In this document: positions 1-64,000 of the stretch, in pieces | Layout: the number at the start of each line of letters is the position of its first letter | How positions within the stretch are numbered: position 1 is the first letter of the stretch | Assembly: GCA_030053915.1 (NCBI GenBank) | Contig: JASGCT010000003.1 | Coordinates: 8,779 to 72,778, forward strand | DNA: 64,000 nt | Origin: Alphaproteobacteria bacterium | GTDB taxonomy: Bacteria > Bacteroidota > Bacteroidia > Chitinophagales > Chitinophagaceae | Direction of reading: 5' to 3' | Program-made: the position numbers and the translations under genes | The notes under the pieces: model-generated | Seen by the model: only the letters and a program-made list of their open reading frames with translations | What the model was told of the DNA's origin: nothing | Database searches by the model: none

Positions 1-2
1 CC

Positions 3-1016
3 GATTTTATGCTGGGTGCTTATGCAAGTTGGGAAGTTGATATTGTGAAAAAATTACGTAACGCTAGAAAATCTGCAATTATAAAGTATCTTGCCAGCCA
101 AGAAAACAGACAATTTATGATCACAAATTTAGTAGCAGAAATTGCTGATGCTTATTACGAACTTTTAGCCTTAGATAATTTGCTAATTATTATCAATCAA
201 AATATTGATATTCAATCGAATGCTCTTAAAATTATTAAACAACAAAAAGATGTTGGAAAAGTAACCTTATTAGCCGTCAATCGTTTTGAAGCGCAGTTAT
301 TAAATACGCAAAATCTTCAATACGAATATAAACAAAAGATTATTGAAATTGAGAATCGAATTAATTTTTTAACAGCCAGAACCCCGCTACCTATAAATCG
401 CCCAAACACTAATTTTTCTAACATTGATTTAAAAGATATACAAACGGGGATTCCTGCTCAACTTTTAGTAAACCGACCTGATATTCGACAAGCTGAATTA
501 AACTTGATGGCATCTAAAATTGATGTTAAAGTTGCTAAAGCCTATTTTATGCCTTCACTTAATATACGTGCAGGTATTGGCTTCCAATCGTTTAACCCCA
601 TTTTTTTATTGAATCCTGAATCTTTTTTATATAATTTAGCTGGCGACTTAATGGCGCCTTTAATTAATAAAAACGCCATTAAAGCAAACTATGCCTCAGC
701 CAATGCTAAACAATTACAAGCAGTTTTCATGTACGAACAAACAATTTTAAATGCTTATCTGGATGTTTTAAATCAAATGTCTAAAATTGATAACTATACT
801 AAAAGCTTTGAAACTAAATCTAAAGAAGTAAACATTTTAATTGAATCAATTCATATATCCCAAAGTTTATTTAACTCTGCCCGTGCAGATTATGGCGAGG
901 TTTTATTAACACAACGCGAAGCCCTTGAAGCCAAGTTGCAATTAATTGAAATAAAATTGAAACTTATGAATGGCAAAATTAATATATATCGAGCCTTAGG
1001 TGGTGGTTGGAATTAA
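3..1016 (+). CDS. TolC/NodT-family outer-membrane efflux protein, C-terminal part (5' end lies left of the window)
   Basis: The frame is open from base 3, and track ORF 9..1016 merely begins at an internal Met. The C-terminus ...INIYRALGGGWN is family-typical, and the repeated helical segments are typical of outer membrane factor proteins. Confidence 0.7.
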   Translation, partial: DFMLGAYASWEVDIVKKLRNARKSAIIKYLASQENRQFMITNLVAEIADAYYELLALDNLLIIINQNIDIQSNALKIIKQQKDVGKVTLLAVNRFEAQLLNTQNLQYEYKQKIIEIENRINFLTARTPLPINRPNTNFSNIDLKDIQTGIPAQLLVNRPDIRQAELNLMASKIDVKVAKAYFMPSLNIRAGIGFQSFNPIFLLNPESFLYNLAGDLMAPLINKNAIKANYASANAKQLQAVFMYEQTILNAYLDVLNQMSKIDNYTKSFETKSKEVNILIESIHISQSLFNSARADYGEVLLTQREALEAKLQLIEIKLKLMNGKINIYRALGGGWN

Positions 1017-1052
1017 CAAGGATTATTGAGCTTGTTAAATGATATTAAATAA

Positions 1053-1637
1053 TTATTGAGGTTTAGTTGCTTTATCGTAATGTTCTAATATACGATAGAA
1101 TTCTTCGCCAAATTTACGAATGATGGGTTCTTTTAAAAAAACAAACACCGGAATTTTTAATTGATTCCCTAAACTGCAGGCAGCATTACATAATTGTTCC
1201 CTCGGCTCAAAATTAACATAATTTAAATCCTCTTGAACCTCGCTTTTAGTAACAATAATTGGAAATAAATGACATGAAAGTGGTTTTTTAAATGGGATCA
1301 ATCCAGCCTTATAAAATTTTTCAAATAAACAAATGATAACGCCGTTGTCATTTTTTTTGCCATAAACACAAAGCCCGTCTGGAGCAGTTGGTGTTACCCA
1401 GCCAAACTCGTTATGAAATACATATAAACCTTGGTCTTCTATAGTTTTAATAGCTATAAGGCGCATGTCCGATTTAATGCGTGGAAATGCCTTTTCTATT
1501 TCTATTTTTTCAGAATCTGTAATTTTGGGTCCTGCATCTCCATCTTCACAACATCCACCTTTGCATTTTGATAAATCGCAACAAAACTTCTCTTTAAAAA
1601 TTTCTAAGGAGACTAAGGTATTTTCAATTTGTAACAT
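1053..1637 (-). CDS. DUF3109-like Cys-rich protein
   Basis: 194 aa. The N-terminal signature FCCDLSKCKGGCC plus further conserved Cys matches my memory of the Bacteroidota DUF3109 family. It lies directly downstream of gldD. Confidence 0.5.
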   Translation of the reverse strand: MLQIENTLVSLEIFKEKFCCDLSKCKGGCCEDGDAGPKITDSEKIEIEKAFPRIKSDMRLIAIKTIEDQGLYVFHNEFGWVTPTAPDGLCVYGKKNDNGVIICLFEKFYKAGLIPFKKPLSCHLFPIIVTKSEVQEDLNYVNFEPREQLCNAACSLGNQLKIPVFVFLKEPIIRKFGEEFYRILEHYDKATKPQ

Positions 1638-1640
1638 ATT

Positions 1641-2234
1641 TTAATTTTTCCACTTTAAAGTATTAATTAAGTGATACATATCTTTTACAATAAAGTCGTT
1701 AACAATTTTCAATGAATCTTCATTGGGTGCAGTATTAAAATATAAAGTACCTCTTAAAAAATGTTTAACCGAGTCTGTAACATAAAATTGATTGGCTGTA
1801 GCCACATCACCTTGTAATACAAAAAACAACCCAGATACTTTATTAGAATTATGGATTGGATATTCGTCTATTGAAGTTGCTTTAACAGTGTGTCTTGCGG
1901 CTAAATGAAAACATTCATTGATAATTTTTTCTAATGACGATTTTTTTATATCTTTATAACTTAAATAAATGGTGCCACCCAAACTAGGAAATTGTATATT
2001 TATCCAGAATTCATTGTCTTTTTCATGTTCAAAAATGGAACTATCTTTTTGAATATAGGCATAACTTGGATATTCAAATTGATACGGATAATTTTTAAGA
2101 TTAAATTGTTTATAATATCCCGTTGGAAATTGCACTTGGGCATAGCCACGCGGCTTGGGTGTAAAATTTGAATTACAACCCACTATCATTATGAAAAGTA
2201 TAGAAATGACAATAACCAAAGGACTTTGTTTCAT
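1641..2234 (-). CDS. gldD: gliding motility lipoprotein GldD
   Basis: 197 aa with a lipoprotein signal (…IMIVGC). GldD-like strings PKPRGY, QFYVTDS.KHFLRGTLYF and PNEDSL are present. It abuts the gldE-like gene as in Flavobacterium johnsoniae. Confidence 0.7.
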   Translation of the reverse strand: MKQSPLVIVISILFIMIVGCNSNFTPKPRGYAQVQFPTGYYKQFNLKNYPYQFEYPSYAYIQKDSSIFEHEKDNEFWINIQFPSLGGTIYLSYKDIKKSSLEKIINECFHLAARHTVKATSIDEYPIHNSNKVSGLFFVLQGDVATANQFYVTDSVKHFLRGTLYFNTAPNEDSLKIVNDFIVKDMYHLINTLKWKN

Positions 2235-3509
2235 TTAATAGAATTGCATTTTAATTTTGGAAATACGATAGCCTACCATATCTATAATCGTTAATATGCC
2301 AAAGGGCGCGCCATTGTAAATCATATGAATCTTAGGAATATCTTGCAATACATCAATCATAAAACCAGCCATCGTATAAACATCGCTATTGGGTGTTAAT
2401 AAATGCATTAGTTGTATATTAAAGTATTTTTCAACTTCGTCAATTTGCATCTTGCCATCAATAATAAACACTTTTTCTGAAAGTTGTTTGATGTCTTGAT
2501 TTCCAATGTCATCAAACTCGTCTTGAATATCTCCTACTATTTCTTCTAAAATATCTTCTAAAGTAACGATGCCTTCGGTTTCTCCAAACTCGTTAATTAC
2601 AATCGCTAATTGAATACCTTGCTCTTGAAATTGCGCCATAAGTTCAGGAAGTTTTTTATTTTCGTGAATATAAAACGCGGGTTTTATTAAAGTATGCCAA
2701 TTAAATTCAGAATCATTTAAATAAGGTAAAATATCTTGGGTATGGAGCATGCCTACTATATTATTCAAGGAATTTTCATAAACTGGAAATCGGCTATATT
2801 TATAACTTAAAATATCTTTAACTAAATCTTCAAAACATAAATTAAATTGCAAGGCTACAAGATCTATTTTTACTTGCATTATTTGTTTAATCGATTTATC
2901 GCTTAAATGTACGATACCTTTGAGCATATTTTTTTCAATGGGCTTATAGAATTGATTATCATTAATAAATTTTAGAATCTGATGTTTATTGTTGATACTA
3001 ATGAACCTATTTTTTTTGTGCTTTATAAAATTATCTACCGTAAGAACAATCTTGGATAAAGGGTAGAATAGTTTAAAAAAAACAAACACAAAATTTATAA
3101 AAAATGGAATAGACGCATTATACCGTTTCGATGCTATGAGTTTTGGTAAAAGGTCAATAACTATTATTAAAAATATACCAAACACTATCATTTTAATAAT
3201 CGCTTCAATATACCAATTATTAATTTTATTACGAAAATATTCATTAAAAATAAAATTCAAAATTATAATAATACTTACAAATAAAATTTGAATAAAAACA
3301 TTATAGATAATAAAAAACTTATTATCATTTTTAAGCATAAACAATGTTCTTTTATAACAAACCTTACGATGTATTTTTAAAAAACGTATATTAATATGTT
3401 TTAAAGAAAATAAACTTTCTTTAACAAGCATAAATATAAACAACGCGCCAATAAGTAGAATTAAAATAAAGCTAATGATGAGCTCTTGAAAATTATTAAA
3501 ATTATCCAT
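2235..3509 (-). CDS. gldE: gliding motility-associated protein GldE (CNNM/DUF21 TM domain + CBS pair + CorC/HlyC C-terminal domain)
   Basis: 424 aa. It has an N-terminal multi-TM region, a CBS-pair-like centre (…YSRFPVYENSLNNIVGMLHTQDILPYL) and a CorC-type C-terminus. It lies immediately upstream of gldD with no gap. Confidence 0.7.
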   Translation of the reverse strand: MDNFNNFQELIISFILILLIGALFIFMLVKESLFSLKHINIRFLKIHRKVCYKRTLFMLKNDNKFFIIYNVFIQILFVSIIIILNFIFNEYFRNKINNWYIEAIIKMIVFGIFLIIVIDLLPKLIASKRYNASIPFFINFVFVFFKLFYPLSKIVLTVDNFIKHKKNRFISINNKHQILKFINDNQFYKPIEKNMLKGIVHLSDKSIKQIMQVKIDLVALQFNLCFEDLVKDILSYKYSRFPVYENSLNNIVGMLHTQDILPYLNDSEFNWHTLIKPAFYIHENKKLPELMAQFQEQGIQLAIVINEFGETEGIVTLEDILEEIVGDIQDEFDDIGNQDIKQLSEKVFIIDGKMQIDEVEKYFNIQLMHLLTPNSDVYTMAGFMIDVLQDIPKIHMIYNGAPFGILTIIDMVGYRISKIKMQFY

Positions 3510-3639
3510 AATTAAGCAAAAGGAGATAAAATAGTTTTATGTAATATTGGGTAATTTTTTTGAGTTAAATAAAAATGTGATATGAAATAACGTACCATGT
3601 AATACAAATAAAATTACTACAATAAAATTACAAATAAAT

Positions 3640-4950
3640 TTAAAAAATTTTATTATATAAATAGTATAAAAAAACGCCAATTCCAGTGGAATGATCGTAG
3701 CCCGGAACTAAATATTTTATATTATTTTGCAGATCTAAATTTACATAATTTCCTCCATTTCGTATTATCGCATTATATGCACTATCAGCCGCAAAAGGGA
3801 ATACTAAATTATCGCTGCCGCCTTGAAATAACGTAATGGGCGATTTGGGCTTAAAATTATAAACATTATTATCTCTTAATCCATAAAAATTTTGAATGAT
3901 GGGCGCAACTCTATTAAGCCAGTCAGTTCTAAACGAATTATTAAAAAGTAATTTGACAGAATCAGTAATTGTAGGCGTTGTTAAATAAGGCCAGGTTACA
4001 ATGGCATTTGTTTGAAAAACATTTGTATATGGTGCATTTGTAAAAAAACTTAAAGGATACATGGGCTGAATATAATAATTATTATAACACCAAAGAAATT
4101 TTACATAAAAACCTAATGAAGGATTGGGCATATTTTGTTTAAATACCGAATCACCAAGATAAAATGGGATATATGGACCAGAACCACACATCGATAAACG
4201 AACAGGTTGTTGATTCGTTGATTCTAAGGTTTTATGTAAGCCCATGGTTGCCAAACCACCTTCTGAATAACCAAATAATGTGGCTGAATCATTCACAAGT
4301 CTATAGTTTCTCTTGTTTAAAAATTCTTTAACAGCTTTTAACATATCCGCTGAAACAATTCCTAAATGAGGTTGGGCGTATGTTTCTAAACTATTTTTTG
4401 AGATACCAAAACCAATATAATCTGGGCACGAAACCACATATCCAGCTGATGCCGTTGGTGTTACAAATGGTTGCGTAGTTAAGCCTGTTGAAAGATTGAA
4501 ATTCCCATAATTAGATGGTGCATCATTTTGAGACGAAATGGTAGGGTGCTGATACGACGCTAATTTATAAGCCGAACTCGTGGTATCTGGAACGGCGATA
4601 GCCCCTGAAAGTACAATTTTAGTGTTATTAGGTAAAATACTATTATAGGTAATTTTATAAACCTTAATGCCATATTTTAAAGCAGGAAATAATTTATTAT
4701 CAATTAAAGCCGTGAACCCTGGAATCGCTGCAAAATCTGGATTCAATTTAAAAAAGCCAACCAATTGTTGTATTTCGGCTAATGTATATTGTTTTACAAG
4801 GGTATCGCTCACTAAATAACTATTTGTTTCGATATCGGGTATTATAGTGGTTTCTTGTTTGCAAGAATATATAACAAATGTTGTTATTAAAACCAACACA
4901 ATATTTTGAGGTATCTTAATTTGTAATAGAATTGTAGATATTTTTTTCAT
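3640..4950 (-). CDS. secreted alpha/beta-hydrolase (lipase-like)
   Basis: 436 aa with an N-terminal signal/lipobox-like segment (…FVIYSC) and the nucleophile elbow G-Y-S-E-G-G. The exact family was not recognised. Confidence 0.45.
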   Translation of the reverse strand: MKKISTILLQIKIPQNIVLVLITTFVIYSCKQETTIIPDIETNSYLVSDTLVKQYTLAEIQQLVGFFKLNPDFAAIPGFTALIDNKLFPALKYGIKVYKITYNSILPNNTKIVLSGAIAVPDTTSSAYKLASYQHPTISSQNDAPSNYGNFNLSTGLTTQPFVTPTASAGYVVSCPDYIGFGISKNSLETYAQPHLGIVSADMLKAVKEFLNKRNYRLVNDSATLFGYSEGGLATMGLHKTLESTNQQPVRLSMCGSGPYIPFYLGDSVFKQNMPNPSLGFYVKFLWCYNNYYIQPMYPLSFFTNAPYTNVFQTNAIVTWPYLTTPTITDSVKLLFNNSFRTDWLNRVAPIIQNFYGLRDNNVYNFKPKSPITLFQGGSDNLVFPFAADSAYNAIIRNGGNYVNLDLQNNIKYLVPGYDHSTGIGVFLYYLYNKIF

Positions 4951-4953
4951 TTT

Positions 4954-7083
4954 TTAGTAATTTAATAATTTTTGGATTGTTTCAGCAAGTCTTGATTCAG
5001 CTAAAAATTGTTTTTCGAGTTTTATATTGAAAGGAATTGGCGTGTCTAAGGATGCACAACGAAGGACTGGGGCATCTAAAGATTCAAAGCAATGTTCGGT
5101 GATCCAGGCAGCAATTTCGCCACCAATGCCACCCAGAAGGGTATCCTCGTGTAATAAAAGCACTTTGCCAGTTGCTAAAACGGCTTGAGTAATGGCATCA
5201 TAATCTAAGGGTGCCAGAGTTCTTAAATCGAGTATATAAATTGAAATGTCTGGATGCTTCGCTTGATATTGTTTAATCCAATGAACGCCCATACCATAAG
5301 TTATGACTGAAATAGTTTCACCTTCTGCAATAACCTTTGCTTTACCAATTGGTATTTCATAATAAGTTTCAGAAACAAAATCATCGATGCTTCTATAGAG
5401 GGCTTTGTGTTCAAAATACATAACAGGGTTCGGGTCGTTAATAGCTGAAATTAAGAGTCCCTTAGCATCAATTGGATTTGAAGGATAAACTACTTTTAAG
5501 CCTGGTGTATGGGTAAACCAGGCTTCATTACTTTGTGAATGAAATGGTCCAGCCCCAACACCTCCGCCCGTAGGCATTCTAATAACAACATCGGCATTTT
5601 GCCCCCAACGGTAGTGTATTTTAGCTAAATTATTTACAATTTGATTAAAGCCTACGCTTACAAAATCGGCAAATTGCATTTCCATAATCGCTTTCATAGA
5701 TTCTAAACTAAGTCCCAAGGCAGTACCTACTACTACACTTTCGCAAATAGGGGTATTTCGTATGCGATCTTTTCCAAATTCGGTTACAAAATTTTCGGTA
5801 ACTTTAAATGAACCACCATATTCTGCAATGTCTTGTCCCATAATAATTAAATCAGGGTGTTGATGTAACGATTGTTTTAAAGCATCGCTAATAGCCTCAA
5901 TAAAACGCATTTTTCTTTTTGGAACTTCAGAGGGTATTTCATCAAATTGAAGGTAATAATTTGATTTTGGGGCATAGACATCGTTAAGTTCAAACTCTTC
6001 ATTTAGAAAGATGCCATCCGGGTTAAAAGCGAGTTCTAATTCTTTTTCGATATACTCTTTAAGATAAGCAGTCGTATTATCAATATCTGTTTCTGTTAAG
6101 AGTCCCTTTAGTTTTAGATAATTTTCAAACTCTTCATTTAGAAAGATGCCATCCGGGTTAAAAGCGAGTTCTAATTCTTTTTCGATATACTCTTTAAGAT
6201 AAGCAGTCGTATTATCAATATCTGTTTCTGTTAAGAGTCCCTTTAGTTTTAGATAATTTTCAAATTGTTTGATAGGGTCTTTTTTAGCCCAGTGTTCAAA
6301 ATATTCTTGGGGTACATATTTTACACCGCTGGCTTCTTCATGCCCTCGCATTCTAAAAGTCATCGCTTCAATTAAGATCGGCTTTTTTAAACTTATACAA
6401 TAATGACGGGCTTCGGTGATGCAATTGTAAACTTCTACTAAGTTATTACCGTCAATTTGCACACCTTTCATGCCGTAGCCACGAGCGCGGTCAACCAAAC
6501 GTTCACACCGATACTGTTCCTGCGATGGGGTACTAAGTCCGTAGCCATTATTTTCTATTAAAAAAATTACGGGTAAATCCCAAACAGCGGCTAAATTAAG
6601 GGCTTCGTGAAAGTCGCCTTCGCTTGTGCCGCCGTCCCCAGTAAAAGCTAATGAGCATTTCGCTTGATTTTTTAATTTATAAGCTAAAGAAGTACCTGTT
6701 GCTATGGTAAGTTGCGGACCTAAATGCGAAATCATGCCACAAATAAAATGTTCTTTAGACCCAAAGTGAAAACTGCGTTCTCGTCCTTTTGAATAGCCAC
6801 TAAAAGCACCTTGCCATTGTCTAAATAAATTTTTTAAAGGCATGTTTCGGGTAGTAAAAACGCCTAAGTTACGATGCAAGGGAAAAATCCACTCATCGTC
6901 TTTCATAGCTAAAGTAGCTCCAACTGAGATCGCTTCTTGACCAATACCACTAAACCATTTACTAATTTTACCTTGCCGTAACAAAACCAACATCTTGTCT
7001 TCAATAAGTCTTGGTAAAAGTAGGTGTTGATAAAAATCTACCAATTCTTTATCTTGAATATGTTGCCGTTGTCCTAAAGACAT
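4954..7083 (-). CDS. fused alpha/beta E1 component of a 2-oxoacid (pyruvate/branched-chain type) dehydrogenase, carrying an internal 45-aa duplication
   Basis: 709 aa. The alpha module carries the TPP motif GDGGTSEGDFHEALN…NNGYG. The beta module reads GQDIAEYGGSFKVT…RNTPICES…EMQFADF. The fused arrangement is typical of Bacteroidota. Confidence 0.85.
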   Translation of the reverse strand: MSLGQRQHIQDKELVDFYQHLLLPRLIEDKMLVLLRQGKISKWFSGIGQEAISVGATLAMKDDEWIFPLHRNLGVFTTRNMPLKNLFRQWQGAFSGYSKGRERSFHFGSKEHFICGMISHLGPQLTIATGTSLAYKLKNQAKCSLAFTGDGGTSEGDFHEALNLAAVWDLPVIFLIENNGYGLSTPSQEQYRCERLVDRARGYGMKGVQIDGNNLVEVYNCITEARHYCISLKKPILIEAMTFRMRGHEEASGVKYVPQEYFEHWAKKDPIKQFENYLKLKGLLTETDIDNTTAYLKEYIEKELELAFNPDGIFLNEEFENYLKLKGLLTETDIDNTTAYLKEYIEKELELAFNPDGIFLNEEFELNDVYAPKSNYYLQFDEIPSEVPKRKMRFIEAISDALKQSLHQHPDLIIMGQDIAEYGGSFKVTENFVTEFGKDRIRNTPICESVVVGTALGLSLESMKAIMEMQFADFVSVGFNQIVNNLAKIHYRWGQNADVVIRMPTGGGVGAGPFHSQSNEAWFTHTPGLKVVYPSNPIDAKGLLISAINDPNPVMYFEHKALYRSIDDFVSETYYEIPIGKAKVIAEGETISVITYGMGVHWIKQYQAKHPDISIYILDLRTLAPLDYDAITQAVLATGKVLLLHEDTLLGGIGGEIAAWITEHCFESLDAPVLRCASLDTPIPFNIKLEKQFLAESRLAETIQKLLNY
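5989..6264. repeat. perfect 135-bp direct tandem duplication (2.04 copies) inside the E1 gene
   Basis: 5989-6123 is identical to 6124-6258, and the identity continues 6 bp into a third unit, ending at 6265. The period is 135 bp (45 codons, in frame). The unit encodes FENYLKLKGLLTETDIDNTTAYLKEYIEKELELAFNPDGIFLNEE twice. Confidence 0.95.
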
Positions 7084-7094
7084 AAAAGGTATTT

Positions 7095-7877
7095 TTAATC
7101 TCTTGAGCTTAATTTAGTTAGAAGTCTTAATATTTCAAGATATAACCAAACTAATGTTACCAATAACCCAAATGCGGCGAACCATTCCATATATTTTGGA
7201 GCACCTTGATTGGCATTTTGTTCAATCATATCAAAATCAAGTAACAAATTAAAAGCGGCAATGCCCACAATAAATAGGCTGATACCAATACTTAAAGTAC
7301 CGCCACCATTAATAAAACTCATATTTAACCCAAATAAAGAAAGTATCCAAGTTAGTAAATAAAAAATGGCGATGCCTACAGTTGCCATTAATATGATACT
7401 TCTTAATTTTTCGGTTACTTTAATGATTCTAAAATTGTAGAGCAAAAACATGGCAAAAGCCACGCCTAAGGTGAGTCCTATGGCTTGAACAATAATGTTA
7501 TTATAAACTGTGGGTTGTCCCTCAGCATTTACCCCAACTTGATTGTTAATAACAACTGAAATGCCACCTAAAAAAAGTCCTTCAGCAATGGCATAAGCGG
7601 GTGCTATATAGCGAGCAAACATGGGTTTAAAGCACATGACTAAACATAAAATAAAGCCTAAGATAGCGCCGCCAAATGTAAGGGCATACATGGCAGTCAT
7701 TTTACCGATGCCATAAAAATGCCAGGTTACACCTGCACCAATAAAAACGGCTAACATTAAAAAGCCAAATTTATTAATGGTGCCTTTTACGGTCATTAAG
7801 CCTTGTGAAGACGCATAGTTTGTATAAGTATTATTAAAATACTTTTGAGCTAAGGTTGGGTTACTCGATCTAAACAT
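7095..7877 (-). CDS. Bax inhibitor-1/YccA family membrane protein
   Basis: 260 aa with about 7 TM segments. The N-terminus MFRSSNPTL and the C-terminal charged tail are typical of BI-1/YccA proteins in Bacteroidota. Confidence 0.65.
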   Translation of the reverse strand: MFRSSNPTLAQKYFNNTYTNYASSQGLMTVKGTINKFGFLMLAVFIGAGVTWHFYGIGKMTAMYALTFGGAILGFILCLVMCFKPMFARYIAPAYAIAEGLFLGGISVVINNQVGVNAEGQPTVYNNIIVQAIGLTLGVAFAMFLLYNFRIIKVTEKLRSIILMATVGIAIFYLLTWILSLFGLNMSFINGGGTLSIGISLFIVGIAAFNLLLDFDMIEQNANQGAPKYMEWFAAFGLLVTLVWLYLEILRLLTKLSSRD

Positions 7878-7896
7878 AATTTTAAATTTTAATACG

Positions 7897-7904
7897 CAAA
7901 GGTA
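7897..7904 (-). promoter_or_regulatory. Bacteroidota -7 box TACCTTTG for the BI-1 gene
   Basis: Matches TAnnTTTG on the minus strand, 19 nt upstream of start 7877. Confidence 0.5.
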
Positions 7905-8029
7905 ACATTTTTTTAGATATTTAAAATGATTTTTTAAAAAATTTATATCGATTAATAGTATATTTTTTGATATTTTTGGAATTTATCACTTTTTTATTAG
8001 TAAAATTCATAAATTTTTATATTTTTTTG

Positions 8030-8037
8030 TATATTTG
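8030..8037 (+). promoter_or_regulatory. -7 box TATATTTG for the DsbD-alpha-like/dsbD pair
   Basis: Matches TAnnTTTG, 14 nt upstream of ATG 8052. Confidence 0.5.
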
Positions 8038-8051
8038 CAAAAATATTATCT

Positions 8052-8513
8052 ATGAATAAAATGTATCTAAGCTTCTGTATGATTTGTTTATTAACATATC
8101 AAGGTACCTTTTCTCAAAAAACCGCACTCGACCCTGCTTCATTAACTACTGAAGTTAAAAAAATATCAGAGAAAGAGTACGATTTAATTGTTCATGTTGC
8201 TATTAAAGAGGGCTGGCATATTTATTCGCAAAATATAAAAGAAGGTGGTCCAATTCCTACATCTTTAACATTTTCTAAAAACCCACTTCTTGAATTGGTA
8301 GGAAAAGTTAAAGAAGTTGGGAAAATTGAATCTAATTTCGACCCTAATTTTAATTTAGAGTTATTCTATTATTCACATACAGTGGATTTAATTCAACGTG
8401 TAAAATTAAAAGCCAAGGCAAAAACTTCGGTTACTGCTAAAATGGAATATATGGTTTGTACTAATAAAGAATGCCTGCCGCCTAAAACAAAATCTGTAGC
8501 TTTTAATTTTTAA
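8052..8513 (+). CDS. secreted DsbD N-terminal (alpha)-domain-like protein with Cys pair
   Basis: 153 aa with a signal peptide. The motif EGWHIYS and the C-terminal C-x4-C-L-P-P (MVCTNKECLPP) resemble the redox-active DsbD-alpha domain. Confidence 0.6.
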   Translation: MNKMYLSFCMICLLTYQGTFSQKTALDPASLTTEVKKISEKEYDLIVHVAIKEGWHIYSQNIKEGGPIPTSLTFSKNPLLELVGKVKEVGKIESNFDPNFNLELFYYSHTVDLIQRVKLKAKAKTSVTAKMEYMVCTNKECLPPKTKSVAFNF

Positions 8514-8515
8514 AA

Positions 8516-10429
8516 ATGAAAAAAGGAATTTTTGTATTTATTGCAATTTTAGGCTTTTGGGGCTTGGGTATTGCACAATCAACAGACAGCTTAGTACAGT
8601 TTCGTGTTAAAGTAAATAGTCTAAAAAATAATAATATCGCATTAGAAATCTCAGCGCAACCCCAAAAGGGCTGGTATATTTATCAAAACAACGCAATTGA
8701 AGGGCTTCATGACATCAGTTTAAATATTGATACACAACAGTTTCAGTTTAAAGAACCCTATAAACTTATTTTAAATACCAATAAACTAGAAAAAATTAAA
8801 GACCCTATTTTTGAAACAAATGCTCAAGTTATTCAAGGAGGTTTTGTATTACAACAAACTTTAATAAATGCACAACAAGCAGCTTTAATAAATGGGACAA
8901 TTGATTTTTTTATCTCCAATGGAAAAGAGTTTTATCCAATTTCAAATGCTTTTTCTATAGCCTTACAATCAGGAAAAAATCAAGCAGCCGATCTGTTTTT
9001 AAAAAATATAACGCCTAAAGTAGAATGCGGTGGTTCTCAAGTTGTTAGCAGTAAGGAAACCTCATTGTTAAACATTTTTATCTTAGGATTTTTAGGTGGT
9101 TTAATAGCTTTATTAACGCCATGTGTGTTTCCCATGTTACCGATTACTGTGTCATTTTTTACAAACAAATCTTCTAACCGTCGTCAAGCAATTCGAAATG
9201 GGCTATTATATGGTTTGTGTATTTTTGGATTTTATGTTGCCGCTTCAATCCCCTTTCACCTTTTAGGTGATGTAAACCCAGAACTTTTTAATAATATTGC
9301 AACGAATGCTTGGTTAAATTTAATCTTTTTTATAATTTTTTTATTTTTTGCAATTTCTTTTTTTGGATATTTTGAAATTACATTACCTTCTGGATTAGCA
9401 TCTAAGGTTGATTCAAAGAAAGGTCTGGGAAGTATCTCAGGCATATTTTTTATGGCACTTACTTTAGTGATTGTTTCGTTTTCGTGTACTGGTCCTATTT
9501 TGGGAACCTTATTAGTAGGGTCTTTAACAGCTGGACCTTGGCCTTTAACTGCTGGTTTAGCCGGATTTGGCGTTGCTTTAGCCCTGCCTTTTAGTATTTT
9601 TTCTATTTTTCCTAATTATTTAAAATCTTTGCCAAAATCTGGTTCTTGGTTAGACTCTGTAAAAAAAATATTAGCATTTATCGAACTCGCCTTAGCCTTA
9701 AAATTCTTTTCAAATGCCGATTTAGTAAAACAATGGGGACTGCTTAAGAGAGAAACTTTTATTGTTATTTGGGTTATCATTTTAATTGCCTTGTTATTAT
9801 ATTTAATTGGAAAACTAAAATTACCACACGATTACCCACAACCGATGCCTTTATGGAAAAAAATTGTCTTTGCTTTTACATTAGTTTTTACTATCTATAT
9901 TTTAGGAGGTCTATTTAAATTGAATCAACTTAGCTTACTTAGCGGTTTTCCGCCACCAACCAATTACAGTTGGAATAAACAGCATAGCGAAATTAAAGGC
10001 ATTCATATTGTTAATAATTATGATGAAGCTATAAAACAAGCCCAAATTACCCATAAAATAGTTTTGGTAGATTTTACAGGTTGGGCATGTGTAAATTGTA
10101 GAAAAATGGAAGAAAATGTTTGGACAAATCCAGACGTAGCTCAATTTATGAAAGATAATTGTATTGTAGCTTCGTTATATGTTGATGATCGCACGAACTT
10201 AGACCCCAGTCAACAATTTATTTTTAATATGCCCAATTTGCCAACAACCAATGTTATAACGCAGGGCGACAAATGGACTTTATTTGAATCGCTTAATTTT
10301 AAACAAGTTAGCCAACCTTTGTATGTACTTATCAACGAAAACCAACAAGTACTTAACAATCCCATTTCATATACACCCAACCCTCAAGAGTATCTCAAAT
10401 GGTTACAATGTGGGTTTCAAGCAAAATAA
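8516..10429 (+). CDS. dsbD: thiol:disulfide interchange protein DsbD (Cys-less alpha-like domain + TM core + thioredoxin domain)
   Basis: 637 aa. TM-core cysteines occur in LTPCVFPMLP and SFSCTGPILG. The C-terminal thioredoxin motif is WACVNCRKME. Confidence 0.85.
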   Translation: MKKGIFVFIAILGFWGLGIAQSTDSLVQFRVKVNSLKNNNIALEISAQPQKGWYIYQNNAIEGLHDISLNIDTQQFQFKEPYKLILNTNKLEKIKDPIFETNAQVIQGGFVLQQTLINAQQAALINGTIDFFISNGKEFYPISNAFSIALQSGKNQAADLFLKNITPKVECGGSQVVSSKETSLLNIFILGFLGGLIALLTPCVFPMLPITVSFFTNKSSNRRQAIRNGLLYGLCIFGFYVAASIPFHLLGDVNPELFNNIATNAWLNLIFFIIFLFFAISFFGYFEITLPSGLASKVDSKKGLGSISGIFFMALTLVIVSFSCTGPILGTLLVGSLTAGPWPLTAGLAGFGVALALPFSIFSIFPNYLKSLPKSGSWLDSVKKILAFIELALALKFFSNADLVKQWGLLKRETFIVIWVIILIALLLYLIGKLKLPHDYPQPMPLWKKIVFAFTLVFTIYILGGLFKLNQLSLLSGFPPPTNYSWNKQHSEIKGIHIVNNYDEAIKQAQITHKIVLVDFTGWACVNCRKMEENVWTNPDVAQFMKDNCIVASLYVDDRTNLDPSQQFIFNMPNLPTTNVITQGDKWTLFESLNFKQVSQPLYVLINENQQVLNNPISYTPNPQEYLKWLQCGFQAK

Positions 10430-10438
10430 TTTTAAGGT

Positions 10439-11323
10439 GTGAATATCCAAGAAATCAATAAAGATATTGGCGAAAATAATTTTAGACTATTATCTCGAGC
10501 CATAAGTTATATTGAGAATAAAGGCACTGATTATTTTTCATTTTTACAAAAATTACCGATCAAAGCTACTCCAATTATTGGTTTAACGGGACCGCCCGGG
10601 GTTGGTAAAAGCACCTTGTTAAATAGCGTAGCTTCTTATTTTGCACAACAACATAAAAAGTTAGCTGTTTTATGTATCGACCCCTCATCGCCAGTGAATT
10701 TTGGTACCATTTTAGGAGACCGATACCGATTAACGCAAGCTATCCAATATCCTAATGTGTATATCAGATCTTTTTCTAATAGAGGAAAATTAGGCGGATT
10801 AAATGCAGCAATTTGGGAAATATGCTGGCTTTTATTGGCTTGTGATTTTGATTATATAATCATTGAAACCGTTGGGGTAGGGCAGAACGAAATTGATATT
10901 TGCACTATCGCCAAACCTACCGTTGTTGTGTTAAGCCCAGATTCCGGAGACGAATTACAATTCATGAAAGCCGGCTTAATGGAAATTGCAGATATTTTTG
11001 TTATTAATAAATTCGACCATCCCAATGCACAAAAATATTGGGGATTATTAACCCATTATCTTCACGAACAAGGTCTTGTCATACCAATTGTAAAAACCAT
11101 AGCTAACCAACCTTTAGATGTAGCACAGCTCATAGAATATATCCATAAATATTCTAAAGATACGAATGCTGTTTTACTCAATTTCTTAACTGAAATTGTT
11201 TACAAAGTAATTGAACAAACTAAAATGAAATGTATTCAAAAAACACAGATACTAAATAATTTAAAAGAAGCCATGAACAAATCTAAGTTTAATTTAATAT
11301 CAATTATAAACAGCTATCTTTGA
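10439..11323 (+). CDS. meaB: MeaB/ArgK-type G3E GTPase (methylmalonyl-CoA mutase-associated family)
   Basis: GTG start. P-loop GPPGVGKST, then DPSSP…GDRYR, ETVGVGQNE and the NKFD box. Confidence 0.75.
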   Translation: MNIQEINKDIGENNFRLLSRAISYIENKGTDYFSFLQKLPIKATPIIGLTGPPGVGKSTLLNSVASYFAQQHKKLAVLCIDPSSPVNFGTILGDRYRLTQAIQYPNVYIRSFSNRGKLGGLNAAIWEICWLLLACDFDYIIIETVGVGQNEIDICTIAKPTVVVLSPDSGDELQFMKAGLMEIADIFVINKFDHPNAQKYWGLLTHYLHEQGLVIPIVKTIANQPLDVAQLIEYIHKYSKDTNAVLLNFLTEIVYKVIEQTKMKCIQKTQILNNLKEAMNKSKFNLISIINSYL

Positions 11324-11474
11324 TATTACTTTATTTCGTTAGAATGCCACATTAAATTTATCCATTTATTATTTTCAAATTTTTTGACCTGCGAGATAAT
11401 AGATTATTTCATGGGCATTATAAAAAAAAATATTTAATTTTGTAAGAATTGCTTAAAAATAAAAAAAAATATCT

Positions 11475-11482
11475 TAATTTTG
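11475..11482 (+). promoter_or_regulatory. -7 box TAATTTTG for pfkA-pyk
   Basis: Matches TAnnTTTG, 17 nt upstream of ATG 11500. Confidence 0.5.
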
Positions 11483-11499
11483 CTTTATTATTTGAAATT

Positions 11500-12486
11500 A
11501 TGAAAACAAAGTTAATAAAAACAATTGGCGTATTAACATCTGGTGGCGATGCACCAGGGATGAATGCCGCAATAAGAGCAGTAGTTAGAACGGGATTAAG
11601 CTTTGGTTTAGAAGTTTATGGCGTTTACAGAGGTTATAATGGCTTAATAGAAAACGATATGATTAAAATGGAATCGAAATCTGTTGGAAATATTATACAA
11701 CGCGGCGGCACCATCCTTAAAACGGCTCGCAGCAAAGAATTTATGACCAAAGAAGGACGCCAAAGTGCTTATGAAAATTTAAAAGCCAGAGGTATTGAAG
11801 GATTAGTAATCATTGGTGGTGATGGGAGTTTTAAAGGTGCTAATATTTTTAGCTCTGAATTTAACATCCCCTGCATTGGTATTCCTGGTACCATTGATAA
11901 AGACATGGCTGGAACAGATTTTACCATTGGTTTTGATACGGCAATCAATACCGCAGTTTCAGCAATTGATAAAATTAGAGATACGGCTGATGCTCATAAT
12001 CGTTTATTTATAGTAGAAGTTATGGGTAGAGATGCTGGATATATTGCCTTATATAGTGGTATTGCTACGGGTGCCGAAAATATTTTAATTCCAGAAAATA
12101 AAACAAATATAAGTCGTCTCATACAAGATTTAAGTAACAAAGAAAAACGGCAAAAAGCTGTAAACTTAATCGTGGTAGCAGAAGGCGATGAATATGGTGG
12201 GGCAAATAATGTAGCTGAAACTCTCAGAGCCTCCATGCTTACAACCGAAATAAAAGTGTGTATTTTAGGGCACATCCAACGTGGTGGTTCGCCAAGTTGT
12301 TTAGACCGTATTATAGCAAGTAGAATGGGTTTTCATGCAGTTGAGTGCTTAATATTTGGATTCAGCAACTTAATGGTTGGCATTGTAAATAACGAAATGT
12401 GTTTTACGCCTTTCGAAAAAGCAGTGAAAGAAACCCAAACAATTAGCCGTGATTGGTTTAAATTAATTAAACGTTTAACGCGTTAA
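11500..12486 (+). CDS. pfkA: ATP-dependent 6-phosphofructokinase
   Basis: MKTKLIKTIGVLTSGGDAPGMNAAIR…, GGDGS and PGTIDKD motifs. Start moved from the track's TTG 11449 to ATG 11500 because a -7 box (11475-11482) lies inside the extension. Confidence 0.9.
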   Translation: MKTKLIKTIGVLTSGGDAPGMNAAIRAVVRTGLSFGLEVYGVYRGYNGLIENDMIKMESKSVGNIIQRGGTILKTARSKEFMTKEGRQSAYENLKARGIEGLVIIGGDGSFKGANIFSSEFNIPCIGIPGTIDKDMAGTDFTIGFDTAINTAVSAIDKIRDTADAHNRLFIVEVMGRDAGYIALYSGIATGAENILIPENKTNISRLIQDLSNKEKRQKAVNLIVVAEGDEYGGANNVAETLRASMLTTEIKVCILGHIQRGGSPSCLDRIIASRMGFHAVECLIFGFSNLMVGIVNNEMCFTPFEKAVKETQTISRDWFKLIKRLTR

Positions 12487-12511
12487 AAATAAATAAAATA
12501 AAAATAAAAAT

Positions 12512-14005
12512 ATGGCAACATCAAATTCAATAGAAAAATACTTCTATCAAAATATGAATAAATCCCAAGGGATTGATCATATTTCACATCGTACTAAAAT
12601 TGTGGCAACTGTAGGTCCATCTTGCGATAGTTACGAGATGCTTCTTATGTTAGCCCAAGCCGGTGTTAACGTATTTAGGCTAAATTTTTCGCACGGCGAC
12701 CACGCAAGTAAAAAACAAATAATTAGTTACATTAAAACTATTAATAAAACCCAACCGTTTAACATAGCTATTTTAGCAGATTTACAAGGTCCTAAACTTA
12801 GGGTAGGCGATATTGAAAATAATGCTTTAGAAGTAAAAGTAAATCAACATTTAACTTTTACAAATACCTTATGTGTAGGTACAAAAGAAAAAATTTATGT
12901 GTCTTATCCAAATTTAGCTAAAGACGTGAATCCGGGTGAAATTATCTTAATCGACGATGGTAAAATTGAAGTTGAAATTCACGAAATCTTGAAAAATGGA
13001 GACGTAAAAGTTAAGGTGTTAACAGATGGCATCATTTCTTCTAAAAAAGGATTTAATTTACCTGAAACTCAAACCAGCTTGCCTGCATTAACCGAAAAAG
13101 ACCTTGAAGATTTAGAGTTTATTATGAATAATGACTGCGATTGGGTGGCATTAAGTTTTGTAAGACGTGTTGATGACATTAGAAAATTAAGAGAAATCCT
13201 TAATAAAAACCAATCCAAATTAAAAATTATTGCTAAAATAGAAAAACCCGAAGCCGTTAAAAATATTAGAAGTATCATCTTAGCAAGCGATGGCATTATG
13301 ATTGCTCGTGGCGACTTAGGTGTTGAAATGCCCATCGAAGAGATCCCATTGATTCAAAAAGATATTATTCGTAAATGCATTCATCGTGCCAAACCTGTTA
13401 TTGTAGCTACCCAAATGATGGAAAGTATGATTGACCGAATTAAACCCAATCGCAGCGAAGTTACTGATGTTGCTAATGCTGTTATAGAAGGCACGGATGC
13501 TGTTATGCTAAGCGGCGAAACGGCCACTGGTAATCATCCTGTAAAAGTAATTGAAATGATGGTTAAAATCATTAAGCAAATTGAAGAAAATAGTTACAAC
13601 TATAATCGCTCAGATTTAGCGCCTCAATTGCATTCGCCCACCTTACTAAGTGATGCCGTTTGTTACAATACCTGCCGCATGGCTAACGAAATTAACGCCA
13701 ATGCCATTATAGGAACGACACTTTCTGGTTATACTGCTTTTATGCTTGCTAGTTACCGTCCAAAATTACCAATTTTTGTTTTTACTAAAGAACGCAGCAT
13801 TGTTAACCAACTTAGTTTATCGTTTGGCGTTCGAGCCTTTTGTTATCCTGAAGAAAATACAATCGATGATATTATCTTTAATCAAATTACAATCTTAAAA
13901 GAACGCGGCTTTTTAAATATAAACGATATTGTAATTAGTACTGGTAGCACCCCCGTTAGCTTGCATCTTTCTACCAATTTAATTAAAATTACTAAAGTTG
14001 AGTAA
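12512..14005 (+). CDS. pyk: pyruvate kinase
   Basis: 497 aa with TKIVATVGP, NFSHG, IIAKIE, MIARGDLGVE and MLSGETA motifs. It directly follows pfkA. Confidence 0.9.
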   Translation: MATSNSIEKYFYQNMNKSQGIDHISHRTKIVATVGPSCDSYEMLLMLAQAGVNVFRLNFSHGDHASKKQIISYIKTINKTQPFNIAILADLQGPKLRVGDIENNALEVKVNQHLTFTNTLCVGTKEKIYVSYPNLAKDVNPGEIILIDDGKIEVEIHEILKNGDVKVKVLTDGIISSKKGFNLPETQTSLPALTEKDLEDLEFIMNNDCDWVALSFVRRVDDIRKLREILNKNQSKLKIIAKIEKPEAVKNIRSIILASDGIMIARGDLGVEMPIEEIPLIQKDIIRKCIHRAKPVIVATQMMESMIDRIKPNRSEVTDVANAVIEGTDAVMLSGETATGNHPVKVIEMMVKIIKQIEENSYNYNRSDLAPQLHSPTLLSDAVCYNTCRMANEINANAIIGTTLSGYTAFMLASYRPKLPIFVFTKERSIVNQLSLSFGVRAFCYPEENTIDDIIFNQITILKERGFLNINDIVISTGSTPVSLHLSTNLIKITKVE

Positions 14006-14017
14006 TTTAACAATATT

Positions 14018-15064
14018 ATGAATAAAAAATTTAATGTTTGCTTATTATCTTTTGGGATGAGTGGTAAAGTGTTCCATGCTCCACTTATTAAAGATAATCC
14101 TCAATTAAATTTATATGGTTGTTTAGAACTTTCTGAAAAAAAAGTACACCTCAGTTACCCCAATTGTATATCATTTGATAATTATGAAGATATTCTAAAC
14201 GATGCGCTTATTGATATTATTGTAGTTAATACACCAACCTATACTCATTTTGATTATACTCTAAAAGCCTTAAAAGCACATAAAAATATCGTTGTTGAAA
14301 AATGTTTTACAAGTAACCTTGAAGAGGCTTTGTTGTTACAAGACGCTGCCAAAAATTCTAGGTCTGTTGTGAGTATATATCATAATAAACGTTGGGATAG
14401 AGATTTTGTAACAGTAGCCAAAGCCATTCAAGAGAATTTATTAGGAGATATTGTGCAGGCTGTATTTAGATTTGAACGCTATAAACCAGGTATGAATGTT
14501 AAAAAACATAAAGAAGACACTAATGCAGGTTCTGGGATTTTAAAAGATTTAGGTTCCCATATTATTGATATGTCGATTTGTTTATTTGGTATGCCAATTT
14601 CAGTATTTGCCAATATTTATAAAAATAGAACGGGTAGTCTCGTGGATGATACTGTTTTACTCTCATGTCAATATCCTAAATTTAGTGTTCAAATTTATTT
14701 AAGTTTGTTAGCCATGGAACCTCAAGCTGGATTCTATATACAGGGTAAAAAAGCCTTATTAAAAATGAATCGTGCCGATAAACAAGAGGTTTTGCTTAGT
14801 CAGGGTATATTGCCATCTCAACCCGAATGGGATAATACCATAAAACCAGCCGAAATATATTATATGAATTCAGACAATTCTTTAGATAACTATTTATATG
14901 AAACGCCTCTACAAATGCATTACGGGCATTTTTATGATGCTTTTATTTTGGCACTTGAAACAAATCAAAAACCAGTAATAGGTATTGAAGACGGCATCAA
15001 GGTGATGCGCATTATAGACGCTGCTATAAAGAGTTCTTTGCAGGGTCAAGTTATCTTTTTATAA
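14018..15064 (+). CDS. Gfo/Idh/MocA family oxidoreductase
   Basis: 348 aa with an N-terminal Rossmann segment and an EK(C/P)-type motif (VVEKCF). Length is typical for the family. Confidence 0.65.
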   Translation: MNKKFNVCLLSFGMSGKVFHAPLIKDNPQLNLYGCLELSEKKVHLSYPNCISFDNYEDILNDALIDIIVVNTPTYTHFDYTLKALKAHKNIVVEKCFTSNLEEALLLQDAAKNSRSVVSIYHNKRWDRDFVTVAKAIQENLLGDIVQAVFRFERYKPGMNVKKHKEDTNAGSGILKDLGSHIIDMSICLFGMPISVFANIYKNRTGSLVDDTVLLSCQYPKFSVQIYLSLLAMEPQAGFYIQGKKALLKMNRADKQEVLLSQGILPSQPEWDNTIKPAEIYYMNSDNSLDNYLYETPLQMHYGHFYDAFILALETNQKPVIGIEDGIKVMRIIDAAIKSSLQGQVIFL

Positions 15065-15066
15065 CA

Positions 15067-16755
15067 ATGCATTTTTTAGATTATATTTTGTTTTTTGGCA
15101 TACTTGTTTGTATGTGTTTCTATGGTTTATATATTGGACGAAAAAATCAAAATATCAACCAAATTTTGGTAAGTAATTACGATGCCCCTTGGTTTATTGT
15201 GCTTTTTGGTGTGATGAGTACCCAAGCGAGTGCTATTACATATCTTAGTTTGCCAGGACAGGCATATCACCATGGTTTAAAATTTGTCCAATTTTATTTT
15301 GGACTTCCCATAGCTATGTTTTTTCTGATTTATCTTTTAGTACCCTTATATAAAAAATATCAACTGATTTCAATTTACAGTTATTTAGAAAACAGATTTA
15401 ATAAGCAAACCAGGTATTTTATAGCCAGTTTGTTTTTAATTTCAAGAAGTTTAAGTACAGGCATCAGCATATTTGCCCCTGCCTTAATATTAACGCATTT
15501 ATTTAATATTTCAATAATTATTACTTCAATTATTATCGGAGGTATTTTAATTATTTATACAGCTTATGGAGGTGCTAAATCGGTTTCTAAAACTCAACAA
15601 TGGCAATTTTTGGGTATTATTTTAGGTATGATTGGCATAGCTTTTTATCTTGTTAAACTGCTTCCTAATCCATTAGCCATCCACTTGTCGCATTTTCATT
15701 TACAAGATAAACTTCAAGTGTTTACTTCAGGTTTTAATAAAGGTAATTTTAATTGGAACGATAAATATAATTTATGGAGTGGCATGATTGGAGGATTTTT
15801 TTTACAACTTTCTTATTTTGGTACAGACCAATCGCAAGTAAGTAGGTATCTTATAGGTAAAAATATTAAAAATATTAAATTAGGATTATTGTTTAATGCT
15901 TTATTAAAAATACCCATGCAATTGGGTATATTATTTATAGGAATTTTAATTTATTTATTTTATACCAACAGTTCGGAACCCATTTTTTTTAATCAACCAT
16001 TAGTAGATAAAGCGCTTAAAACCACATATAGTAAAACCTTAGAAAGTTATCGTTTGCAATACGATGTATTGAATGCTATCGAAAAAAAAATATTAGCTCA
16101 AGATGGCTCAAATAATGCCATTGAAGTAAACAAGATTAAAGAGTCAAAATTAAAATTACAAGAACAGTTTAAAATAACATTAAAAAAAGCCATACCATCG
16201 GCAGACCTAAACGACACGAACTATATCTTTATATATTTTTTAAAAAATAATTTACCAACTGGCTTACTTGGCATGATGTTAGCACTCTTGTTTATGGCAT
16301 CATGGGGGTCCATTGCACCGGCTTTGCACGCACTTGCCAAAAGTACAATGATTGAGTTTAAGTCATTTTTTACATTTGATTTTGAAAATGAAAAAATATA
16401 TATTAAAAAATTTAGAACAATTATTGTGATATGGGGTATTTTTGCAATTTTAATTGCTATTTTATCATCACGATTAGGAAGTTTAATTGAAGTTGTAAAT
16501 GTACTTGGGTCTTTATTTTACGGCGTTATTTTAGGCGTATTTTTAGTCGGTTTCTTTTTGCCACAAATTAAAGGGTTTGCCACATTTTGGTCGGCGATAA
16601 TAACTGAGTTTTTTGTTATCATCTTTTTTTTATTAAACTATTTTGGAATTATTGGCATTGGATTTTTATGGCTCAATGCCATTGGTAGTTTAGGATTAAT
16701 TGTGTTAGCTATTGTTATTCAACAAATTTCTAAGTTTACAAAATATGCCAGATAA
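15067..16755 (+). CDS. sodium:solute symporter family transporter
   Basis: 562 aa, more than 12 TM segments, with an SSF-like layout and a hydrophilic insertion. Substrate unknown. Confidence 0.6.
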   Translation: MHFLDYILFFGILVCMCFYGLYIGRKNQNINQILVSNYDAPWFIVLFGVMSTQASAITYLSLPGQAYHHGLKFVQFYFGLPIAMFFLIYLLVPLYKKYQLISIYSYLENRFNKQTRYFIASLFLISRSLSTGISIFAPALILTHLFNISIIITSIIIGGILIIYTAYGGAKSVSKTQQWQFLGIILGMIGIAFYLVKLLPNPLAIHLSHFHLQDKLQVFTSGFNKGNFNWNDKYNLWSGMIGGFFLQLSYFGTDQSQVSRYLIGKNIKNIKLGLLFNALLKIPMQLGILFIGILIYLFYTNSSEPIFFNQPLVDKALKTTYSKTLESYRLQYDVLNAIEKKILAQDGSNNAIEVNKIKESKLKLQEQFKITLKKAIPSADLNDTNYIFIYFLKNNLPTGLLGMMLALLFMASWGSIAPALHALAKSTMIEFKSFFTFDFENEKIYIKKFRTIIVIWGIFAILIAILSSRLGSLIEVVNVLGSLFYGVILGVFLVGFFLPQIKGFATFWSAIITEFFVIIFFLLNYFGIIGIGFLWLNAIGSLGLIVLAIVIQQISKFTKYAR

Positions 16756-17701
16756 TTTAGCTGAAAAAATTAAACGTGAAGCATATTTAATAGGATTTCG
16801 GTTTTGTGGTATAGCCAAGGCGCGTGCGTTAACAGAAGACGCTAAAAGGCTAGAACGCTGGCTTCATAATGGTTATCACGGAGATATGACTTATATGGAA
16901 AATTATTTTGACTTAAGAATTGACCCTCAAAAATTAATGCCCGGCGCTAAATCGGTCATTAGTTTAGCACTTAACTATTTTCCAGAAAAAAAGCCAAACC
17001 AAAACGAACTTAAAATATCAAAGTATGCTTGGGGGCTTGATTATCATAAAGTAATTAAAAAAAAATTAAAACTTTTTTTAATAAAAATACAAGAAATTAT
17101 TGGTTTATTTGAAGCCCGATTGTTAGTAGATTCAGCACCTATTTTAGAAAAATCATGGGCAAAGGAGGCTGGATTAGGTTGGATTGGGAAGCATGGAAAT
17201 GTAATTACCAAACAACAAGGATCGTACTTTTTTTTAGCACAGCTTATCGTAGATGTGGTATTACCTTATGATGCCCCATATATCAAAGATTATTGTGGCA
17301 CCTGTACACGTTGTATTGACGCTTGCCCAACCCAAGCTATTTTGCCTAATAAAGTAATCAAAGCAAATCAATGTATCAGTTATTTTACGATTGAATTAAA
17401 ATCGAATTTTGAAAAAAAATTAGAAACAAATTTTGATAATTGGATGTTCGGATGCGATGTTTGTATGGATGTTTGTCCTTGGAATAAATTTAGTAACCCC
17501 CATCAAACATTAGAATTTGAACCTATTCCAGAATTATTACAAATGACCGCAAGAGATTGGCTAGATATTACAAACGAAGTGTTTGTTGAAAAATTTGGAA
17601 AAACAAGTTTAAAAAGAGCAGGATTAAAAAATTTACAACGAAATATTATACAAATTTACCCAACTATCACAAATAAAAATGAACATGAAGAGTTAATGTA
17701 A
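16745..17701 (+). CDS. queG: tRNA epoxyqueuosine(34) reductase
   Basis: Two 4Fe-4S motifs (CGTCTRCIDACP and CDVCMDVCPWNKF) with QueG-typical length and N-terminus. Start placed at ATG 16745 (MPDNLAEK…) rather than the track's 16712, giving an 11-bp overlap with the symporter gene. Confidence 0.85.
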   Translation: MPDNLAEKIKREAYLIGFRFCGIAKARALTEDAKRLERWLHNGYHGDMTYMENYFDLRIDPQKLMPGAKSVISLALNYFPEKKPNQNELKISKYAWGLDYHKVIKKKLKLFLIKIQEIIGLFEARLLVDSAPILEKSWAKEAGLGWIGKHGNVITKQQGSYFFLAQLIVDVVLPYDAPYIKDYCGTCTRCIDACPTQAILPNKVIKANQCISYFTIELKSNFEKKLETNFDNWMFGCDVCMDVCPWNKFSNPHQTLEFEPIPELLQMTARDWLDITNEVFVEKFGKTSLKRAGLKNLQRNIIQIYPTITNKNEHEELM

Positions 17702-17717
17702 AGCGAAGTAGTTCTAA

Positions 17718-18032
17718 TTATTCAAGTTCTTTGTCTTGGCATAAGTTCATCTCTTTTAAGATAATATCATCAAATTTAAGTTTTTCTGAATTCGAAGGAT
17801 ATTTTTTTAACATCTCTAAATAGAGATCTGCCGCTTCGGTTTCAACTCTTACAGCTTCTTGTAAAACAGAGACATCGCCGGATGCTGCTTTTTGCGACAA
17901 TGTTTTGGCTTGGCATTGAAGTTCAGCTACTTTTTTAGCATCCATTTCAATGTTATTATTACCATTATTACAACTTGTAATTAAAAATGCAATCATACAG
18001 ATAGCATTAAAAAAAAGGCTTGTTTTTTTCAT
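17718..18032 (-). CDS. small lipoprotein, function unknown
   Basis: 104 aa with a signal peptide and lipobox (…LITSC). It has its own -7 box upstream. Confidence 0.4.
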   Translation of the reverse strand: MKKTSLFFNAICMIAFLITSCNNGNNNIEMDAKKVAELQCQAKTLSQKAASGDVSVLQEAVRVETEAADLYLEMLKKYPSNSEKLKFDDIILKEMNLCQDKELE

Positions 18033-18051
18033 AGATTACGTTTATTTTAAG

Positions 18052-18059
18052 CAAAAGTA
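18052..18059 (-). promoter_or_regulatory. -7 box TACTTTTG for the small lipoprotein gene
   Basis: Matches TAnnTTTG on the minus strand, 19 nt upstream of start 18032. Confidence 0.45.
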
Positions 18060-18171
18060 CTATTATTTTTTGAAATTACCAATTTTGAAATTGGTTTTTT
18101 TCTAAATGTTAAGCAAGATTGGCAAAAAAATATTATAAGTAATATAAATGCATATCACAATACATTTTATT

Positions 18172-19305
18172 TTAAACATAGCTTTTAAGCCTTTGTGCGC
18201 TTTCAACTAAAGTATCATCGTTTTTAGCAAAACATATTCTTACAATTTTATGATCCGTTTTTTTTGAATAAAAATAAGATAAAGGAATTGTTGCTATTTT
18301 ATGATTCGTAATTAATTTTTGACTAAATTCAGTATCCGATAAATTTGAAATTTTTTCAAACCCATAACATTCAAAATAAGTACCATGAGCTGGATATAAG
18401 GTATAATTGGAATCCTTTAATAAAGTCCTTAATAAATCTCTTTTAACTTGAAGTGTTGCACTTAATTGCAAGTAGTTATTGGGTTCTTTTAAATAATGAG
18501 CTAAAGCGATTTGTTTGGGATGGTCAACACAAAATACAATATTATGATGTAGTTTTTTAAGATCTTTGATGATGCTTTCAGACGAAATACAATACCCAAT
18601 TTTCCAACCCGTACACGAAAACGATTTTCCAAATGAAAAACAAACAATGCTATGAGACATAAGAGCTGGATAATCTAAAATTGAACGGTGTTTAAAACCA
18701 TCAAAACAAATATGTTCATACACTTCGTCACTAATAATTTTGATGTTGTGATGATTTACGATTTCTATAAGTTGTTCAAAATCAGACTCTTTTAATAATT
18801 TTCCACTTGGATTATGGGGTGTATTTATTATGATAGCTTTTGTTTTAGATGTTATTTTGGCTTTTACTTCATCCCAAGGAACATCAAAATTTGGAAAATT
18901 TAATTCAATTGGAATAGGGATGCCTTCAGGTAATTGTATTAAGGGTTTATAAATATCAAAAGCCGGTTCTAAAATAATTACTTCATCACCTTTATTAATT
19001 AAAGACATCAGACTAATAAACAACGCATAAGAACCACCCGGTGTAATTAAAATTTGATGATCTGGATTAAGAGTTTGTTGATGTAAAAATTGGATTTTTT
19101 CGGCAATGGCTATTCTTAATGACGAAGCACCCGATGCAGGTGCATATTGATTATGCCCTTCTATCATGGCTTTATTAACCTCTTCAATTAACCCTAATGG
19201 CATTGGAAATTCTGGGAAACCCTGTCCTAAATTTATGGCATTGTGTTGTAAGGCAAGTTGAGATGTCGTTGTAAAAATACTCGTTTCAAAATTTGGAATT
19301 TGCAT
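18172..19305 (-). CDS. class I PLP aminotransferase (methionine aminotransferase/YbdL-like)
   Basis: 377 aa. The N-terminus …INLGQGFPEF and the PLP-lysine region SFGKSFSCTGWKIGY are present. The gap to the upstream gene is 3 bp. Confidence 0.75.
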   Translation of the reverse strand: MQIPNFETSIFTTTSQLALQHNAINLGQGFPEFPMPLGLIEEVNKAMIEGHNQYAPASGASSLRIAIAEKIQFLHQQTLNPDHQILITPGGSYALFISLMSLINKGDEVIILEPAFDIYKPLIQLPEGIPIPIELNFPNFDVPWDEVKAKITSKTKAIIINTPHNPSGKLLKESDFEQLIEIVNHHNIKIISDEVYEHICFDGFKHRSILDYPALMSHSIVCFSFGKSFSCTGWKIGYCISSESIIKDLKKLHHNIVFCVDHPKQIALAHYLKEPNNYLQLSATLQVKRDLLRTLLKDSNYTLYPAHGTYFECYGFEKISNLSDTEFSQKLITNHKIATIPLSYFYSKKTDHKIVRICFAKNDDTLVESAQRLKSYV

Positions 19306-19308
19306 AAT

Positions 19309-20085
19309 TTAATTTTCTAAAGGTCTAACCCAAATATTAGCAAAACTTATAGGATTGCCACCATCAAATCCATGATCTTGCAATAAAATAGGTAATTTGT
19401 CTGCATGTTTTTCATATTGTGGTGCGCCAACCCACACAGTATTTCCATAAATGGTTACATTATTTTGAATTAAAATACCGTTTAAAAAAACGGTGATAGT
19501 TGCAGGGCGTAATACAATTCCATTGTCAGAAAAAATAGGTCGCATAAAAATAATATCATAATATTGCCATTCTCCTGGCGGTTTTGAAGGATTAGCAAGA
19601 GGAATATGTTGCTTATAAACACTGCCAACTTGACCATTGCTATAGGTAGAATTATTAAAATTATCTAATAGTTGAAGCTCATAACGTTTCATAAAATAGA
19701 TACCGCTATTACCCCGTGATTGTCCTGAACCTGCAATGTCTGATGGCATTTTAAATTCTAAATGCAGTTGGCAACTTCCAAATTTTTCTTTACTTTGAAT
19801 ATCACCAGATCCTTTTACAACTGTCATAGTTCCATCGTTATTTAATGTCCATGCAGCTTTGGATTTATCTTTCTTTTCAAAATTATCTAAATTTTTCCCA
19901 TCGAATAAAATAATAGCATCACTAGGAGGTGCCCCACAGGTTTTACCAGGGGTAACAACAGGAGGCACAGGCTGCCATTGTTCGCTTTTAGCAGCTTCTT
20001 TGGCAAGACTGTCCATATTATTTTGAGCTTGATTTTTATTGACCAAAGTTATCAATAATAATAAAAGTAATAATTTTGATTTCAT
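19309..20085 (-). CDS. secreted DUF1080 (3-keto-disaccharide hydrolase-like, concanavalin-fold) protein
   Basis: 258 aa with a signal peptide. DUF1080-type strings are present: GNSGIYF…YELQLLDN…GEWQYYDIIF…LQDHG…FANIWVRPL. Confidence 0.65.
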   Translation of the reverse strand: MKSKLLLLLLLITLVNKNQAQNNMDSLAKEAAKSEQWQPVPPVVTPGKTCGAPPSDAIILFDGKNLDNFEKKDKSKAAWTLNNDGTMTVVKGSGDIQSKEKFGSCQLHLEFKMPSDIAGSGQSRGNSGIYFMKRYELQLLDNFNNSTYSNGQVGSVYKQHIPLANPSKPPGEWQYYDIIFMRPIFSDNGIVLRPATITVFLNGILIQNNVTIYGNTVWVGAPQYEKHADKLPILLQDHGFDGGNPISFANIWVRPLEN

Positions 20086-20097
20086 AATATATTTGTT

Positions 20098-21498
20098 TTA
20101 ATTAATTTGTATATACCCCCTGCAATGAATAGAATTACAAGAACATTGAAATGGTTCCATCAACCGATTTGAAAATTTAGCATAGTCTAAGGTGAGTTCT
20201 TCACCGGTTTTTACGTCTTTAGTTGTGTAAACATTGAGACCATGGTAAATAGTATTGGCATCGCAACAATGGTTTTGGGGTGCCCATTCGTTGGGGTCTA
20301 AATCCCATAAAATATAATGTGTATCAGATATAGGAAAAGCATATCGTTTAAAATCTTCGAAAGATTCTAATGACCAATTATTTTGTATATATTCTAATGT
20401 TACAATGCGTTGTGGCTTTTCTTCTCCTTTAAAAACCAAGGTGCCTTTGGCAATATCTTTAAGAGCAAATATGCCATAACCAGCATTTTTAGTGGGTTTA
20501 ATTTCGTAGAGTTTTTTGCGCACTTCAAATCGTTGTATGCCATCTTCGATGATTTTTTTTAAAAACCCTGAAGACTCTAAAGGGTCGTATTTTAAAATAT
20601 AATCCGCCGAGCCTTCTAATCCATTGGTATAAAATACAGAACATGCAAAATTTATTTCCAAAAAGAAAATTTCATTATTTTTATTTACTCTAAAATCTAA
20701 ACGGGCATAACCTTTGCCGTTAAAACCCTTAAATATATTGACACTTTGACGCCTAAGAGCATCATTGAGTTCTCCCGGGGCACATGGAATATTGGCTTCG
20801 GGATGGAGCTCGGACGTTTTTTGTTGATATGTTTTATATTTGTAATGTGAAGGGAAAATATACTGAATGGGGTTCAATGCCACATATTCTTGAATAACTG
20901 CATCGTGATAAACTAAGACCGTATATTCGTCCCCATCAATAAATTCTTCTATTAACACATCTTTAAATTCTAATAAAACCGACTTGACTTTTTTAGTAAG
21001 ATCTTTAAAATTATGCACCAGCGAATTTGTGTCAATACCCAAACTATCGCCAGCTTTTGCAGGTTTAATAAATAATGGATATTTTAAATTTTCTAGCCTA
21101 ACTAATTGTTCTATTTTCTCAATATAATGATAATGTGGCGTTTTAACACCTTGACAAAATGCTACATATTTCATAAGCTTCTTCGAGGGATCGTATAAAT
21201 TTATAGGACTACCTGTATAAGGTAAATCTAATAAATCTAAACAATATATAACATCAATGGAAGGTATCTTCCACTCTAAATAACCTTCGCATAAATTAAC
21301 AAAAATATCAAACCCTTGGTATTTTAAGGTTTTTAATTGACTATAGGTTGTTAATTTATTTAAAAGTATGTAAGTAAAATGGGCTTCTGGGATTAAATGA
21401 TTTAAATTCCTTACAGGATCATAATATTTATATGCAACATTTGTAGTTGAGTAATCTGGTTGAAGTACACAAATTTTTAATCCTTTAAACTGTATCAT
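20098..21498 (-). CDS. fusion protein: Ddl-like ATP-grasp ligase domain + C-terminal SET/post-SET methyltransferase domain
   Basis: 466 aa. ATP-grasp strings: YPLFIKPAKAGDSLGI, IEEFIDGDEYTV, YARLDFRV…FFLEINF. SET strings: GYGIFA, NHCCDAN, EELTLDY. Post-SET: CSCNSIHC. Confidence 0.75.
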   Translation of the reverse strand: MIQFKGLKICVLQPDYSTTNVAYKYYDPVRNLNHLIPEAHFTYILLNKLTTYSQLKTLKYQGFDIFVNLCEGYLEWKIPSIDVIYCLDLLDLPYTGSPINLYDPSKKLMKYVAFCQGVKTPHYHYIEKIEQLVRLENLKYPLFIKPAKAGDSLGIDTNSLVHNFKDLTKKVKSVLLEFKDVLIEEFIDGDEYTVLVYHDAVIQEYVALNPIQYIFPSHYKYKTYQQKTSELHPEANIPCAPGELNDALRRQSVNIFKGFNGKGYARLDFRVNKNNEIFFLEINFACSVFYTNGLEGSADYILKYDPLESSGFLKKIIEDGIQRFEVRKKLYEIKPTKNAGYGIFALKDIAKGTLVFKGEEKPQRIVTLEYIQNNWSLESFEDFKRYAFPISDTHYILWDLDPNEWAPQNHCCDANTIYHGLNVYTTKDVKTGEELTLDYAKFSNRLMEPFQCSCNSIHCRGYIQIN

Positions 21499-21502
21499 GA
21501 AT

Positions 21503-22621
21503 TTAAAATTTTATAGTTCGTCTGGCAAAAGCGTCATTAATGATATCAATGACTAAATCATCGAATCCAAGATTACTATATTTTAATATGGCACCTATAG
21601 ATGTAAAATTTTCATCTTCACTTAAACCACATTGCGCATTTACTTCTAAAACGTAGCAAGTTTTGGTTTGGGTATCGTATCTTAAATCAACACGAGCATA
21701 ACCCATTCCCTTTAAGGCACAAAAGGCTTGCCAGCTTAAAGATTTTATCTCTTCAATAAGTTCTGGAGGTGGTAAATGATATTGAAAAAAATCTTCTTGG
21801 TTAGGCATAGAGGATTCATTTTCATAAATTTCCCAAAGCCTTTCATAAGACAAGAATTTTTCTTCTTCTGGTAACGATGCATGAAATATGCGTTCAACAG
21901 GTGTATATATTTTAGCTAATTTTGGGAATGAGTAACTGCCTACTATAAAAGTAGTAAATTCGCACCCTTTAATAAACGATTCAGCTAAAAATCCGCCATG
22001 ATTAAGTTTCCATTCGGACGTATTTGATTTTTTTAGTTTGAGGTATATTTTTTTAAATTCATCAAAACTGTTAACAACATTTTGTACGCCAATGCCTAAA
22101 CTTCCGGCAGATACAGATGGCTTTATAATAATAGGTTTGGTAATACTATCAAAAACTTGTTGCAGATTAGAATCTAACAGCACTTTCCAAAAACTCGTAC
22201 AAACTTGATGTTCATCAAAACATGATTTCATTTTAATTTTAGAAGTTGTTATATTATAAAAATAGGTATCGGCGCCTGTATAAACTAATTGTAATTCATT
22301 TAAATATTGAATGATATTCAAACCTGGTACATCGTTTATGTCATCACCGTCACACATATTAAAAACAACTGGAAAACAAACCCCATCTTCTTTTTCTCTT
22401 TTTATTTTTGAAATTTTCTCTTTATAGTTTTTATTGGTGATAGCTAACCAGACCCAACTGATGTTTAAAGTTTGAAAACAGGTTTCAAATTCTTTATAAC
22501 TTTCTTTAAAGTCATAATAATAGTTGATATCTTGGTTACATGTTAATACATGAGGTACTAAAACCCAAACCTTTAAATGTCCACTTGGAACAAAAGGCAA
22601 AAATCGTTTATCTAATGCCAT
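21503..22621 (-). CDS. Ddl-like ATP-grasp ligase (paralogue of the N-terminal part of the next gene)
   Basis: 372 aa with PIIIKPSVSAGSLGI, ESFIKGCEFTTF and YARVDLRY…YVLEVNAQCG. The gap to the downstream ATP-grasp-SET gene is 4 bp. Confidence 0.7.
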   Translation of the reverse strand: MALDKRFLPFVPSGHLKVWVLVPHVLTCNQDINYYYDFKESYKEFETCFQTLNISWVWLAITNKNYKEKISKIKREKEDGVCFPVVFNMCDGDDINDVPGLNIIQYLNELQLVYTGADTYFYNITTSKIKMKSCFDEHQVCTSFWKVLLDSNLQQVFDSITKPIIIKPSVSAGSLGIGVQNVVNSFDEFKKIYLKLKKSNTSEWKLNHGGFLAESFIKGCEFTTFIVGSYSFPKLAKIYTPVERIFHASLPEEEKFLSYERLWEIYENESSMPNQEDFFQYHLPPPELIEEIKSLSWQAFCALKGMGYARVDLRYDTQTKTCYVLEVNAQCGLSEDENFTSIGAILKYSNLGFDDLVIDIINDAFARRTIKF

Positions 22622-22681
22622 AAATGCACAACATGAAGATAAAAGTAACTAAATAAAAGAATCATTTAAAAAAATATTTAA

Positions 22682-22689
22682 CAAAATTA
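22682..22689 (-). promoter_or_regulatory. -7 box TAATTTTG for the ATP-grasp operon
   Basis: Matches TAnnTTTG on the minus strand, 60 nt upstream of start 22621, in the 108-bp gap after metF. Confidence 0.4.
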
Positions 22690-22729
22690 TTATAAATAAT
22701 TCTAATAAACAAATTTTTAGTAATATATT

Positions 22730-23683
22730 TTAAAAAATATTTTTTATAACGTTTTTAATTACCTCGGGTTTACCAAGTGTATAATAATGTAAAACGGGTA
22801 CACCCAGTTTTTTAAGTTCTTTACTTTGTTGTATAAGCCATTCAGTACCAATGGTTTCAAATTCTTTGTCTGTTTTTGATTTATGTAATTCATGTGATAA
22901 AGCATAAGGAATTTCAATATTAAATATTTTAGGTAGGGTATGAAGTTGATTTTTGTTTGTTAAAGGTTTTAAACCAGGTATGATAGGCACGTTAATACCG
23001 ATTTGTCTGCATTTTTCTACGTAATTAATATATTTTGCGTTATCAAAAAACATTTGGGTCATAATATAAGAAGCCCCAGCCTCAACTTTTTGCTTAGTAA
23101 AATAGACGTCTTCATCAAGGTTGGGTGATTCGATGTGTTTTTCGGGATAGCCTGCAATACCCATACAAAAATTTGTGTTACTTCCGTTAATAATATCTGT
23201 ATCAAGATAGATACCTTTATTAAGTGCTTGAATTTGATTTACTAATTGAATAGCATAATTATGTCCATTTTTATTGGCTTCAAATTGGGATTCGTTTTTG
23301 GGTGGGTCGCCTCTTAATACTAACACATTATCAATCCCTAAAAAGTGCAAATCAATTAAAGCGTCCTCTGTTTCACGTTTACTAAAACCTCCGCAAATTA
23401 AATGGGGTACAGCTTCAATTTTATAATAATTTTTAATAGCTGCACAAATTCCAACAGTCCCAGGTCGTTTTCTAATCTCAACCTTTTCGAAATTTCCGCT
23501 TTCATTTTTCCGAAACATGGTTTCGCTGCGGTGATAAGTAACATTTATCCAAGACGGATTAAATTCTACTAATTTATCTAAATGAGAAAACAAATCTGTT
23601 ATTTTTTTCCCTTTAAGAGGAGGCAAAATTTCCAATGATAGTAAGGTGTTAGGGGCGTTGTTTATTGTATCTATAATATGCAT
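22730..23683 (-). CDS. metF: 5,10-methylenetetrahydrofolate reductase
   Basis: 317 aa with typical MetF N-terminal text (…SLEILPPLKG…) and a TIM-barrel family layout. Confidence 0.85.
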   Translation of the reverse strand: MHIIDTINNAPNTLLSLEILPPLKGKKITDLFSHLDKLVEFNPSWINVTYHRSETMFRKNESGNFEKVEIRKRPGTVGICAAIKNYYKIEAVPHLICGGFSKRETEDALIDLHFLGIDNVLVLRGDPPKNESQFEANKNGHNYAIQLVNQIQALNKGIYLDTDIINGSNTNFCMGIAGYPEKHIESPNLDEDVYFTKQKVEAGASYIMTQMFFDNAKYINYVEKCRQIGINVPIIPGLKPLTNKNQLHTLPKIFNIEIPYALSHELHKSKTDKEFETIGTEWLIQQSKELKKLGVPVLHYYTLGKPEVIKNVIKNIF

Positions 23684-23687
23684 AGCC

Positions 23688-23695
23688 GCAAAGTT
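23688..23695 (-). promoter_or_regulatory. -7 box TAACTTTG for metF
   Basis: Matches TAnnTTTG on the minus strand, only 4 nt upstream of start 23683. Confidence 0.5.
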
Positions 23696-23762
23696 ACAAT
23701 TTTTTTAGATTTCATCGTGTTTTATAATATATTTTTTTAAATATTTTAAAAAATTAGGGCTA

Positions 23763-23850
23763 TTTTTTTTTATTTTTTTTATTTTTGCATTTTTTTTGCA
23801 TTTTTTTTGCATTTTTTTATTTTTCATTTATTTTTCATTTTTTTTTTCAA
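23763..23850. repeat. phased T-tract array (about 9 T5-T9 runs at a 9-12 bp period, including 3 x GCATTTTTTTT)
   Basis: Interrupting bases fall at 23763, 23773, 23782, 23788-90 (GCA), 23799-801 (GCA), 23810-12 (GCA), 23820, 23826-27, 23837-38 and 23849-50. The array lies in the metF/mdh divergent intergenic region. Confidence 0.9.
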
Positions 23851-23868
23851 TTAAAAGAAAAATTCATT

Positions 23869-23876
23869 ATCTTTGC
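23869..23876 (+). promoter_or_regulatory. -7 box TATCTTTG for mdh
   Basis: Matches TAnnTTTG, 32 nt upstream of ATG 23909 and immediately downstream of the phased T-tract array. Confidence 0.5.
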
Positions 23877-23908
23877 TCAAATTTTATTAAAATTACAAAT
23901 TATATATT

Positions 23909-24838
23909 ATGAAAATGAGTATTATAGGTGCAGGCGCTGTGGGAGCAACATCGGCTGATAATATTGCCAGACGCGATTTAGTTCAAGAATTGATTTTGTT
24001 GGATATTAAAGAAGGCGTAGCTGAAGGCAAAGCCCAAGATATCATGCAAACTAAAGGATTGTTAAATTATGATACGACTGTTATTGGAGTAACGAATGAT
24101 TATAAAGCTACGGCTGATTCAGAAATCGTTGTTATTACATCTGGTTTGCCCCGTAAACCTGGAATGACTCGTGAAGAATTAATCGGAACTAATGCTGGTA
24201 TTGTACAATCAGTTGTTGAGAATGTTTTAACACATTCACCTAATACTATTATAGTTATCGTAAGCAATCCTATGGATACAATGACTTATTTAACCCTTAA
24301 AAAATCTGGTCTCCCTAAAAATAAAATTATTGGTATGGGGGGAATCTTAGATAGTGCACGATTTAAATATCAAATTTCTAAACATCTCCATTGCGCCCCT
24401 ACCGATCTAAATGCTATTGTAGTTGGCGGACATGGCGATACTACCATGATACCTTTAATTAAACACGCTACTTGGAACAGTATTCCAGTTCGTGATTTAT
24501 TAAGCGAAGATATACAAAATACCATCATTCAAGATACGATGGTAGGAGGTGCAACTTTAACAAAATTATTAGGCACTTCGGCTTGGTACGGACCAGGCGC
24601 CTCGGTTGCTCATTTATCCGAAGCAATTATCAATGATGAAAAAAGATTGGTAAGCTGCTGTGTTTATTTAGAAGGTGAATATAATCAAAATAACATTTGC
24701 TTAGGAGTTCCCGTAGTCATTGGTAAATCGGGATGGGAATCAATTCAAAATATAAAATTAAGCCCTGAGGAACAAGCTAGTTTTGAAAAAAGTGCTCAAA
24801 ATGTTAGAGTTATGAATGATGTTCTAAAAATTTCATAA
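23909..24838 (+). CDS. mdh: malate dehydrogenase (LDH-like family)
   Basis: 309 aa with IIGAGAVGA, SGLPRKPGMTREEL and GGHGDTMIP-type motifs. Confidence 0.9.
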   Translation: MKMSIIGAGAVGATSADNIARRDLVQELILLDIKEGVAEGKAQDIMQTKGLLNYDTTVIGVTNDYKATADSEIVVITSGLPRKPGMTREELIGTNAGIVQSVVENVLTHSPNTIIVIVSNPMDTMTYLTLKKSGLPKNKIIGMGGILDSARFKYQISKHLHCAPTDLNAIVVGGHGDTTMIPLIKHATWNSIPVRDLLSEDIQNTIIQDTMVGGATLTKLLGTSAWYGPGASVAHLSEAIINDEKRLVSCCVYLEGEYNQNNICLGVPVVIGKSGWESIQNIKLSPEEQASFEKSAQNVRVMNDVLKIS

Positions 24839-24881
24839 TTTTTTTTAATTTTAGTAATCATTGCACAATTAAGAAATCAAT

Positions 24882-26306
24882 ATGTCAGAGTCGTTAACTA
24901 GTAAATGGTTAGATTGCCTTAAAATATTTAAAGATATCGTAGAATTAGATCATTATAAAACTTGGTTTGAACCTATTAAACCAATATCATTAGAACATAA
25001 TGTTTTAACAATTGAAGTCCCTTCACATTTTTTTTATGAATATATTGAAAAAGTTTATGTTAGTTTAATAGCTAAAACTTTAAAAAGAGTATGGGGAATA
25101 AATACTACTTTAGAATATCGCATCCCTGTTGATTCTGGATCGTCAAATCGTAATGGAAAAATGATTCTACCAACTAATAATGCGTTACATAATAACATCA
25201 ATACTCATGGCGGGCTTTGGAAGGAAGGAAGAATTGAAAACCCATATACTGTTCCAGGTTTAACAAGACCACGAATCGATTCGCAACTTAACCCGTCTTA
25301 TACTTTCGACAACTATATTTCAGGAAATTGTAATAAAACATTTATATTTGCAGGTAAAAAAATTGCCGAAACGCCGGGTTTAAATACTCCTTATAATCCC
25401 ATTGTTGTTTATAGTCAAGTAGGGCTTGGAAAAACCCATCTGGTTCATGCTATTGGTAATGACATTAAACGGTTGCATCCAAATTTAACAGTTCTTTACG
25501 TGAGTTGCGAAAAATTTATTAATCAATTTGCAGACCACTGTCAAAAAAGAATGGTAAATGACTTTATCCAATTTTATCAACATGTAGATGTATTAATATT
25601 AGACGATATTCAGTTTTTTAGCGTAGCCGAAAAATCTCAAGATGCATTTTTTGCAATTTTTAATCATTTGCATCAAAGCGGCAAACAATTAATTTTAACT
25701 TCAGACAAAGCACCCAAAGATTTACCCAATGTGGACGAACGACTGCTTAGTAGATTTAGATGGGGTTTAACCGGTGAATTAACCCAGCCCGACTTTGAAA
25801 CCAAGGTTAAAATAATAAACTTAAAACTTAAATTGCAAGGCAATAGTAATGTGGACCCTGATGTTATTAATTATATAGCCGAAAATGTAAACACTAATAT
25901 CAGAGACCTTGAAGGGGTTTTAATTTCTTTAATTGTGCATTCATCTTCTAACGACAAAGAAATGGATATTCGGTTAGCAAAAAAAGTATTAAAAAATATT
26001 GTTAAAGAACAAACTAAAGAGTTGACAATTGATATGATTCATAAAGTTACTTGTGAACATTTTGATATAAATTATCGAAAATTATTTGAAACAACTCGAA
26101 AAAGACAATATGTTCAGGCTCGACAAATTTGTATGTGGTTGGCAAAAAAATATACCGATAAAACCTTAGTAGAAATTGGTAAGCATTTTAACCATCACTA
26201 TTCAACAATTATTCATTCTATAAAAGCAGTAGATACAATGATTGAAACGAATCAACAAAATATGAAAGAAAATCTTGTAGATATAAAAAATAAAATGTAT
26301 TTATAA
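24882..26306 (+). CDS. dnaA: chromosomal replication initiator protein DnaA
   Basis: 474 aa with Walker A GLGKTHL, DDIQF, the sensor region, and the C-terminal DNA-binding helix ARQICMWLAKKYT…IGKHF…HSTIIHS. Confidence 0.95.
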   Translation: MSESLTSKWLDCLKIFKDIVELDHYKTWFEPIKPISLEHNVLTIEVPSHFFYEYIEKVYVSLIAKTLKRVWGINTTLEYRIPVDSGSSNRNGKMILPTNNALHNNINTHGGLWKEGRIENPYTVPGLTRPRIDSQLNPSYTFDNYISGNCNKTFIFAGKKIAETPGLNTPYNPIVVYSQVGLGKTHLVHAIGNDIKRLHPNLTVLYVSCEKFINQFADHCQKRMVNDFIQFYQHVDVLILDDIQFFSVAEKSQDAFFAIFNHLHQSGKQLILTSDKAPKDLPNVDERLLSRFRWGLTGELTQPDFETKVKIINLKLKLQGNSNVDPDVINYIAENVNTNIRDLEGVLISLIVHSSSNDKEMDIRLAKKVLKNIVKEQTKELTIDMIHKVTCEHFDINYRKLFETTRKRQYVQARQICMWLAKKYTDKTLVEIGKHFNHHYSTIIHSIKAVDTMIETNQQNMKENLVDIKNKMYL

Positions 26307-26330
26307 TTTTTATTTATTTAAAATAAAATG

Positions 26331-26338
26331 TATCTTTG
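26331..26338 (+). promoter_or_regulatory. -7 box TATCTTTG for tRNA-Ser
   Basis: Matches TAnnTTTG, 16 nt upstream of the mature tRNA 5' end. Confidence 0.5.
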
Positions 26339-26354
26339 CATATTGTTATAAATT

Positions 26355-26448
26355 GGTGAGGTGGATGAGTGGCTGAAATCAGCGGTTTGCTAAACCGCCG
26401 TACGAGCTAAAACTTGTACCGAGGGTTCGAATCCCTCCCTCACCGCCA
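26355..26448 (+). tRNA. tRNA-Ser (anticodon GCU), CCA encoded
   Basis: Acceptor GGTGAGG pairs with CCTCACC. The anticodon stem is GCGGT/ACCGC with loop TTGCTAA (GCT). It has a long class-II variable arm, a T arm GAGGG-TTCGAAT-CCCTC, discriminator G and CCA. Confidence 0.9.
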
Positions 26449-26466
26449 ATAATTGTATCTTAAAAT

Positions 26467-26474
26467 TAATTTTG
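26467..26474 (+). promoter_or_regulatory. -7 box TAATTTTG for the frameshifted MFS gene
   Basis: Matches TAnnTTTG, 24 nt upstream of ATG 26499. Confidence 0.45.
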
Positions 26475-26498
26475 TAATTTTACAAACCATTTTTTTTT

Positions 26499-28195
26499 AT
26501 GGCAGCAGATAATCATAAGCAGTCACTAAAATTTATTATTGCGGCTTCATCAGTAGGAACGATCATTGAGTGGTACGATTTTTATATTTTTGGTATTCTT
26601 TCAACCATTTTAGCTGATAAATTTTTCCCTCAAGATTACGGAAGTGCTGGTCTCCTTAGTACCTTAGCAATTTTTGCAGCTGGATTTATAATCCGTCCAT
26701 TTGGTGCTTTGTTTTTTGGTAGGTTAGGCGATTTAATTGGTAGAAAATTTACATTTTTAATTACGGTAATTTTAATGGGTGGATCTACTTTTGCGATAGG
26801 TTTGATACCACCTTTTGCCACAATCGGTTGGGTAGCACCAATAATCGTATTGTTTTTAAGACTCCTTCAAGGCTTAGCGATAGGGGGCGAATACGGGGGT
26901 GCTGCAGTTTATGTTGCTGAATATGCACCTATAAATAAAAAAGGCTATATTATACTAGTTGGATTCAAACCACAGCTATATTTGGTATAATAATAGCCTT
27001 AATTATTATACTAATTTTAAGAGGAGATAGTTCAGAATCCATTGCAAATTTTAGTAAAGACTGGGGTACTTGGCGCTATTGTTTTTGGTTTAGTGCAATT
27101 TTAGTTTTTATATCGTTAATCATTAGACTAAAAATGCAAGAATCACCACTTTTTTTGAAAATAAAAGAAACTGGAAAACATTCTAAAAACCCTTTAAAAG
27201 ATAGTTTTGGTAAAAAAGAAAATTTAAAATATATTTTATTAATATTATTTGGTGCTTTAATAGGCGAGGGGGTTATGGGTCCTGTCGGTGGCATTTATGG
27301 GCAAATATTTGTAGAAACTATTTGTAAAATTGATTTTTCACAAACGCGCTATATTATTTTGTATTCAAGTATTTTTTCAATGCCTTTTTATGTGTTTTTT
27401 GGCTGGATGAGCGATTTAGTAGGAAGAAAATGGCTTATACTTTCAGCTATGTTTCTTGGAATTTTATTCTATAAAATTATTTATATGAAAATTTTTAGCC
27501 TAACGGACGCTAAAAATAGAACTGAATTGGTTGTACACAAAAAATCAAACGTATCTTGTAAAGCATTTTTAAATCCCAAAAATCAAGATGAAATTTTAAT
27601 AGAAACAATATCCGATACGGTTTATTCTGACCAAAGTGTTTATAGATACACAAGTATTGATACCGTGTTATTAGCAAAAACTTTTGTACCGCCTCAACTG
27701 GGGTTTATTAAAATAAATAACGCCTCAAAAAACGATAGTTTTCAAAATTTAAGTATCGTTAAATTTGTTACATCTAGTAACATAAAATCCGATGCATCAC
27801 TCGTATTAAATTTAACCAATCATTTAGTTTTTAAAGACCAAAATCAAACAGTAATCAAAACAGTGGGCTCTAAAATATTTTGGAATATCGTAGGTTTGTT
27901 TTTAATTTTAAATATAATATTTACAATGATTTATGGACCAATAGCCGCTTTTTTGGTTGAATCATTTCCAACTCATATACGATATACAGCAGTGTCTTTA
28001 CCTTATCATATAGGTAACGGTATATTTGGTGGGTTAGTCCCTTTTTTGGGTATTTTATTATTTGAAATGAGCAAAACTGTACAATTGCCGGCTGGAGATA
28101 TTTTAATTGGGCTTAATTATCCCATTGCAATCTTATCCTTATCTTTCATTATTGGGCTTGTTTTTTTAAAAAACAATAAAAATATTAAATTATAA
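26499..28195 (+). pseudogene. MHS-type MFS transporter (ProP/KgtP-like) interrupted by a frameshift near 26946-26953
   Basis: The frame-3 ORF 26499-26990 (…WYDFYIFG…, AEYAPINKKGY) ends in out-of-frame junk. From 26948, frame 2 reads YYTSWIQTTAIFG…WGTWRYCFWFSAIL…RLKMQESPLF without a stop and runs into track ORF 27134-28195. Confidence 0.7.
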
Positions 28196-28204
28196 GATTA
28201 AAAT

Positions 28205-28456
28205 ATGGTAAAATTTTTAAATATACTAAAAAAATTAATTGGCTATTGTTGTATAATAATAGCACCCTATATAATTTTTAAAATGGTTGATACGGCGTTC
28301 GATAAGGTTGTACATGCAGATGAAATCAATAAAACAAACCTTTTCTTACAATGGTTTATTATATTATTGGCGTTTGTTCCATGTTGCATAGGATTAATTA
28401 TTTTTGGATGGTATGCCATAACAGGTGTATTTCAAGAAGAAAATTCTCAAAGTTAA
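28205..28456 (+). CDS. small 2-TM membrane protein, function unknown
   Basis: 83 aa with two hydrophobic helices, 9 bp downstream of the MFS gene. Confidence 0.4.
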   Translation: MVKFLNILKKLIGYCCIIIAPYIIFKMVDTAFDKVVHADEINKTNLFLQWFIILLAFVPCCIGLIIFGWYAITGVFQEENSQS

Positions 28457-28495
28457 TTTATAAATGGGTGTGTTTAGAGGGTATAAGTAACATGA

Positions 28496-29245
28496 CTATT
28501 CATGGATTGGTAGAATGCAATGAGAAAGGATTATTCCGAGAGATATTGCGGCATTCAGCGAATCGGCTTGACCATGTTTTTTAATAGTAAGTCGGCGTTG
28601 AATAAAATTGGTATTGTGGGTACTAATACCATGACCTTCATTACCAATTACTAAAATACCCGGAGGTAATTGAAATTGCGTTTCAAGGATGTTTTCACCT
28701 TCTAAATAAGCCCCATAAATAGGTGTATTTGGATAATAGTTGTTTTTAAGGTTCGCTAAACTCGTGGTGATTGTTTTTATTCTTAAAAAACTTCCCATGG
28801 TACTTTGGATGGTTTTGGGGTTGTAAAACTGGGCGCATTGTTCGCTTAAAAACACATAATCTATACCAAACCAATCTGCAATTCTAATGATGGCACCCAC
28901 ATTTCCTGGATCTTGAATGCCATCTAAATAAAGAGCCCATTGATTATTTAAAGTCTTAGGCAATTCATAGTGCTTTTTTTCAATTAAAAATAAGATTCCT
29001 TGTGGTGCAGTTTGAAGACTTATTTGATTTAATAGGTTTGTATCAACAATTTTTACTAATTTTGCAAGTTCAATATTTTTTATGTTTAATTGGTTTGTGG
29101 TATAAATGGCTTTAATTTTAAAATTACTTTCTATTATTTCGTTTAATATTCGAAATCCTTCAGCTATAAAATCAGGCGCACTATCCCAGCCTTTTTTATG
29201 GCGAAATGCCTTCAAAAAATGGATTTCGTTTTTAGATAGAGACAT
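28496..29245 (-). CDS. TrmH/SpoU-family RNA 2'-O-methyltransferase
   Basis: 249 aa with DGIQDPGNVGAIIR, GNEGHGIS and SLNAAIS motifs. Confidence 0.8.
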   Translation of the reverse strand: MSLSKNEIHFLKAFRHKKGWDSAPDFIAEGFRILNEIIESNFKIKAIYTTNQLNIKNIELAKLVKIVDTNLLNQISLQTAPQGILFLIEKKHYELPKTLNNQWALYLDGIQDPGNVGAIIRIADWFGIDYVFLSEQCAQFYNPKTIQSTMGSFLRIKTITTSLANLKNNYYPNTPIYGAYLEGENILETQFQLPPGILVIGNEGHGISTHNTNFIQRRLTIKKHGQADSLNAAISLGIILSHCILPIHE

Positions 29246-31565
29246 GGTTATTTTAAAAGCAAAGTTACGCTATTTTTTAATATTAATTATATTTTTTACG
29301 ATTGGGTGTAGTCAATATAAAAAAATTACGCATAAGCATTATTTAAAAGGAGTCCCTTATGTATCTCAAAATAAAATTATAATGCAAGGCGATTCTCAAA
29401 ATAAAATATTAACAAACGAACTTTCGTCTTATTGGGACGATAGTCTTAAAGTAGTGCGAGAACGTTTTTTATTGTTTTTTAATCCTATCAAAAATACCAT
29501 AAAATTTGATTCTTCATATTTTTTAAATACTAAAAAAGTCATGAAAAATTATTTAAATGCTCATGGTTATTTTGAAGCATCTTTAAGCGATAGTTTTAGT
29601 ATAACAAACTATAAAAAAGAAAAAAGAGTCACCACGTATATAAAAATAAAATTAGGTGTTCCAACAAGAATTAGTAGCATACGTTATAGCTTTAAAGACA
29701 GTAGTTTAAATAATTTGATTCAAAAAAACAGTTACTATTCAAAGTTGAAAATACAGAATATTTTTGATAATCAGTTAATTTTAAATGAAATAGATAGGTT
29801 GTATATTCTGTTATTAAATAATGGATATGCTAAATTTCAGCGTGAAAATATTTTTGTAGAAGTAGATACCCTATCATCAGATATCGATACATCATCTAAG
29901 AAAAAAGAAGCAAAATTAAATTTTCTGTTAAGCCCATTTACAAATAATGAACAAACAAAAATTTTTTTTATTAGGAATCAATATTATTATCCAGATTTAT
30001 TACCTACCCAATTTTTAGATACTTTTTTGCCATATTCTTCGTGGCCTAATCAAAAAACAAATAAAAATTTTTATTTACGATCTACCTCCAATTTATTTAA
30101 ACTTAGCATCTTTAAAACACAAAGTTTGATGGCATTTGGGCGTCTTTATAAAGATAGTGCATTTAAAACAACGGTGTCAAATTTAAATTTACTAAATTGC
30201 TGGAGGCAAATTAATCCCAAATTTATATTTGACGGTGATAGCCTTGATTTTCATTTTTTTATGAGTGCAATTAAACCCAAAAGTTGGATTTTAGACTTGG
30301 AATTAAGTAATAATACTGGCACTTCGATTGATCCTTCGACGGCAAATTTATTAGGTGTAGGTACGAATATAACTTATAAAAACAAAAATTTTTTGAAAAG
30401 AGCTTATACCACAAATTTAAATTTTAAAATAGGTACTGAAATCAATATTAAATCGAACACAGCGGGGTTCTTAGTAAGTCAAACCTTTAATACATTATTA
30501 GGGTTTAATATTTTAATTCCTCGATTTATACTACCGTTTTCTATAAACCCAAACCTAAATTTGTTAAATAAAAAAACTTTTATTAATTTAAGTTTAGGTT
30601 ATACAGATAGGTACTCCTATTTTACATCTCAGGTAATTAGTGCAAATTTTGGATACGAATGGCGGTATCAAAAACCCAAAAATCAATTTTTGTTTGTCTA
30701 TCGTCCTTTGAATTTTGAAATTTATCAAATTAATAAAAGAGATAGCTTTTTACAGTTGTTAGCTGCCAATCCATTTTTGTTAGCCTCCTTTAATCAAGGA
30801 AATGTCATTGGGCAGAATTTTACAATGATCATAAATTTTAAAAAATCAACTGAAAATGTATCACAAACACTTCGATTTAATGTTGAAGAGTCTGGTTTAT
30901 TGCTAAATCTTTTTAAAAATACTAATAGCATCTATAAATTTATAAAGATTGATGCTGATTTTAGAATTATAAAATTATTACCTAAAGGGGAACTTGCTTA
31001 TAGATTAATTGGAGGTTATGGCTATAATTTTAATAGTCAATTTTTTACATTGCCTTTTTTTAAACAATATACTTCGGGAGGTGTAAATAGTATGAGGGGC
31101 TGGGTAGTTAGGCAATTAGGATTAGGGTCATCGATAACTCAAGACACAGTTGGTTTAAATTCTTACCGAGATCGTTTTGGTGATATTCAATTTGAAACCA
31201 ACTTAGAATATCGCTTTAAGATGTTTAAATTTGGCTCTGTAGAATTTAACTCTTGTTTATTTGTAGATATAGGTAATATTTGGAATTTAAAAAGTGCTGC
31301 CAATGATAAAAATTCTGTTTTTAATATTAGCCGATTGTTTCAAGATTTGGCTATTGCTGTCGGCACAGGCTTACGCATAGATTTAGCCAATTATTTAATC
31401 ATTCGGCTCGATTTTGGATTTAAACTAAAAGACCCAACCAGAACTTATAATAATGGTTGGATAGATATTTCAAATTTTAAATGGAATGAAACAAAATACA
31501 ACAGTGGGGGTAGTTTTAAAATAGATAATTTTGCTTTTCAACTTGGAATTGGGCTTCCATTTTAA
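29244..31565 (+). CDS. BamA/TamA (Omp85) family outer-membrane protein, lipoprotein-type signal
   Basis: Start moved to ATG 29244 (MVILKAKLRYFLILIIFFTIGCSQ). It has a C-terminal surface-antigen barrel (…GGVNSMRGW…, terminal …GIGLPF). The track start 29106 would overlap trmH by 140 bp. Confidence 0.65.
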   Translation: MVILKAKLRYFLILIIFFTIGCSQYKKITHKHYLKGVPYVSQNKIIMQGDSQNKILTNELSSYWDDSLKVVRERFLLFFNPIKNTIKFDSSYFLNTKKVMKNYLNAHGYFEASLSDSFSITNYKKEKRVTTYIKIKLGVPTRISSIRYSFKDSSLNNLIQKNSYYSKLKIQNIFDNQLILNEIDRLYILLLNNGYAKFQRENIFVEVDTLSSDIDTSSKKKEAKLNFLLSPFTNNEQTKIFFIRNQYYYPDLLPTQFLDTFLPYSSWPNQKTNKNFYLRSTSNLFKLSIFKTQSLMAFGRLYKDSAFKTTVSNLNLLNCWRQINPKFIFDGDSLDFHFFMSAIKPKSWILDLELSNNTGTSIDPSTANLLGVGTNITYKNKNFLKRAYTTNLNFKIGTEINIKSNTAGFLVSQTFNTLLGFNILIPRFILPFSINPNLNLLNKKTFINLSLGYTDRYSYFTSQVISANFGYEWRYQKPKNQFLFVYRPLNFEIYQINKRDSFLQLLAANPFLLASFNQGNVIGQNFTMIINFKKSTENVSQTLRFNVEESGLLLNLFKNTNSIYKFIKIDADFRIIKLLPKGELAYRLIGGYGYNFNSQFFTLPFFKQYTSGGVNSMRGWVVRQLGLGSSITQDTVGLNSYRDRFGDIQFETNLEYRFKMFKFGSVEFNSCLFVDIGNIWNLKSAANDKNSVFNISRLFQDLAIAVGTGLRIDLANYLIIRLDFGFKLKDPTRTYNNGWIDISNFKWNETKYNSGGSFKIDNFAFQLGIGLPF
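29260..29267 (-). promoter_or_regulatory. -7 box TAACTTTG for trmH-family gene, located inside the Omp85 coding sequence
   Basis: Matches TAnnTTTG on the minus strand, 14 nt upstream of start 29245. Confidence 0.4.
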
Positions 31566-31647
31566 AAATTACTTAATTTAACAATAAAATTTCAAATAAA
31601 ACGTTAAATAATTATCAAACAAACGTTAAAATTCGAAAAAAAATGAA

Positions 31648-33717
31648 ATGAACAATCAAAGGAGAGATAAAGTAATTCAATTAATTATTATTTCATTATT
31701 TTCAATAACATTTTTACAATTATTTAATTTACAAATTTTAAATAAGAAGTATAAAGTTGCCGCTGAAACTAATTCAATTTTTTTAAAAGTAATTTATCCT
31801 GATAGAGGTATTATATATGATAAGAATAAAAAAAGCCTTTTAGAAAATAAAGTGAGTTGCGATTTAATTGTTACGCCAAGTGACGTTAAAATGTTAGATA
31901 CCCATTTATTTTGCGATATTCTTCATATTTCAATTCAAGAATTTAAAAAAAGAATGAACGATTTAATTTATAAAAACACGTATGTTAAACCAAGTGTATT
32001 TGAGGGGGTTTTATCGAATGAAATACATGCGCAACTTTTAGAAAATATTTATAAATTTAACGGGTTTAGTTTATCGCAACGTGCTGTTCGCTTTTACCCA
32101 TCAAACGCTGGTGCGCATTTATTAGGGTATTTGGGCGAAGTAGATAGTATTTATTTAAGAAAAAATAAAAATGATGGCTATGAAATGGGCGATTATATTG
32201 GCGTTAGTGGGTTAGAAAAACAATACGAAAAAACACTCATGGGACAAAAAGGTATCAATAGATTATTACGTGATAATAAAGGAAGACTTCAAGGAAAATA
32301 CGAAAATGGTATCTATGACACATTGCCAACATCTGGAAGAAATATTTATACAGGTGTTGATATTGGGGTACAGGTAATTGCTGAAAAACTTTTAGAAAAT
32401 AAAATTGGAAGTGTTGTGGCTATTGACCCTAAAACAGGACTTATTATAGCGCTAGCTAGTAGTCCTAATTTTAACCCCAATGCTCTAATAGGACCTAACC
32501 GCAGAAAAGCCTTTGTGAGCATGCTTTATGATACTTCTAAACCTCTTTATAACCGTTCAATTAAAGGCATGTACCCACCTGGGTCAACATTCAAACCACT
32601 TGGCGGATTAATTGGTCTTGCCGAACATGTGATTACACCAGACTGGGGCTATCCTTGTAATGGTAATTATAATGGTTGCGGTGATCCACGAAATTGTGAA
32701 CATAAAAATGTAGGCCATGCTAATAATCTTGTACAAGCAATTGCCAATTCTTGTAACTCGTACTTTCTGCAAGTTTTTAGAAATACCTTAGACAATAATA
32801 AATTTAGTAGCGTTCTAAAAGGCTATGAAAATTGGGCAACTAAAGTAAGAGAATTTGGCTTAGGTGAATATACTCATGTTGATATCCCCGGTGAAAATAA
32901 AGGAAATATTTATACCTCAAGCCAATATGTTCAAGATTTTAAAACCACTGATTGGAGTAGTTGCTATCTTTTAACTTTAGGGATTGGGCAAGACCGCATG
33001 ACGATGACGCCAATACAATTAGCAAAAATGGTTACTATAATTGCTAATGAAGGATATTATTATGACCCTCATTTTGTAGATGATATCCAAAATCCAACCC
33101 CAGCTGAACAACAAATATTGAAAAATTTAAAAACAAAACATATTATACATGATATTCCCAAAGAAGACTATTATCCTATAATTGAGGGGATGTACGAAGT
33201 TACACAAACCGGAACATCGTCTTTTATAAAAATACCCGGTATTCAATATTGTGCTAAAACAGGTACTGCGCAGAACCCGCATGGAAAAAACCATTCGATT
33301 TTTATTTGCTTTGCTCCTAAAGACGACCCTAAAATTGTTGTTGCCGTGGTAGTTGAAAACGCTGGTTTTGGTTCTACTTGGGCTGGACCAATTGGCTCTT
33401 TCATAATGGAAAAATACTTAAATGATACGATAGCTACCAGTAGAATGGCTACTTTTAATGATATTTCAAATAAAAACTTAATACCTGACTTGATTTATAA
33501 AAAAATGATTAATAAAGATAACTCTCAATTTTATAAAGATATTCAAAATAAAAATACTTTTTATATAAGCGAAGCACCTATTGATAGTTTAAAAGTCCAA
33601 ATTCCTCATATTGACATTAAAAAAAAGGTAACTATCAAAAAAAATGAAAAAACTAAAAATAATTCAAATAAATCCACTAAATCAAAACTAAATTCTAAAG
33701 GGAATGCCAAAAAATAA
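31648..33717 (+). CDS. mrdA: penicillin-binding protein 2 (elongasome transpeptidase) with K/N-rich C-terminal tail
   Basis: 689 aa with an N-terminal TM and the SxxK (GSTFKP), SxN (NSCNSY) and KTG (AKTGTA) motifs. It lies upstream of rodA. Confidence 0.85.
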   Translation: MNNQRRDKVIQLIIISLFSITFLQLFNLQILNKKYKVAAETNSIFLKVIYPDRGIIYDKNKKSLLENKVSCDLIVTPSDVKMLDTHLFCDILHISIQEFKKRMNDLIYKNTYVKPSVFEGVLSNEIHAQLLENIYKFNGFSLSQRAVRFYPSNAGAHLLGYLGEVDSIYLRKNKNDGYEMGDYIGVSGLEKQYEKTLMGQKGINRLLRDNKGRLQGKYENGIYDTLPTSGRNIYTGVDIGVQVIAEKLLENKIGSVVAIDPKTGLIIALASSPNFNPNALIGPNRRKAFVSMLYDTSKPLYNRSIKGMYPPGSTFKPLGGLIGLAEHVITPDWGYPCNGNYNGCGDPRNCEHKNVGHANNLVQAIANSCNSYFLQVFRNTLDNNKFSSVLKGYENWATKVREFGLGEYTHVDIPGENKGNIYTSSQYVQDFKTTDWSSCYLLTLGIGQDRMTMTPIQLAKMVTIIANEGYYYDPHFVDDIQNPTPAEQQILKNLKTKHIIHDIPKEDYYPIIEGMYEVTQTGTSSFIKIPGIQYCAKTGTAQNPHGKNHSIFICFAPKDDPKIVVAVVVENAGFGSTWAGPIGSFIMEKYLNDTIATSRMATFNDISNKNLIPDLIYKKMINKDNSQFYKDIQNKNTFYISEAPIDSLKVQIPHIDIKKKVTIKKNEKTKNNSNKSTKSKLNSKGNAKK

Positions 33718-33764
33718 AATGTGCTTTTTGTTACAAATAATTAAAATTAATTAAATAAATTACA

Positions 33765-35108
33765 ATGACCTTACAAGAAAAAAAAATATTTTTTGACATT
33801 GATAAAACAATATTGTTTTTATATCTTTGTTTAATTTTTATAGGGTTAACTGCTGTATTTATTGTAGAACATAATGCAAATACCTCTTTTTTTAGTACTT
33901 TATTTTCATTTAATAATAATTTTTCTAAACAATTTTATTTTATTATTTTCAGTTTTATTATTGCCTTTATAATAATTTTAGTAGAAAGTAATTTAATTGT
34001 TAGTTTTGCCTACCTTAGTTATGGCATTGGGTTATTTTTAATGATATTAACTTTTGTAATTGGAGAAAATATTAACGGTTCAAATAGCTGGATTTCTATA
34101 GGAGGAGTCCTTAATTTACAACCAGCCGAACTTTGTAAAGTATTTACCTCGTTAGCCTTAGCAAAATACTATTCATCAATGACTCATAATGCTAATAAAA
34201 AAGAGGGTATCAAAATGATTGCCCTTATCATTGTTTTTATACCTGCTATATTATCTATACTGCAGCACGAATTAGGTCAAGCAATCATCTATTTGTCGTT
34301 TATGATAGCACTTTATCGCGAAGGATTCCCAGCCTCTATTTTAATTGTTAGTATTTGCTTTGCGATACTTGTTTTAGCCTCGTTAATTATTGAGCCCAAT
34401 ACCTTAGTTATTTCTCTAATAGGAATTGCCTTATTTTTCTTTTTTTTTAATTTAAAAAAAATTAAAAAAAACAAAAAACTTGGTTGGATTATAGCAATAA
34501 TTTTAATCTTTAGCGTATTTATTCAAAGATTTACCGTGCCTTATATCTTTAATAATTTATTAGAATGTTATCAAAGTACAAGAATTTATAGCCTTATCGG
34601 AAAAGATTACGACTGTACACAAAATAAAAAACGTATATCAAAAGATTTAAAATTAGTATCTCGAAAACCCGATGATTACAACGTTAGGCAAAGTATGATT
34701 GCGGTTGGTTCCGGTGGATTCTTAGGTAAAGGATTGTTTAAAAGCACGCAAACTAAAGGTAAATATGTACCAGCTCAACATACCGACTTTATCTTTACGT
34801 CAATCGGTGAAGCCTTTGGGTTTTTGGGGTGTTCTATCTTCTTAATAATATATTTAACCTTTATCTTAAGATTATTAAATATTGCCGAATCCCAAAGAAG
34901 TACTTTTGCAAGGGTTTATGGTTATAGCATCGTTGGCTTCTTTTTTATGCAATTTGCTATTAATGTTAATATGACTATTGGATTATTTCCGGTTATTGGA
35001 ATAACACTTCCGTTTATAAGTTACGGCGGCTCATCCTTATTTACTTTTACAATATTATTGTTTATATTGTTGAAATTTGATATTGATAAACAAAAAGTTT
35101 TTAGATAA
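33765..35108 (+). CDS. rodA: rod shape-determining protein RodA (SEDS family)
   Basis: 447 aa, multi-TM, with SEDS strings …QPAELCK…, TDFIF and LPFISYGGSS. Confidence 0.85.
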   Translation: MTLQEKKIFFDIDKTILFLYLCLIFIGLTAVFIVEHNANTSFFSTLFSFNNNFSKQFYFIIFSFIIAFIIILVESNLIVSFAYLSYGIGLFLMILTFVIGENINGSNSWISIGGVLNLQPAELCKVFTSLALAKYYSSMTHNANKKEGIKMIALIIVFIPAILSILQHELGQAIIYLSFMIALYREGFPASILIVSICFAILVLASLIIEPNTLVISLIGIALFFFFFNLKKIKKNKKLGWIIAIILIFSVFIQRFTVPYIFNNLLECYQSTRIYSLIGKDYDCTQNKKRISKDLKLVSRKPDDYNVRQSMIAVGSGGFLGKGLFKSTQTKGKYVPAQHTDFIFTSIGEAFGFLGCSIFLIIYLTFILRLLNIAESQRSTFARVYGYSIVGFFFMQFAINVNMTIGLFPVIGITLPFISYGGSSLFTFTILLFILLKFDIDKQKVFR

Positions 35109-35111
35109 ATT

Positions 35112-35840
35112 ATGGAAATATTTCCACTTTTTGAAGGAGAATATTGGGTAGATAATAACAAAATATTTACACCAATAGATTTAAATACAACAAGTATAGA
35201 ACCCGTAAAAAATGCTATTAAAGTTGCTATCAAGCCTTTTTTAATTAAACATAAACAGCACCTTATACTATGTGACCTTGGTTTAGGATTTAAAAATAAA
35301 AATAACACATTAAATATTGTAGAAAATTTGCAAAAATTAAATATACAGCCTCATGATATTACTATGGTGCTTCTCTCACATTTACATAAAGACCATTGTT
35401 CTGGACTTTTTACGAATCTTGAAACCGATAGCCAACTTACTTTTTTTAATGCAAAACATTATATTCATCGTCAAGAATTTCACTATGCTTTAAATACTGC
35501 ACCAGAAAAATATCCGCATGTAATTATCCAAAATCTTTTAAAAATTGAATCCCAAATATCGTGGCTTGAACAAGATTCTGGTTGGATAGACGATTTTATT
35601 TATTATGAAATATCTGGAGGTCATTGCCCATACCACCAGGTTTTTAAAGTATTTGATACAAACAAAAATATTGTTTTTTTTGGAGGCGATGAACTCCCAC
35701 AATATAAGTTTTTATTATATAAAATTAAAACCTTCTACGATTTTGACCCCATAAAATCTATGCATTTAAGATCGCAATGGGCTAAAATAGGAGAATTAGA
35801 AAATTGGAAATTTCTTTACTATCATGATGCCGTGTTTTAA
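35112..35840 (+). CDS. MBL-fold metallo-hydrolase
   Basis: 242 aa with the HxHxDH motif (SHLHKDHCSG). Confidence 0.6.
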   Translation: MEIFPLFEGEYWVDNNKIFTPIDLNTTSIEPVKNAIKVAIKPFLIKHKQHLILCDLGLGFKNKNNTLNIVENLQKLNIQPHDITMVLLSHLHKDHCSGLFTNLETDSQLTFFNAKHYIHRQEFHYALNTAPEKYPHVIIQNLLKIESQISWLEQDSGWIDDFIYYEISGGHCPYHQVFKVFDTNKNIVFFGGDELPQYKFLLYKIKTFYDFDPIKSMHLRSQWAKIGELENWKFLYYHDAVF

Positions 35841-35997
35841 TTTTTAAATCTCTAACTATCTAATATTAAATTACATAATTTTAATAGGTATCATTTACCA
35901 ACTTTGGAGTCAATTAAAACAAATATTTTAAAAATCTAATCAAAAATCAAGTTTAAAAAGATATTGACAAATTCTACGATTACATAATATTTTTTTG

Positions 35998-36005
35998 TAC
36001 CTTTG
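35998..36005 (+). promoter_or_regulatory. -7 box TACCTTTG for the hydrolase-DinB-NRDE-ATP-grasp operon
   Basis: Matches TAnnTTTG, 20 nt upstream of ATG 36026. Confidence 0.5.
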
Positions 36006-36025
36006 TATCCTATTAAAATTAAATT

Positions 36026-36790
36026 ATGAATTTTAAAAATTATTTATTGTTAATTGTATTATGTATCTTTATACAAGTTACATGTTTTTGCCAAAATACT
36101 TTTGTAATTGTTCATGGTGCATGGGGTAATACTGCAGATTGGAAAACAGTGGATTCGCTTTTAACAATTCAGGGAAATAAAGTATATCGCGTAACTTTAA
36201 GCGGACTGGGTTCTAATTTTCATGCCATTAACCGAAATATAGGATTGGCTACCCACATCTTAGACGTAACTCATTTTATTCAATTCGAAAATCTTGATAA
36301 TGTTGTTCTAATTGGACATAGTTATGGAGGTATGATAATAACTGGTGTAGCCGATTTGATTCCTGAAAGAATTAAATCATTAGTTTATATTGATGCCCTA
36401 TTACCAAAATCTGGAGAATCTTTAAGTTCTGCGTTTGGTAACGATCCAGCTAAAGTAAGGAAAGAGTATATCGAACGAAACAAAACCGATTCTGTAGATA
36501 TACCAAGATGGGTTAAGGATTCCGACCCGTATCCTAAAGATGTTCCACAGCCTCAGAACACATTTTTTGACCCACTCATTTTAAAAAACCCACTTGCCGA
36601 AAAAATTCCCGGTATTTTTGTATTTACAGTGGATAAAGATAAAACTCCTCAAGAAGATAGGTTTTATAGGTTTTATCTTAGGGCACAAGAAAAAAAATAT
36701 ACTTTAATAGAAATGCTTAATACATCGCATTCACCTAACCGAGACAGACCCATAGAATTAGTAAATTTAATAATCAAAAACCTAAAATAA
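36026..36790 (+). CDS. secreted alpha/beta-hydrolase (esterase-like)
   Basis: 254 aa with a signal peptide, FVIVHGAWG, and the nucleophile elbow GHSYGG. Confidence 0.65.
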   Translation: MNFKNYLLLIVLCIFIQVTCFCQNTFVIVHGAWGNTADWKTVDSLLTIQGNKVYRVTLSGLGSNFHAINRNIGLATHILDVTHFIQFENLDNVVLIGHSYGGMIITGVADLIPERIKSLVYIDALLPKSGESLSSAFGNDPAKVRKEYIERNKTDSVDIPRWVKDSDPYPKDVPQPQNTFFDPLILKNPLAEKIPGIFVFTVDKDKTPQEDRFYRFYLRAQEKKYTLIEMLNTSHSPNRDRPIELVNLIIKNLK

Positions 36791-36795
36791 TTAAC

Positions 36796-37290
36796 ATGAC
36801 AATAATCTATAAACAAATTCAAGACCAACTTAATGAACTAAATAATACCATAACTCAATTAGATATAAGCCAAATTTCACAACCATTACATTATTTGCAT
36901 AATGCCACCCTTGGTCAACATGTACGACATATTCTGGAAATGTTACAATGCTTATTAAATGGATATGAATCTGGTTGTATTGACTATATTAACAGAACTA
37001 GAAATCTTAATTTAGAGTCTAATAAAACTCTTGTCTTAGAAACTATACAAACTATTAAAATTAGCTTTATTAAACCTAATAAAGATCTTAAAATTAAAAT
37101 AACTGAAATGCATTCAAACATAGAAGAATATATTGAAACAAATTTTGAACGCGAATTATTATGGCAATTAGATCATATTATACATCATCTCGCCATGTTT
37201 AAGGTAGGACTCATAGAGCTTAATATACCTTTAGAAAACAATTTTTTAGGCGTTGCTTATTCTACTATGCAGTATAAAAAAGGACACTAA
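36796..37290 (+). CDS. DinB-like four-helix-bundle protein (tentative)
   Basis: 164 aa with His-rich helices GQHVRHILE and LDHIIHHL, reminiscent of the DinB/YfiT metal triad. Confidence 0.4.
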   Translation: MTIIYKQIQDQLNELNNTITQLDISQISQPLHYLHNATLGQHVRHILEMLQCLLNGYESGCIDYINRTRNLNLESNKTLVLETIQTIKISFIKPNKDLKIKITEMHSNIEEYIETNFERELLWQLDHIIHHLAMFKVGLIELNIPLENNFLGVAYSTMQYKKGH

Positions 37291-37295
37291 ATAGT

Positions 37296-38024
37296 ATGTG
37301 TACCGTATTATTCATTCCTTCCCCAAGTGGATATTTTTTAAGTTCAAATCGTGATGAAGATCCCAGCCGAGGCATCGATACCACACTTCAATATTTCTCA
37401 GAAAATAATTATGAAATATTAAGTCCAATTTCACTTAAAGCATTGAATAACAATAATAATAGAGTGTCTTGGATTGCTGCTAATCATAAACAATCTGTTT
37501 TTATTTTACTTAACGGGGGTTTTGTAAATCATGTTAAAAAACCCAATTATCGTGCATCTCGCGGAACCATTATTGAAGACATTGTATCGCAACGTAACCC
37601 TTTAGATTTTTTAAAAAAAATTGATTTAGATCAAATAGAACCCTTTCGTTTAGTAATTGTATTTGAAAACTTATTATACGAATTTATTTGGACAGGCAAC
37701 AATAAATATTTTAATAAACTACCAAATACTAAACCTTATATTTGGTCATCGGCAACTTTATATTCCCCAGATATAAAACAATATCGAACCCAATTATTTG
37801 AAAATTATCTTAACAATCATGATATCAATAATTATGAAACTCTTTTAGATTTTTTTAATACGTATATCAACGATGAAAACGGATTTTTATTAAATAGAAA
37901 TAACCTTGTTAAAACCATAAGTATTAGTATGATTACCATAGAACCCAATTCCGTCTGTTTTGAATATAAAAATCTTCTCAATACATCGCTTAATAAAACC
38001 TTAAACTTACCTCAAGTGTTATGA
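37296..38024 (+). CDS. NRDE family protein (TANGO2/DUF833-like)
   Basis: 242 aa. It starts with MCT and contains the literal NRDE motif (SSNRDEDPSR). Confidence 0.7.
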   Translation: MCTVLFIPSPSGYFLSSNRDEDPSRGIDTTLQYFSENNYEILSPISLKALNNNNNRVSWIAANHKQSVFILLNGGFVNHVKKPNYRASRGTIIEDIVSQRNPLDFLKKIDLDQIEPFRLVIVFENLLYEFIWTGNNKYFNKLPNTKPYIWSSATLYSPDIKQYRTQLFENYLNNHDINNYETLLDFFNTYINDENGFLLNRNNLVKTISISMITIEPNSVCFEYKNLLNTSLNKTLNLPQVL

Positions 38025-39073
38025 AATTTATATATATATATATTAAAATAGTATTTATAAAATTAACTAATTGGGAATATTGGCCAAGATGGATTGTTTA
38101 TTTTTTTAGCGCTTTTTATTATACGTGGCTGGTGATAAAATCTAAACGTATTTTCTTTTTAAGCGCTTCTAACCCAAGTATTTATACTGGAGGTATGTTT
38201 GGAGAATCTAAATTTGACCTCTATAATATGATGCCTAAAGAATGGCAACCTCTCACTCTTTTAATAACCGAAAACACGAGTTTTGACGCGTTAAAAAATT
38301 TAATAGTAAACCACAAATTAAATTATCCAATTATTGCTAAACCAGATAAAGGTGGCATGGGCTGGGAAGTAGAAAAAATAGCAAATGAATCAGATTTAAA
38401 AAACTATTACAATAAACACCGATTAGATTTTGTTATTCAAGAGTATATTAAGTTGCCAAATGAATACGGTGTTTTTTACATAAAATTACCTAATAAAAAT
38501 GAAGGATTTATTAGTTCTATTACTCAAAAAATTCCTTTAGTTGTAATAGGCGATGGAATCAATACTTTAGAAGATCTAATTATAAATAACAACCGTGCAG
38601 TTATTCAATACTTTAATTTAAAAAAAATCTTTAGGAATCAATGGCATCATATTATTAGCAACAATCAAACCATTGTGTTAAATAGTATTGGAAATCATGC
38701 AAAGGGTGCCATATTTTTAAATGCCACATGCCAAAGTACTCCGGAATTGCAAGCGCAATTTTCGAGATTGTTTTCAGAAATGAATCAAGTTAATTTTGCA
38801 CGGTTAGACGTAAAATGTAATAATTTACATGAACTAGCACAAGGCATTCACTTTAAAATTATAGAAATTAATGGTGCAGGCAGTGTCCCCACCCATATTT
38901 ATCACCCTGGATTTTCATTTTGGCAAGGACAAAAAGTACTTCTTGAACATCTTAGTTATCTTTATAAAATTTCTATGTATAATATTAAAAATAAAGTACC
39001 AACCCTAACCCTTAAAATGTTTTTTGAAATTTCCAAAAATGATGCAATATATCGTAAAAAAGTATTAAAATGA
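38021..39073 (+). CDS. ATP-grasp-like protein with N-terminal hydrophobic segment
   Basis: 350 aa with IIAKPDKGGMGWEV, VIQEYIKLPNEYGVFY and FARLDVK…IIEINGAGS. It overlaps the NRDE gene by 4 bp. Confidence 0.5.
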   Translation: MKFIYIYIKIVFIKLTNWEYWPRWIVYFFSAFYYTWLVIKSKRIFFLSASNPSIYTGGMFGESKFDLYNMMPKEWQPLTLLITENTSFDALKNLIVNHKLNYPIIAKPDKGGMGWEVEKIANESDLKNYYNKHRLDFVIQEYIKLPNEYGVFYIKLPNKNEGFISSITQKIPLVVIGDGINTLEDLIINNNRAVIQYFNLKKIFRNQWHHIISNNQTIVLNSIGNHAKGAIFLNATCQSTPELQAQFSRLFSEMNQVNFARLDVKCNNLHELAQGIHFKIIEINGAGSVPTHIYHPGFSFWQGQKVLLEHLSYLYKISMYNIKNKVPTLTLKMFFEISKNDAIYRKKVLK

Positions 39074-39675
39074 AAACATATTTAGGCGTTTTAGTTGGAT
39101 TGTATGGCTATTTAATTCCATCTACAATAACCCTTAGTTTTATTGAATTAAAGCGTATAAATAATAATAATAGATATACGTTATTTTTTATAAATGCTAT
39201 TTTGATGGAGTTTATTTATAGTTTTTTAATTTTAAACTTTATCTATTTCCTTAAAGAATTATCGTGGATCGATATGATAGTTAAATTTACGATAATTGTC
39301 TTATGTTTTGGAATGTTTATATGGACATGTATAGAAATTAAAATGATTAAACCCAAATCTTCGCCGTATAAAGATGCAGAATCTATTATTCGACGAGGAT
39401 ATTTTTGGAGTTACTGCCATCCTCAACAATTTGGATATTATATTATTGTAGGTGAGTTATTTGTACAAGAAAAATGGTTATCTTTGTCTATAAATTCAAT
39501 CACTGCGTTTTGCATTTTTACCTGTTTAGGAAGTGCTTTGGCTTTTTTGCTATATTCGTTTGTAGGGAAAAAAATTGTCGATATGTTTTCAATCAATTCA
39601 GCTATAACCAACAAAATAATTGCTATAAGTTATTTATTAACCGCCATTTGGGTTCTTTATGTGTTTATATTGTAA
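39070..39675 (+). CDS. integral membrane protein (about 6 TM), function unknown
   Basis: 201 aa, hydrophobic throughout, with a 4-bp overlap with the preceding gene. Confidence 0.4.
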   Translation: MKTYLGVLVGLYGYLIPSTITLSFIELKRINNNNRYTLFFINAILMEFIYSFLILNFIYFLKELSWIDMIVKFTIIVLCFGMFIWTCIEIKMIKPKSSPYKDAESIIRRGYFWSYCHPQQFGYYIIVGELFVQEKWLSLSINSITAFCIFTCLGSALAFLLYSFVGKKIVDMFSINSAITNKIIAISYLLTAIWVLYVFIL

Positions 39676-39819
39676 CTTCTTTAAATATAAATAAGGTTTT
39701 AATTAGCTTTTTTGATGTTATTTGCCAGAATTTGTATTCAATTTTTACGTTGAGATTTAAATTTTTATGCCTTTCAATAAATATTTTTTAATTTTTTTTT
39801 ATAATAAGGTTATTTTATT

Positions 39820-39827
39820 TAACTTTG
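39820..39827 (+). promoter_or_regulatory. -7 box TAACTTTG for the SDR gene
   Basis: Matches TAnnTTTG, 6 nt upstream of ATG 39834. Confidence 0.5.
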
Positions 39828-39833
39828 TGCATT

Positions 39834-40640
39834 ATGAATTTTTATAAAGATAAAGTTGTTGTTGTAACGGGCGGAACAGATGGTATAGGTAAAGCCTTGG
39901 TAGAAAACCTTTTACATCGTGGTGCTAAGGTTGCAACATGTGGTAGAGATCATAATAAAATACACCAATTACAGCTATCTTATTTAAAGTACCCCTTTTT
40001 TATTAAAATTTTCGATTTAAAATTTGAAGATGAATGTAATAAATTTATCAACGAAACTATTGAAATTTTTGGCACTATTGATATTTTAATTAATAATGTA
40101 GGTATCAGTAAGCGCTGTTTGTTTAAAGAAATGGATTTAAACGAATTTAAGTTAGTTTTAGACATTAATTTTTGGAGCATGGTTTATTGTACTAAAAAAT
40201 CCTTACCTTTTTTAATGAACCAAAAGGGCATTATTGTAAATATAACTTCAGTTGCTGGCTTTGCTGGAATACCAGGACGCTCTGCCTATTCGGCTTCAAA
40301 ATTTGCAATTCATGGTTTTACTGAATCGGTTGCTCACGAATTGTTAAGCGAAGATGTGCATGTTATGTGGGTAGCACCAGGTTATATTAAATCCAACATA
40401 CGAAAAAGCGATGCATTCGAGTCTTCTGATAATGATAAAAAATCACAATTAAATGAAGAGACGATGATGACTTCTGAAGATTGTGCAGAATTGATATTAA
40501 AAGGGATTATAAAGAAGCCTAAATTTATTAATATCGGTTCTCAGGCAAGAAAAGTTTTTAATTTTTCACGTTTTTTCCCTAAATGGTCAAAGTTTTTTAT
40601 TTACCGTTTTTATTATAAAAATAATAAACTTGTTAAATGA
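39834..40640 (+). CDS. SDR family oxidoreductase
   Basis: VVTGGTDGIGKA (TGxxxGxG), NNVG and YSASK (YxxxK). Start moved to ATG 39834 because the track's TTG 39825 lies inside the -7 box. Confidence 0.8.
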   Translation: MNFYKDKVVVVTGGTDGIGKALVENLLHRGAKVATCGRDHNKIHQLQLSYLKYPFFIKIFDLKFEDECNKFINETIEIFGTIDILINNVGISKRCLFKEMDLNEFKLVLDINFWSMVYCTKKSLPFLMNQKGIIVNITSVAGFAGIPGRSAYSASKFAIHGFTESVAHELLSEDVHVMWVAPGYIKSNIRKSDAFESSDNDKKSQLNEETMMTSEDCAELILKGIIKKPKFINIGSQARKVFNFSRFFPKWSKFFIYRFYYKNNKLVK

Positions 40641-41494
40641 TGAATCTGTTTACAGTTTCTTCAGACTTAGGAAGCAATAATTATTATACAGCGGTTATAA
40701 AATCAAAAATTCAAGCATTATTTACAGATTATACTGTAGAAAATTTAAACCATGAATCCAATTATTCTTTAGCGCAAACTGTTTATTTGTTTAAAAGTGC
40801 TTTAATGCATTATCCTGCGAACTCAATTCATCTTATATTAAAACAAAATTTTAGAGAATATTTGTTTTTTTATTTTGAAAATAAATCTGTAGTTTGTCCC
40901 AATAACGGGTTTATTACTCAGTTTTTTAATAGAGAAGAGTTTAAAACATGGGCAATTAAGTTACACCAACAAAAGAACTTTTTGGATGTAGTAGAATGGT
41001 TGATTAAAATATTAAAACAGAGTGCTTTAAATCCACCCAACCCTCCAAAGTTACTTCCTGAAACAAACGATTATCTTAAATTGTTTCCTAAACGCATTGG
41101 TTCTTTTAATGTTACAAATTTTGAAGTAGAAGCCTTGCACATCGATTTTAATGGACATGTTATATTTAATTTAACAGTAGATGATTTTACTAATATTGTG
41201 AAAAATAACCCCTTTGAAATCGAAGTAATTTCTAATCATATTATAAAAAAAATTTTCGAAGATTACTATGCCGCCCCTAATGACCAAATTTTTGCCTGGT
41301 TTAATCCGAGTGGGTATTTAGAATTAGGGTTAAAATCTGGAAATTTCGCTGTTTTATTTAATTTTGCAATTCCATATCAAAATAGCGAAGCCTTAGCCCA
41401 GCATGCTTTTAAAAATTTGAAAATAAAAATAAGACTTAATACACAACAACATTATACCAATAGCTTAAATAAATTAGCGAGCGAACTAAAATAA
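40637..41494 (+). CDS. SAM hydroxide adenosyltransferase (DUF62, chlorinase/fluorinase-like) family, divergent
   Basis: 285 aa. The N-terminus …TVSSDLGSNNYYTAVIKSKI and CPNNGFIT parallel the TDFG…Y.G..KG.I and PDNG motifs of the family. It shares an ATGA overlap with the SDR gene. Confidence 0.5.
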   Translation: MMNLFTVSSDLGSNNYYTAVIKSKIQALFTDYTVENLNHESNYSLAQTVYLFKSALMHYPANSIHLILKQNFREYLFFYFENKSVVCPNNGFITQFFNREEFKTWAIKLHQQKNFLDVVEWLIKILKQSALNPPNPPKLLPETNDYLKLFPKRIGSFNVTNFEVEALHIDFNGHVIFNLTVDDFTNIVKNNPFEIEVISNHIIKKIFEDYYAAPNDQIFAWFNPSGYLELGLKSGNFAVLFNFAIPYQNSEALAQHAFKNLKIKIRLNTQQHYTNSLNKLASELK

Positions 41495-41501
41495 AATTGT
41501 C

Positions 41502-43337
41502 TTATTTACATTGAGGAATAGGCTTTGTACCACCAAGCCTTATATAGGAATTATAATCAGATTCGGCATAATTTTTCTGTTTTAAAAAACAATACGCTTG
41601 ACTTCTAAAATAAAAAGCATCCTCTAAGGCATTGTTTTCTGATACTGCTTTTGTAAAATTTTTAACTGCTTCAGAATATTCTTTGGTTTGTATATGACAA
41701 ATGCCAATTTTTAAATATGCTAAATCAAATTTATTGTTTTTTTCGATAGCTTTGGCAAAATTTGTTATAGCACTACGATAATTTTTTGATTCTAAATAAC
41801 ATAGCCCTTTTAAATAATAAACTTGCGAAGAATTGGTATAATTAAATTCGATTGCTTTATCAAAATTAGTAAGGGCTTTGGCATAATTTTTTTGTTTATA
41901 AGTAGCGAGTCCTAAATTATAAAAACCATTCGCATAATTTTTTTGTAAACTGATGGTCTTTTCAAAATCGGCTTGGGCAGCATTATAATTTTCCTGAGCT
42001 AAATATACTAACCCTCTATTAGAATATAAGTCTAAATTTTTACTATCAAATTCTATGGCTTTCGACAAATCGGCAATGGCTTCTGGGTATTTTTGAGTTT
42101 TTAAATAAAGTAAACCTCTATTAAGGTAGTTTTGAGAATAATTGGGGCTTATTTCTAATGCCATACTAAAATCGTTAATAGCTTCGTCAAAATTTGAAAG
42201 TTCGGTATTTGAAAGCCCACGATAGTTATAAGCAATAGAATCTTTGGGGTCAATTTCAATTGTTTTAGTTAGATTTTGTATAGCCTTATAATATTCCTCT
42301 AAATTAAAAAAAGCAATGCCTCTTTGTAGAAATGCGTCTTTAAATTCTTTACTGTGTTCAATGGCTTTATTGAATTGTAAAATAGCGTCTAAATAGCCTC
42401 TTAATTGTATGTTTGCTAAACCGTTATAAAAATAATATTGGCTATCCTTAGGGTTATAATCAATTGCTTTATTAAAGTATTCTTTTGAACGTCTAAAATC
42501 ATTTAATTTAAAAAAGCACACACCTTTATAAAATAATGCCACATCATTCTTGTCTTTGATATCTAAAACATCATTAAAATCGTTTAATCCTTTGTTAAAA
42601 TCATGTAATGCAACGTAAGTTTTTCCACGATTGATTAAAAAACTTATATTCTTAGGATTGGCTTTAATTAAAGTAGAAAAATCGTTTAGGGCATTAATAT
42701 ATTCCTTTTTGTGGAAATAAATTAAGCCTCTTAATTCAATAAATTTTGGATTATTAGGCTCTTTTTTAAGTATTTTTGTTAAATCGGCAACAGCCAAGTT
42801 TGTTTCATCTAATTCTACATAAGTGCGTCCTCGATTGTAATAATAATAAAGATTATCAGGGTCGATATCTAAGGCTTCAGTAAAATCACTAATAGCCTCT
42901 TGATATTGACTAAGTTCAAAATTAGCTTTTCCACGATTGTAAAAAGAGGAACTTTCACTTGGTAAAAGTTTAACGGCAAGATTAAAATCTTCTAAGGCTT
43001 TTTCAAAATTATTTATTGCCATATAAGCAATACCTCTACTTAAATAGGCGGGCCCATATTTTTTGTTAGAACCAATTGCATCGGTATAATCAGCAATAGC
43101 CTTATTAAATTCTAAAATATCATAATAGACATTACCACGGCTATGGTACGCTTTATAATCGTTTAAATTCAATGAAATTGCTTTAGAATACGTTTCAATG
43201 GCTTTAGCGTAGTCTTTCATTTCGTAAAACTTATTACCTCTATTAAATTGAGTTATCTCACGATTGGTTTTAGAAATTTGTGCATTTAATAGGATGCTCA
43301 TATAAAAAAACACAAAAAGAATCTTTAATTTTTTCAT
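41502..43337 (-). CDS. tetratricopeptide-repeat protein (about 16 TPR units), secreted
   Basis: 611 aa with a signal peptide, then continuous 34-aa repeats (…A..D…AI.L.P….AY..RG..Y…). Confidence 0.8.
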   Translation of the reverse strand: MKKLKILFVFFYMSILLNAQISKTNREITQFNRGNKFYEMKDYAKAIETYSKAISLNLNDYKAYHSRGNVYYDILEFNKAIADYTDAIGSNKKYGPAYLSRGIAYMAINNFEKALEDFNLAVKLLPSESSSFYNRGKANFELSQYQEAISDFTEALDIDPDNLYYYYNRGRTYVELDETNLAVADLTKILKKEPNNPKFIELRGLIYFHKKEYINALNDFSTLIKANPKNISFLINRGKTYVALHDFNKGLNDFNDVLDIKDKNDVALFYKGVCFFKLNDFRRSKEYFNKAIDYNPKDSQYYFYNGLANIQLRGYLDAILQFNKAIEHSKEFKDAFLQRGIAFFNLEEYYKAIQNLTKTIEIDPKDSIAYNYRGLSNTELSNFDEAINDFSMALEISPNYSQNYLNRGLLYLKTQKYPEAIADLSKAIEFDSKNLDLYSNRGLVYLAQENYNAAQADFEKTISLQKNYANGFYNLGLATYKQKNYAKALTNFDKAIEFNYTNSSQVYYLKGLCYLESKNYRSAITNFAKAIEKNNKFDLAYLKIGICHIQTKEYSEAVKNFTKAVSENNALEDAFYFRSQAYCFLKQKNYAESDYNSYIRLGGTKPIPQCK

Positions 43338-43939
43338 TTACAATAAAGTATTTTATTTTTATAACCTTTTATGGCGGCGTACTGTTCTAAATATATTAAA
43401 GCTGTTTCTTTAAAATTTAGCTCGCATAAACTTAATCCTAAATTTAAGTAGGCATCTGTTTTATCGGGGTCTAAATCTATAACATTTTTAAAATCTTTAA
43501 TAGCCTCGTTAAATTGGTCAGTTTTAAAATAACTATAACCACGCATATAATAAAGTTCACTGTTATTATCAACTAATTTTATGGCATTATTTAAATGAAT
43601 TATAGCAGTTGGGTATGATTTTTCAATATAATAAATTTTGCCCAGTTGATAATAGGCTAAGGCATATTCTGGGTCTAATTCAGTAACTTTTAAAAAATCA
43701 TAAACAGCTTTGTCATAAGTTTTTTTTGCCATATAAGCACTTCCTCTAAAATAAAGTGCAGACAAATAATCTGGTCTTATTTTTAGGGCTTTGGTAAAAT
43801 TTTCTACAGCATTTTTGTAATTTTTATTTTGAAAACTTTTAACGCCTTTATCATAAAAAGATTCTGGATTATTTTGAGAGAAGCCAAAATATCCCAAAAC
43901 AAAACCCAAAATATAACTAAAAGCAATTCTTTTTAACAT
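43334..43939 (-). CDS. tetratricopeptide-repeat protein
   Basis: 201 aa with a signal peptide and about 4 TPR units. It overlaps the downstream TPR gene by 4 bp. Confidence 0.75.
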   Translation of the reverse strand: MLKRIAFSYILGFVLGYFGFSQNNPESFYDKGVKSFQNKNYKNAVENFTKALKIRPDYLSALYFRGSAYMAKKTYDKAVYDFLKVTELDPEYALAYYQLGKIYYIEKSYPTAIIHLNNAIKLVDNNSELYYMRGYSYFKTDQFNEAIKDFKNVIDLDPDKTDAYLNLGLSLCELNFKETALIYLEQYAAIKGYKNKILYCK

Positions 43940-43955
43940 ATTTTAAAGCAGTTTG

Positions 43956-43963
43956 CAAAGTTA
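43956..43963 (-). promoter_or_regulatory. -7 box TAACTTTG for the TPR gene pair
   Basis: Matches TAnnTTTG on the minus strand, 16 nt upstream of start 43939. Confidence 0.5.
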
Positions 43964-44315
43964 CTAAATAATTTTCATTTTATTGTTTTTTTTTAAAATT
44001 ATATCAAAATGGCTTAAGAAAGGTTGATATACAAAAATTTTATATCATTTAATGGATAAATTATAAAGATAGTATTGATACAGAATAATATTATAAAAAA
44101 TTAATGCATGTTCCCCAGTCTTAAACTGATAGGAAATGCGTTTAGAAGTAGAATACCTACCTTTAAAAGAACTGCAAAATTTTATTTCAACAATCATTAG
44201 GAATTTAATAATTTTAAAAGTAGAATTTACATTAAAATTGTACTGAAAATAATTATAAATCGGACATTTTTATGTATAATTAGAAAATATTTTAAAATAA
44301 TATTCTAAAATATTG

Positions 44316-44323
44316 TATATTTG
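44316..44323 (+). promoter_or_regulatory. -7 box TATATTTG for the MFS transporter
   Basis: Matches TAnnTTTG, 18 nt upstream of ATG 44342. Confidence 0.5.
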
Positions 44324-44341
44324 TTCTTATTCAAATTTCTT

Positions 44342-45634
44342 ATGTATTCTAATAAGTCTAACAAATTGTGGTCTGCACCGGTTATCGTATCATCCTTAGG
44401 GTATTTTGTAGATATTTACGACATTTTAATTTTTAATATTGTAAGAGTTAAAAGTATTTTAGAGCTAAACGGGCAGAATCACTCTCATGAAATTGCCGAT
44501 AGTGCATCCGTTTTAAATTATCAAATGTTTGGTATGTTATTAGGCGGTATTCTCTGGGGAATTTTAGGCGATAAAAAAGGCCGTATCAAAATTTTATTAG
44601 GGTCTATTTTAGTATATTCATTAGCTAATTTTGCCACTGCTTATATTCAAACAATCGACCAATATAAATGGATGCGTTTTATTACGGGCATTGGATTGGC
44701 AGGCGAATTAGGAGCGGGAATAACATTAGTTTCAGAACATTTACCTAAAAAATTAAGAGGTATTGGCACCTCTATTATTGCAGGCTCAGGTATTTTGGGG
44801 TGTGTATTAGTATATTTTGTTTATAATCATGTTACAATGAATAACTGGCGCTTAACTTATCAAATTGGAGGAATCTTAGGCATCGTTTTACTATTACTTA
44901 GAATAAAATTAAACGAGTCGCATCATTATGAAGTGTTAAAATCGCAACCGCATATTCCTAAGGGAAATTTTTTCCAATTTTTTGTTAGCTTTTCAAGATT
45001 TAAAAAATATCTTTTCGGTATCCTAATTGGGTTTCCAGCTTGGTTTACAATTGGTATTCTTATAAATTATAGTAATAAAATAGCTATTGCTCATAATGAA
45101 ACTTCAACCTCGGTTAACCCTGGTAAATGTGTTATGATTTGTTATTTATTTTTGGCAATTGGGGATTTTTTAATGGGTTTTATCTGCCGTTGGCTAAAAA
45201 GTAGAAAAAAAGCCCTATTTCTTTACTATGTTGCAAATATTATTTGTATTGGTTTATTTTTGAGTCCTTTTAATAATTCTGCTGATAAATCGTACTTTTT
45301 ATCTGGTTTGTTAGGATTAACCACGGGTTTTTGGGCAATATTTATAACAATGGCTGCTGAACAATTTGGTACAAATCTTAGAGCTACTGCCGCCATTACT
45401 ATTCCCAACATGGTAAGAGGCTCTATTTATTTGTTTAATTTCTTATTTATTACCTTATTTCAACAAACCTACCACTACAATTTTATCCCAAGTATTGTCT
45501 ATACGGGCATTATAGTTTATGCAATAACTTTAGTTGCCTTTATTTTTATTAAGGAAACCTATCATAAAGACTTAAATTATATAGAATATACGTCTAAAGG
45601 CGTGCATTATGAAGAAAAATTAGATTTGACTTAA
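44342..45634 (+). CDS. MFS transporter
   Basis: 12-TM layout with the GDKKGR loop motif. Start moved to ATG 44342 because the track's TTG 44321 overlaps the -7 box. Confidence 0.7.
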   Translation: MYSNKSNKLWSAPVIVSSLGYFVDIYDILIFNIVRVKSILELNGQNHSHEIADSASVLNYQMFGMLLGGILWGILGDKKGRIKILLGSILVYSLANFATAYIQTIDQYKWMRFITGIGLAGELGAGITLVSEHLPKKLRGIGTSIIAGSGILGCVLVYFVYNHVTMNNWRLTYQIGGILGIVLLLLRIKLNESHHYEVLKSQPHIPKGNFFQFFVSFSRFKKYLFGILIGFPAWFTIGILINYSNKIAIAHNETSTSVNPGKCVMICYLFLAIGDFLMGFICRWLKSRKKALFLYYVANIICIGLFLSPFNNSADKSYFLSGLLGLTTGFWAIFITMAAEQFGTNLRATAAITIPNMVRGSIYLFNFLFITLFQQTYHYNFIPSIVYTGIIVYAITLVAFIFIKETYHKDLNYIEYTSKGVHYEEKLDLT

Positions 45635-45639
45635 TCTTT

Positions 45640-46371
45640 TTATTGAATTATTGTATAGGCAATTGTAGCAATATTCACTGAAGATGCCATACCTTTAAAC
45701 AATTGAATTGCAGAGGCTTCCAAAGTAGCACCGGTCGTTATAATATCATCTATCAACAATACATGTTTCCCTTCTAAATCATTATTTTGAATTGCAAAGG
45801 CTTCAGACATATTTTGCCACCGATTGACTCGATTTTCTTTGGTTTGAGTTGTTGTTTTATGGATCCGAACTAAAGTTGTATTATTAATAGGAATTGGCCA
45901 GGTTTCTTGAATCCCATTACAAATTGTTTCGGCTTGGTTGTAACCTCTTTGAAATTGCTTTTCGGGGTGTAGGGGCAAAGGTACTAAATAATCGATATGT
46001 TGATATAATGTGGACTGTTTTAATTCTAATCCCAATAAACGTCCTAATGTTATACCAATCTCTGGTTTGTTTTTATATTTAAGATTAAAAATTAAATGTT
46101 GCAACAGCGATTGTTTTGTAAAATAAAAAAGTGCTGCGGCTTTGGTTACAGGAGCACGTCCCCAAAATATTTGTTCAACTAAATTTTGTGGTTGATTAAA
46201 ATAGCCAGTTTTGGGTAATTTTTGTAAACAGTCAAAACAAAGATTTTGATTGGTAGGGATGACGTCAAAGCCGCAACCAATACATATTTCAGGGTAAAAC
46301 AAACGATTAAAACTCTCTCGAATGGGATTTAAAATATGGGTAGAAAATGGATTATGCCAAGTACAAATCAT
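45640..46371 (-). CDS. comF: ComF family protein (phosphoribosyltransferase domain)
   Basis: 243 aa with an N-terminal Cys cluster (CIGCG…CFDC) and the PRT motif VLLIDDIITTGATL. It overlaps radA by 4 bp. Confidence 0.75.
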   Translation of the reverse strand: MICTWHNPFSTHILNPIRESFNRLFYPEICIGCGFDVIPTNQNLCFDCLQKLPKTGYFNQPQNLVEQIFWGRAPVTKAAALFYFTKQSLLQHLIFNLKYKNKPEIGITLGRLLGLELKQSTLYQHIDYLVPLPLHPEKQFQRGYNQAETICNGIQETWPIPINNTTLVRIHKTTTQTKENRVNRWQNMSEAFAIQNNDLEGKHVLLIDDIITTGATLEASAIQLFKGMASSVNIATIAYTIIQ

Positions 46372-47744
46372 ACAAAAAATTTTTTGTATAATTCTTCAAC
46401 TTTATATAAAGACACGATCTCGATATTCGTTTTTAAATTTTTTGCATTAGGCGCATTATAGCCAGAAATAATTATTTTTTCGAATCCAAGTTTATCGGCT
46501 TCTTTAATACGGGTTTCAATTTTAGTAACACCTCTAATTTCACCATTAAGTCCTACTTCACCTGCAAAACAAATTTTTGGGGATAAAGCGATATCTTGAA
46601 AGGAAGATAACAAAGCACAAACTAAGGCTAAATCTAACGAGGGGTCTTCTAAGCGAATGCCACCGGCAATATTGATAAAAACATCTTTATTCCCAAACAA
46701 AAATCCACCTCGTTTTTCTAAAACTGCAAGAAGTATTTGTAATCGTCTTAGGTCAATTCCTGTTACTGTGCGTTGGGGTGTGCTATAAATAGTTTGCGAA
46801 ACAAGAGCTTGGGTTTCAACTAATAAAGGACGCATACCTTCCATTGTAGCTGCAATCGTGCTGCCACTAAGGGCTTCTGGCTTTTGGGTAATTAATAATT
46901 CTGATGGATTATCAACTTGTTTTAAACCGTTATGAAGCATTTCGTAAATACCCAATTCAGCCGCATTGCCAAAGCGATTTTTTAATGTTCTAAGTATGCG
47001 ATATGAATAATGACGGTCTCCTTCAAATTGCAATACCGTATCAACAATATGTTCTAATATTTTTGGTCCGGCAATACTACCGTCCTTTGTAATATGACCT
47101 ATTAAGAATATAGGTACATGCGTTTCTTTGGCTAAACGTTGAAATTCTGCGGCTGTTTGTCGAATTTGCGAAACTGAACCCTGGGGTGATTCTATTAAAA
47201 TACTGTGCATTGTTTGAATAGAGTCTATAATTATCAATTCGGGTTCAATAAGACTTATTTGTTTAAAAATCTTTTGAGTATTGGTTTCGGTTAGAATATA
47301 GAGTTGTTCGTTATAAAATGCGATTCTTTCAGCACGCATTTTAATTTGAGTTTCGCTTTCTTCGCCACTTACATATAATATTTTTCGGGGGCTTAACGAT
47401 AAGGCTAATTGTAAAAAAAGGGTACTTTTTCCAATACCTGGTTCGCCGCCTACTAATACTAAACTTCCCGAAACAATACCGCCCCCCAATACTCTATTAA
47501 GTTCATTATCTATCGAAAGAATTCTAACGTCTTTAGAAGACTTGATATTTTTGAGCGTTAAGGCGGTTTTAGATTCATAATTTTGATTAAGTAGATAGTT
47601 TAAATCTTCGTTGGAAGTATTATTTTTATTTATTATTTCTTCGGTAAAAGTATTCCATTCAAGACAGGTTGGGCATTTTCCAAGCCATTTTGAAGACTCA
47701 TAACCGCAGTTGCTGCAAAAAAATGCTGATTTTATTTTTGCCAT
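46368..47744 (-). CDS. radA: DNA repair protein RadA/Sms
   Basis: 458 aa with a zinc finger CSNCGYESSKWLGKCPTC, Walker A GEPGIGKST, KNRFG, and a Lon-like C-terminal domain. Confidence 0.92.
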   Translation of the reverse strand: MAKIKSAFFCSNCGYESSKWLGKCPTCLEWNTFTEEIINKNNTSNEDLNYLLNQNYESKTALTLKNIKSSKDVRILSIDNELNRVLGGGIVSGSLVLVGGEPGIGKSTLFLQLALSLSPRKILYVSGEESETQIKMRAERIAFYNEQLYILTETNTQKIFKQISLIEPELIIIDSIQTMHSILIESPQGSVSQIRQTAAEFQRLAKETHVPIFLIGHITKDGSIAGPKILEHIVDTVLQFEGDRHYSYRILRTLKNRFGNAAELGIYEMLHNGLKQVDNPSELLITQKPEALSGSTIAATMEGMRPLLVETQALVSQTIYSTPQRTVTGIDLRRLQILLAVLEKRGGFLFGNKDVFINIAGGIRLEDPSLDLALVCALLSSFQDIALSPKICFAGEVGLNGEIRGVTKIETRIKEADKLGFEKIIISGYNAPNAKNLKTNIEIVSLYKVEELYKKFFV

Positions 47745-47826
47745 TTTTGAGTTCGATTTTTCATTTTTTTTAAATATTTATGATAAGAGGGATTCGTTTT
47801 TTTAAGTAATGATATAATTATAATTA

Positions 47827-48630
47827 TTAGGCAGCTTTTAAAATGGTTATAATATCGTAAAAGCTGGGTTCTACAATTCCAATGCCCAATTTTTTAGCTT
47901 TTGGGATCACAGCATCTTCGTATGATGACGTTGCTATATAGTAATGTATTTTTTTGCTTTTAAAATGAGGGTCGTTTTTGGTAATTATTGGTATTTTTTT
48001 TAAATAAAATTCAGATAATATTTTTATCGTAAGGCGATGTTTTATTTCAATAATTGCAACATGTTGACCGTTAATTAAAATGAGATCTGCTTCCCCAAGT
48101 GTTTGTTTAGTTATGGGGTCGTGATATTGGCAATTTTTTTGGATTGAATCATATTTTATGCCTTCTAAAGTTAAGTTGGACTCTAATAGATTAAACATAC
48201 CGTCTTCTAATCCCATACCCATTCCAATACCCATGCTATATAAATGTTGATTCATTATTTTTTGTTCTTCTTTATATTTTTTATCTAATGCATTATTTTC
48301 TTGAATCTGTCTTTCAATTTTTTCCATATTTTTTTGGGATGATAGTTCGGCAGCTTTTTTTATTTCATCTGTTTCTTTTCGAATGATTTCAGCTTCTTTA
48401 CGAATAGCTTGCGTTTCTTTTTTTATTTGATTTATTTCTTTTTGATTTTGTTTACGCATAGCTTGCGTTTCTTTTTTTATTTGATTTATTTCTTTTTGAT
48501 TTTTTTTGCACATAGCTTCTGTTTCTTTACGTATAGCTTCCGTCTCTTTTTTAATAACTTCTGTTTCAGCTTTAACACGAATAATTACCTCCATTAACTC
48601 GGGTATTTTTAAATTATCTAAGTTTTCCAT
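47827..48630 (-). CDS. protein with repetitive N-terminal coiled coil and C-terminal PD-(D/E)XK nuclease-like fold
   Basis: 267 aa. It has heptad/18-aa repeats (ETEAIRK…, KKNQKEINQIKKETQAMR x2). The C-terminal part carries GEADLILINGQHVAIIEIKH (D…E-x-K). Confidence 0.45.
   Translation of the reverse strand: MENLDNLKIPELMEVIIRVKAETEVIKKETEAIRKETEAMCKKNQKEINQIKKETQAMRKQNQKEINQIKKETQAIRKEAEIIRKETDEIKKAAELSSQKNMEKIERQIQENNALDKKYKEEQKIMNQHLYSMGIGMGMGLEDGMFNLLESNLTLEGIKYDSIQKNCQYHDPITKQTLGEADLILINGQHVAIIEIKHRLTIKILSEFYLKKIPIITKNDPHFKSKKIHYYIATSSYEDAVIPKAKKLGIGIVEPSFYDIITILKAA
48404..48511. repeat. 2 x 54-bp tandem repeat (51/54 identical) within a field of 21-bp heptad-coding repeats
   Basis: 48404-48457 and 48458-48511 are identical for the first 46 nt. 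The ATAGCTT core recurs at 48404, 48458, 48512 and 48533. Confidence 0.85.
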
Positions 48631-48645
48631 ATATATTATTTTTTA

Positions 48646-48653
48646 CAAAGATA
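48646..48653 (-). promoter_or_regulatory. -7 box TATCTTTG for the coiled-coil/PD-(D/E)XK gene
   Basis: Matches TAnnTTTG on the minus strand, 15 nt upstream of start 48630. Confidence 0.5.
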
Positions 48654-48881
48654 AAATTAATTTGATATCAAAATTCAAAATATGTAAAAAAAAACACAAC
48701 TTGCGGCAAATACGGAGATTTTTGCGCAAATGCGAAAAATACTTCGATGGATTTAAAGTAAAAATACTTAATTTTAACGAAATCCCAGATTTTTTTACAA
48801 AAAGAATTAAAAATTGACCTAAAACAATTAAATAATTTTAATATTTTTATGTTTTTTAACATTTTTATAACTTTTAACGAG

Positions 48882-48889
48882 TATATTTG
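48882..48889 (+). promoter_or_regulatory. -7 box TATATTTG for DUF1573-aminotransferase
   Basis: Matches TAnnTTTG, 15 nt upstream of ATG 48905. Confidence 0.5.
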
Positions 48890-48904
48890 TCAAAATTTTA
48901 TAAT

Positions 48905-49267
48905 ATGAAAAAAATATTTTTTGGTTTATTTTTAATGATGTCTGTTATGGCATTCTCGCAAACAGATTTAGTATTTGCTGAAAAAACATTCAATTTTGGC
49001 AAAATTAAACAAAACGTGCCTGCTACACACGTATTTAACTTTAAAAACAATGGCTCAAAACCACTCATTATCGAAAAAGCAGAAGCACAATGTGGTTGTA
49101 CCAAACCTGAATACCCAGTTGAGCCCATATTTAAAGGAAAATCTGCCGAAATTAAAGTTACTTACAACGCAGCCGCTTTAGGTGCATTTACCAAAAAAGT
49201 AACTGTTACCATTGCTAACGACCCAAATCCAGTAGAACTTTTAATTCAAGGTGAAGTAATACCTTAG
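48905..49267 (+). CDS. DUF1573 domain protein (secreted)
   Basis: Signal peptide MKKIFFGLFLMMSVMAFSQ and DUF1573 strings FNFGKIKQ…F.FKN.G..PL.I…CGCT.P. Start moved to ATG 48905 because the -7 box overlaps the track's TTG start. Confidence 0.7.
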   Translation: MKKIFFGLFLMMSVMAFSQTDLVFAEKTFNFGKIKQNVPATHVFNFKNNGSKPLIIEKAEAQCGCTKPEYPVEPIFKGKSAEIKVTYNAAALGAFTKKVTVTIANDPNPVELLIQGEVIP

Positions 49268-49278
49268 ACTTAAAGATT

Positions 49279-50478
49279 GTGTTGTTACCAAGTAAACGAG
49301 GTGCTGCCTTGCCAGCCTCGCCAATTAGAAAATTAGTACCTTTTGCTGAACAAGCCAAAGCCAAAGGCATTAAAGTGTATCATCTTAATATTGGACAACC
49401 CGATATAAAAACACCTCAAATAATGTTAGAGGCAGTTAAACATAACCATCTTCAAATTTTAGAATATACCCATAGTGCTGGTAATGCGTCTTATAGAAAA
49501 AAATTGGCAGCATTTTATACCCAACAAAATATACCACTTACTCAAGAAGAAATTATTATTACCACTGGAGGTAGTGAAGCTATAATTTTCGCTTTTATGG
49601 CTTGCTTAGATATCGGCGATGAAGTGATAGTTCCCGAACCTTTTTATGCTAATTATAATAGCTTTGCATTATTAGCTGGGGTTACAATTATACCAGTAAC
49701 TTCCGTTATAGAAAATGGCTTTGCCTTACCACCCATTGAAAAATTTGAAGAAAAAATAAATGCCAAAACAAAAGCGATTGTTTTATGTAACCCCAATAAT
49801 CCTACAGGTTATGTATATACCCCCCAAGAATTATCTTCTATCAAAAACTTAGTATTAAAATATAATTTATTTTTGTTTTCTGATGAAGCCTATCGCGAGT
49901 TTTGTTACGAAGGAAAAGCCAAAAGTTGCTTAGAATTGGAAGGTATTGAAGATAGGGTAGTGGTCATGGATACTATTAGTAAACGTTATAGTGCTTGCGG
50001 TGTTAGAATTGGTGCTTTTATTTCTCGAAATAAGGCAGTAGTTCAAGCCGCCCTAAAAATTGCACAAGCCCGTTTAAGCCCACCAGGTTATGGCCAAATT
50101 GCTGGCGAAGCCGCTTTAGATTTACCTGATAACTTCTTTGACGACATTAAAAATGAATATCAATTAAGACGGGATTTTTTAGTGAAAAGATTACTTAGCA
50201 TTCCAGACGTATTTTGCACAGCCCCGGCTGGTGCATTTTATATAATTGCCAAATTACCATTAAAAGACGCAGATCATTTTTGTCAATGGATGTTAGAACA
50301 TTTTGAATATCAAAAAAGTACTGTCATGTTAGCCCCAGCCTCTGGTTTTTATAGTAACCCAGCTACTCAAGGTAAAAATGAGGTGCGTTTGGCTTATGTA
50401 CTCAATAGAAACGATTTAGAAATGGCTATGCATTGCTTTGAAAAAGGTTTGGAAGCATACAAATTAATTGTGCATTGA
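49279..50478 (+). CDS. class I PLP aminotransferase (aspartate/aromatic type)
   Basis: 399 aa with a GTG start (no in-frame ATG nearby). Motifs: SPIRKL…NIGQPD, NPNNPTG, and the PLP-lysine region SKRYSACGVRIG. Confidence 0.75.
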   Translation: MLLPSKRGAALPASPIRKLVPFAEQAKAKGIKVYHLNIGQPDIKTPQIMLEAVKHNHLQILEYTHSAGNASYRKKLAAFYTQQNIPLTQEEIIITTGGSEAIIFAFMACLDIGDEVIVPEPFYANYNSFALLAGVTIIPVTSVIENGFALPPIEKFEEKINAKTKAIVLCNPNNPTGYVYTPQELSSIKNLVLKYNLFLFSDEAYREFCYEGKAKSCLELEGIEDRVVVMDTISKRYSACGVRIGAFISRNKAVVQAALKIAQARLSPPGYGQIAGEAALDLPDNFFDDIKNEYQLRRDFLVKRLLSIPDVFCTAPAGAFYIIAKLPLKDADHFCQWMLEHFEYQKSTVMLAPASGFYSNPATQGKNEVRLAYVLNRNDLEMAMHCFEKGLEAYKLIVH

Positions 50479-50585
50479 GTAACCCAACTTAAATATATAT
50501 AATTAAGTTTTTCTAATTTTTAGCTTATTTTTTAATTAAAAAATTAAAAGTTTTTTAATTTTAGTATTTTTTGTAAAAAATAGCA

Positions 50586-50593
50586 TAAATTTG
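50586..50593 (+). promoter_or_regulatory. -7 box TAAATTTG for nuoE-nuoF
   Basis: Matches TAnnTTTG, 22 nt upstream of ATG 50616. Confidence 0.5.
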
Positions 50594-50615
50594 CATTCTA
50601 ATTATAACTAATCTT

Positions 50616-51104
50616 ATGATAGCTTTTTCAACGAACCAGTTACAAAAATTTAATCAAATTGTTGCCCGCTACCCAGAAGGTAAACAAAAAAGTGCCTTAA
50701 TACCCAGTTTATTATTCGCCCAAGAATGTTTCGATAATTGGCTATCCGTTGAGGTCATGGACTATATTGCACAATGCCTAAAAATAACCTCAATCGAAGT
50801 GTACGAAGTTGCCACATTTTATTCGATGTTTAATCTAAAGCCGGTAGGTAAATATGTTTTTGAAGTATGTCAGACAGGTCCATGCATGATTCAAGGTGCT
50901 GAAACAATTATCGATTATATTAAAAAAAAGCTTCATATTGAAGTTGGACAAACAACACCAGACGGGTTATTTACTCTAAAAACAGTTGAGTGTTTGGGTG
51001 CTTGCGGCTATGCTCCCATGATGCAACAAGGTAAATTTTATCGCGAACATTTAACTCCCGAAAAAGTTGATCAAATTATTAATGAATTAACATCTAAAAT
51101 TTAA
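50616..51104 (+). CDS. nuoE: NADH-quinone oxidoreductase subunit E (2Fe-2S)
   Basis: 162 aa with Cys ligands in VCQTGPC…ECLGACGYAPMM. Confidence 0.85.
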   Translation: MIAFSTNQLQKFNQIVARYPEGKQKSALIPSLLFAQECFDNWLSVEVMDYIAQCLKITSIEVYEVATFYSMFNLKPVGKYVFEVCQTGPCMIQGAETIIDYIKKKLHIEVGQTTPDGLFTLKTVECLGACGYAPMMQQGKFYREHLTPEKVDQIINELTSKI

Positions 51105-51120
51105 ATAAAAATATCGTATT

Positions 51121-52404
51121 ATGGGCGTGCAATTACTTTTAGATAAAATTTCTGTTAAAGATATACAACTTTATGACGTGTATCGTGCTGAAGGCGGTTA
51201 TTCTAGTGTTGAAAAAGCCTTAAAATTAAAACCTGAAGATATTGTAGAAGAGGTAAAAAAAAGTGGTTTAAGAGGTCGTGGTGGTGCTGGATTTCCAACC
51301 GGTATGAAATGGAGTTTTATCGCCAAACCATCTGGTGTGCCTCGACATCTGGTTTGTAATGCCGATGAAAGCGAACCTGGAACTTTTAAAGATAGATTTT
51401 TAATGGAAAAAATTCCACATTTACTTATTGAAGGGCTCATAGTATCGTCTTTCGCTTTAGGGTCTAATACTACCTATATTTATATCCGTGGTGAATATGC
51501 TTGGATTGTTGATATTTTAGAACAAGCCATTTCAGAAGCTGAACAACACGGCTGGTTAGGAAAAAATATTCTTGGTACTGGGTTTGATTGTAATATCTAT
51601 GTTCAAAGAGGTGCTGGTGCTTATATTTGCGGTGAAGAAACCGCTTTAATAGAATCTTTAGAAGGTAAGAGAGGCAATCCAAGAATTAAACCACCATTTC
51701 CTGCAGTTGAAGGCTTATGGAGACGACCTACCGTGGTTAATAACGTGGAAACCATTGCTGCCGTTGTTCCCATCATCAATATAGGAGCAGAGGCTTATTC
51801 TAAAATTGGCGTGGGTCGCTCAACCGGTACTAAATTAATTTCAGCCTGCGGTAATATCAATAAGCCCGGTGTTTATGAAATAGATATGACCATTTCTGTT
51901 GAAGATTTTGTTTACAGTAAAGATTATTGTGGTGGCATTAAAAACAATAAAAAACTTAAAGCGTGCATACCTGGAGGCTCTTCTGTACCCATTTTACCAG
52001 CAAATCTACTTTTTAATACCGCTGATGGTAAAACCCGTTATATGAATTATGAAAGTTTAAGTGAAGGTGGTTTTGCTACAGGATCGATGTTAGGAAGTGG
52101 GGGTTTTATTGTATTAGATGAAGACCAATGCATTGTTAAGCACACTTATACATTAGCCCGCTTTTACCGTCATGAAAGCTGTGGGCAATGTAGCCCATGT
52201 AGAGAAGGCACTGGATGGATGGAAAAAATTTTATTGAAATTTCTTAATGGGGAAGGCAGGCATAACGATATAGACCTACTTTGGGAAATTCAAAGTAAAA
52301 TAGAAGGCAATACTATTTGTCCCTTAGGCGATGCCGCTGCGTGGCCTGTTGCTGCTGCTATAAGACATTTTAGACACGAATTTGAACAAAAAATTAAAAT
52401 ATAA
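51121..52404 (+). CDS. nuoF: NADH-quinone oxidoreductase subunit F (FMN/NADH-binding, 4Fe-4S)
   Basis: 427 aa with GLRGRGGAGFPTG, CNADESEPGTFKDR and ESCGQCSPCREG. Confidence 0.9.
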   Translation: MGVQLLLDKISVKDIQLYDVYRAEGGYSSVEKALKLKPEDIVEEVKKSGLRGRGGAGFPTGMKWSFIAKPSGVPRHLVCNADESEPGTFKDRFLMEKIPHLLIEGLIVSSFALGSNTTYIYIRGEYAWIVDILEQAISEAEQHGWLGKNILGTGFDCNIYVQRGAGAYICGEETALIESLEGKRGNPRIKPPFPAVEGLWRRPTVVNNVETIAAVVPIINIGAEAYSKIGVGRSTGTKLISACGNINKPGVYEIDMTISVEDFVYSKDYCGGIKNNKKLKACIPGGSSVPILPANLLFNTADGKTRYMNYESLSEGGFATGSMLGSGGFIVLDEDQCIVKHTYTLARFYRHESCGQCSPCREGTGWMEKILLKFLNGEGRHNDIDLLWEIQSKIEGNTICPLGDAAAWPVAAAIRHFRHEFEQKIKI

Positions 52405-52417
52405 TTTAAGTAAAACA

Positions 52418-52798
52418 ATGGAATTTAAAAAATTAATCAATATAACTGGTAAACCTGGTTTGTACGAGTTATTAAACTCTAAACAAGATGGTGTCATCGT
52501 AAAAAAATTGGGTACTCAAGATTTGGTTTTTGTGAGTAATCGTAAAACGCCTTTTGCGCTTTTATCTAATATCGAAATGTTTACAACTACGAAAAACATT
52601 TTATTAAAAGAACTCTTGAAAATCATGAAAGATTCTGCAGAGCCCATACCCGAACCAACTGACCTAGCTGGTACTGTAGCTTATTTTAAAAAAATTTATC
52701 CCGAGTTAGATTTTAATAGGATTTATCCTAACGATTTTAAACGTTTAATACAGTGGTTTCAATTAATTAAAGAATTTAACATTGCAATTGAAGAATGA
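52418..52798 (+). CDS. DUF5606-like protein
   Basis: Start at ATG 52418 (MEFKKLINITGKPGLYELL…), which matches my memory of the DUF5606 N-terminus (…ISGKPGLYKL…). The track start 52382 overlaps nuoF. Confidence 0.5.
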   Translation: MEFKKLINITGKPGLYELLNSKQDGVIVKKLGTQDLVFVSNRKTPFALLSNIEMFTTTKNILLKELLKIMKDSAEPIPEPTDLAGTVAYFKKIYPELDFNRIYPNDFKRLIQWFQLIKEFNIAIEE

Positions 52799-55292
52799 GT
52801 ATAGGCAAAATATATTTTTTTTTCTGCCTTTTTTAATATGTTTAATAAGCATTTCAGCTAAAGCTCAATTTACAAAAGTTAAAGGTGTCATCAGAGATTA
52901 CCAACTTGAAGAACCCATTTCGTATGCCTCAATTTATTGGAAGAAGACAGGCCGTGGTTTAGAAACAGATAGTTTGGGCTTTTTTTCGATAAATATTGAT
53001 AAGTATTCCAATAACGATACGCTAATTATTTCGGCAGTTGGATATGTTATAAAGCAAATTCCAGCCGATAAAATTTTGAACCCAGATTTAGGCGATATTT
53101 TTTTAAAAGTTGCGCCGCCCGTTGTAGAAGTAGTTGTTAAAAAAAAGTACGATAGAGGCGTGTGGTTTTGGAAAAAAATCATGGCACAAAAATATAAAAA
53201 CGACCCTAAAAAAATCAAAAACTATTATTGTCAGTTGTATAATAAAATTGAGTTCGATTTAATTAATTTTAATCAAAACCAGCTCAAGAAAAATGTCTTT
53301 ACAAAACCATTTGGCTTTGTCTTTAATTATATAGACTCTGTTTCGGAACGCAAACCTTTTATTCCTATATATCTTATCGAAACGATGTCGGATTTTTATT
53401 ATAAATCCAACCCATCAAAATCCTATGAAAATATTTTTCATGTTCGTGAAAAAGGCTTCGAAAATAAATCTATTATTAAAGAGTTTGGTGGTACGTATCA
53501 ACAAATAAACCCCTATAGCGAAACAATTGATATTCTTCGTTTTCAATTTGTTAATATATTGCATCCCAGTGCCTCCGATTTTTATAAGTTTAAAATTAGT
53601 GATACCATGTATTGGAATGGAAGGGCGCTCATTCGTTTTACGTTTACCTCAAAAATTATTGGCTCGCCAACCTTTGACGGCGAAGCCTGGATAGATGCGA
53701 AGTCTTTAGGTATCCAAAAAATAACGTTGCGACCTAACGTAAACTCAAATATCAATTTTATTGAAGGACTTTCTATTTTACAAGAGTATAATTTATATCA
53801 AGATAGTATTTGGTTTTTACAAAAAGAAAAATTTGTAGCTGATATTGCACCAGTAGGCAATGGAAATTTAGCTTTTAAATCGCGTAAAACAACATTTTAT
53901 CAAACCCCAAAATTTAACGATACCTCTATTACCAATGTATTAGCAGACATAAAAGGTGATGTGAGTGTAGTGGTTAGTAAAGACGTGAATATGAATTTGT
54001 TAGAAGATTCTGTAAACGACATGAAACGCCCTATACCCTTAGAACATAGCGAATTATTGGCTTTAAAAGTGATAGATACTTTGTTTAAAAATAAAACTTT
54101 TAATCTATACAAAAATGCTTTAGAAGTAGTAGCAACTGGTGTGTATGATATTGGTAATTTTACACTAGGACCCTGGACCAATTGGGTTAGTGGTAATCAA
54201 TACGAAGGCTTTAAACTACGGTTTGATTTAGCAACCAGTTACGATTTTAGTTCTAAATGGAATATTGGTGGATATTTAGCTTATGGGTTTTTAGATGAAA
54301 AATTTAAAGGCGGTGTTTTCGGTCGTTATCAAATTTCACGTCAACCTTGGCAATATATCCTTTTAAATTTTAAAAGTGATGTTACGTCGCGTTCTAATAA
54401 TTTAGGTTTTGGTGTAAGCAGTCTATTTGGATCATTATTAAGAGATAATAACATACCATTAAAATTACAGTATCTTGAACAAACAACTTTTACTTATTTC
54501 AAAGAAAATCATAAAGGATTTTCGTTTAAAATCGACATTGAAAATTATAATTACGATCCACTGATTAATTTGCCATCCATAACATTATATTCAAGTTTCC
54601 CCAACGACCCTTTTCGATCATTTCAAACGAATATAACCTTACGTTATGCTCACAATGAACGCTTTTTACAACGAAATTTTTCAAGATTTTCAATAAGAAG
54701 TAGAACACCTATATTTTCTGTAAGTTTAGTTAAGTCTTGGGATAATTTTTTATTAAGTACCAATAAATTTGAAAAAATTCAAGCCAGTATAGAACATCTG
54801 GTAAGCGTACCCAGATTAGGGTCATTAAATTATAAAGTTGTGGGTACTTATATTTTTGGTAAAGTAAGTTATCCTTTTCTCGACTTTGTAACAGGTAATG
54901 AAGTGTATTACTACAATCCCAATGCTTTCAACCTTCTGAATCAGTTTGAAATAGCTTCTGATAAAAATTTATATTTCTTGTTTGAACATAATATTTTAAA
55001 TAGTTTTTTTACATATTTTAAAACAACACGAAAATGGAAATTAAGGCAGTTTTGGACTTTAAAAGCTTTAGTGGGAAATATCTCTACCCAAAGTGCTGTA
55101 TTAAATACCAATAGTCAACCTTTTTTTAATAGTTTAAATGGGAATGTCTATGCAGAAATTGGAACAGGTTTTGATAATATTTTTAAATATTTTAGAATAG
55201 ACTTTATTTGGCGCTTATTAACACCTCAAACAGCAATTCCATTAAATGATCGAACTTTTGCAGTTTTTGCCAGTTTTAGATTTTCTTTTTAA
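52782..55292 (+). CDS. carboxypeptidase-regulatory-like domain + DUF5686 protein (start uncertain: TTG, or ATG 52795 after a 1-nt frame correction)
   Basis: 836 aa. It has a signal-like N-terminus (…FFFLPFLICLISISAKAQ) and a CarboxypepD_reg-like segment (KVKGVIRD…EPISYASIY…TDSLGFFSI). The long C-terminal region has beta-rich character. Confidence 0.6.
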   Translation: MQLKNEYRQNIFFFLPFLICLISISAKAQFTKVKGVIRDYQLEEPISYASIYWKKTGRGLETDSLGFFSINIDKYSNNDTLIISAVGYVIKQIPADKILNPDLGDIFLKVAPPVVEVVVKKKYDRGVWFWKKIMAQKYKNDPKKIKNYYCQLYNKIEFDLINFNQNQLKKNVFTKPFGFVFNYIDSVSERKPFIPIYLIETMSDFYYKSNPSKSYENIFHVREKGFENKSIIKEFGGTYQQINPYSETIDILRFQFVNILHPSASDFYKFKISDTMYWNGRALIRFTFTSKIIGSPTFDGEAWIDAKSLGIQKITLRPNVNSNINFIEGLSILQEYNLYQDSIWFLQKEKFVADIAPVGNGNLAFKSRKTTFYQTPKFNDTSITNVLADIKGDVSVVVSKDVNMNLLEDSVNDMKRPIPLEHSELLALKVIDTLFKNKTFNLYKNALEVVATGVYDIGNFTLGPWTNWVSGNQYEGFKLRFDLATSYDFSSKWNIGGYLAYGFLDEKFKGGVFGRYQISRQPWQYILLNFKSDVTSRSNNLGFGVSSLFGSLLRDNNIPLKLQYLEQTTFTYFKENHKGFSFKIDIENYNYDPLINLPSITLYSSFPNDPFRSFQTNITLRYAHNERFLQRNFSRFSIRSRTPIFSVSLVKSWDNFLLSTNKFEKIQASIEHLVSVPRLGSLNYKVVGTYIFGKVSYPFLDFVTGNEVYYYNPNAFNLLNQFEIASDKNLYFLFEHNILNSFFTYFKTTRKWKLRQFWTLKALVGNISTQSAVLNTNSQPFFNSLNGNVYAEIGTGFDNIFKYFRIDFIWRLLTPQTAIPLNDRTFAVFASFRFSF

Positions 55293-55356
55293 ATTTTAAG
55301 ATTTTAAAAGATGTTATTTTTATGTTAATTATGTTATAAAATTCACTAAAATAGCG

Positions 55357-55364
55357 TACCTTTG
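55357..55364 (+). promoter_or_regulatory. -7 box TACCTTTG for the giant ORF
   Basis: Matches TAnnTTTG, 4 nt upstream of ATG 55369. Confidence 0.5.
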
Positions 55365-55368
55365 CACT

Positions 55369-58300
55369 ATGTATTATTTAAAAAGTAGAACTATAAAATT
55401 AATTCTATCTACTTGCTGTTTTTTATTTTTAAATAATGTAAATTCTCAAGTAAAAATAACAGTAGGTGCTTCTGGAGCAAATTATACCTCAATCAATGCT
55501 GCTTTAGTTGCATTAAGAACCACAACAATCACTCAACCGCATCAAATTTTATTGCAAAAAAATTATAATTATAAACAAGAAACTATTCCTTTAATTATAA
55601 CCAATCAACCTGGCGCATCAGCTATAAATACCATAACCATTAAACCAGATTCTGGCGTTGTAACCAGTATTAAAGGAGCAGTTGACGGTGGGGCTGTTAT
55701 TAAATTTAATGGTTGTAAATATTTTATTTTAGATGGCAGTAATAAAGTGAATGGCACCACACGCGACTTAACAGTTGTGGACACATCTCAAAATGTTATA
55801 GACATCCATGATGTACCTTCTTATAATTCTAATGCGGTTATCTGGGTATCTACCCCATCTCCTTTTAGTCCAACTTCAAACATCACGATTAAAAATTGTA
55901 ATGTTGAAGGGTATCGAAATGGTTCTGTTTTAACCATTGTAACTGGTATATTAATATCAGGTCCTAATTTCTTTACGAATACCAACGACACTTCTGAATC
56001 TAATAAATATGGCACCATTAATAATATATCAATTATTAATAATCAAATTAGTAATATTCGTTTTTGCGGTATCGGGGCATTGGGTTTGGGGTTAATAAAA
56101 CATTTAGATTCAGGGTTAATTATTGATAGAAATATTGTAGGTTCAGCTACAGTGCCCATGTCTGGTCCACGTTTTATTGGCATTGCAGTGCTAAGATATA
56201 AAAATATTACGATGAGTAATAATGAGATTGTTGGCATGAATCATCCGAGTACTGAAGAAGAAACGCATTTAAATTTTGTGGATGAAAACACTTATGGTAT
56301 TTGTAACATAAATAATTTAAATGCCACGGTTTTTAATAATATGATACATGGTTTAAGTACCGATATTAATAATAGCCAATTATTTGGTGTATATAATAGC
56401 TCCAATGATTATTTAACAAGAGCTGGTAATAAAAGTACCAACCATAGATTTTATAATAATACAATTTATGATTTTGCATTTACTGAAAATAGTAATAGTG
56501 TACCATTTGTTACGGCATTTTATCATGAAGGTGGGTGGCGCGATAAATATAATTTTAATTCGGTATATCTGTCTGGAATTTTTGGCAAAAGCGCCTCCAG
56601 ACCTGTTACGGCTTTTTTTTATTCTAATAGATTTAGCGGTTCGGCTCAAACTATGCTAACAAATTACGATTCTACAGAAATTAGAAATAATATTTTTTAT
56701 ATAAACGATAATACATCGAATGCGAGTAAATATTTGTTTTATACCAATAGAAGTTTACATGCAGCTTTTTATACGAATATGTCTAATAATTTGTATTATA
56801 ATACAGCGAATACTAAAAATTTTATTGCGTACATAAATGGGACGTCTTACCAAACTTTTGGCAATTGGCAAACCTTTGTTGGAACTGCAGATGCCAACTC
56901 TAAATATGGCGACCCCTTATATATTTCAACCACAAATTTAAATATTCAAGCGGGTTCAGCGGCTATCTTATCGGCAATTCCACGTAATAATATTAATTTT
57001 GATATATTATATGCCACCCGCGATGCTATAAAACCTACCATTGGGGCTTATGAATATTCATATAATCCGGCTATAATTAAAAATGCCTATCCTATAATTT
57101 TAAGAAACTTAGATACGCTTAATATAGTGGGTTCTAAGTTAAGTCAAATTCAATTGATTGGATTTCCTGATTCGCAACAGGTATCGACTCTTTTAACTAA
57201 AACAGCCTTAAACGCAACGGATACTTTATATAAAATATTAATACCTAGCGTATTAAGGGGCGGTTTGTATATTGTTAAAGGCGTGGATAATCAAAATTTT
57301 CAAACAACAACGTATCGATTGATTCGGGTTTATACATTTCCAATAGATAGCGTTTATGTTAAAAGTTGGGGTTTTAATGATTATGGACAATATACACGCC
57401 CTGAGACCCAAAGAAGGGTGGTTCATTTAAGTACGGGTTCGGGTCATAGAATTTTATTAAGATTGAATGCCACTGTGCAAGCACAAGGCTTAAATAATAA
57501 TAACCAATTACCGCTAAACCCTGTTGACAGTGTGGTTGAGATGGCGGCAGGTTTAAATCATACTATTTTGTTAAGAACGAATGGTGTGGTACATGTATAT
57601 GGTAATCAAACTAATAAACCAGCCGATTCGGTTGGCTATGTTAATATTTCGGCAGGGTTGCTACATAGTTTATATTTAAAAAATGATTATTCAATGATAA
57701 CACGAGGTAGTAATAGTAATAGTCAGTTAAATGTTCCTGTAACGTTTTTGTCAGCAAGAAATTTAAGTGGTGGCGGTTTTCATTCTTTAGGTATTGGAAG
57801 TACACAAACTATTAGCGGCTGGGGTAGCAATGCCAGTGGGCAGGCAACTCTTGCTGTGGGTTCAAATAATAATATCGAGCTGATTGCTGGGGGGCATATT
57901 CATAGTTTAGCTTCCAAAACAAATAGAGTTCCTTTAGCTTTTGGGAGTAATAGTCGTGGTCAAGCCACAGTACCAACGCTTTCTAATGTGAATTACATTA
58001 AAGCTGGGGCTTATTTTAGTAACGCTTTACAAAATAATGAAATTTTTACGGCATGGGGGTTCAATGGTATAGATACTTTAAATGCATATCCTAGAAATGG
58101 GGCATTAAACTATTCTAATGTTGCTGGTTTGATTGATTCTTTTAATAAACAGCCCGATGTTGTGGCAATAGGAAATAGTACACCCTATATTTATAATTCG
58201 GTATTACAACGATTGTTTATTCAAACTTCAGTTAAGAATGGCACTATTTCACCCAAAATATATTTTAAATGGGGTGATACGGTTGTAATAACCTATAGTC

Positions 58301-61300
58301 CTTTACCAGGGCGGGTATTAGATAGCATTTTTATTGATAGTGTGTATGTTGGCAAAGATTCTTTAATACGATATACATTTCCAAATGCTACTTATAGTAG
58401 GTATATTCGGGTTGTGTTTTCTGACACGCCGCGTCCCGTTGTGCTTCTTAATCCGTCGCGCTTAGGATTAAGACTTTGCCCTAACGAAACCGATACTTCT
58501 AAGTATTTAAAAGTAAGGGCTTTAGGAAATACACTCAATAATCTTAATATTAAACTCTTATCTTATCAATGGTACCGAAATAGATTTAAAGACACTCTGA
58601 ATGGCGTGCCCTTGGCAGGTGCTAATGGCGTTTTAAATTCCTATGATACAACTCTAAAATTTTATCCACCCTCTAATGTTTATCCTGATACTAGTTATTA
58701 TTATGTTCGTTTTATAAATTCAAGTTTTGGCGATACATTTTCCAGCGTTTCGGGGGCTGTGATAACTATGAAAGCAGCAATTTCTTGGAAAATAAATGAT
58801 AGTATTTTTAATTATTGTGTACCAAGTTCCGATTCGGCGTTTATTAAATTACGATATACTAAATTTTATAGTTCCGATACTTTTAATTTTAAATTATATC
58901 AAACAAATACCAATACAAATTATAATGGCATGTTACAGTCGGTCTTGCCATTCCCGCCGCCCGTGCAAACATATAAAACGGCACAATTTTTGGTGAATAC
59001 CCCTCAAACTCGGTATTATTATATTTTCAGTACCAATATGTTTGGATGTATTGATACTACGCCAATTTATACTTTACAATGGACAACATTAATTAATATA
59101 ACTACCATAAATTTAAAAGATAGTTTGTATTGCCAAGGTGCATTAACGAAGGCTTTGGTAATTTCAACTGGTTTAGATTCAAATAAAGTACAATATCGTT
59201 GGTATGCTAATAATATGCCCAGTTTTAATGGAGCTATACCTTTAAATGTTTTAAATGATAGCAGTTTCAAACCATTTTCGATACCCAACGGTATTATTGG
59301 TGATAGTACTTGGTATTACGTTATTGTAACTGATAAATTGGGTGTATGTAAATCGGATACCTCGGTTTTAAGTGGTTTGATAGCTATAACAAGACCCGAA
59401 ATTGTTAATCCCAATACGTTGCTTCGTCAATATTGTCAATATATGGCTCAAGATACTTTGAAAGTAACTGTGAACAATTTATATTGGAAAAATAAAGTGG
59501 ATTATACTTGGTATAAACGCATTGTGTCGATACCTCAAAGTATTCAACTAGTTGGCATGGATAGTTTTTATGTACCAGATGGTTTAAATTACGATTCTGC
59601 TTATTATTTTGCTGTTGTAAGTTCAAAAGCTGGTACGGGTTGCAGTTTACGAGACACAAGTTTCTTGTCTGGGCTGTATATAACCTACCCGTTTCCAACT
59701 ATTTCAAATATCTTAAGAGACACTAGTTTCTGTTTTGTCCCAGGTGTAACAAGTTTAAATCTTACCATTAGCAGCCCATGGCAAACTTCTTTGTTGGTGC
59801 AATGGTATCAAACAAATCAAGGACTTCAGTATATTGGTAATGCTTTAGTGGGCGATACCAATTTATATTTAAATGTTAATAATAAAATTGATACATCATT
59901 TTATTATGCCATTGTTCGCAATAATTACGGGTGTGTGGATACGTCTAATATTGTAAGAGTTATAAATTTTCCGGTGCCCGATTCTAGTTCAATTGATTTT
60001 ATTTTAAATGGGGGTATGCCTATAATATGTGTGCCGGCTGGCGATACAACGCGTGTTGCCATAGCTATTAAAAATCCTCAAAACATACCCTTGACTTGGG
60101 ATATTTATAGAAGTTTTACCAATACTTATATGGGTTCGGTGATACCGCATTTTACTGTGCGTCCTTTAGATTCATTTGTTACCGATACTTTAAGAATATT
60201 TAATCAGAGTACACATTATTTTTATACTGTTTATAGTAATCAATATGGATGTAAAGATAGTTCGTCTATTTCAAAAATTCAATGGTATTTTGGTTTGGAA
60301 CTCAATACGGTGAATTTAACGGGTAATAGCTATTGTCGGGGTGCTATAGCCAACCCGTTAACGGTTGCTTTACAAATTCCTTTAGATACCTCTAGAATTA
60401 TTTATAATTGGTATGGTACGTATTCTCCAACATTATACAATGGTTTTTTATTAGCAACAAATAAAGATAGTTTTTGGGTGCCTGCAACCAACCCTGTGAA
60501 TCCAATTAGAGATACCATGTATTATTATACTATAGTTCAAGATAAATTATTTGAATGTGCTAGCGATACGTCTGCTATTTCTGGCGTTATCATTTTATCT
60601 TATCCTAATATAGATAGTATAACTCAAGTTACAACCCCAGCCGAACGTTGCCAAAATGCTAATTATGATAGTATCTCCGTAAAGCTTAACGGCAATTGGG
60701 TGGGGCAGGTACGTTATGTTTGGTTTAAAAATAAGAGTCAAATTTTTACAGGTGCCGATTCCATTAGTAACGATTCTGTATTGTATCCTATGGCAACACT
60801 TGTAGATACAAGTTATTATTTTTTAGTGGTAAAAGCAGATGCGATGTCTGGTTGTTATGGTGCTGCAGATACAAGTGACATTATTGGCCCCTTTATTACA
60901 TACCCGTATCCTAATATTACTGGTTTGTTAGATACTTTTACCGCAGTGTGTAGAAACACAATACCTGCAATAATATCGGCTCAGTATCAATACTTATGGG
61001 CGACAGATAGTTTAAGATTTCGTTGGTTGGTAAAACCATTTTCAGGTTCGGTTTTTAATATTATTTTAGATACTATTAAAGTGAATTCTTTTGATACATG
61101 GAAGGTTTTAGCCGATAGTTTTGAATTGCAGTATATTGTTTCTAATAAAATTGGCTGCGCCGATACGTCTAATATTGGACGATACGAATTATTAAGAACG
61201 GCATTTCAAGATAGCGTAAAAATAATCATCAATGATAACATTTCAAATTTATGTTTGAATTTATTGGATAGTCAAATGATATTTTTAAAAACTGTCAATA

Positions 61301-64000
61301 CAAATCTTACGCCCATGCCACCTGATTACCCGATGCCAATTACTTGGAAGATATTTATATCAGATACCAATGTATTTAATGGCAACCAATTAAATTTTAA
61401 TCAACGATTATTACCCCAAGATACCAATTATTTTGATTCAGATAAATTTGCCATTTCAAAATCTAATATTACGTCCACTAAATACTTTTATTCAGTACTA
61501 ACAAATAGAAATGGTTGTATGGATACATCGATGCCATTTAAAATTGATTGGACACGTTTATTAAAAATTACCAATATAAATTTAAATGGTGCATTGTATT
61601 GTAATGGTGATACAGCCTTGCCTTTGGCAGTTTCAGTAAAAGGATATGATACAACGAGGATTTTATACAAATGGTATCGTAATAACCAAGTTAGTATTTT
61701 AAATAGCCAATTAGTTAAGTCTAGCAATGATTCTTTTTATATACCTTTAACAAATTATAAAGCGGGTGATAGTTCTTATTATTTTGTTATAGCTGAAGAT
61801 AAATTAAACTATTGTATTGCGGACACCTCTAATATTTCTGGGTTAATTTATTTAAGAAATGCTACGTATATCAATACTTTTGATACAACGGATTATAATA
61901 AGTGTATCAATAGCGGGTCTTTTGATTCTTTAAAAATTGGGATTTATAATGGTTGGGCAGATTCCTTTAATTATACTTGGTATCAAGCGGCATTAACTAA
62001 TAATTATGTACCCGCTTTCTATTCAAACAAAAAATCTATTCAGCCCAACCAAACAATTGCCGATTCAGTTTATTATTTTTGTATTTTGAAGCCTTTAACA
62101 AGTGCTGTTTGCCCAAGAATAAATGATACGACTAAATATAGTGGGTTGTACGTTGTCTATCCTTTACCAATAATAAATAATATTTTATTGGATACTGTTT
62201 TATGTTTTACAAATTCACCATTATCTTATAGTTTGGACATCAATCCTATTTGGATGCCAAGTACTCAAGTTTGGACTTGGTTTATAAATGATTCAAATCG
62301 ATTTAATGGTGCTACAAGTCTTGGTAATTATGCTTTTAAAAATATTAATATATTTCTAAAAGACACGAATATTATAGATACAAATTATTATTTTGCACAA
62401 TATCAAAATACGTATTGTCAGGTTCGTTCGAATATTTTTAATATAGTGGTTTATCCTAAACCCAGCCATCAAATTATAAATTTCAAGGCGTCTGTTATAG
62501 ATAATTGCGTTCCAATTCAAGATAGTTTTGTGAAAGGACTCAGTTTTTCAATTTCTTATTTAAGCCCTTTACCACAATTATCTACGCGATTTTATGTAAG
62601 TTCCTCAGCCATGTTTTCGGGAACTTTATTAACAACAAGTTCTAAATCTGGTTCGGGTTTTGATTCTGTTTTTAATGTTGCAGAAGCCCTTAAAGTGAGT
62701 AACCCGCAATCTTATTATTTTTATGCTTTGCTTGAAAATGTGCTTGGTTGTGTTGATACCACACCTCTTAAAAACATTAATTTTATTGATAAAATAATAG
62801 CGACTACAATTCAATTAAATAGCCATATCTATTGTATCGGTGAGGCTCCCGTAGCATTGCAAGTAAGTAATGTTTTGGGTTATGATACTACTAAAATAAA
62901 TTATAGTTGGTACGGTAATATAATGTATGATTATAATTCGGCTAACTTGTTTTCTGTTTTAAATGATAGTTTTTATTTCCCTGCTACTGTGCCTTCGATG
63001 TTGGTTAAAGATTCAATGTTTTATTATGCTGTATTAACAGATAAAAACAATTATTGTCGTTCAGATACATCAGCAATTAGCGGTGCAATTGTGATTAATT
63101 ATCCAAAAATAGTGGTACAACCCAATCGTAATAATTATACATTATGTTTTGGAAATCCAATACCTAAAATTTCAGTAGGTATCGATAATAATTGGAAGTT
63201 AAATGTTGATTATTTTTGGTACAAGTTAAAAGATACATTAAATTTAAATTCTGCAGTTTTAGTTTCTAATGATAGTGCTTTTGTACCCATTTTAAATGCA
63301 GGCGATACGGCATATTTTTATTGTATTACCAAAGGTAAATCAAGTTCTAGTTGTCCTAATTTTGTGGATACCACAAATTTTTCTGGTGTGTATATAATTT
63401 TTAGAACACCAGTAATTACGAATATATTTAAAGACACAAGCTATTGTAGTAATATTGATTCTGCAAGATATCAGCTAAAATTGGCTCAAGTAAATATAGC
63501 AGATTCTGTTAAAATTAGTTGGTATGTGAGTAACAATAATAGTTATAATGGCAACCAAATATTAGGACTATCAGATTCTATTTTTAATACCAATAGAACG
63601 ATTGGTACGCGATATTATTATGCAGTTGCATCTAATAAATATCTTTGTTTTGATAGCTCAAATATATTTAATGTTATCATAAACCCGCATCCTTATCAAC
63701 AAGGAATTTCTGATATCATAAATAATAATTTAGGTTTATTATGCTTGCCTATTAATTTTGCTACTAAAGTGAACGTAATCGTTTCCAATCCTTTAAATGC
63801 TAGTATTAGTTGGTCTTTATATCAAAGTACGATACCGTCCAAAAATGGCACTATTTTAAGTGTGTTTCCAACCTCAAGGGTTGATTCGTTTGTTACAGAT
63901 TCTATAAAAATTAATATGCCATCTGTGAAATATTTTTATACTATTTATTCAAATAATTTTGGTTGTTTTGATACGTCTGATGTTTTTAGAATTGAATGGT
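55369..64000 (+). CDS. giant secreted multidomain surface (adhesin-like) protein, 5' part only; 2,877 codons in the window, 3' end beyond the window
   Basis: Frame +1 has no stop from TAA 55297-55299 to base 64000. ATG 55369 is the first in-frame start codon of any type. A -7 box lies at 55357-55364. The N-terminus MYYLKSRTIKLILSTCCFLFLNNVNSQ is signal-peptide-like. The ORF is absent from the track only because it is not closed by a stop. Confidence 0.9.
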   Translation, partial: MYYLKSRTIKLILSTCCFLFLNNVNSQVKITVGASGANYTSINAALVALRTTTITQPHQILLQKNYNYKQETIPLIITNQPGASAINTITIKPDSGVVTSIKGAVDGGAVIKFNGCKYFILDGSNKVNGTTRDLTVVDTSQNVIDIHDVPSYNSNAVIWVSTPSPFSPTSNITIKNCNVEGYRNGSVLTIVTGILISGPNFFTNTNDTSESNKYGTINNISIINNQISNIRFCGIGALGLGLIKHLDSGLIIDRNIVGSATVPMSGPRFIGIAVLRYKNITMSNNEIVGMNHPSTEEETHLNFVDENTYGICNINNLNATVFNNMIHGLSTDINNSQLFGVYNSSNDYLTRAGNKSTNHRFYNNTIYDFAFTENSNSVPFVTAFYHEGGWRDKYNFNSVYLSGIFGKSASRPVTAFFYSNRFSGSAQTMLTNYDSTEIRNNIFYINDNTSNASKYLFYTNRSLHAAFYTNMSNNLYYNTANTKNFIAYINGTSYQTFGNWQTFVGTADANSKYGDPLYISTTNLNIQAGSAAILSAIPRNNINFDILYATRDAIKPTIGAYEYSYNPAIIKNAYPIILRNLDTLNIVGSKLSQIQLIGFPDSQQVSTLLTKTALNATDTLYKILIPSVLRGGLYIVKGVDNQNFQTTTYRLIRVYTFPIDSVYVKSWGFNDYGQYTRPETQRRVVHLSTGSGHRILLRLNATVQAQGLNNNNQLPLNPVDSVVEMAAGLNHTILLRTNGVVHVYGNQTNKPADSVGYVNISAGLLHSLYLKNDYSMITRGSNSNSQLNVPVTFLSARNLSGGGFHSLGIGSTQTISGWGSNASGQATLAVGSNNNIELIAGGHIHSLASKTNRVPLAFGSNSRGQATVPTLSNVNYIKAGAYFSNALQNNEIFTAWGFNGIDTLNAYPRNGALNYSNVAGLIDSFNKQPDVVAIGNSTPYIYNSVLQRLFIQTSVKNGTISPKIYFKWGDTVVITYSPLPGRVLDSIFIDSVYVGKDSLIRYTFPNATYSRYIRVVFSDTPRPVVLLNPSRLGLRLCPNETDTSKYLKVRALGNTLNNLNIKLLSYQWYRNRFKDTLNGVPLAGANGVLNSYDTTLKFYPPSNVYPDTSYYYVRFINSSFGDTFSSVSGAVITMKAAISWKINDSIFNYCVPSSDSAFIKLRYTKFYSSDTFNFKLYQTNTNTNYNGMLQSVLPFPPPVQTYKTAQFLVNTPQTRYYYIFSTNMFGCIDTTPIYTLQWTTLINITTINLKDSLYCQGALTKALVISTGLDSNKVQYRWYANNMPSFNGAIPLNVLNDSSFKPFSIPNGIIGDSTWYYVIVTDKLGVCKSDTSVLSGLIAITRPEIVNPNTLLRQYCQYMAQDTLKVTVNNLYWKNKVDYTWYKRIVSIPQSIQLVGMDSFYVPDGLNYDSAYYFAVVSSKAGTGCSLRDTSFLSGLYITYPFPTISNILRDTSFCFVPGVTSLNLTISSPWQTSLLVQWYQTNQGLQYIGNALVGDTNLYLNVNNKIDTSFYYAIVRNNYGCVDTSNIVRVINFPVPDSSSIDFILNGGMPIICVPAGDTTRVAIAIKNPQNIPLTWDIYRSFTNTYMGSVIPHFTVRPLDSFVTDTLRIFNQSTHYFYTVYSNQYGCKDSSSISKIQWYFGLELNTVNLTGNSYCRGAIANPLTVALQIPLDTSRIIYNWYGTYSPTLYNGFLLATNKDSFWVPATNPVNPIRDTMYYYTIVQDKLFECASDTSAISGVIILSYPNIDSITQVTTPAERCQNANYDSISVKLNGNWVGQVRYVWFKNKSQIFTGADSISNDSVLYPMATLVDTSYYFLVVKADAMSGCYGAADTSDIIGPFITYPYPNITGLLDTFTAVCRNTIPAIISAQYQYLWATDSLRFRWLVKPFSGSVFNIILDTIKVNSFDTWKVLADSFELQYIVSNKIGCADTSNIGRYELLRTAFQDSVKIIINDNISNLCLNLLDSQMIFLKTVNTNLTPMPPDYPMPITWKIFISDTNVFNGNQLNFNQRLLPQDTNYFDSDKFAISKSNITSTKYFYSVLTNRNGCMDTSMPFKIDWTRLLKITNINLNGALYCNGDTALPLAVSVKGYDTTRILYKWYRNNQVSILNSQLVKSSNDSFYIPLTNYKAGDSSYYFVIAEDKLNYCIADTSNISGLIYLRNATYINTFDTTDYNKCINSGSFDSLKIGIYNGWADSFNYTWYQAALTNNYVPAFYSNKKSIQPNQTIADSVYYFCILKPLTSAVCPRINDTTKYSGLYVVYPLPIINNILLDTVLCFTNSPLSYSLDINPIWMPSTQVWTWFINDSNRFNGATSLGNYAFKNINIFLKDTNIIDTNYYFAQYQNTYCQVRSNIFNIVVYPKPSHQIINFKASVIDNCVPIQDSFVKGLSFSISYLSPLPQLSTRFYVSSSAMFSGTLLTTSSKSGSGFDSVFNVAEALKVSNPQSYYFYALLENVLGCVDTTPLKNINFIDKIIATTIQLNSHIYCIGEAPVALQVSNVLGYDTTKINYSWYGNIMYDYNSANLFSVLNDSFYFPATVPSMLVKDSMFYYAVLTDKNNYCRSDTSAISGAIVINYPKIVVQPNRNNYTLCFGNPIPKISVGIDNNWKLNVDYFWYKLKDTLNLNSAVLVSNDSAFVPILNAGDTAYFYCITKGKSSSSCPNFVDTTNFSGVYIIFRTPVITNIFKDTSYCSNIDSARYQLKLAQVNIADSVKISWYVSNNNSYNGNQILGLSDSIFNTNRTIGTRYYYAVASNKYLCFDSSNIFNVIINPHPYQQGISDIINNNLGLLCLPINFATKVNVIVSNPLNASISWSLYQSTIPSKNGTILSVFPTSRVDSFVTDSIKINMPSVKYFYTIYSNNFGCFDTSDVFRIEW
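55450..56900 (+). other. parallel beta-helix (PbH1-like) region of the giant protein (approximate bounds)
   Basis: Recurrent Asn-ladder turns are present: NITIKNCNVEG, ISIINNQISN, ITMSNNEIVG, VFNNMIHG, FYNNTIYD, EIRNNIFY, MSNNLYYN. Confidence 0.55.
57358..58068 (+). other. RCC1/BLIP-II-like beta-propeller repeats within the giant protein
   Basis: About 6 short blades: SWGFNDYGQ, AAGLNHTILLRTNGVVHVYGN, SAGLLHSLYL, GGGFHSLGIGSTQTISGWGSNASGQ, AGGHIHSLAS…AFGSNSRGQ, TAWGFNG. Confidence 0.6.
58430..63999 (+). repeat. array of 18 diverged Ig-like modules (about 100 aa each) organised as four-module super-repeats
   Basis: Each module follows the pattern C…(Y/F)xW(Y/F)…(D/T)(S/T)xYY(Y/F)…GC.DTS. Super-repeat boundaries fall at 59083, 60286, 61552 and 62785, and the last one ends at 63999 (401, 422, 411 and 405 codons). 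Confidence 0.8.

Follow-up and report, generated by a model that had tools for sequence, protein, structure and literature searches.

The end of the 64-kb stretch of DNA analyzed here (hereafter the window) raises the question of whether a long reading frame that runs off its edge is a real gene and, if so, what kind of protein it encodes and where that protein would act. According to the original prediction, the frame belongs to a giant secreted surface protein that is missing from the list of ORFs. The list indeed lacks it, as ORFs running off the source are not included, and ORF lists that drop such frames can hide the largest gene of a window. Being unlisted is nevertheless only an artefact of list making: the gene is already annotated at NCBI and fits a known class, and the current understanding is unchanged by it.

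An intact giant gene under purifying selection

Translating frame +1 from 55297 to 64000, we found a TAA at 55297–55299, followed by 2,900 sense codons and no stop from 55300 up to the end of the window at 64000. The earliest candidate start is the ATG at 55369: none of the 23 codons between the TAA and this position is an ATG, GTG, or TTG. This leaves 2,877 codons within the window, as had been predicted. Over the same 8.7 kb, the remaining five frames contain 176 to 360 stops each, and the second-longest open stretch anywhere in the window is 841 codons. With the local base composition, the probability of 2,900 stop-free codons is ~1e-100.

Of the gene, the first 63% lies in the window (codons 1–2,877 of 4,569; 55369..64000, + strand), with a translation 100% identical to the NCBI protein MDI9337023.1 (P0001). 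Extending the contig had been proposed as a check, and we found the remainder of the gene beyond the window in an independent Logan assembly (L001:14215-19293), which is identical to the window DNA across the overlap and continues the frame to a stop, giving a full product of 4,569 aa. In all, the complete gene was recovered, starting from a homology search, from two assemblies other than that of the window. The original prediction had named an in-frame stop or frameshift as evidence against the gene; instead, the same intact frame was present in three assemblies originating from different samples. Comparison of two strains gave a dN/dS of 0.136 for the gene, with the differences between the strains concentrated in the head of the protein. 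These data show an intact giant gene under purifying selection.

The gene is highly repetitive and was recovered from metagenome assemblies, and one relative (locus L005) is broken into three ORFs, features that would also fit a false long frame created by repeat collapse or expansion, or a decaying pseudogene. We regard this explanation as having practically no chance of being correct. Besides the identical frame in different samples, the low dN/dS, and the minute probability of such a frame arising by chance, the repeats themselves are old: the super-repeats share only 44–50% DNA identity, and within the 13.7-kb gene no exact repeat exceeds 17 nt. In one of the three assemblies, moreover, the neighboring genes are broken into two ORFs, with the giant gene whole. 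Misassembly was rejected because repeats this divergent would not collapse.

Domain architecture of the giant protein

Reading from the N terminus, a signal peptide is followed by a parallel beta-helix and an RCC1/BLIP-II-like propeller. A small conserved domain separates these from 33 Ig-like modules, and a pre-CTD domain leads to the type B C-terminal sorting domain (CTD) at the end of the protein. The original prediction had read a signal-peptide-like N terminus, about 500 aa of Asn-ladder parallel beta-helix, an RCC1-like propeller, and at least 18 Ig-like modules from the part within the window, and it had suggested HMM searches and structure prediction for each domain. These analyses agreed with its reading throughout: the profiles CHU_C, TIGR04131, and RCC1_2 exceeded their cut-offs, and AF2 produced models of the beta-helix and the module.

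The Sec signal peptide covers aa 1–26 (55369..55446, + strand) and was judged on sequence features. A K/R-rich n-region precedes a hydrophobic core at residues 11–21, and the predicted cleavage site, between NVNS and Q, agrees with the Bacteroidetes Q-rule for signal-peptide cleavage (PMC5837995). The family members P0044 (KSNS before QININ) and P0048 (HTSA before QTLTT) have the same layout.

The head unit that follows (aa 28–590, conserved core ~30–568; 55450..57138, + strand) is a right-handed parallel beta-helix of ~540 aa. Its AF2 model consists of coils of short strands and has a pTM of 0.84, with moderate confidence (pLDDT 73.8). Searching the PDB with Foldseek, we found matches to GH136 lacto-N-biosidases (E 1e-8), PL6 chondroitinase B, alginate lyases, the AlgG epimerase, and the adhesin PfbA, with TM-scores of 0.3–0.48 and identities of 8–12%; among viral structures (BFVD), the matches were beta-helix tailspikes and phage capsule depolymerases. 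All top matches from the two collections were right-handed beta-helices. Consistently, the head profile (A1) matched 9rx2, "Parallel beta-helix repeat protein", with an E value of 8e-6, and Asn occupies 11 of the 26 invariant columns in the head alignment. The Pfam scan of the full protein gave no direct Beta_helix match.

The enzymes among the best structural neighbors (GH136, PL6 chondroitinase B and alginate lyases, AlgG, and the capsule depolymerases) suggest that the head could be a glycoside hydrolase or polysaccharide lyase, mounted on a stalk and directed against polymers or capsules of other cells, a role that would be compatible with adhesion. We consider this possible but rather unlikely. 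The TM-scores and identities are low, none of the CAZy-type families in Pfam or NCBIfam was matched, and the invariant head columns are mainly the structural Asn ladder and Gly with no evident catalytic pair. Moreover, the adhesin PfbA matches the head too, and the head unit, which is present one to three times in other giant proteins, occurs in some of them as two or three tandem copies, an arrangement uncommon for a catalytic domain. Binding and catalysis are indistinguishable here because the moderate-confidence head model resembles both enzymes and adhesins.

A short linker domain (aa 591–663; 57139..57357, + strand), 33–36% identical in P0044 and P0048, which are collinear relatives, and without a family match in Pfam and the other family scans, connects the head unit to the beta-propeller (aa 664–905; 57358..58083, + strand). 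The propeller scored 35.4 bits with Pfam RCC1_2 (cut-off 22) and 59.9 bits with WD40_RLD, the latter under its cut-off of 150, and by eye we counted six to seven units of ~40 aa in the sequence. The closest solved relative is the beta-lactamase inhibitor protein II (BLIP-II) of Streptomyces (PDB 1jtd_B, E 2.9e-29), likewise RCC1-like with blades of ~40 aa. BLIP-II is a free-standing protein of 273 aa, whereas the propeller here is one domain within a surface protein of 4,569 aa, and nothing suggests that it would inhibit beta-lactamases. The small domain after the propeller (aa 906–1021; 58084..58431, + strand) is the best-conserved part of the family, with 48–51% identity to P0044 and P0048, and has no Pfam match and no sequence relative in the PDB.

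The rest of the frame in the window (58432..64000, + strand) is made up of Ig-like modules 1–18, the last ending four residues early at the window edge. An iterated HMM run on the full protein identified 33 modules with domain E values from 7e-27 to 1.3e-12 and a spacing of ~101 aa. The modules are ordered as A-B-C-D super-repeats, a unit of four, and each has ~100 aa with the motifs Y-x-W-Y and Y-Y-F and a conserved pair of Cys. The AF2 model, built from a single-module alignment (A3), is an all-beta sandwich (pLDDT 89.5); its Foldseek matches were cadherin, Fn3, and antibody V domains (TM 0.45–0.57), and the module profile matched IL-1 receptor Ig domains in the PDB (E 2e-3). Scored directly, Pfam Ig_7 (PF19081) reached 19.7 bits over eight stretches, below its gathering cut-off of 27.3. 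On the other hand, the module HMM covers residues 3329–3421 of P0039 and 751–843 of P0049, the very residues of their strong Ig_7 matches (169 and 178 bits), and by these sequence profiles the modules are assigned as divergent homologues of bona fide Ig_7 domains. Ig_7 proteins such as these two ("Ig-like domain CHU_C associated") likewise end in CHU_C or Por_Secre_tail CTDs; the modules here differ from them in their divergence and in the arrangement as a super-repeat of four types. The module family was found in 4,247 representative proteins, up to 64 copies in some, and those scanned end in T9SS CTDs. The O-glycosylation sequon D[ST][AILVMT] is present in 69 copies compared with 14.8 +/- 3.5 in shuffled sequences and occurs in 30 of the 33 modules.

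Sorting domain, host, and a model for export

A T9SS sorting domain was expected to lie beyond the window, and we found it there as a type B CTD at aa 4480–4557 (L001:19021-19290). It scored 51.4 bits with CHU_C (cut-off 27) and 36.7 bits with TIGR04131, exceeding the curated cut-off of the latter (35) by just 1.7 bits, and it weakly matches the C terminus of the grappling-hook protein GhpA, itself a T9SS substrate. A porP/sprF-like gene directly downstream is common but not universal among type B CTD substrates; in Flavobacterium johnsoniae, 9 of 12 have one. No such gene adjoins the giant gene, and PorP_SprF and TIGR03519 gave no match among the window ORFs of at least 240 aa or the neighboring ORFs at the loci L001, L004, and L005, for which the unassigned ORFs were searched to E <= 1. 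[quoted passage not shown] The missing downstream gene implies that the shuttle is encoded elsewhere and is perhaps common to several substrates (PMC12618676).

The genes of the window support a Bacteroidota host: the GldD equivalog scored 212 bits (cut-off 120), a GldE-like gene lies beside it, and the best named matches of RadA are in Chitinophagaceae/Sediminibacterium (66–70%). The predicted gldD–gldE pair was thus verified for gldD, but the gldE-like gene scores under its curated cut-off. An alphaproteobacterial origin was rejected on the basis of GldD, the T9SS CTD, and the affinities of RadA. T9SS core genes (sprA, porV, gldKLMN) were absent from the window and the flanks read. The gene upstream of the giant gene is a DUF5686/CarbopepD_reg_2 gene, and those downstream (AP_endonuc_2, DUF3098, and FtsX) are antisense to it. 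A scan of genome contigs with the DUF5686 neighbor gave one relative (31% identity) in a Bacteroidetes MAG (L002), where it is not followed by a giant gene, so that the linkage between the two genes is not conserved. A literature search on the sample and protein accessions gave no hits.

Overall, we think it probable that the giant protein is a T9SS substrate with a type B CTD, forming a surface-anchored stalk that bears a head, in an uncultured, low-GC, Chitinophagales-like member of Bacteroidota. We infer the steps of export, anchoring, and stalk formation from SprB, PG1035, and GhpA. The precursor would cross the inner membrane via Sec and be cleaved before Gln27. The CTD would then be recognized at the SprA/Sov translocon and passed to a shuttle in the outer membrane, PorP/SprF-like and with its gene at another site in the genome, making the protein an "orphan" type B substrate, and the shuttle would retain the uncleaved C terminus on the cell surface; for type B CTD proteins, this anchoring model rests on earlier studies (PMC9143113, PMC12618676, bioRxiv 10.1101/2024.01.29.577165). 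The 33 Ig-like modules would form a stalk, probably O-glycosylated and, by our own estimate, roughly 130 nm long, that holds the head with its beta-helix and propeller at a distance from the cell. This head would be the working end, most likely binding and possibly cleaving a polysaccharide or another surface ligand, and it is also where the strains differ.

Relatives and comparison with known giant T9SS proteins

SprB, GhpA, and other giant T9SS type B substrates act as the working ends in gliding motility and contact-dependent predation, and we know of few that have been characterized. The protein described here adds a clearly laid-out example, with a head of beta-helix and BLIP-II-like propeller where the strains differ, a stalk of four-module super-repeats, and no linked shuttle gene. 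It may be useful for testing how type B substrates of the "orphan" kind reach their shuttle and what their heads bind.

At least three collinear relatives (P0044, P0048, and a neighbor of 5,558 aa) are found on equally low-GC contigs, and the paralogs of the lineage carry 13 to 33 or more modules. A neighboring gene encoding 811/812 aa is conserved at L004 and L005; it is absent from the window and not homologous to the DUF5686 protein encoded there. One reading, which we hold to be unlikely, is that the protein belongs to a small, lineage-restricted family of T9SS filaments and is its largest known member. The family would be a strain-specific appendage for capturing or recognizing prey, host, or particle glycans, with a distal head exchanged between strains by recombination. 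Its members would share the beta-helix head, the BLIP-II-like propeller, a conserved domain of 115 aa, a stalk of Ig_7 modules (13 to 33 or more), and the type B CTD, and its role would be comparable to that of the Aureispira grappling hook, to which it is unrelated in sequence. At none of the family loci read was a linked PorP/SprF shuttle found.

The original prediction compared the protein with SprB and RemA. SprB, the 6,497-aa gliding adhesin of F. johnsoniae, is a giant Sec/T9SS surface protein with an Ig-like repetitive body and an uncleaved type B CTD (TIGR04131/CHU_C), with a PorP/SprF-like protein holding it on the surface (PMC9143113; bioRxiv 10.1101/2024.01.29.577165). The resemblance holds for the type B CTD and the giant Ig-like build but not for the SprB repeat (PF13573) or a sprF neighbor, and RemA is a poor match: its type A CTD (TIGR04183/Por_Secre_tail) and SUEL-type lectin were not found in the full protein. 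A functional analogue of SprB, that is, a mobile adhesin driven by GldLM on the gliding track and acting mainly in gliding motility, would also fit the presence of gldD and the gldE-like gene in the same window. In addition, a type B CTD alone can send cargo along SprB-like helical trajectories in F. johnsoniae (PMC12618676), and there is no porE-like gene alongside, as for sprB, a trait suggested to mark mobile substrates (PMC9143113). Such a role is nonetheless improbable in our assessment. Scanned with Pfam at E <= 10, the full protein gave WD40_RLD, CHU_C, RCC1_2, and Ig_7 only and no SprB repeat, the locus lacks an operon of the sprC-sprD-sprB-sprF type and a downstream sprF, and several paralogs of widely differing module number look more like a diverse set of adhesins than one dedicated to motility. 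An elaborate head of beta-helix and propeller, as present here, is to our knowledge not a feature of SprB and also counts against the analogy.

GhpA, the grappling hook of Aureispira (PDB 9flp, 5,898 aa), offers a further comparison. Its N terminus is the distal end, PorP and PorE homologues are encoded downstream, and the protein forms heptamers (bioRxiv 10.1101/2024.01.29.577165). We judge it very unlikely that the giant protein forms a similar multimeric, rigid appendage, in which copies bundled via their Ig-like stems capture prey or particles. The similarity of the CTDs reaches only E 0.06, and outside this domain there is no detectable sequence similarity; neither the module profile nor the full protein matched 9flp in PDB sequence searches, and the 50 Foldseek matches listed for the model of the module do not include GhpA. 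The head and stem of GhpA are thus without detectable homology to the giant protein. Moreover, ghpA is trailed by ghpB and ghpC, whereas no PorP/PorE homologues lie downstream of the giant gene. What favors the analogy is the shared plan: each has a signal peptide, a distal N-terminal module, dozens of Cys-bearing Ig-like repeats, and a T9SS CTD, the 52 repeats of the GhpA stem, with its disulfides and O-glycans, corresponding to 33 modules with predicted O-glycosylation in the giant protein.

The open frame and the complete gene

Translation of frame 1 across window positions 55297–64000 confirmed the predicted stop-free run: the TAA at 55297–55299 is followed by 2,900 sense codons up to the window end. 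The remaining five frames carry 176–360 stops across the same 8.7 kb. Assuming a stop probability of ~7.7% per random codon, an open run of 2,900 codons has a probability near 1e-100, and the second-longest open stretch in the whole window is 841 codons. As the 23 codons between this TAA and ATG 55369 contain no ATG, GTG or TTG, ATG 55369 is the earliest possible start, in agreement with the start originally proposed. The frame had been missing from the ORF listing for the reason then given, that ORFs running off the source are not listed.

A homology search retrieved the full 4,569-aa protein (P0001; NCBI MDI9337023.1) with 100% identity along the entire query. The giant gene is thus known already, under the generic name [quoted passage not shown] The stop codon and total length beyond the window were recovered from other assemblies: an independent Logan assembly (L001) contains the complete gene at 5584–19293 and is identical to the window at every overlapping base, and an ENA assembly of a different sample (L003) contains a 4,570-aa allele (P0033). 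Given a complete length of 4,569 aa, the window contains the first 63% of the gene.

The gene is under purifying selection, P0001 and P0033 being 99.1% identical with a dN/dS of 0.136. An in-frame stop or frameshift in other sequencing had been named as evidence that would count against the gene; the frame is intact to the gene end in both L001 and L003. In L003, the 13.7-kb frame is unbroken despite two neighbors, single ORFs in the window, being called there as two ORFs each: RadA (113 + 352 aa; L003:1034–2411) and the DUF5686 protein (545 + 150 aa; L003:7814–9924). These split calls suggest indel errors, which long reads may have introduced, and the survival of the giant frame among them indirectly supports its reality. 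Collapse of repeats in the assembly is very unlikely, since the internal repeats are old and diverged: DNA identity between the super-repeats described below is only 44–50%, and no exact word longer than 17 nt is repeated anywhere in the gene.

Domain organization, relatives and strain variation

P0001 starts with the expected signal peptide (aa 1–26): its beginning is rich in K/R, residues 11–21 form a hydrophobic core and NVNS/Q follows, the Gln at +1 being consistent with the Bacteroidetes Q-rule (PMC5837995). The head (aa ~28–590) had been read as ~500 aa of Asn-ladder parallel beta-helix, and alignment, modeling and structure searches agree. When the head was aligned with 14 homologous segments of other giant proteins, 11 of the 26 invariant columns were Asn; the AF2 model (pLDDT 73.8, pTM 0.84) places short strands in coils; and every top Foldseek match was a right-handed beta-helix, including GH136 lacto-N-biosidases (E 1e-8, TM 0.46–0.48), PL6 chondroitinase B, AlgG, the adhesin PfbA, and phage tailspikes and depolymerases. 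The alignment profile also matches PDB 9rx2, "Parallel beta-helix repeat protein" (E 8e-6). The ~500-aa unit occurs in one to three tandem copies within other giant proteins, several of which have C-terminal T9SS sorting domains (CTDs). A short, conserved linker without a family match (aa 591–663) leads to the predicted RCC1-like propeller (aa 664–905), which scores above the cut-off for Pfam RCC1_2 and has the propeller BLIP-II as its nearest solved structure (E 2.9e-29). It is followed by a small domain (aa 906–1021) with no relatives detected in Pfam or PDB.

Residues 1022–4395 form 33 Ig-like modules of ~100 aa, 18 of them within the window, where at least that number had been anticipated. 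Two Cys residues are conserved in each module, as are the motifs Y-x-W-Y and Y-Y-F, and the array consists of two leading modules, seven A-B-C-D super-repeats and a final A-B-C, with identities of 26–37% within and 17–27% between module types. The structure model of the module is all-beta (pLDDT 89.5) and matches cadherin, Fn3 and antibody V domains (TM 0.45–0.57, E about 1e-2), and the module profile matches IL-1-receptor Ig domains (E 2e-3). On P0001 itself, Pfam Ig_7 scores 19.7, below its threshold of 27.3. In two Ig_7 proteins (P0039 and P0049), the module HMM covers exactly the residues strongly matched by Ig_7, which argues that the modules are divergent Ig_7 domains. Scanned in full at E ≤ 1e-3, a set of 1.84 billion representative proteins contained 4,247 with the module, some of them with up to 64 copies. 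A pre-CTD segment (aa 4396–4479) precedes the CTD, the two together spanning aa 4396–4569. As predicted for the part beyond the window, the C-terminus is a T9SS sorting domain, of type B by its scores for CHU_C (51.4 bits, cut-off 27) and TIGR04131 (36.7 bits, cut-off 35); it also weakly matches the GhpA C-terminus (E 0.06).

Two representative proteins, P0044 (2,920 aa, 17 modules) and P0048 (2,412 aa, 13 modules), are collinear with P0001 and have signal peptides of the same layout. Their identity to P0001 is 33–35% in the head, 35–36% in the propeller and 48–51% in aa 906–1021, the best-conserved part of the family. Identity in the CTD region, computed from P0044 as P0048 ends before the C-terminus, is 45%. 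The tail of the P0048 gene seems to have been split off into two 3' ORFs, one of 285 aa and the next, which has CHU_C, of 216 aa. P0044 (L004:10001–18763) lies on a 3.57-Mb contig of a related low-GC genome, in tandem with a 5,558-aa paralog (L004:1–9984; RCC1 and CHU_C matches) that ends 16 bp before it; the loci of P0001, P0044, P0048 and the paralog all have a G+C of about 30–31%. No PorP/SprF gene was found adjoining the relatives' loci (L004 and L005). A PD40 + OmpA (PorE-like) gene lies on the opposite strand 6 kb downstream of the tandem pair. Near both smaller family members are 811/812-aa proteins (L004:21379–23817 and L005:6175–8610; 64% mutual identity) with no Pfam match, absent from the window and unrelated to its DUF5686 protein.

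The L001 and L003 sequences differ at 218 nucleotides over 23.8 kb. Of these, 111 fall in L001:5001–7500 (window ~54786–57285), a 2.5-kb tract that takes in the last part of the upstream DUF5686 gene along with the beta-helix head. The dS is 0.18 in the head versus 0.006 in the modules, and the dN/dS in the head is 0.11. With half of the differences in one tract, these values disfavor positive selection on point mutations; the tract was probably imported by recombination, replacing the distal head. A second hot spot, with 37 differences in 1 kb (L001:22001–23000), lies further downstream, past the giant gene, in a 503-aa ORF without a Pfam or NCBIfam match.

Host organism and gene neighborhood

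The window (G+C 31%) encodes, as noted originally, a GldD equivalog (212 bits, cut-off 120) adjoining a GldE-like gene. The window and neighboring L001 genes encode DUF5686, DUF1573, DUF3098 and DUF5606/DUF6852 domains, which are mainly Bacteroidota families, and RadA has its best named relatives in Sediminibacterium, Chitinophagaceae, Ferruginibacter and Hydrotalea (66–70% identity). On these grounds the host is placed in the Bacteroidota as a divergent member, probably near Chitinophagales. The NCBI label "Alphaproteobacteria bacterium" conflicts with GldD, the type B substrate, the domain families and the RadA affinities, and the taxonomic label, or the binning, of the source MAG looks wrong.

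A gap of 76 bp separates the giant gene from the upstream gene on the same strand, which encodes an 836-aa DUF5686/CarbopepD_reg_2 protein (window 52782–55292, +). The sole relative of this protein among the scanned GTDB representatives, 31% identical, is in a Bacteroidetes MAG, and no giant gene follows it there. The genes downstream are antisense. The motif TACCTTTG (window 55357–55364, +) ends 4 nt before ATG 55369 and fits TAnnTTTG, the consensus for the −7 promoter element of Bacteroidota. A functional promoter here would yield an mRNA with little or no leader; motifs of this type are common in the window (159 copies versus 126 expected), so the position may be due to chance.

Elsewhere in the window, a 466-aa ORF (20098–21498, −) has an unusual fusion of ATP-grasp (D-Ala-D-Ala-ligase-like) and C-terminal SET domains and adjoins a second ATP-grasp gene (21503–22621). 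At 24882–26445 (+), the gene after dnaA (474 aa) encodes a tRNA (26355–26445), and the window may thus include the chromosomal origin region. Past the window, on the longer contig (L003:28821–33713), genes with AAA_21, DUF2326, MC6 and SMEK_N/CTD10/CTD11 domains look like a conflict or defense island.

Putative export and comparison with known systems

The gene and its domains, among them the type B CTD, were observed directly, as was purifying selection; from these, export and surface display can be proposed by analogy. Type B substrates are exported by Sec and then the SprA/Sov translocon, and a PorP/SprF-like shuttle collects them and stays attached to them on the cell surface, their CTD remaining uncleaved (PMC9143113; PMC12618676); P0001 would take the same route and be retained in the same way. 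No PorP/SprF match was found among window ORFs of at least 240 aa and unassigned L001 neighbors. For "orphans," type B substrates lacking an adjacent shuttle gene, the shuttle is unlinked and possibly shared between substrates (PMC12618676), and that of P0001 would similarly be encoded elsewhere, maybe common to several substrates.

By analogy with GhpA, which measures 240 nm and has 52 repeats plus hook and base (bioRxiv 10.1101/2024.01.29.577165), the C-terminus of P0001 would be cell-proximal and the N-terminal module distal. The head would bind or cleave a putative ligand. At an estimated ~4 nm per Ig-like domain, a stalk of 33 modules would be roughly 130 nm long. The motif D[ST][AILVMT], reportedly the Bacteroidota O-glycosylation sequon, occurs 69 times versus 14.8 ± 3.5 in shuffled sequences and is carried by 30 of the 33 modules, so the stalk is probably glycosylated, like the GhpA stem.

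The original description was right in nearly every detail; of the likeness it drew to SprB/RemA-class adhesins, a resemblance to SprB stands in the type B CTD and the giant Ig-like build. By sequence definition P0001 counts as a type B T9SS substrate and, by analogy, would work as other type B substrates do, SprB and GhpA among them. It falls outside the SprB family because it has neither SprB repeats nor an spr operon, and it is unlike RemA, which combines a type A CTD with a lectin domain. Its detectable similarity to GhpA is confined to the CTD.

Follow-up and report, generated by a model that had tools for sequence, protein, structure and literature searches.

Four recurrent Ig-like module types in the stalk of a predicted giant T9SS surface fibre of a Chitinophagaceae bacterium

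[quoted passage not shown] The stretch of DNA analysed here (64,000 nt, hereafter the window) comes from a Chitinophagaceae bacterium and ends within the gene of a 4,569-residue predicted secreted surface fibre, raising the question of which unit governs its array of Ig-like modules, i.e., the single module, a block of four module types, or a still larger unit of 12 modules. The locus very probably encodes a stalk of 33 Ig-like modules of four types, without any 12-module unit, in a T9SS-exported fibre that would be stapled, glycosylated, and stiff.

Gene, head, and predicted export route

The ORF list and translation showed that the open frame continues uninterrupted to the window end (Table 1). 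The window thus holds the 5' 8.6 kb of a gene of 13,710 nt; the rest was read from the contig, to C5:77856, and the 13.7-kb frame is single, with zero N and zero stop. The encoded protein begins with a signal peptide, a beta-helix-like region, and a propeller of the BLIP-II/RCC1 kind; an array of 33 modules follows, each about 100 aa long with two cysteines, and the C-terminus is made up of a small capping domain and then the T9SS type-B (CHU_C) sorting domain. Modules 1-18 of the 33 lie in the window and most likely represent the proximal-to-middle stalk part of a giant cell-surface fibre, and blocks 5-7, the final A, B, and C modules, the capping domain, and the sorting domain lie beyond it.

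Table 1. Features of the giant-protein gene within the window
Feature	Position	Strand	Basis or remark
Giant-protein gene, 5' part	55369..64000	+	ORF list, translation, contig continuation
Sec signal peptide, MYYLKSRTIKLILSTCCFLFLNNVNS followed by Q	55369..55449	+	Read from sequence; putative cleavage site
N-terminal head region, NNxIxN-type repeats	55450..57093	+	Weak NCBIfam match only
RCC1/BLIP-II-like beta-propeller	57358..58068	+	Pfam RCC1_2, WD40_RLD, profile match to BLIP-II
Module C0, first Ig-like module	58441..58779	+	First cysteine only, without GCxDTS cysteine
Module D0	58780..59094	+	Module alignment, trees
Super-repeat block 1 (A1 B1 C1 D1)	59095..60297	+	Module trees; AF2 model pLDDT 88.3, all-beta
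Super-repeat block 2 (A2 B2 C2 D2)	60298..61563	+	Module and block trees
Super-repeat block 3 (A3 B3 C3 D3)	61564..62796	+	Module and block trees
Super-repeat block 4 (A4 B4 C4 D4)	62797..64000	+	Last residues of D4 cut by window end

The hydrophobic N-terminus, read by eye, ends in VNS before Q, and the same S-Q step occurs in both homologues; cleavage there would likely leave an N-terminal Gln. The following NNxIxN-repeat region is probably a parallel beta-helix. It gave a weak match to an NCBIfam rhamnogalacturonidase model (E 0.0023) and no match in a Pfam search, and its identity to the N-termini of further giant ORFs from the same order was 30-35% in a six-frame search of 200 genomes. 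No orthologue was found in these genomes, where matches were partial and confined to the beta-helix part, and a search of the genome contigs collection with the head alignment retrieved no relative. The AF2 model of the N-terminal 1,024 aa (3-row alignment) was unusable (pLDDT 34), leaving sequence matches as the sole basis for the head fold. For the propeller, Pfam RCC1_2 scored 44.1 bits (cut-off 22), accompanied by WD40_RLD, and residues ~664-900 matched BLIP-II structures with a three-sequence profile (E 8.7e-48). BLIP-II (beta-lactamase inhibitory protein II) is an RCC1-like seven-bladed propeller, whereas here the propeller is one domain of a giant fibre, and the likeness is no sign of beta-lactamase binding. 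The beta-helix-like region and the propeller are both located at the distal N-terminus.

At the other end, the C-terminal 169 aa matched PF13585 (CHU_C; 58.1 bits, cut-off 27) and TIGR04131 (44.3 bits, cut-off 35), and the T9SS translocon SprA was detected in the genome as a 2,457-aa frame on contig C42 (SprA_N PF14349, 456 bits). The protein thus combines what defines a T9SS type-B substrate, namely a sorting domain above cut-off, an N-terminal Sec signal (read from the sequence), and a translocon gene in the same genome, showing a predicted route of export by Sec and then by the T9SS via the CHU_C sorting domain, which would stay near the outer membrane. The gene is flanked by DUF5686/CarboxypepD_reg upstream and by AP-endonuclease, DUF3098, and FtsX genes downstream. 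A cognate PorP/SprF-like gene beside the substrate gene is usual for SprB and GhpA; none adjoins this gene, and the genome has a single PF11751 match, on contig C44.

Four module types and the units of change in the array

The initial annotation had described 18 consecutive modules of four recurrent types, and this description was borne out. In the window, C0 and D0 are followed by ABCD four times, each of the 18 modules carries the skeleton Cys ... xW(Y/F) ... D(S/T)xYY(F/Y) ... GCxDTS, and the block starts lie 12 nt from the boundaries originally drawn. Clustering by type in the module ML tree was far beyond chance, with an A clade (97/94) and a D clade (97/93); the type labels require 3 changes on the tree, which is the minimum, and none of 200 shuffles was as low. 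Over the 33-module array, mean alignment scores were 128, 119, and 123 at lags 4, 8, and 12 vs 16-32 at other lags, and MSA identities were 30.7%, 28.6%, and 28.8% at the same three lags vs ~19% at lags 1-3; MSA-based and global-score measures were used, as free end gaps inflated some semi-global pairwise identities. Type-own residues were kept in 55 of 97 columns (z > 5) across 22-24 copies per type from three proteins. Information specific to type is distributed across the entire module, with an excess MI of 0.39 and 0.45 bits at the termini vs 0.31, so that the slightly stronger signal at module ends does not single out junction co-adaptation. These results show that the four types long predate the individual copies and stand in a strict C D (ABCD)x7 A B C order.

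A higher-order period of ~3.7 kb, i.e., 12 modules or three blocks left by duplication of 12-module segments, had also been proposed, and is highly improbable given the full array. Within the window, blocks 1 and 4 are indeed somewhat closer than average, as the A1/A4 (z +1.3), C1/C4 (+1.9), and D1/D4 (+2.1) pairs show, D0 and D3 form a clade (95), and the AU test does not reject a clade of blocks 1 and 4 (p = 0.43). The likenesses cited in the initial annotation stand as local ones, but its B1/B4 example does not, since that pair is not elevated (-0.2). Over all 33 modules, scores and identities at lag 12 are no better than at lags 4 or 8, z-scores at lag 12 average -0.04 (permutation p = 0.58), and AU tests reject three of the four predicted block pairs (2+5, p = 0.004; 3+6, p = 0.03; 4+7, p = 0.003). 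Moreover, the block tree unites blocks 2 and 6 (96/95), which are 16 modules apart, and the deeper kinship separates {1,3,4,5} from {2,6,7} rather than following a three-block period. There is accordingly no 12-module unit; the array changes by 4-module blocks and, in one homologue, by a segment of five modules.

Comparison with homologues revealed complete arrays of 17, 33, or 43 modules, all sharing the ABCD order, starting with C D, and ending with A B C; the 17-module length occurs in two independent proteins and in the paralogue of this genome. Block by block, the 33- and 43-module proteins (53% identity in the head, 34% over the array) are orthologous by position, and, as shown for the family, the blocks were already present in the common ancestor of the two. 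In the 43-module protein (P0003), a 5-module unit is tripled, and this duplication made a C-C junction. Array length in the family thus changes by multi-module segments, not by single modules. P0012, with 13 modules, was considered as a block-number variant, but its sequence breaks off within a D module and lacks a sorting domain, and so it was treated as truncated and not counted. The ABCD types were also sought in further giant proteins built from this module (C109, C58, and P0006-P0008), which contained no D-type modules and no ABCD order; their periods are 6 in C109 and P0008 and a weak 4 in C58.

The proposal that the modularity is old and maintained rather than an assembly artefact agrees with this positional orthology and with the divergence of the copies. 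Same-type DNA identity is 46% (range 34-58%), and identity at third codon positions is 42% against a random expectation of 35%, synonymous sites being near saturation. Mis-assembled or collapsed repeats, which would make the module order non-biological, might be suspected from the fragmented assembly (166 contigs) and from one paralogue split between contigs C130 and C155. This explanation can hardly be credited, however, considering that the DNA contains no repeat above ~75% identity and none longer than ~70 nt, that same-type copies are so divergent, that the gene is one unbroken open frame, and that the modules are colinear in independent homologues from other samples.

Module fold, predicted staples, and the period of four

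The modules had been suggested to be Ig-like beta-sandwiches, and structure prediction of one ABCD block concurred. The AF2 model of block 1 (pLDDT 88.3, pTM 0.61) was all-beta with ~7-9 strands per module, and Foldseek returned 241 PDB matches at E <= 0.001, with probability 1.00 to tandem Ig arrays, the top ones being those of neurofascin, contactin, sidekick, and Dscam. At the sequence level, the block profile gave marginal matches against PDB chains, to Ig-superfamily chains only and via the D-S-A-x-Y-Y motif, and phmmer of the whole array against all PDB chains gave no match.

The canonical intradomain B-F disulfide is absent from the modules, whose conserved cysteines are found where strand A' ends (C1) and in the F-G loop (C2, in GCxDTS); a lone F-strand Cys occurs only in modules B3-B5. 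Among 445 modules from 11 arrays, related arrays included and events hence not independent, C2(i+1) was absent in 13 of 17 cases in which C1(i) was absent, compared with 8 of 382 in which C1(i) was present (Fisher p = 5e-16). Loss of C1 and C2 within the same module was weakly associated (p = 0.01), and loss of C2(i) and C1(i+1) was not (p = 0.53). All three homologues have a first module without the second cysteine and a capping domain in which the GCxDT cysteine is the only one, so that pairing of i with i+1 leaves no orphan among the 66 cysteines at conserved positions. These patterns point to putative disulfides linking module i to module i+1, in which C1 of one module would pair with the GCxDTS cysteine of the next, the conserved cysteines would be unpaired within a module, and every junction would be stapled. 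Such covarying cysteine loss is a sequence signature that predicts staples between consecutive modules. In addition, the array contains 57 copies of the Bacteroidota O-glycosylation sequon D(S/T)(A/I/L/V/M/T) vs 11.7 +/- 3.2 expected, an enrichment that in part reflects structurally conserved D(S/T) motifs, and the stalk is probably O-glycosylated. The product would be a stiff rod of roughly 140 nm presenting the head for adhesion, and the rigid, glycosylated stalk would most likely serve to hold an adhesive head away from the cell.

Under the preferred explanation, each junction (A-B, B-C, C-D, and D-A) would be co-adapted, and hence the four types would persist and changes would come as whole blocks, which alone keep all junctions native; unlike neighbours might also avoid inter-domain misfolding. 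A comparable arrangement is known from the super-repeats of titin in eukaryotic muscle, where Ig-type domain variants recur at a fixed period and same-position domains are closer to each other than to neighbours, as found here at lags 4, 8, and 12. The comparison is an analogy only, with homology across kingdoms limited to the fold, and differs in that the four-module unit has no known partner filament of matching periodicity. Neighbouring domains in titin-type arrays are reported to be kept dissimilar, and tandem Ig domains to co-misfold above a certain level of identity (PMC4660218).

It is possible, although less likely than not, that the ABCD order is a historical by-product, in which a four-module ancestor was duplicated in tandem and the types were kept by inertia and by selection against similar neighbours, the period of four having no structural meaning. 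Identities of ~19% between neighbours and ~30% within types, both well below the tandem-Ig co-misfolding level, are in line with this, as are the other periods of the remaining giant same-module proteins and the C-C junction tolerated by P0003. The degree of type-specific conservation argues against it, with more than half of the columns type-specific over 22-24 copies per type at ~30% identity in three proteins, and so do the identical C D start and A B C end of all complete homologues and the equal count kept by two independent 17-module proteins and the paralogue. The converse idea, in which the period of four reflects a structural register, with every stapled junction rotating the chain through a fixed angle and four modules completing one full turn, is tentative and on balance unlikely. 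If true, every fourth module would face the same side, so that chains could bundle laterally (as in the GhpA stem) or display glycans on one side, and stalk length would be set in quantised one-block steps of ~17 nm. Such steps would account for the difference of exactly 16 modules, or four whole blocks, between the 17- and 33-module arrays, which lack the 5-module insertion, as well as for the C D start and A B C end common to every complete homologue.

Known fibres and relatives of the module

A close comparison is with GhpA, grappling hook protein A of Aureispira, a T9SS substrate (PDB 9flu). Its stem fragment 9flu_A had the best TM-scores (0.33/0.37) among the 50 Foldseek matches listed for the ABCD model. 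GhpA shares the plan of a signal peptide, an N-terminal adhesin head, tens of Ig-like repeats, and a T9SS sorting domain, and cryo-EM revealed that disulfides connect adjacent Ig-like domains and that every domain carries glycans (bioRxiv 10.1101/2024.01.29.577165); the accessible part of that description contains no mention of a four-type module order. The GhpA stem is heptameric and hollow. The common domain plan, the fold match, and the predicted inter-domain disulfides and glycosylation could suggest a GhpA-like grappling hook, with parallel chains forming a hollow rigid fibre that catches prey (ixotrophy). We consider this improbable, because neither phmmer with the whole array nor the block profile detected similarity to any GhpA fragment among all PDB chains, the head is a propeller with a beta-helix-like region rather than the GhpA hook, no PorP/PorE-type genes lie beside the gene, and the T6SS sheath gene VipB was not found in the 95% complete genome.

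SprB, the gliding-motility adhesin of Flavobacterium johnsoniae (6,497 aa), is likewise a giant repetitive filament on the cell surface that carries a type-B (CHU_C/TIGR04131) sorting domain, but the protein described here has another head, no downstream sprF-like gene, and no SprB repeat (PF13573, no match on the protein at E <= 0.1); a genome search for this repeat was also empty, as was its control. Taken with the stapled-stalk reading preferred above, the giant fibre is most likely a new variant among T9SS fibres such as SprB and GhpA. The advance is architectural and brings no new biological principle; it offers a clean, testable case, in which a strict four-type order is kept across diverged homologues while length changes by whole multi-module segments.

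Among curated domain models, the nearest relative of the module is Pfam PF19081 Ig_7 ("Ig-like domain CHU_C associated"), which likewise describes an Ig-like module upstream of CHU_C domains and is carried by a distant relative in the same genome. One type-C module reached 20.7 bits (E 5e-4), below the 27.3-bit gathering cut-off, and searches with types A, B, and D and with the whole array gave no match. The module family itself comprises 4,459 cluster representatives at E <= 0.001, uncaptured by curated models at threshold, and a dedicated model would improve the annotation of many huge "hypothetical" proteins.

The giant protein and its module array

The giant protein was shown to be a T9SS-type secreted protein, in which a distal head is followed by a stalk of 33 Ig-like modules in a conserved order of four types (A to D). 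According to the ORF list and its translation, a single open frame runs from 55369 to the last base of the window and continues on the contig past it with no N and no stop, giving a total of 4,569 aa. The assembly comprises 2.7 Mb in 166 contigs (95% complete; window at C5:8779-72778), with a GC content of ~30%, and NuoF from the same window shares 82-86% identity with Hydrotalea, Sediminibacterium, and other Chitinophagaceae, indicating that the host is a low-GC member of this family. The whole architecture was common to only two close relatives among 5.8 billion clustered proteins, namely P0003 (5,557 aa) and P0004 (2,920 aa). After the signal peptide, a ~550-aa region gave a weak rhamnogalacturonidase (beta-helix) hint but no match in a Pfam search, and next comes an RCC1-type propeller, whose three-sequence profile matches BLIP-II structures (E 8.7e-48). 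Bacteroidota habitually leave an N-terminal glutamine after signal-peptide cleavage, which fits the ends observed in all three homologues (VNS↓QV, LYS↓QN, and TYS↓QV).

Features of the giant protein and of its homologue P0003
Feature	Position	Strand	Detail
Signal peptide	55369-55449	+	Hydrophobic, ends VNS↓Q; read from sequence
Module array	aa 1025-4400		Cut on cysteine pattern
Small post-array (capping) domain	Between array and sorting domain		One GCVDT cysteine
CHU_C / TIGR04131 type-B T9SS sorting domain	C-terminal end		Domain search
Extra cysteine	~62080-62085		Cys 2238
Extra cysteine	~63322-63327		Cys 2652
Extra cysteine	aa 3056		Beyond window
P0003 triplicated segment	Residues ~1849-3350		Modules x08-x22

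Each module has a cysteine ~12 residues in and another ~72 residues further, within a GCxDTS-like motif, with ~30 residues between this second cysteine and the first one of the following module. Cutting on this two-cysteine pattern delimited the 33 modules (97-116 aa each), including 18 inside the window, as the initial annotation had counted, and the same cut gave 43 modules in P0003 and 17 in P0004. In the ML tree of the 33 modules, types A and D formed clades (97/94 and 97/93, respectively), type B was one side of a branch, and eight of the nine C modules fell together; the four type labels required 3 changes, the minimum possible, which was matched by 0/200 shuffles. Along the array, the modules follow each other as C D (ABCD)x7 A B C. 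Moreover, the autocorrelation of global alignment scores reached 128, 119, and 123 between modules 4, 8, and 12 apart (lags 4, 8, and 12) versus 16-32 at every other lag, and identity on the common alignment was 19.5% between direct neighbours (lag 1) but 30.7% at lag 4. A joint tree of the three proteins kept the four types (A 95, D 99, B 92). The ABCD super-repeat, initially proposed from the window, thus holds for the whole gene and its relatives, and the proposed block boundaries with their end motifs IQW, IDW, INF, and IEW were right to within four codons. In addition, B3, B4, and B5 (type B of blocks 3 to 5) carry an extra cysteine in the motif D-S-x-Y-Y-F-C, at the canonical Ig F-strand position without a B-strand partner; a cysteine at this position also occurs in modules x29 (P0003), y07, and y10.

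The Ig-like nature of the modules, likewise suggested at the outset, was borne out. The AlphaFold2 model of block 1, built from an alignment of 17 blocks, was all-beta with four similar strand patterns (pLDDT 88.3, pTM 0.61). Foldseek returned 241 PDB matches at E <= 0.001, headed by I-set Ig arrays of four to six domains (neurofascin, contactin, sidekick, and Dscam; E ~1e-10), and among the 50 matches listed the highest TM-scores (0.33/0.37) belonged to 9flu_A, a cryo-EM fragment of the stem of the Aureispira grappling-hook protein GhpA. The block profile gave only marginal sequence hits, all to Ig-superfamily chains via the F-strand motif D-S-A-x-Y-Y, and Pfam Ig_7 matched one type-C module under its cut-off (20.7 bits). 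The modules are not covered by any curated family at threshold, and the block profile retrieved 4,459 cluster representatives at E <= 0.001 (442 at E <= 1e-30) from 1.84 billion.

Age, periodicity, and length of the array

Judging from the DNA, the module copies are ancient. Tandem Repeats Finder detected nothing at module scale, direct DNA repeats were short conserved-motif stretches (60-80% identity, ~1.2 kb spacing), and same-type modules shared 46% DNA identity, with 42% at third codon positions versus 35% expected from composition. These values agree with the initial view of old modularity rather than an assembly artefact.

A further 12-module unit (~3.7 kb period) had also been suggested, which the full array did not support. 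Within types, the z-scores of lag-12 pairs averaged -0.04 (permutation p = 0.58), and the score and identity of these pairs equalled those at lags 4 and 8. In a midpoint-rooted tree of 17 whole ABCD blocks from the three proteins, blocks 2 and 6 were joined (96/95), block 7 was nearest to them with weaker support (84/96), and blocks 1, 3, 4, and 5 lay across the root. Among the block pairs predicted by a three-block period, the AU test rejected 2+5 (p = 0.004), 3+6 (p = 0.03), and 4+7 (p = 0.003), but not 1+4 (p = 0.43). The similar pairs originally cited all compare blocks 0/1 with 3/4, where z-scores were indeed somewhat raised (A1/A4 +1.3, C1/C4 +1.9, D1/D4 +2.1) and D0+D3 formed a clade (95), whereas B1/B4 showed no rise in within-type z-scores. 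The two parts of the array may thus have had one old segmental relationship, but there is no period.

Array length was shown to change by multi-module segments. Positional orthology between the giant protein (q modules) and P0003 (x modules) emerged from reciprocal best hits and from the block tree: reciprocal pairs linked q00-q04 and q08 to x00-x04 and x08, q05 and q07 hit their positional partners one-way only, q13 paired with x23, and q18/x28 and q22-q32/x32-x42 were again reciprocal, with five block pairs at 95-100% support. The ten additional modules of P0003 derive from a segment of five modules, C' D A B C, present in three copies (x08-12, x13-17, and x18-22), with 33-55% identity at lags 5 and 10 versus 22-28% just outside. 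This lineage-specific triplication made C-C' junctions and breaks the period of four. Complete arrays had 17, 33, or 43 modules, all starting with C D and ending with A B C, and the order C D (ABCD)x3 A B C was found in P0004, in a second 17-module protein (P0010), and in a paralogue within the present genome. On the metagenomic contig of P0004 (L096:1-14763), a P0003-like gene lies directly upstream in tandem, so the 17-module form is a paralogue class and not the orthologue.

The P0003-like gene has 18 visible modules and is cut by the locus end; in the present genome, genes of the two classes do not lie side by side. The paralogue there is split between C130:2822-5869 (head and 5 modules) and C155, a whole 5.6-kb contig (12 modules and sorting domain), which if joined would follow the 17-module plan, being 36-40% identical to P0004, P0010, and the giant protein. 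P0012 (13 modules) was excluded as a length variant due to its truncation.

Predicted inter-module disulfides

In the block model, the first cysteine ends strand A' and the second lies in the F-G loop, which are opposite domain ends in Ig domains of I-set and V-set topology. The first module of each of the three homologues carries the first cysteine only, and the capping domain the GCxDT cysteine only. Pairing the first cysteine of module i, C1(i), with the GCxDTS cysteine of the next, C2(i+1), leaves 0 orphans among 66 conserved-position cysteines, versus two for each alternative pairing. Among 445 aligned modules from 11 arrays, more distant giants included, C2(i+1) was absent in 13/17 cases with C1(i) absent and in 8/382 with C1(i) present (Fisher p = 5e-16, which overstates the independent events in related arrays, although the direction is clear). 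The association was weak between C1(i) and C2(i) of the same module (p = 0.01) and absent between C2(i) and C1(i+1) (p = 0.53). Disulfides linking C1(i) to C2(i+1) would therefore be predicted to staple the module junctions. A cryo-EM report on GhpA describes disulfides between adjacent Ig-like domains, exactly the kind predicted for this stalk, and glycans on all domains (bioRxiv 10.1101/2024.01.29.577165). The Bacteroidota O-glycosylation sequon was five-fold enriched in the array (57 vs 11.7 +/- 3.2 expected), partly from conserved structural motifs.

Function, secretion, and related giants

The giant protein belongs to a known class, the giant T9SS surface fibres with Ig repeats, as a new variant that stands out chiefly by an unusually clean super-repeat and by the predicted inter-module disulfide staples. 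The predicted junction disulfides and glycosylation would stiffen the stalk into a rod, estimated at ~140 nm from ~4 nm per Ig domain (roughly the 240 nm of GhpA over 52 repeats plus hook), and the rod would keep the propeller and beta-helix head off the cell surface for adhesion. A GhpA-like predatory role is unlikely, as no T6SS sheath gene was found in the genome, no PorP/PorE genes neighbour the giant gene, and the protein has no sequence similarity to GhpA. A gliding role like that of SprB, the Flavobacterium johnsoniae adhesin, is conceivable even though the giant protein lacks the SprB repeat.

The four types most likely persist since the four junctions are co-adapted, such that only whole-block changes would leave each junction native. 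Dissimilar neighbours most likely also avert inter-domain misfolding, an effect of unlike adjacent domains described in an earlier study (PMC4660218). Type-own residues were kept in 55/97 columns across 22-24 copies per type, which argues for type-specific constraint; being spread over the whole module, they do not prove junction co-adaptation.

For secretion, the genome encodes the SprA translocon and 11 CHU_C proteins, and only one PorP/SprF family gene was detectable in all of it, on contig C44 and not near the giant gene. Type-B substrates are usually held to require cognate PorP-like partners, to be set against 11 CHU_C proteins and one such gene here. Immediately upstream on the same strand (52782-55292) lies a gene for an 836-aa DUF5686 and CarboxypepD_reg protein, possibly an outer-membrane protein.

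Other giants occur in the same genome. A 6,937-aa CHU_C protein on contig C58 (P0005) has ~63 two-cysteine modules with a weaker period of 4, and typing found no D type and no ABCD order among them. On contig C109 (~99160-139035, minus strand), an open frame that runs off the contig end after at least 13,292 aa encodes ~102 two-cysteine modules and a CHU_C domain, with a period of 6, not 4 (lag-6 score 89 and lag-12 score 86 vs ~40). Overall, the module HMM hit 12 frames of this 2.7-Mb genome, totalling roughly 100 kb of coding sequence.
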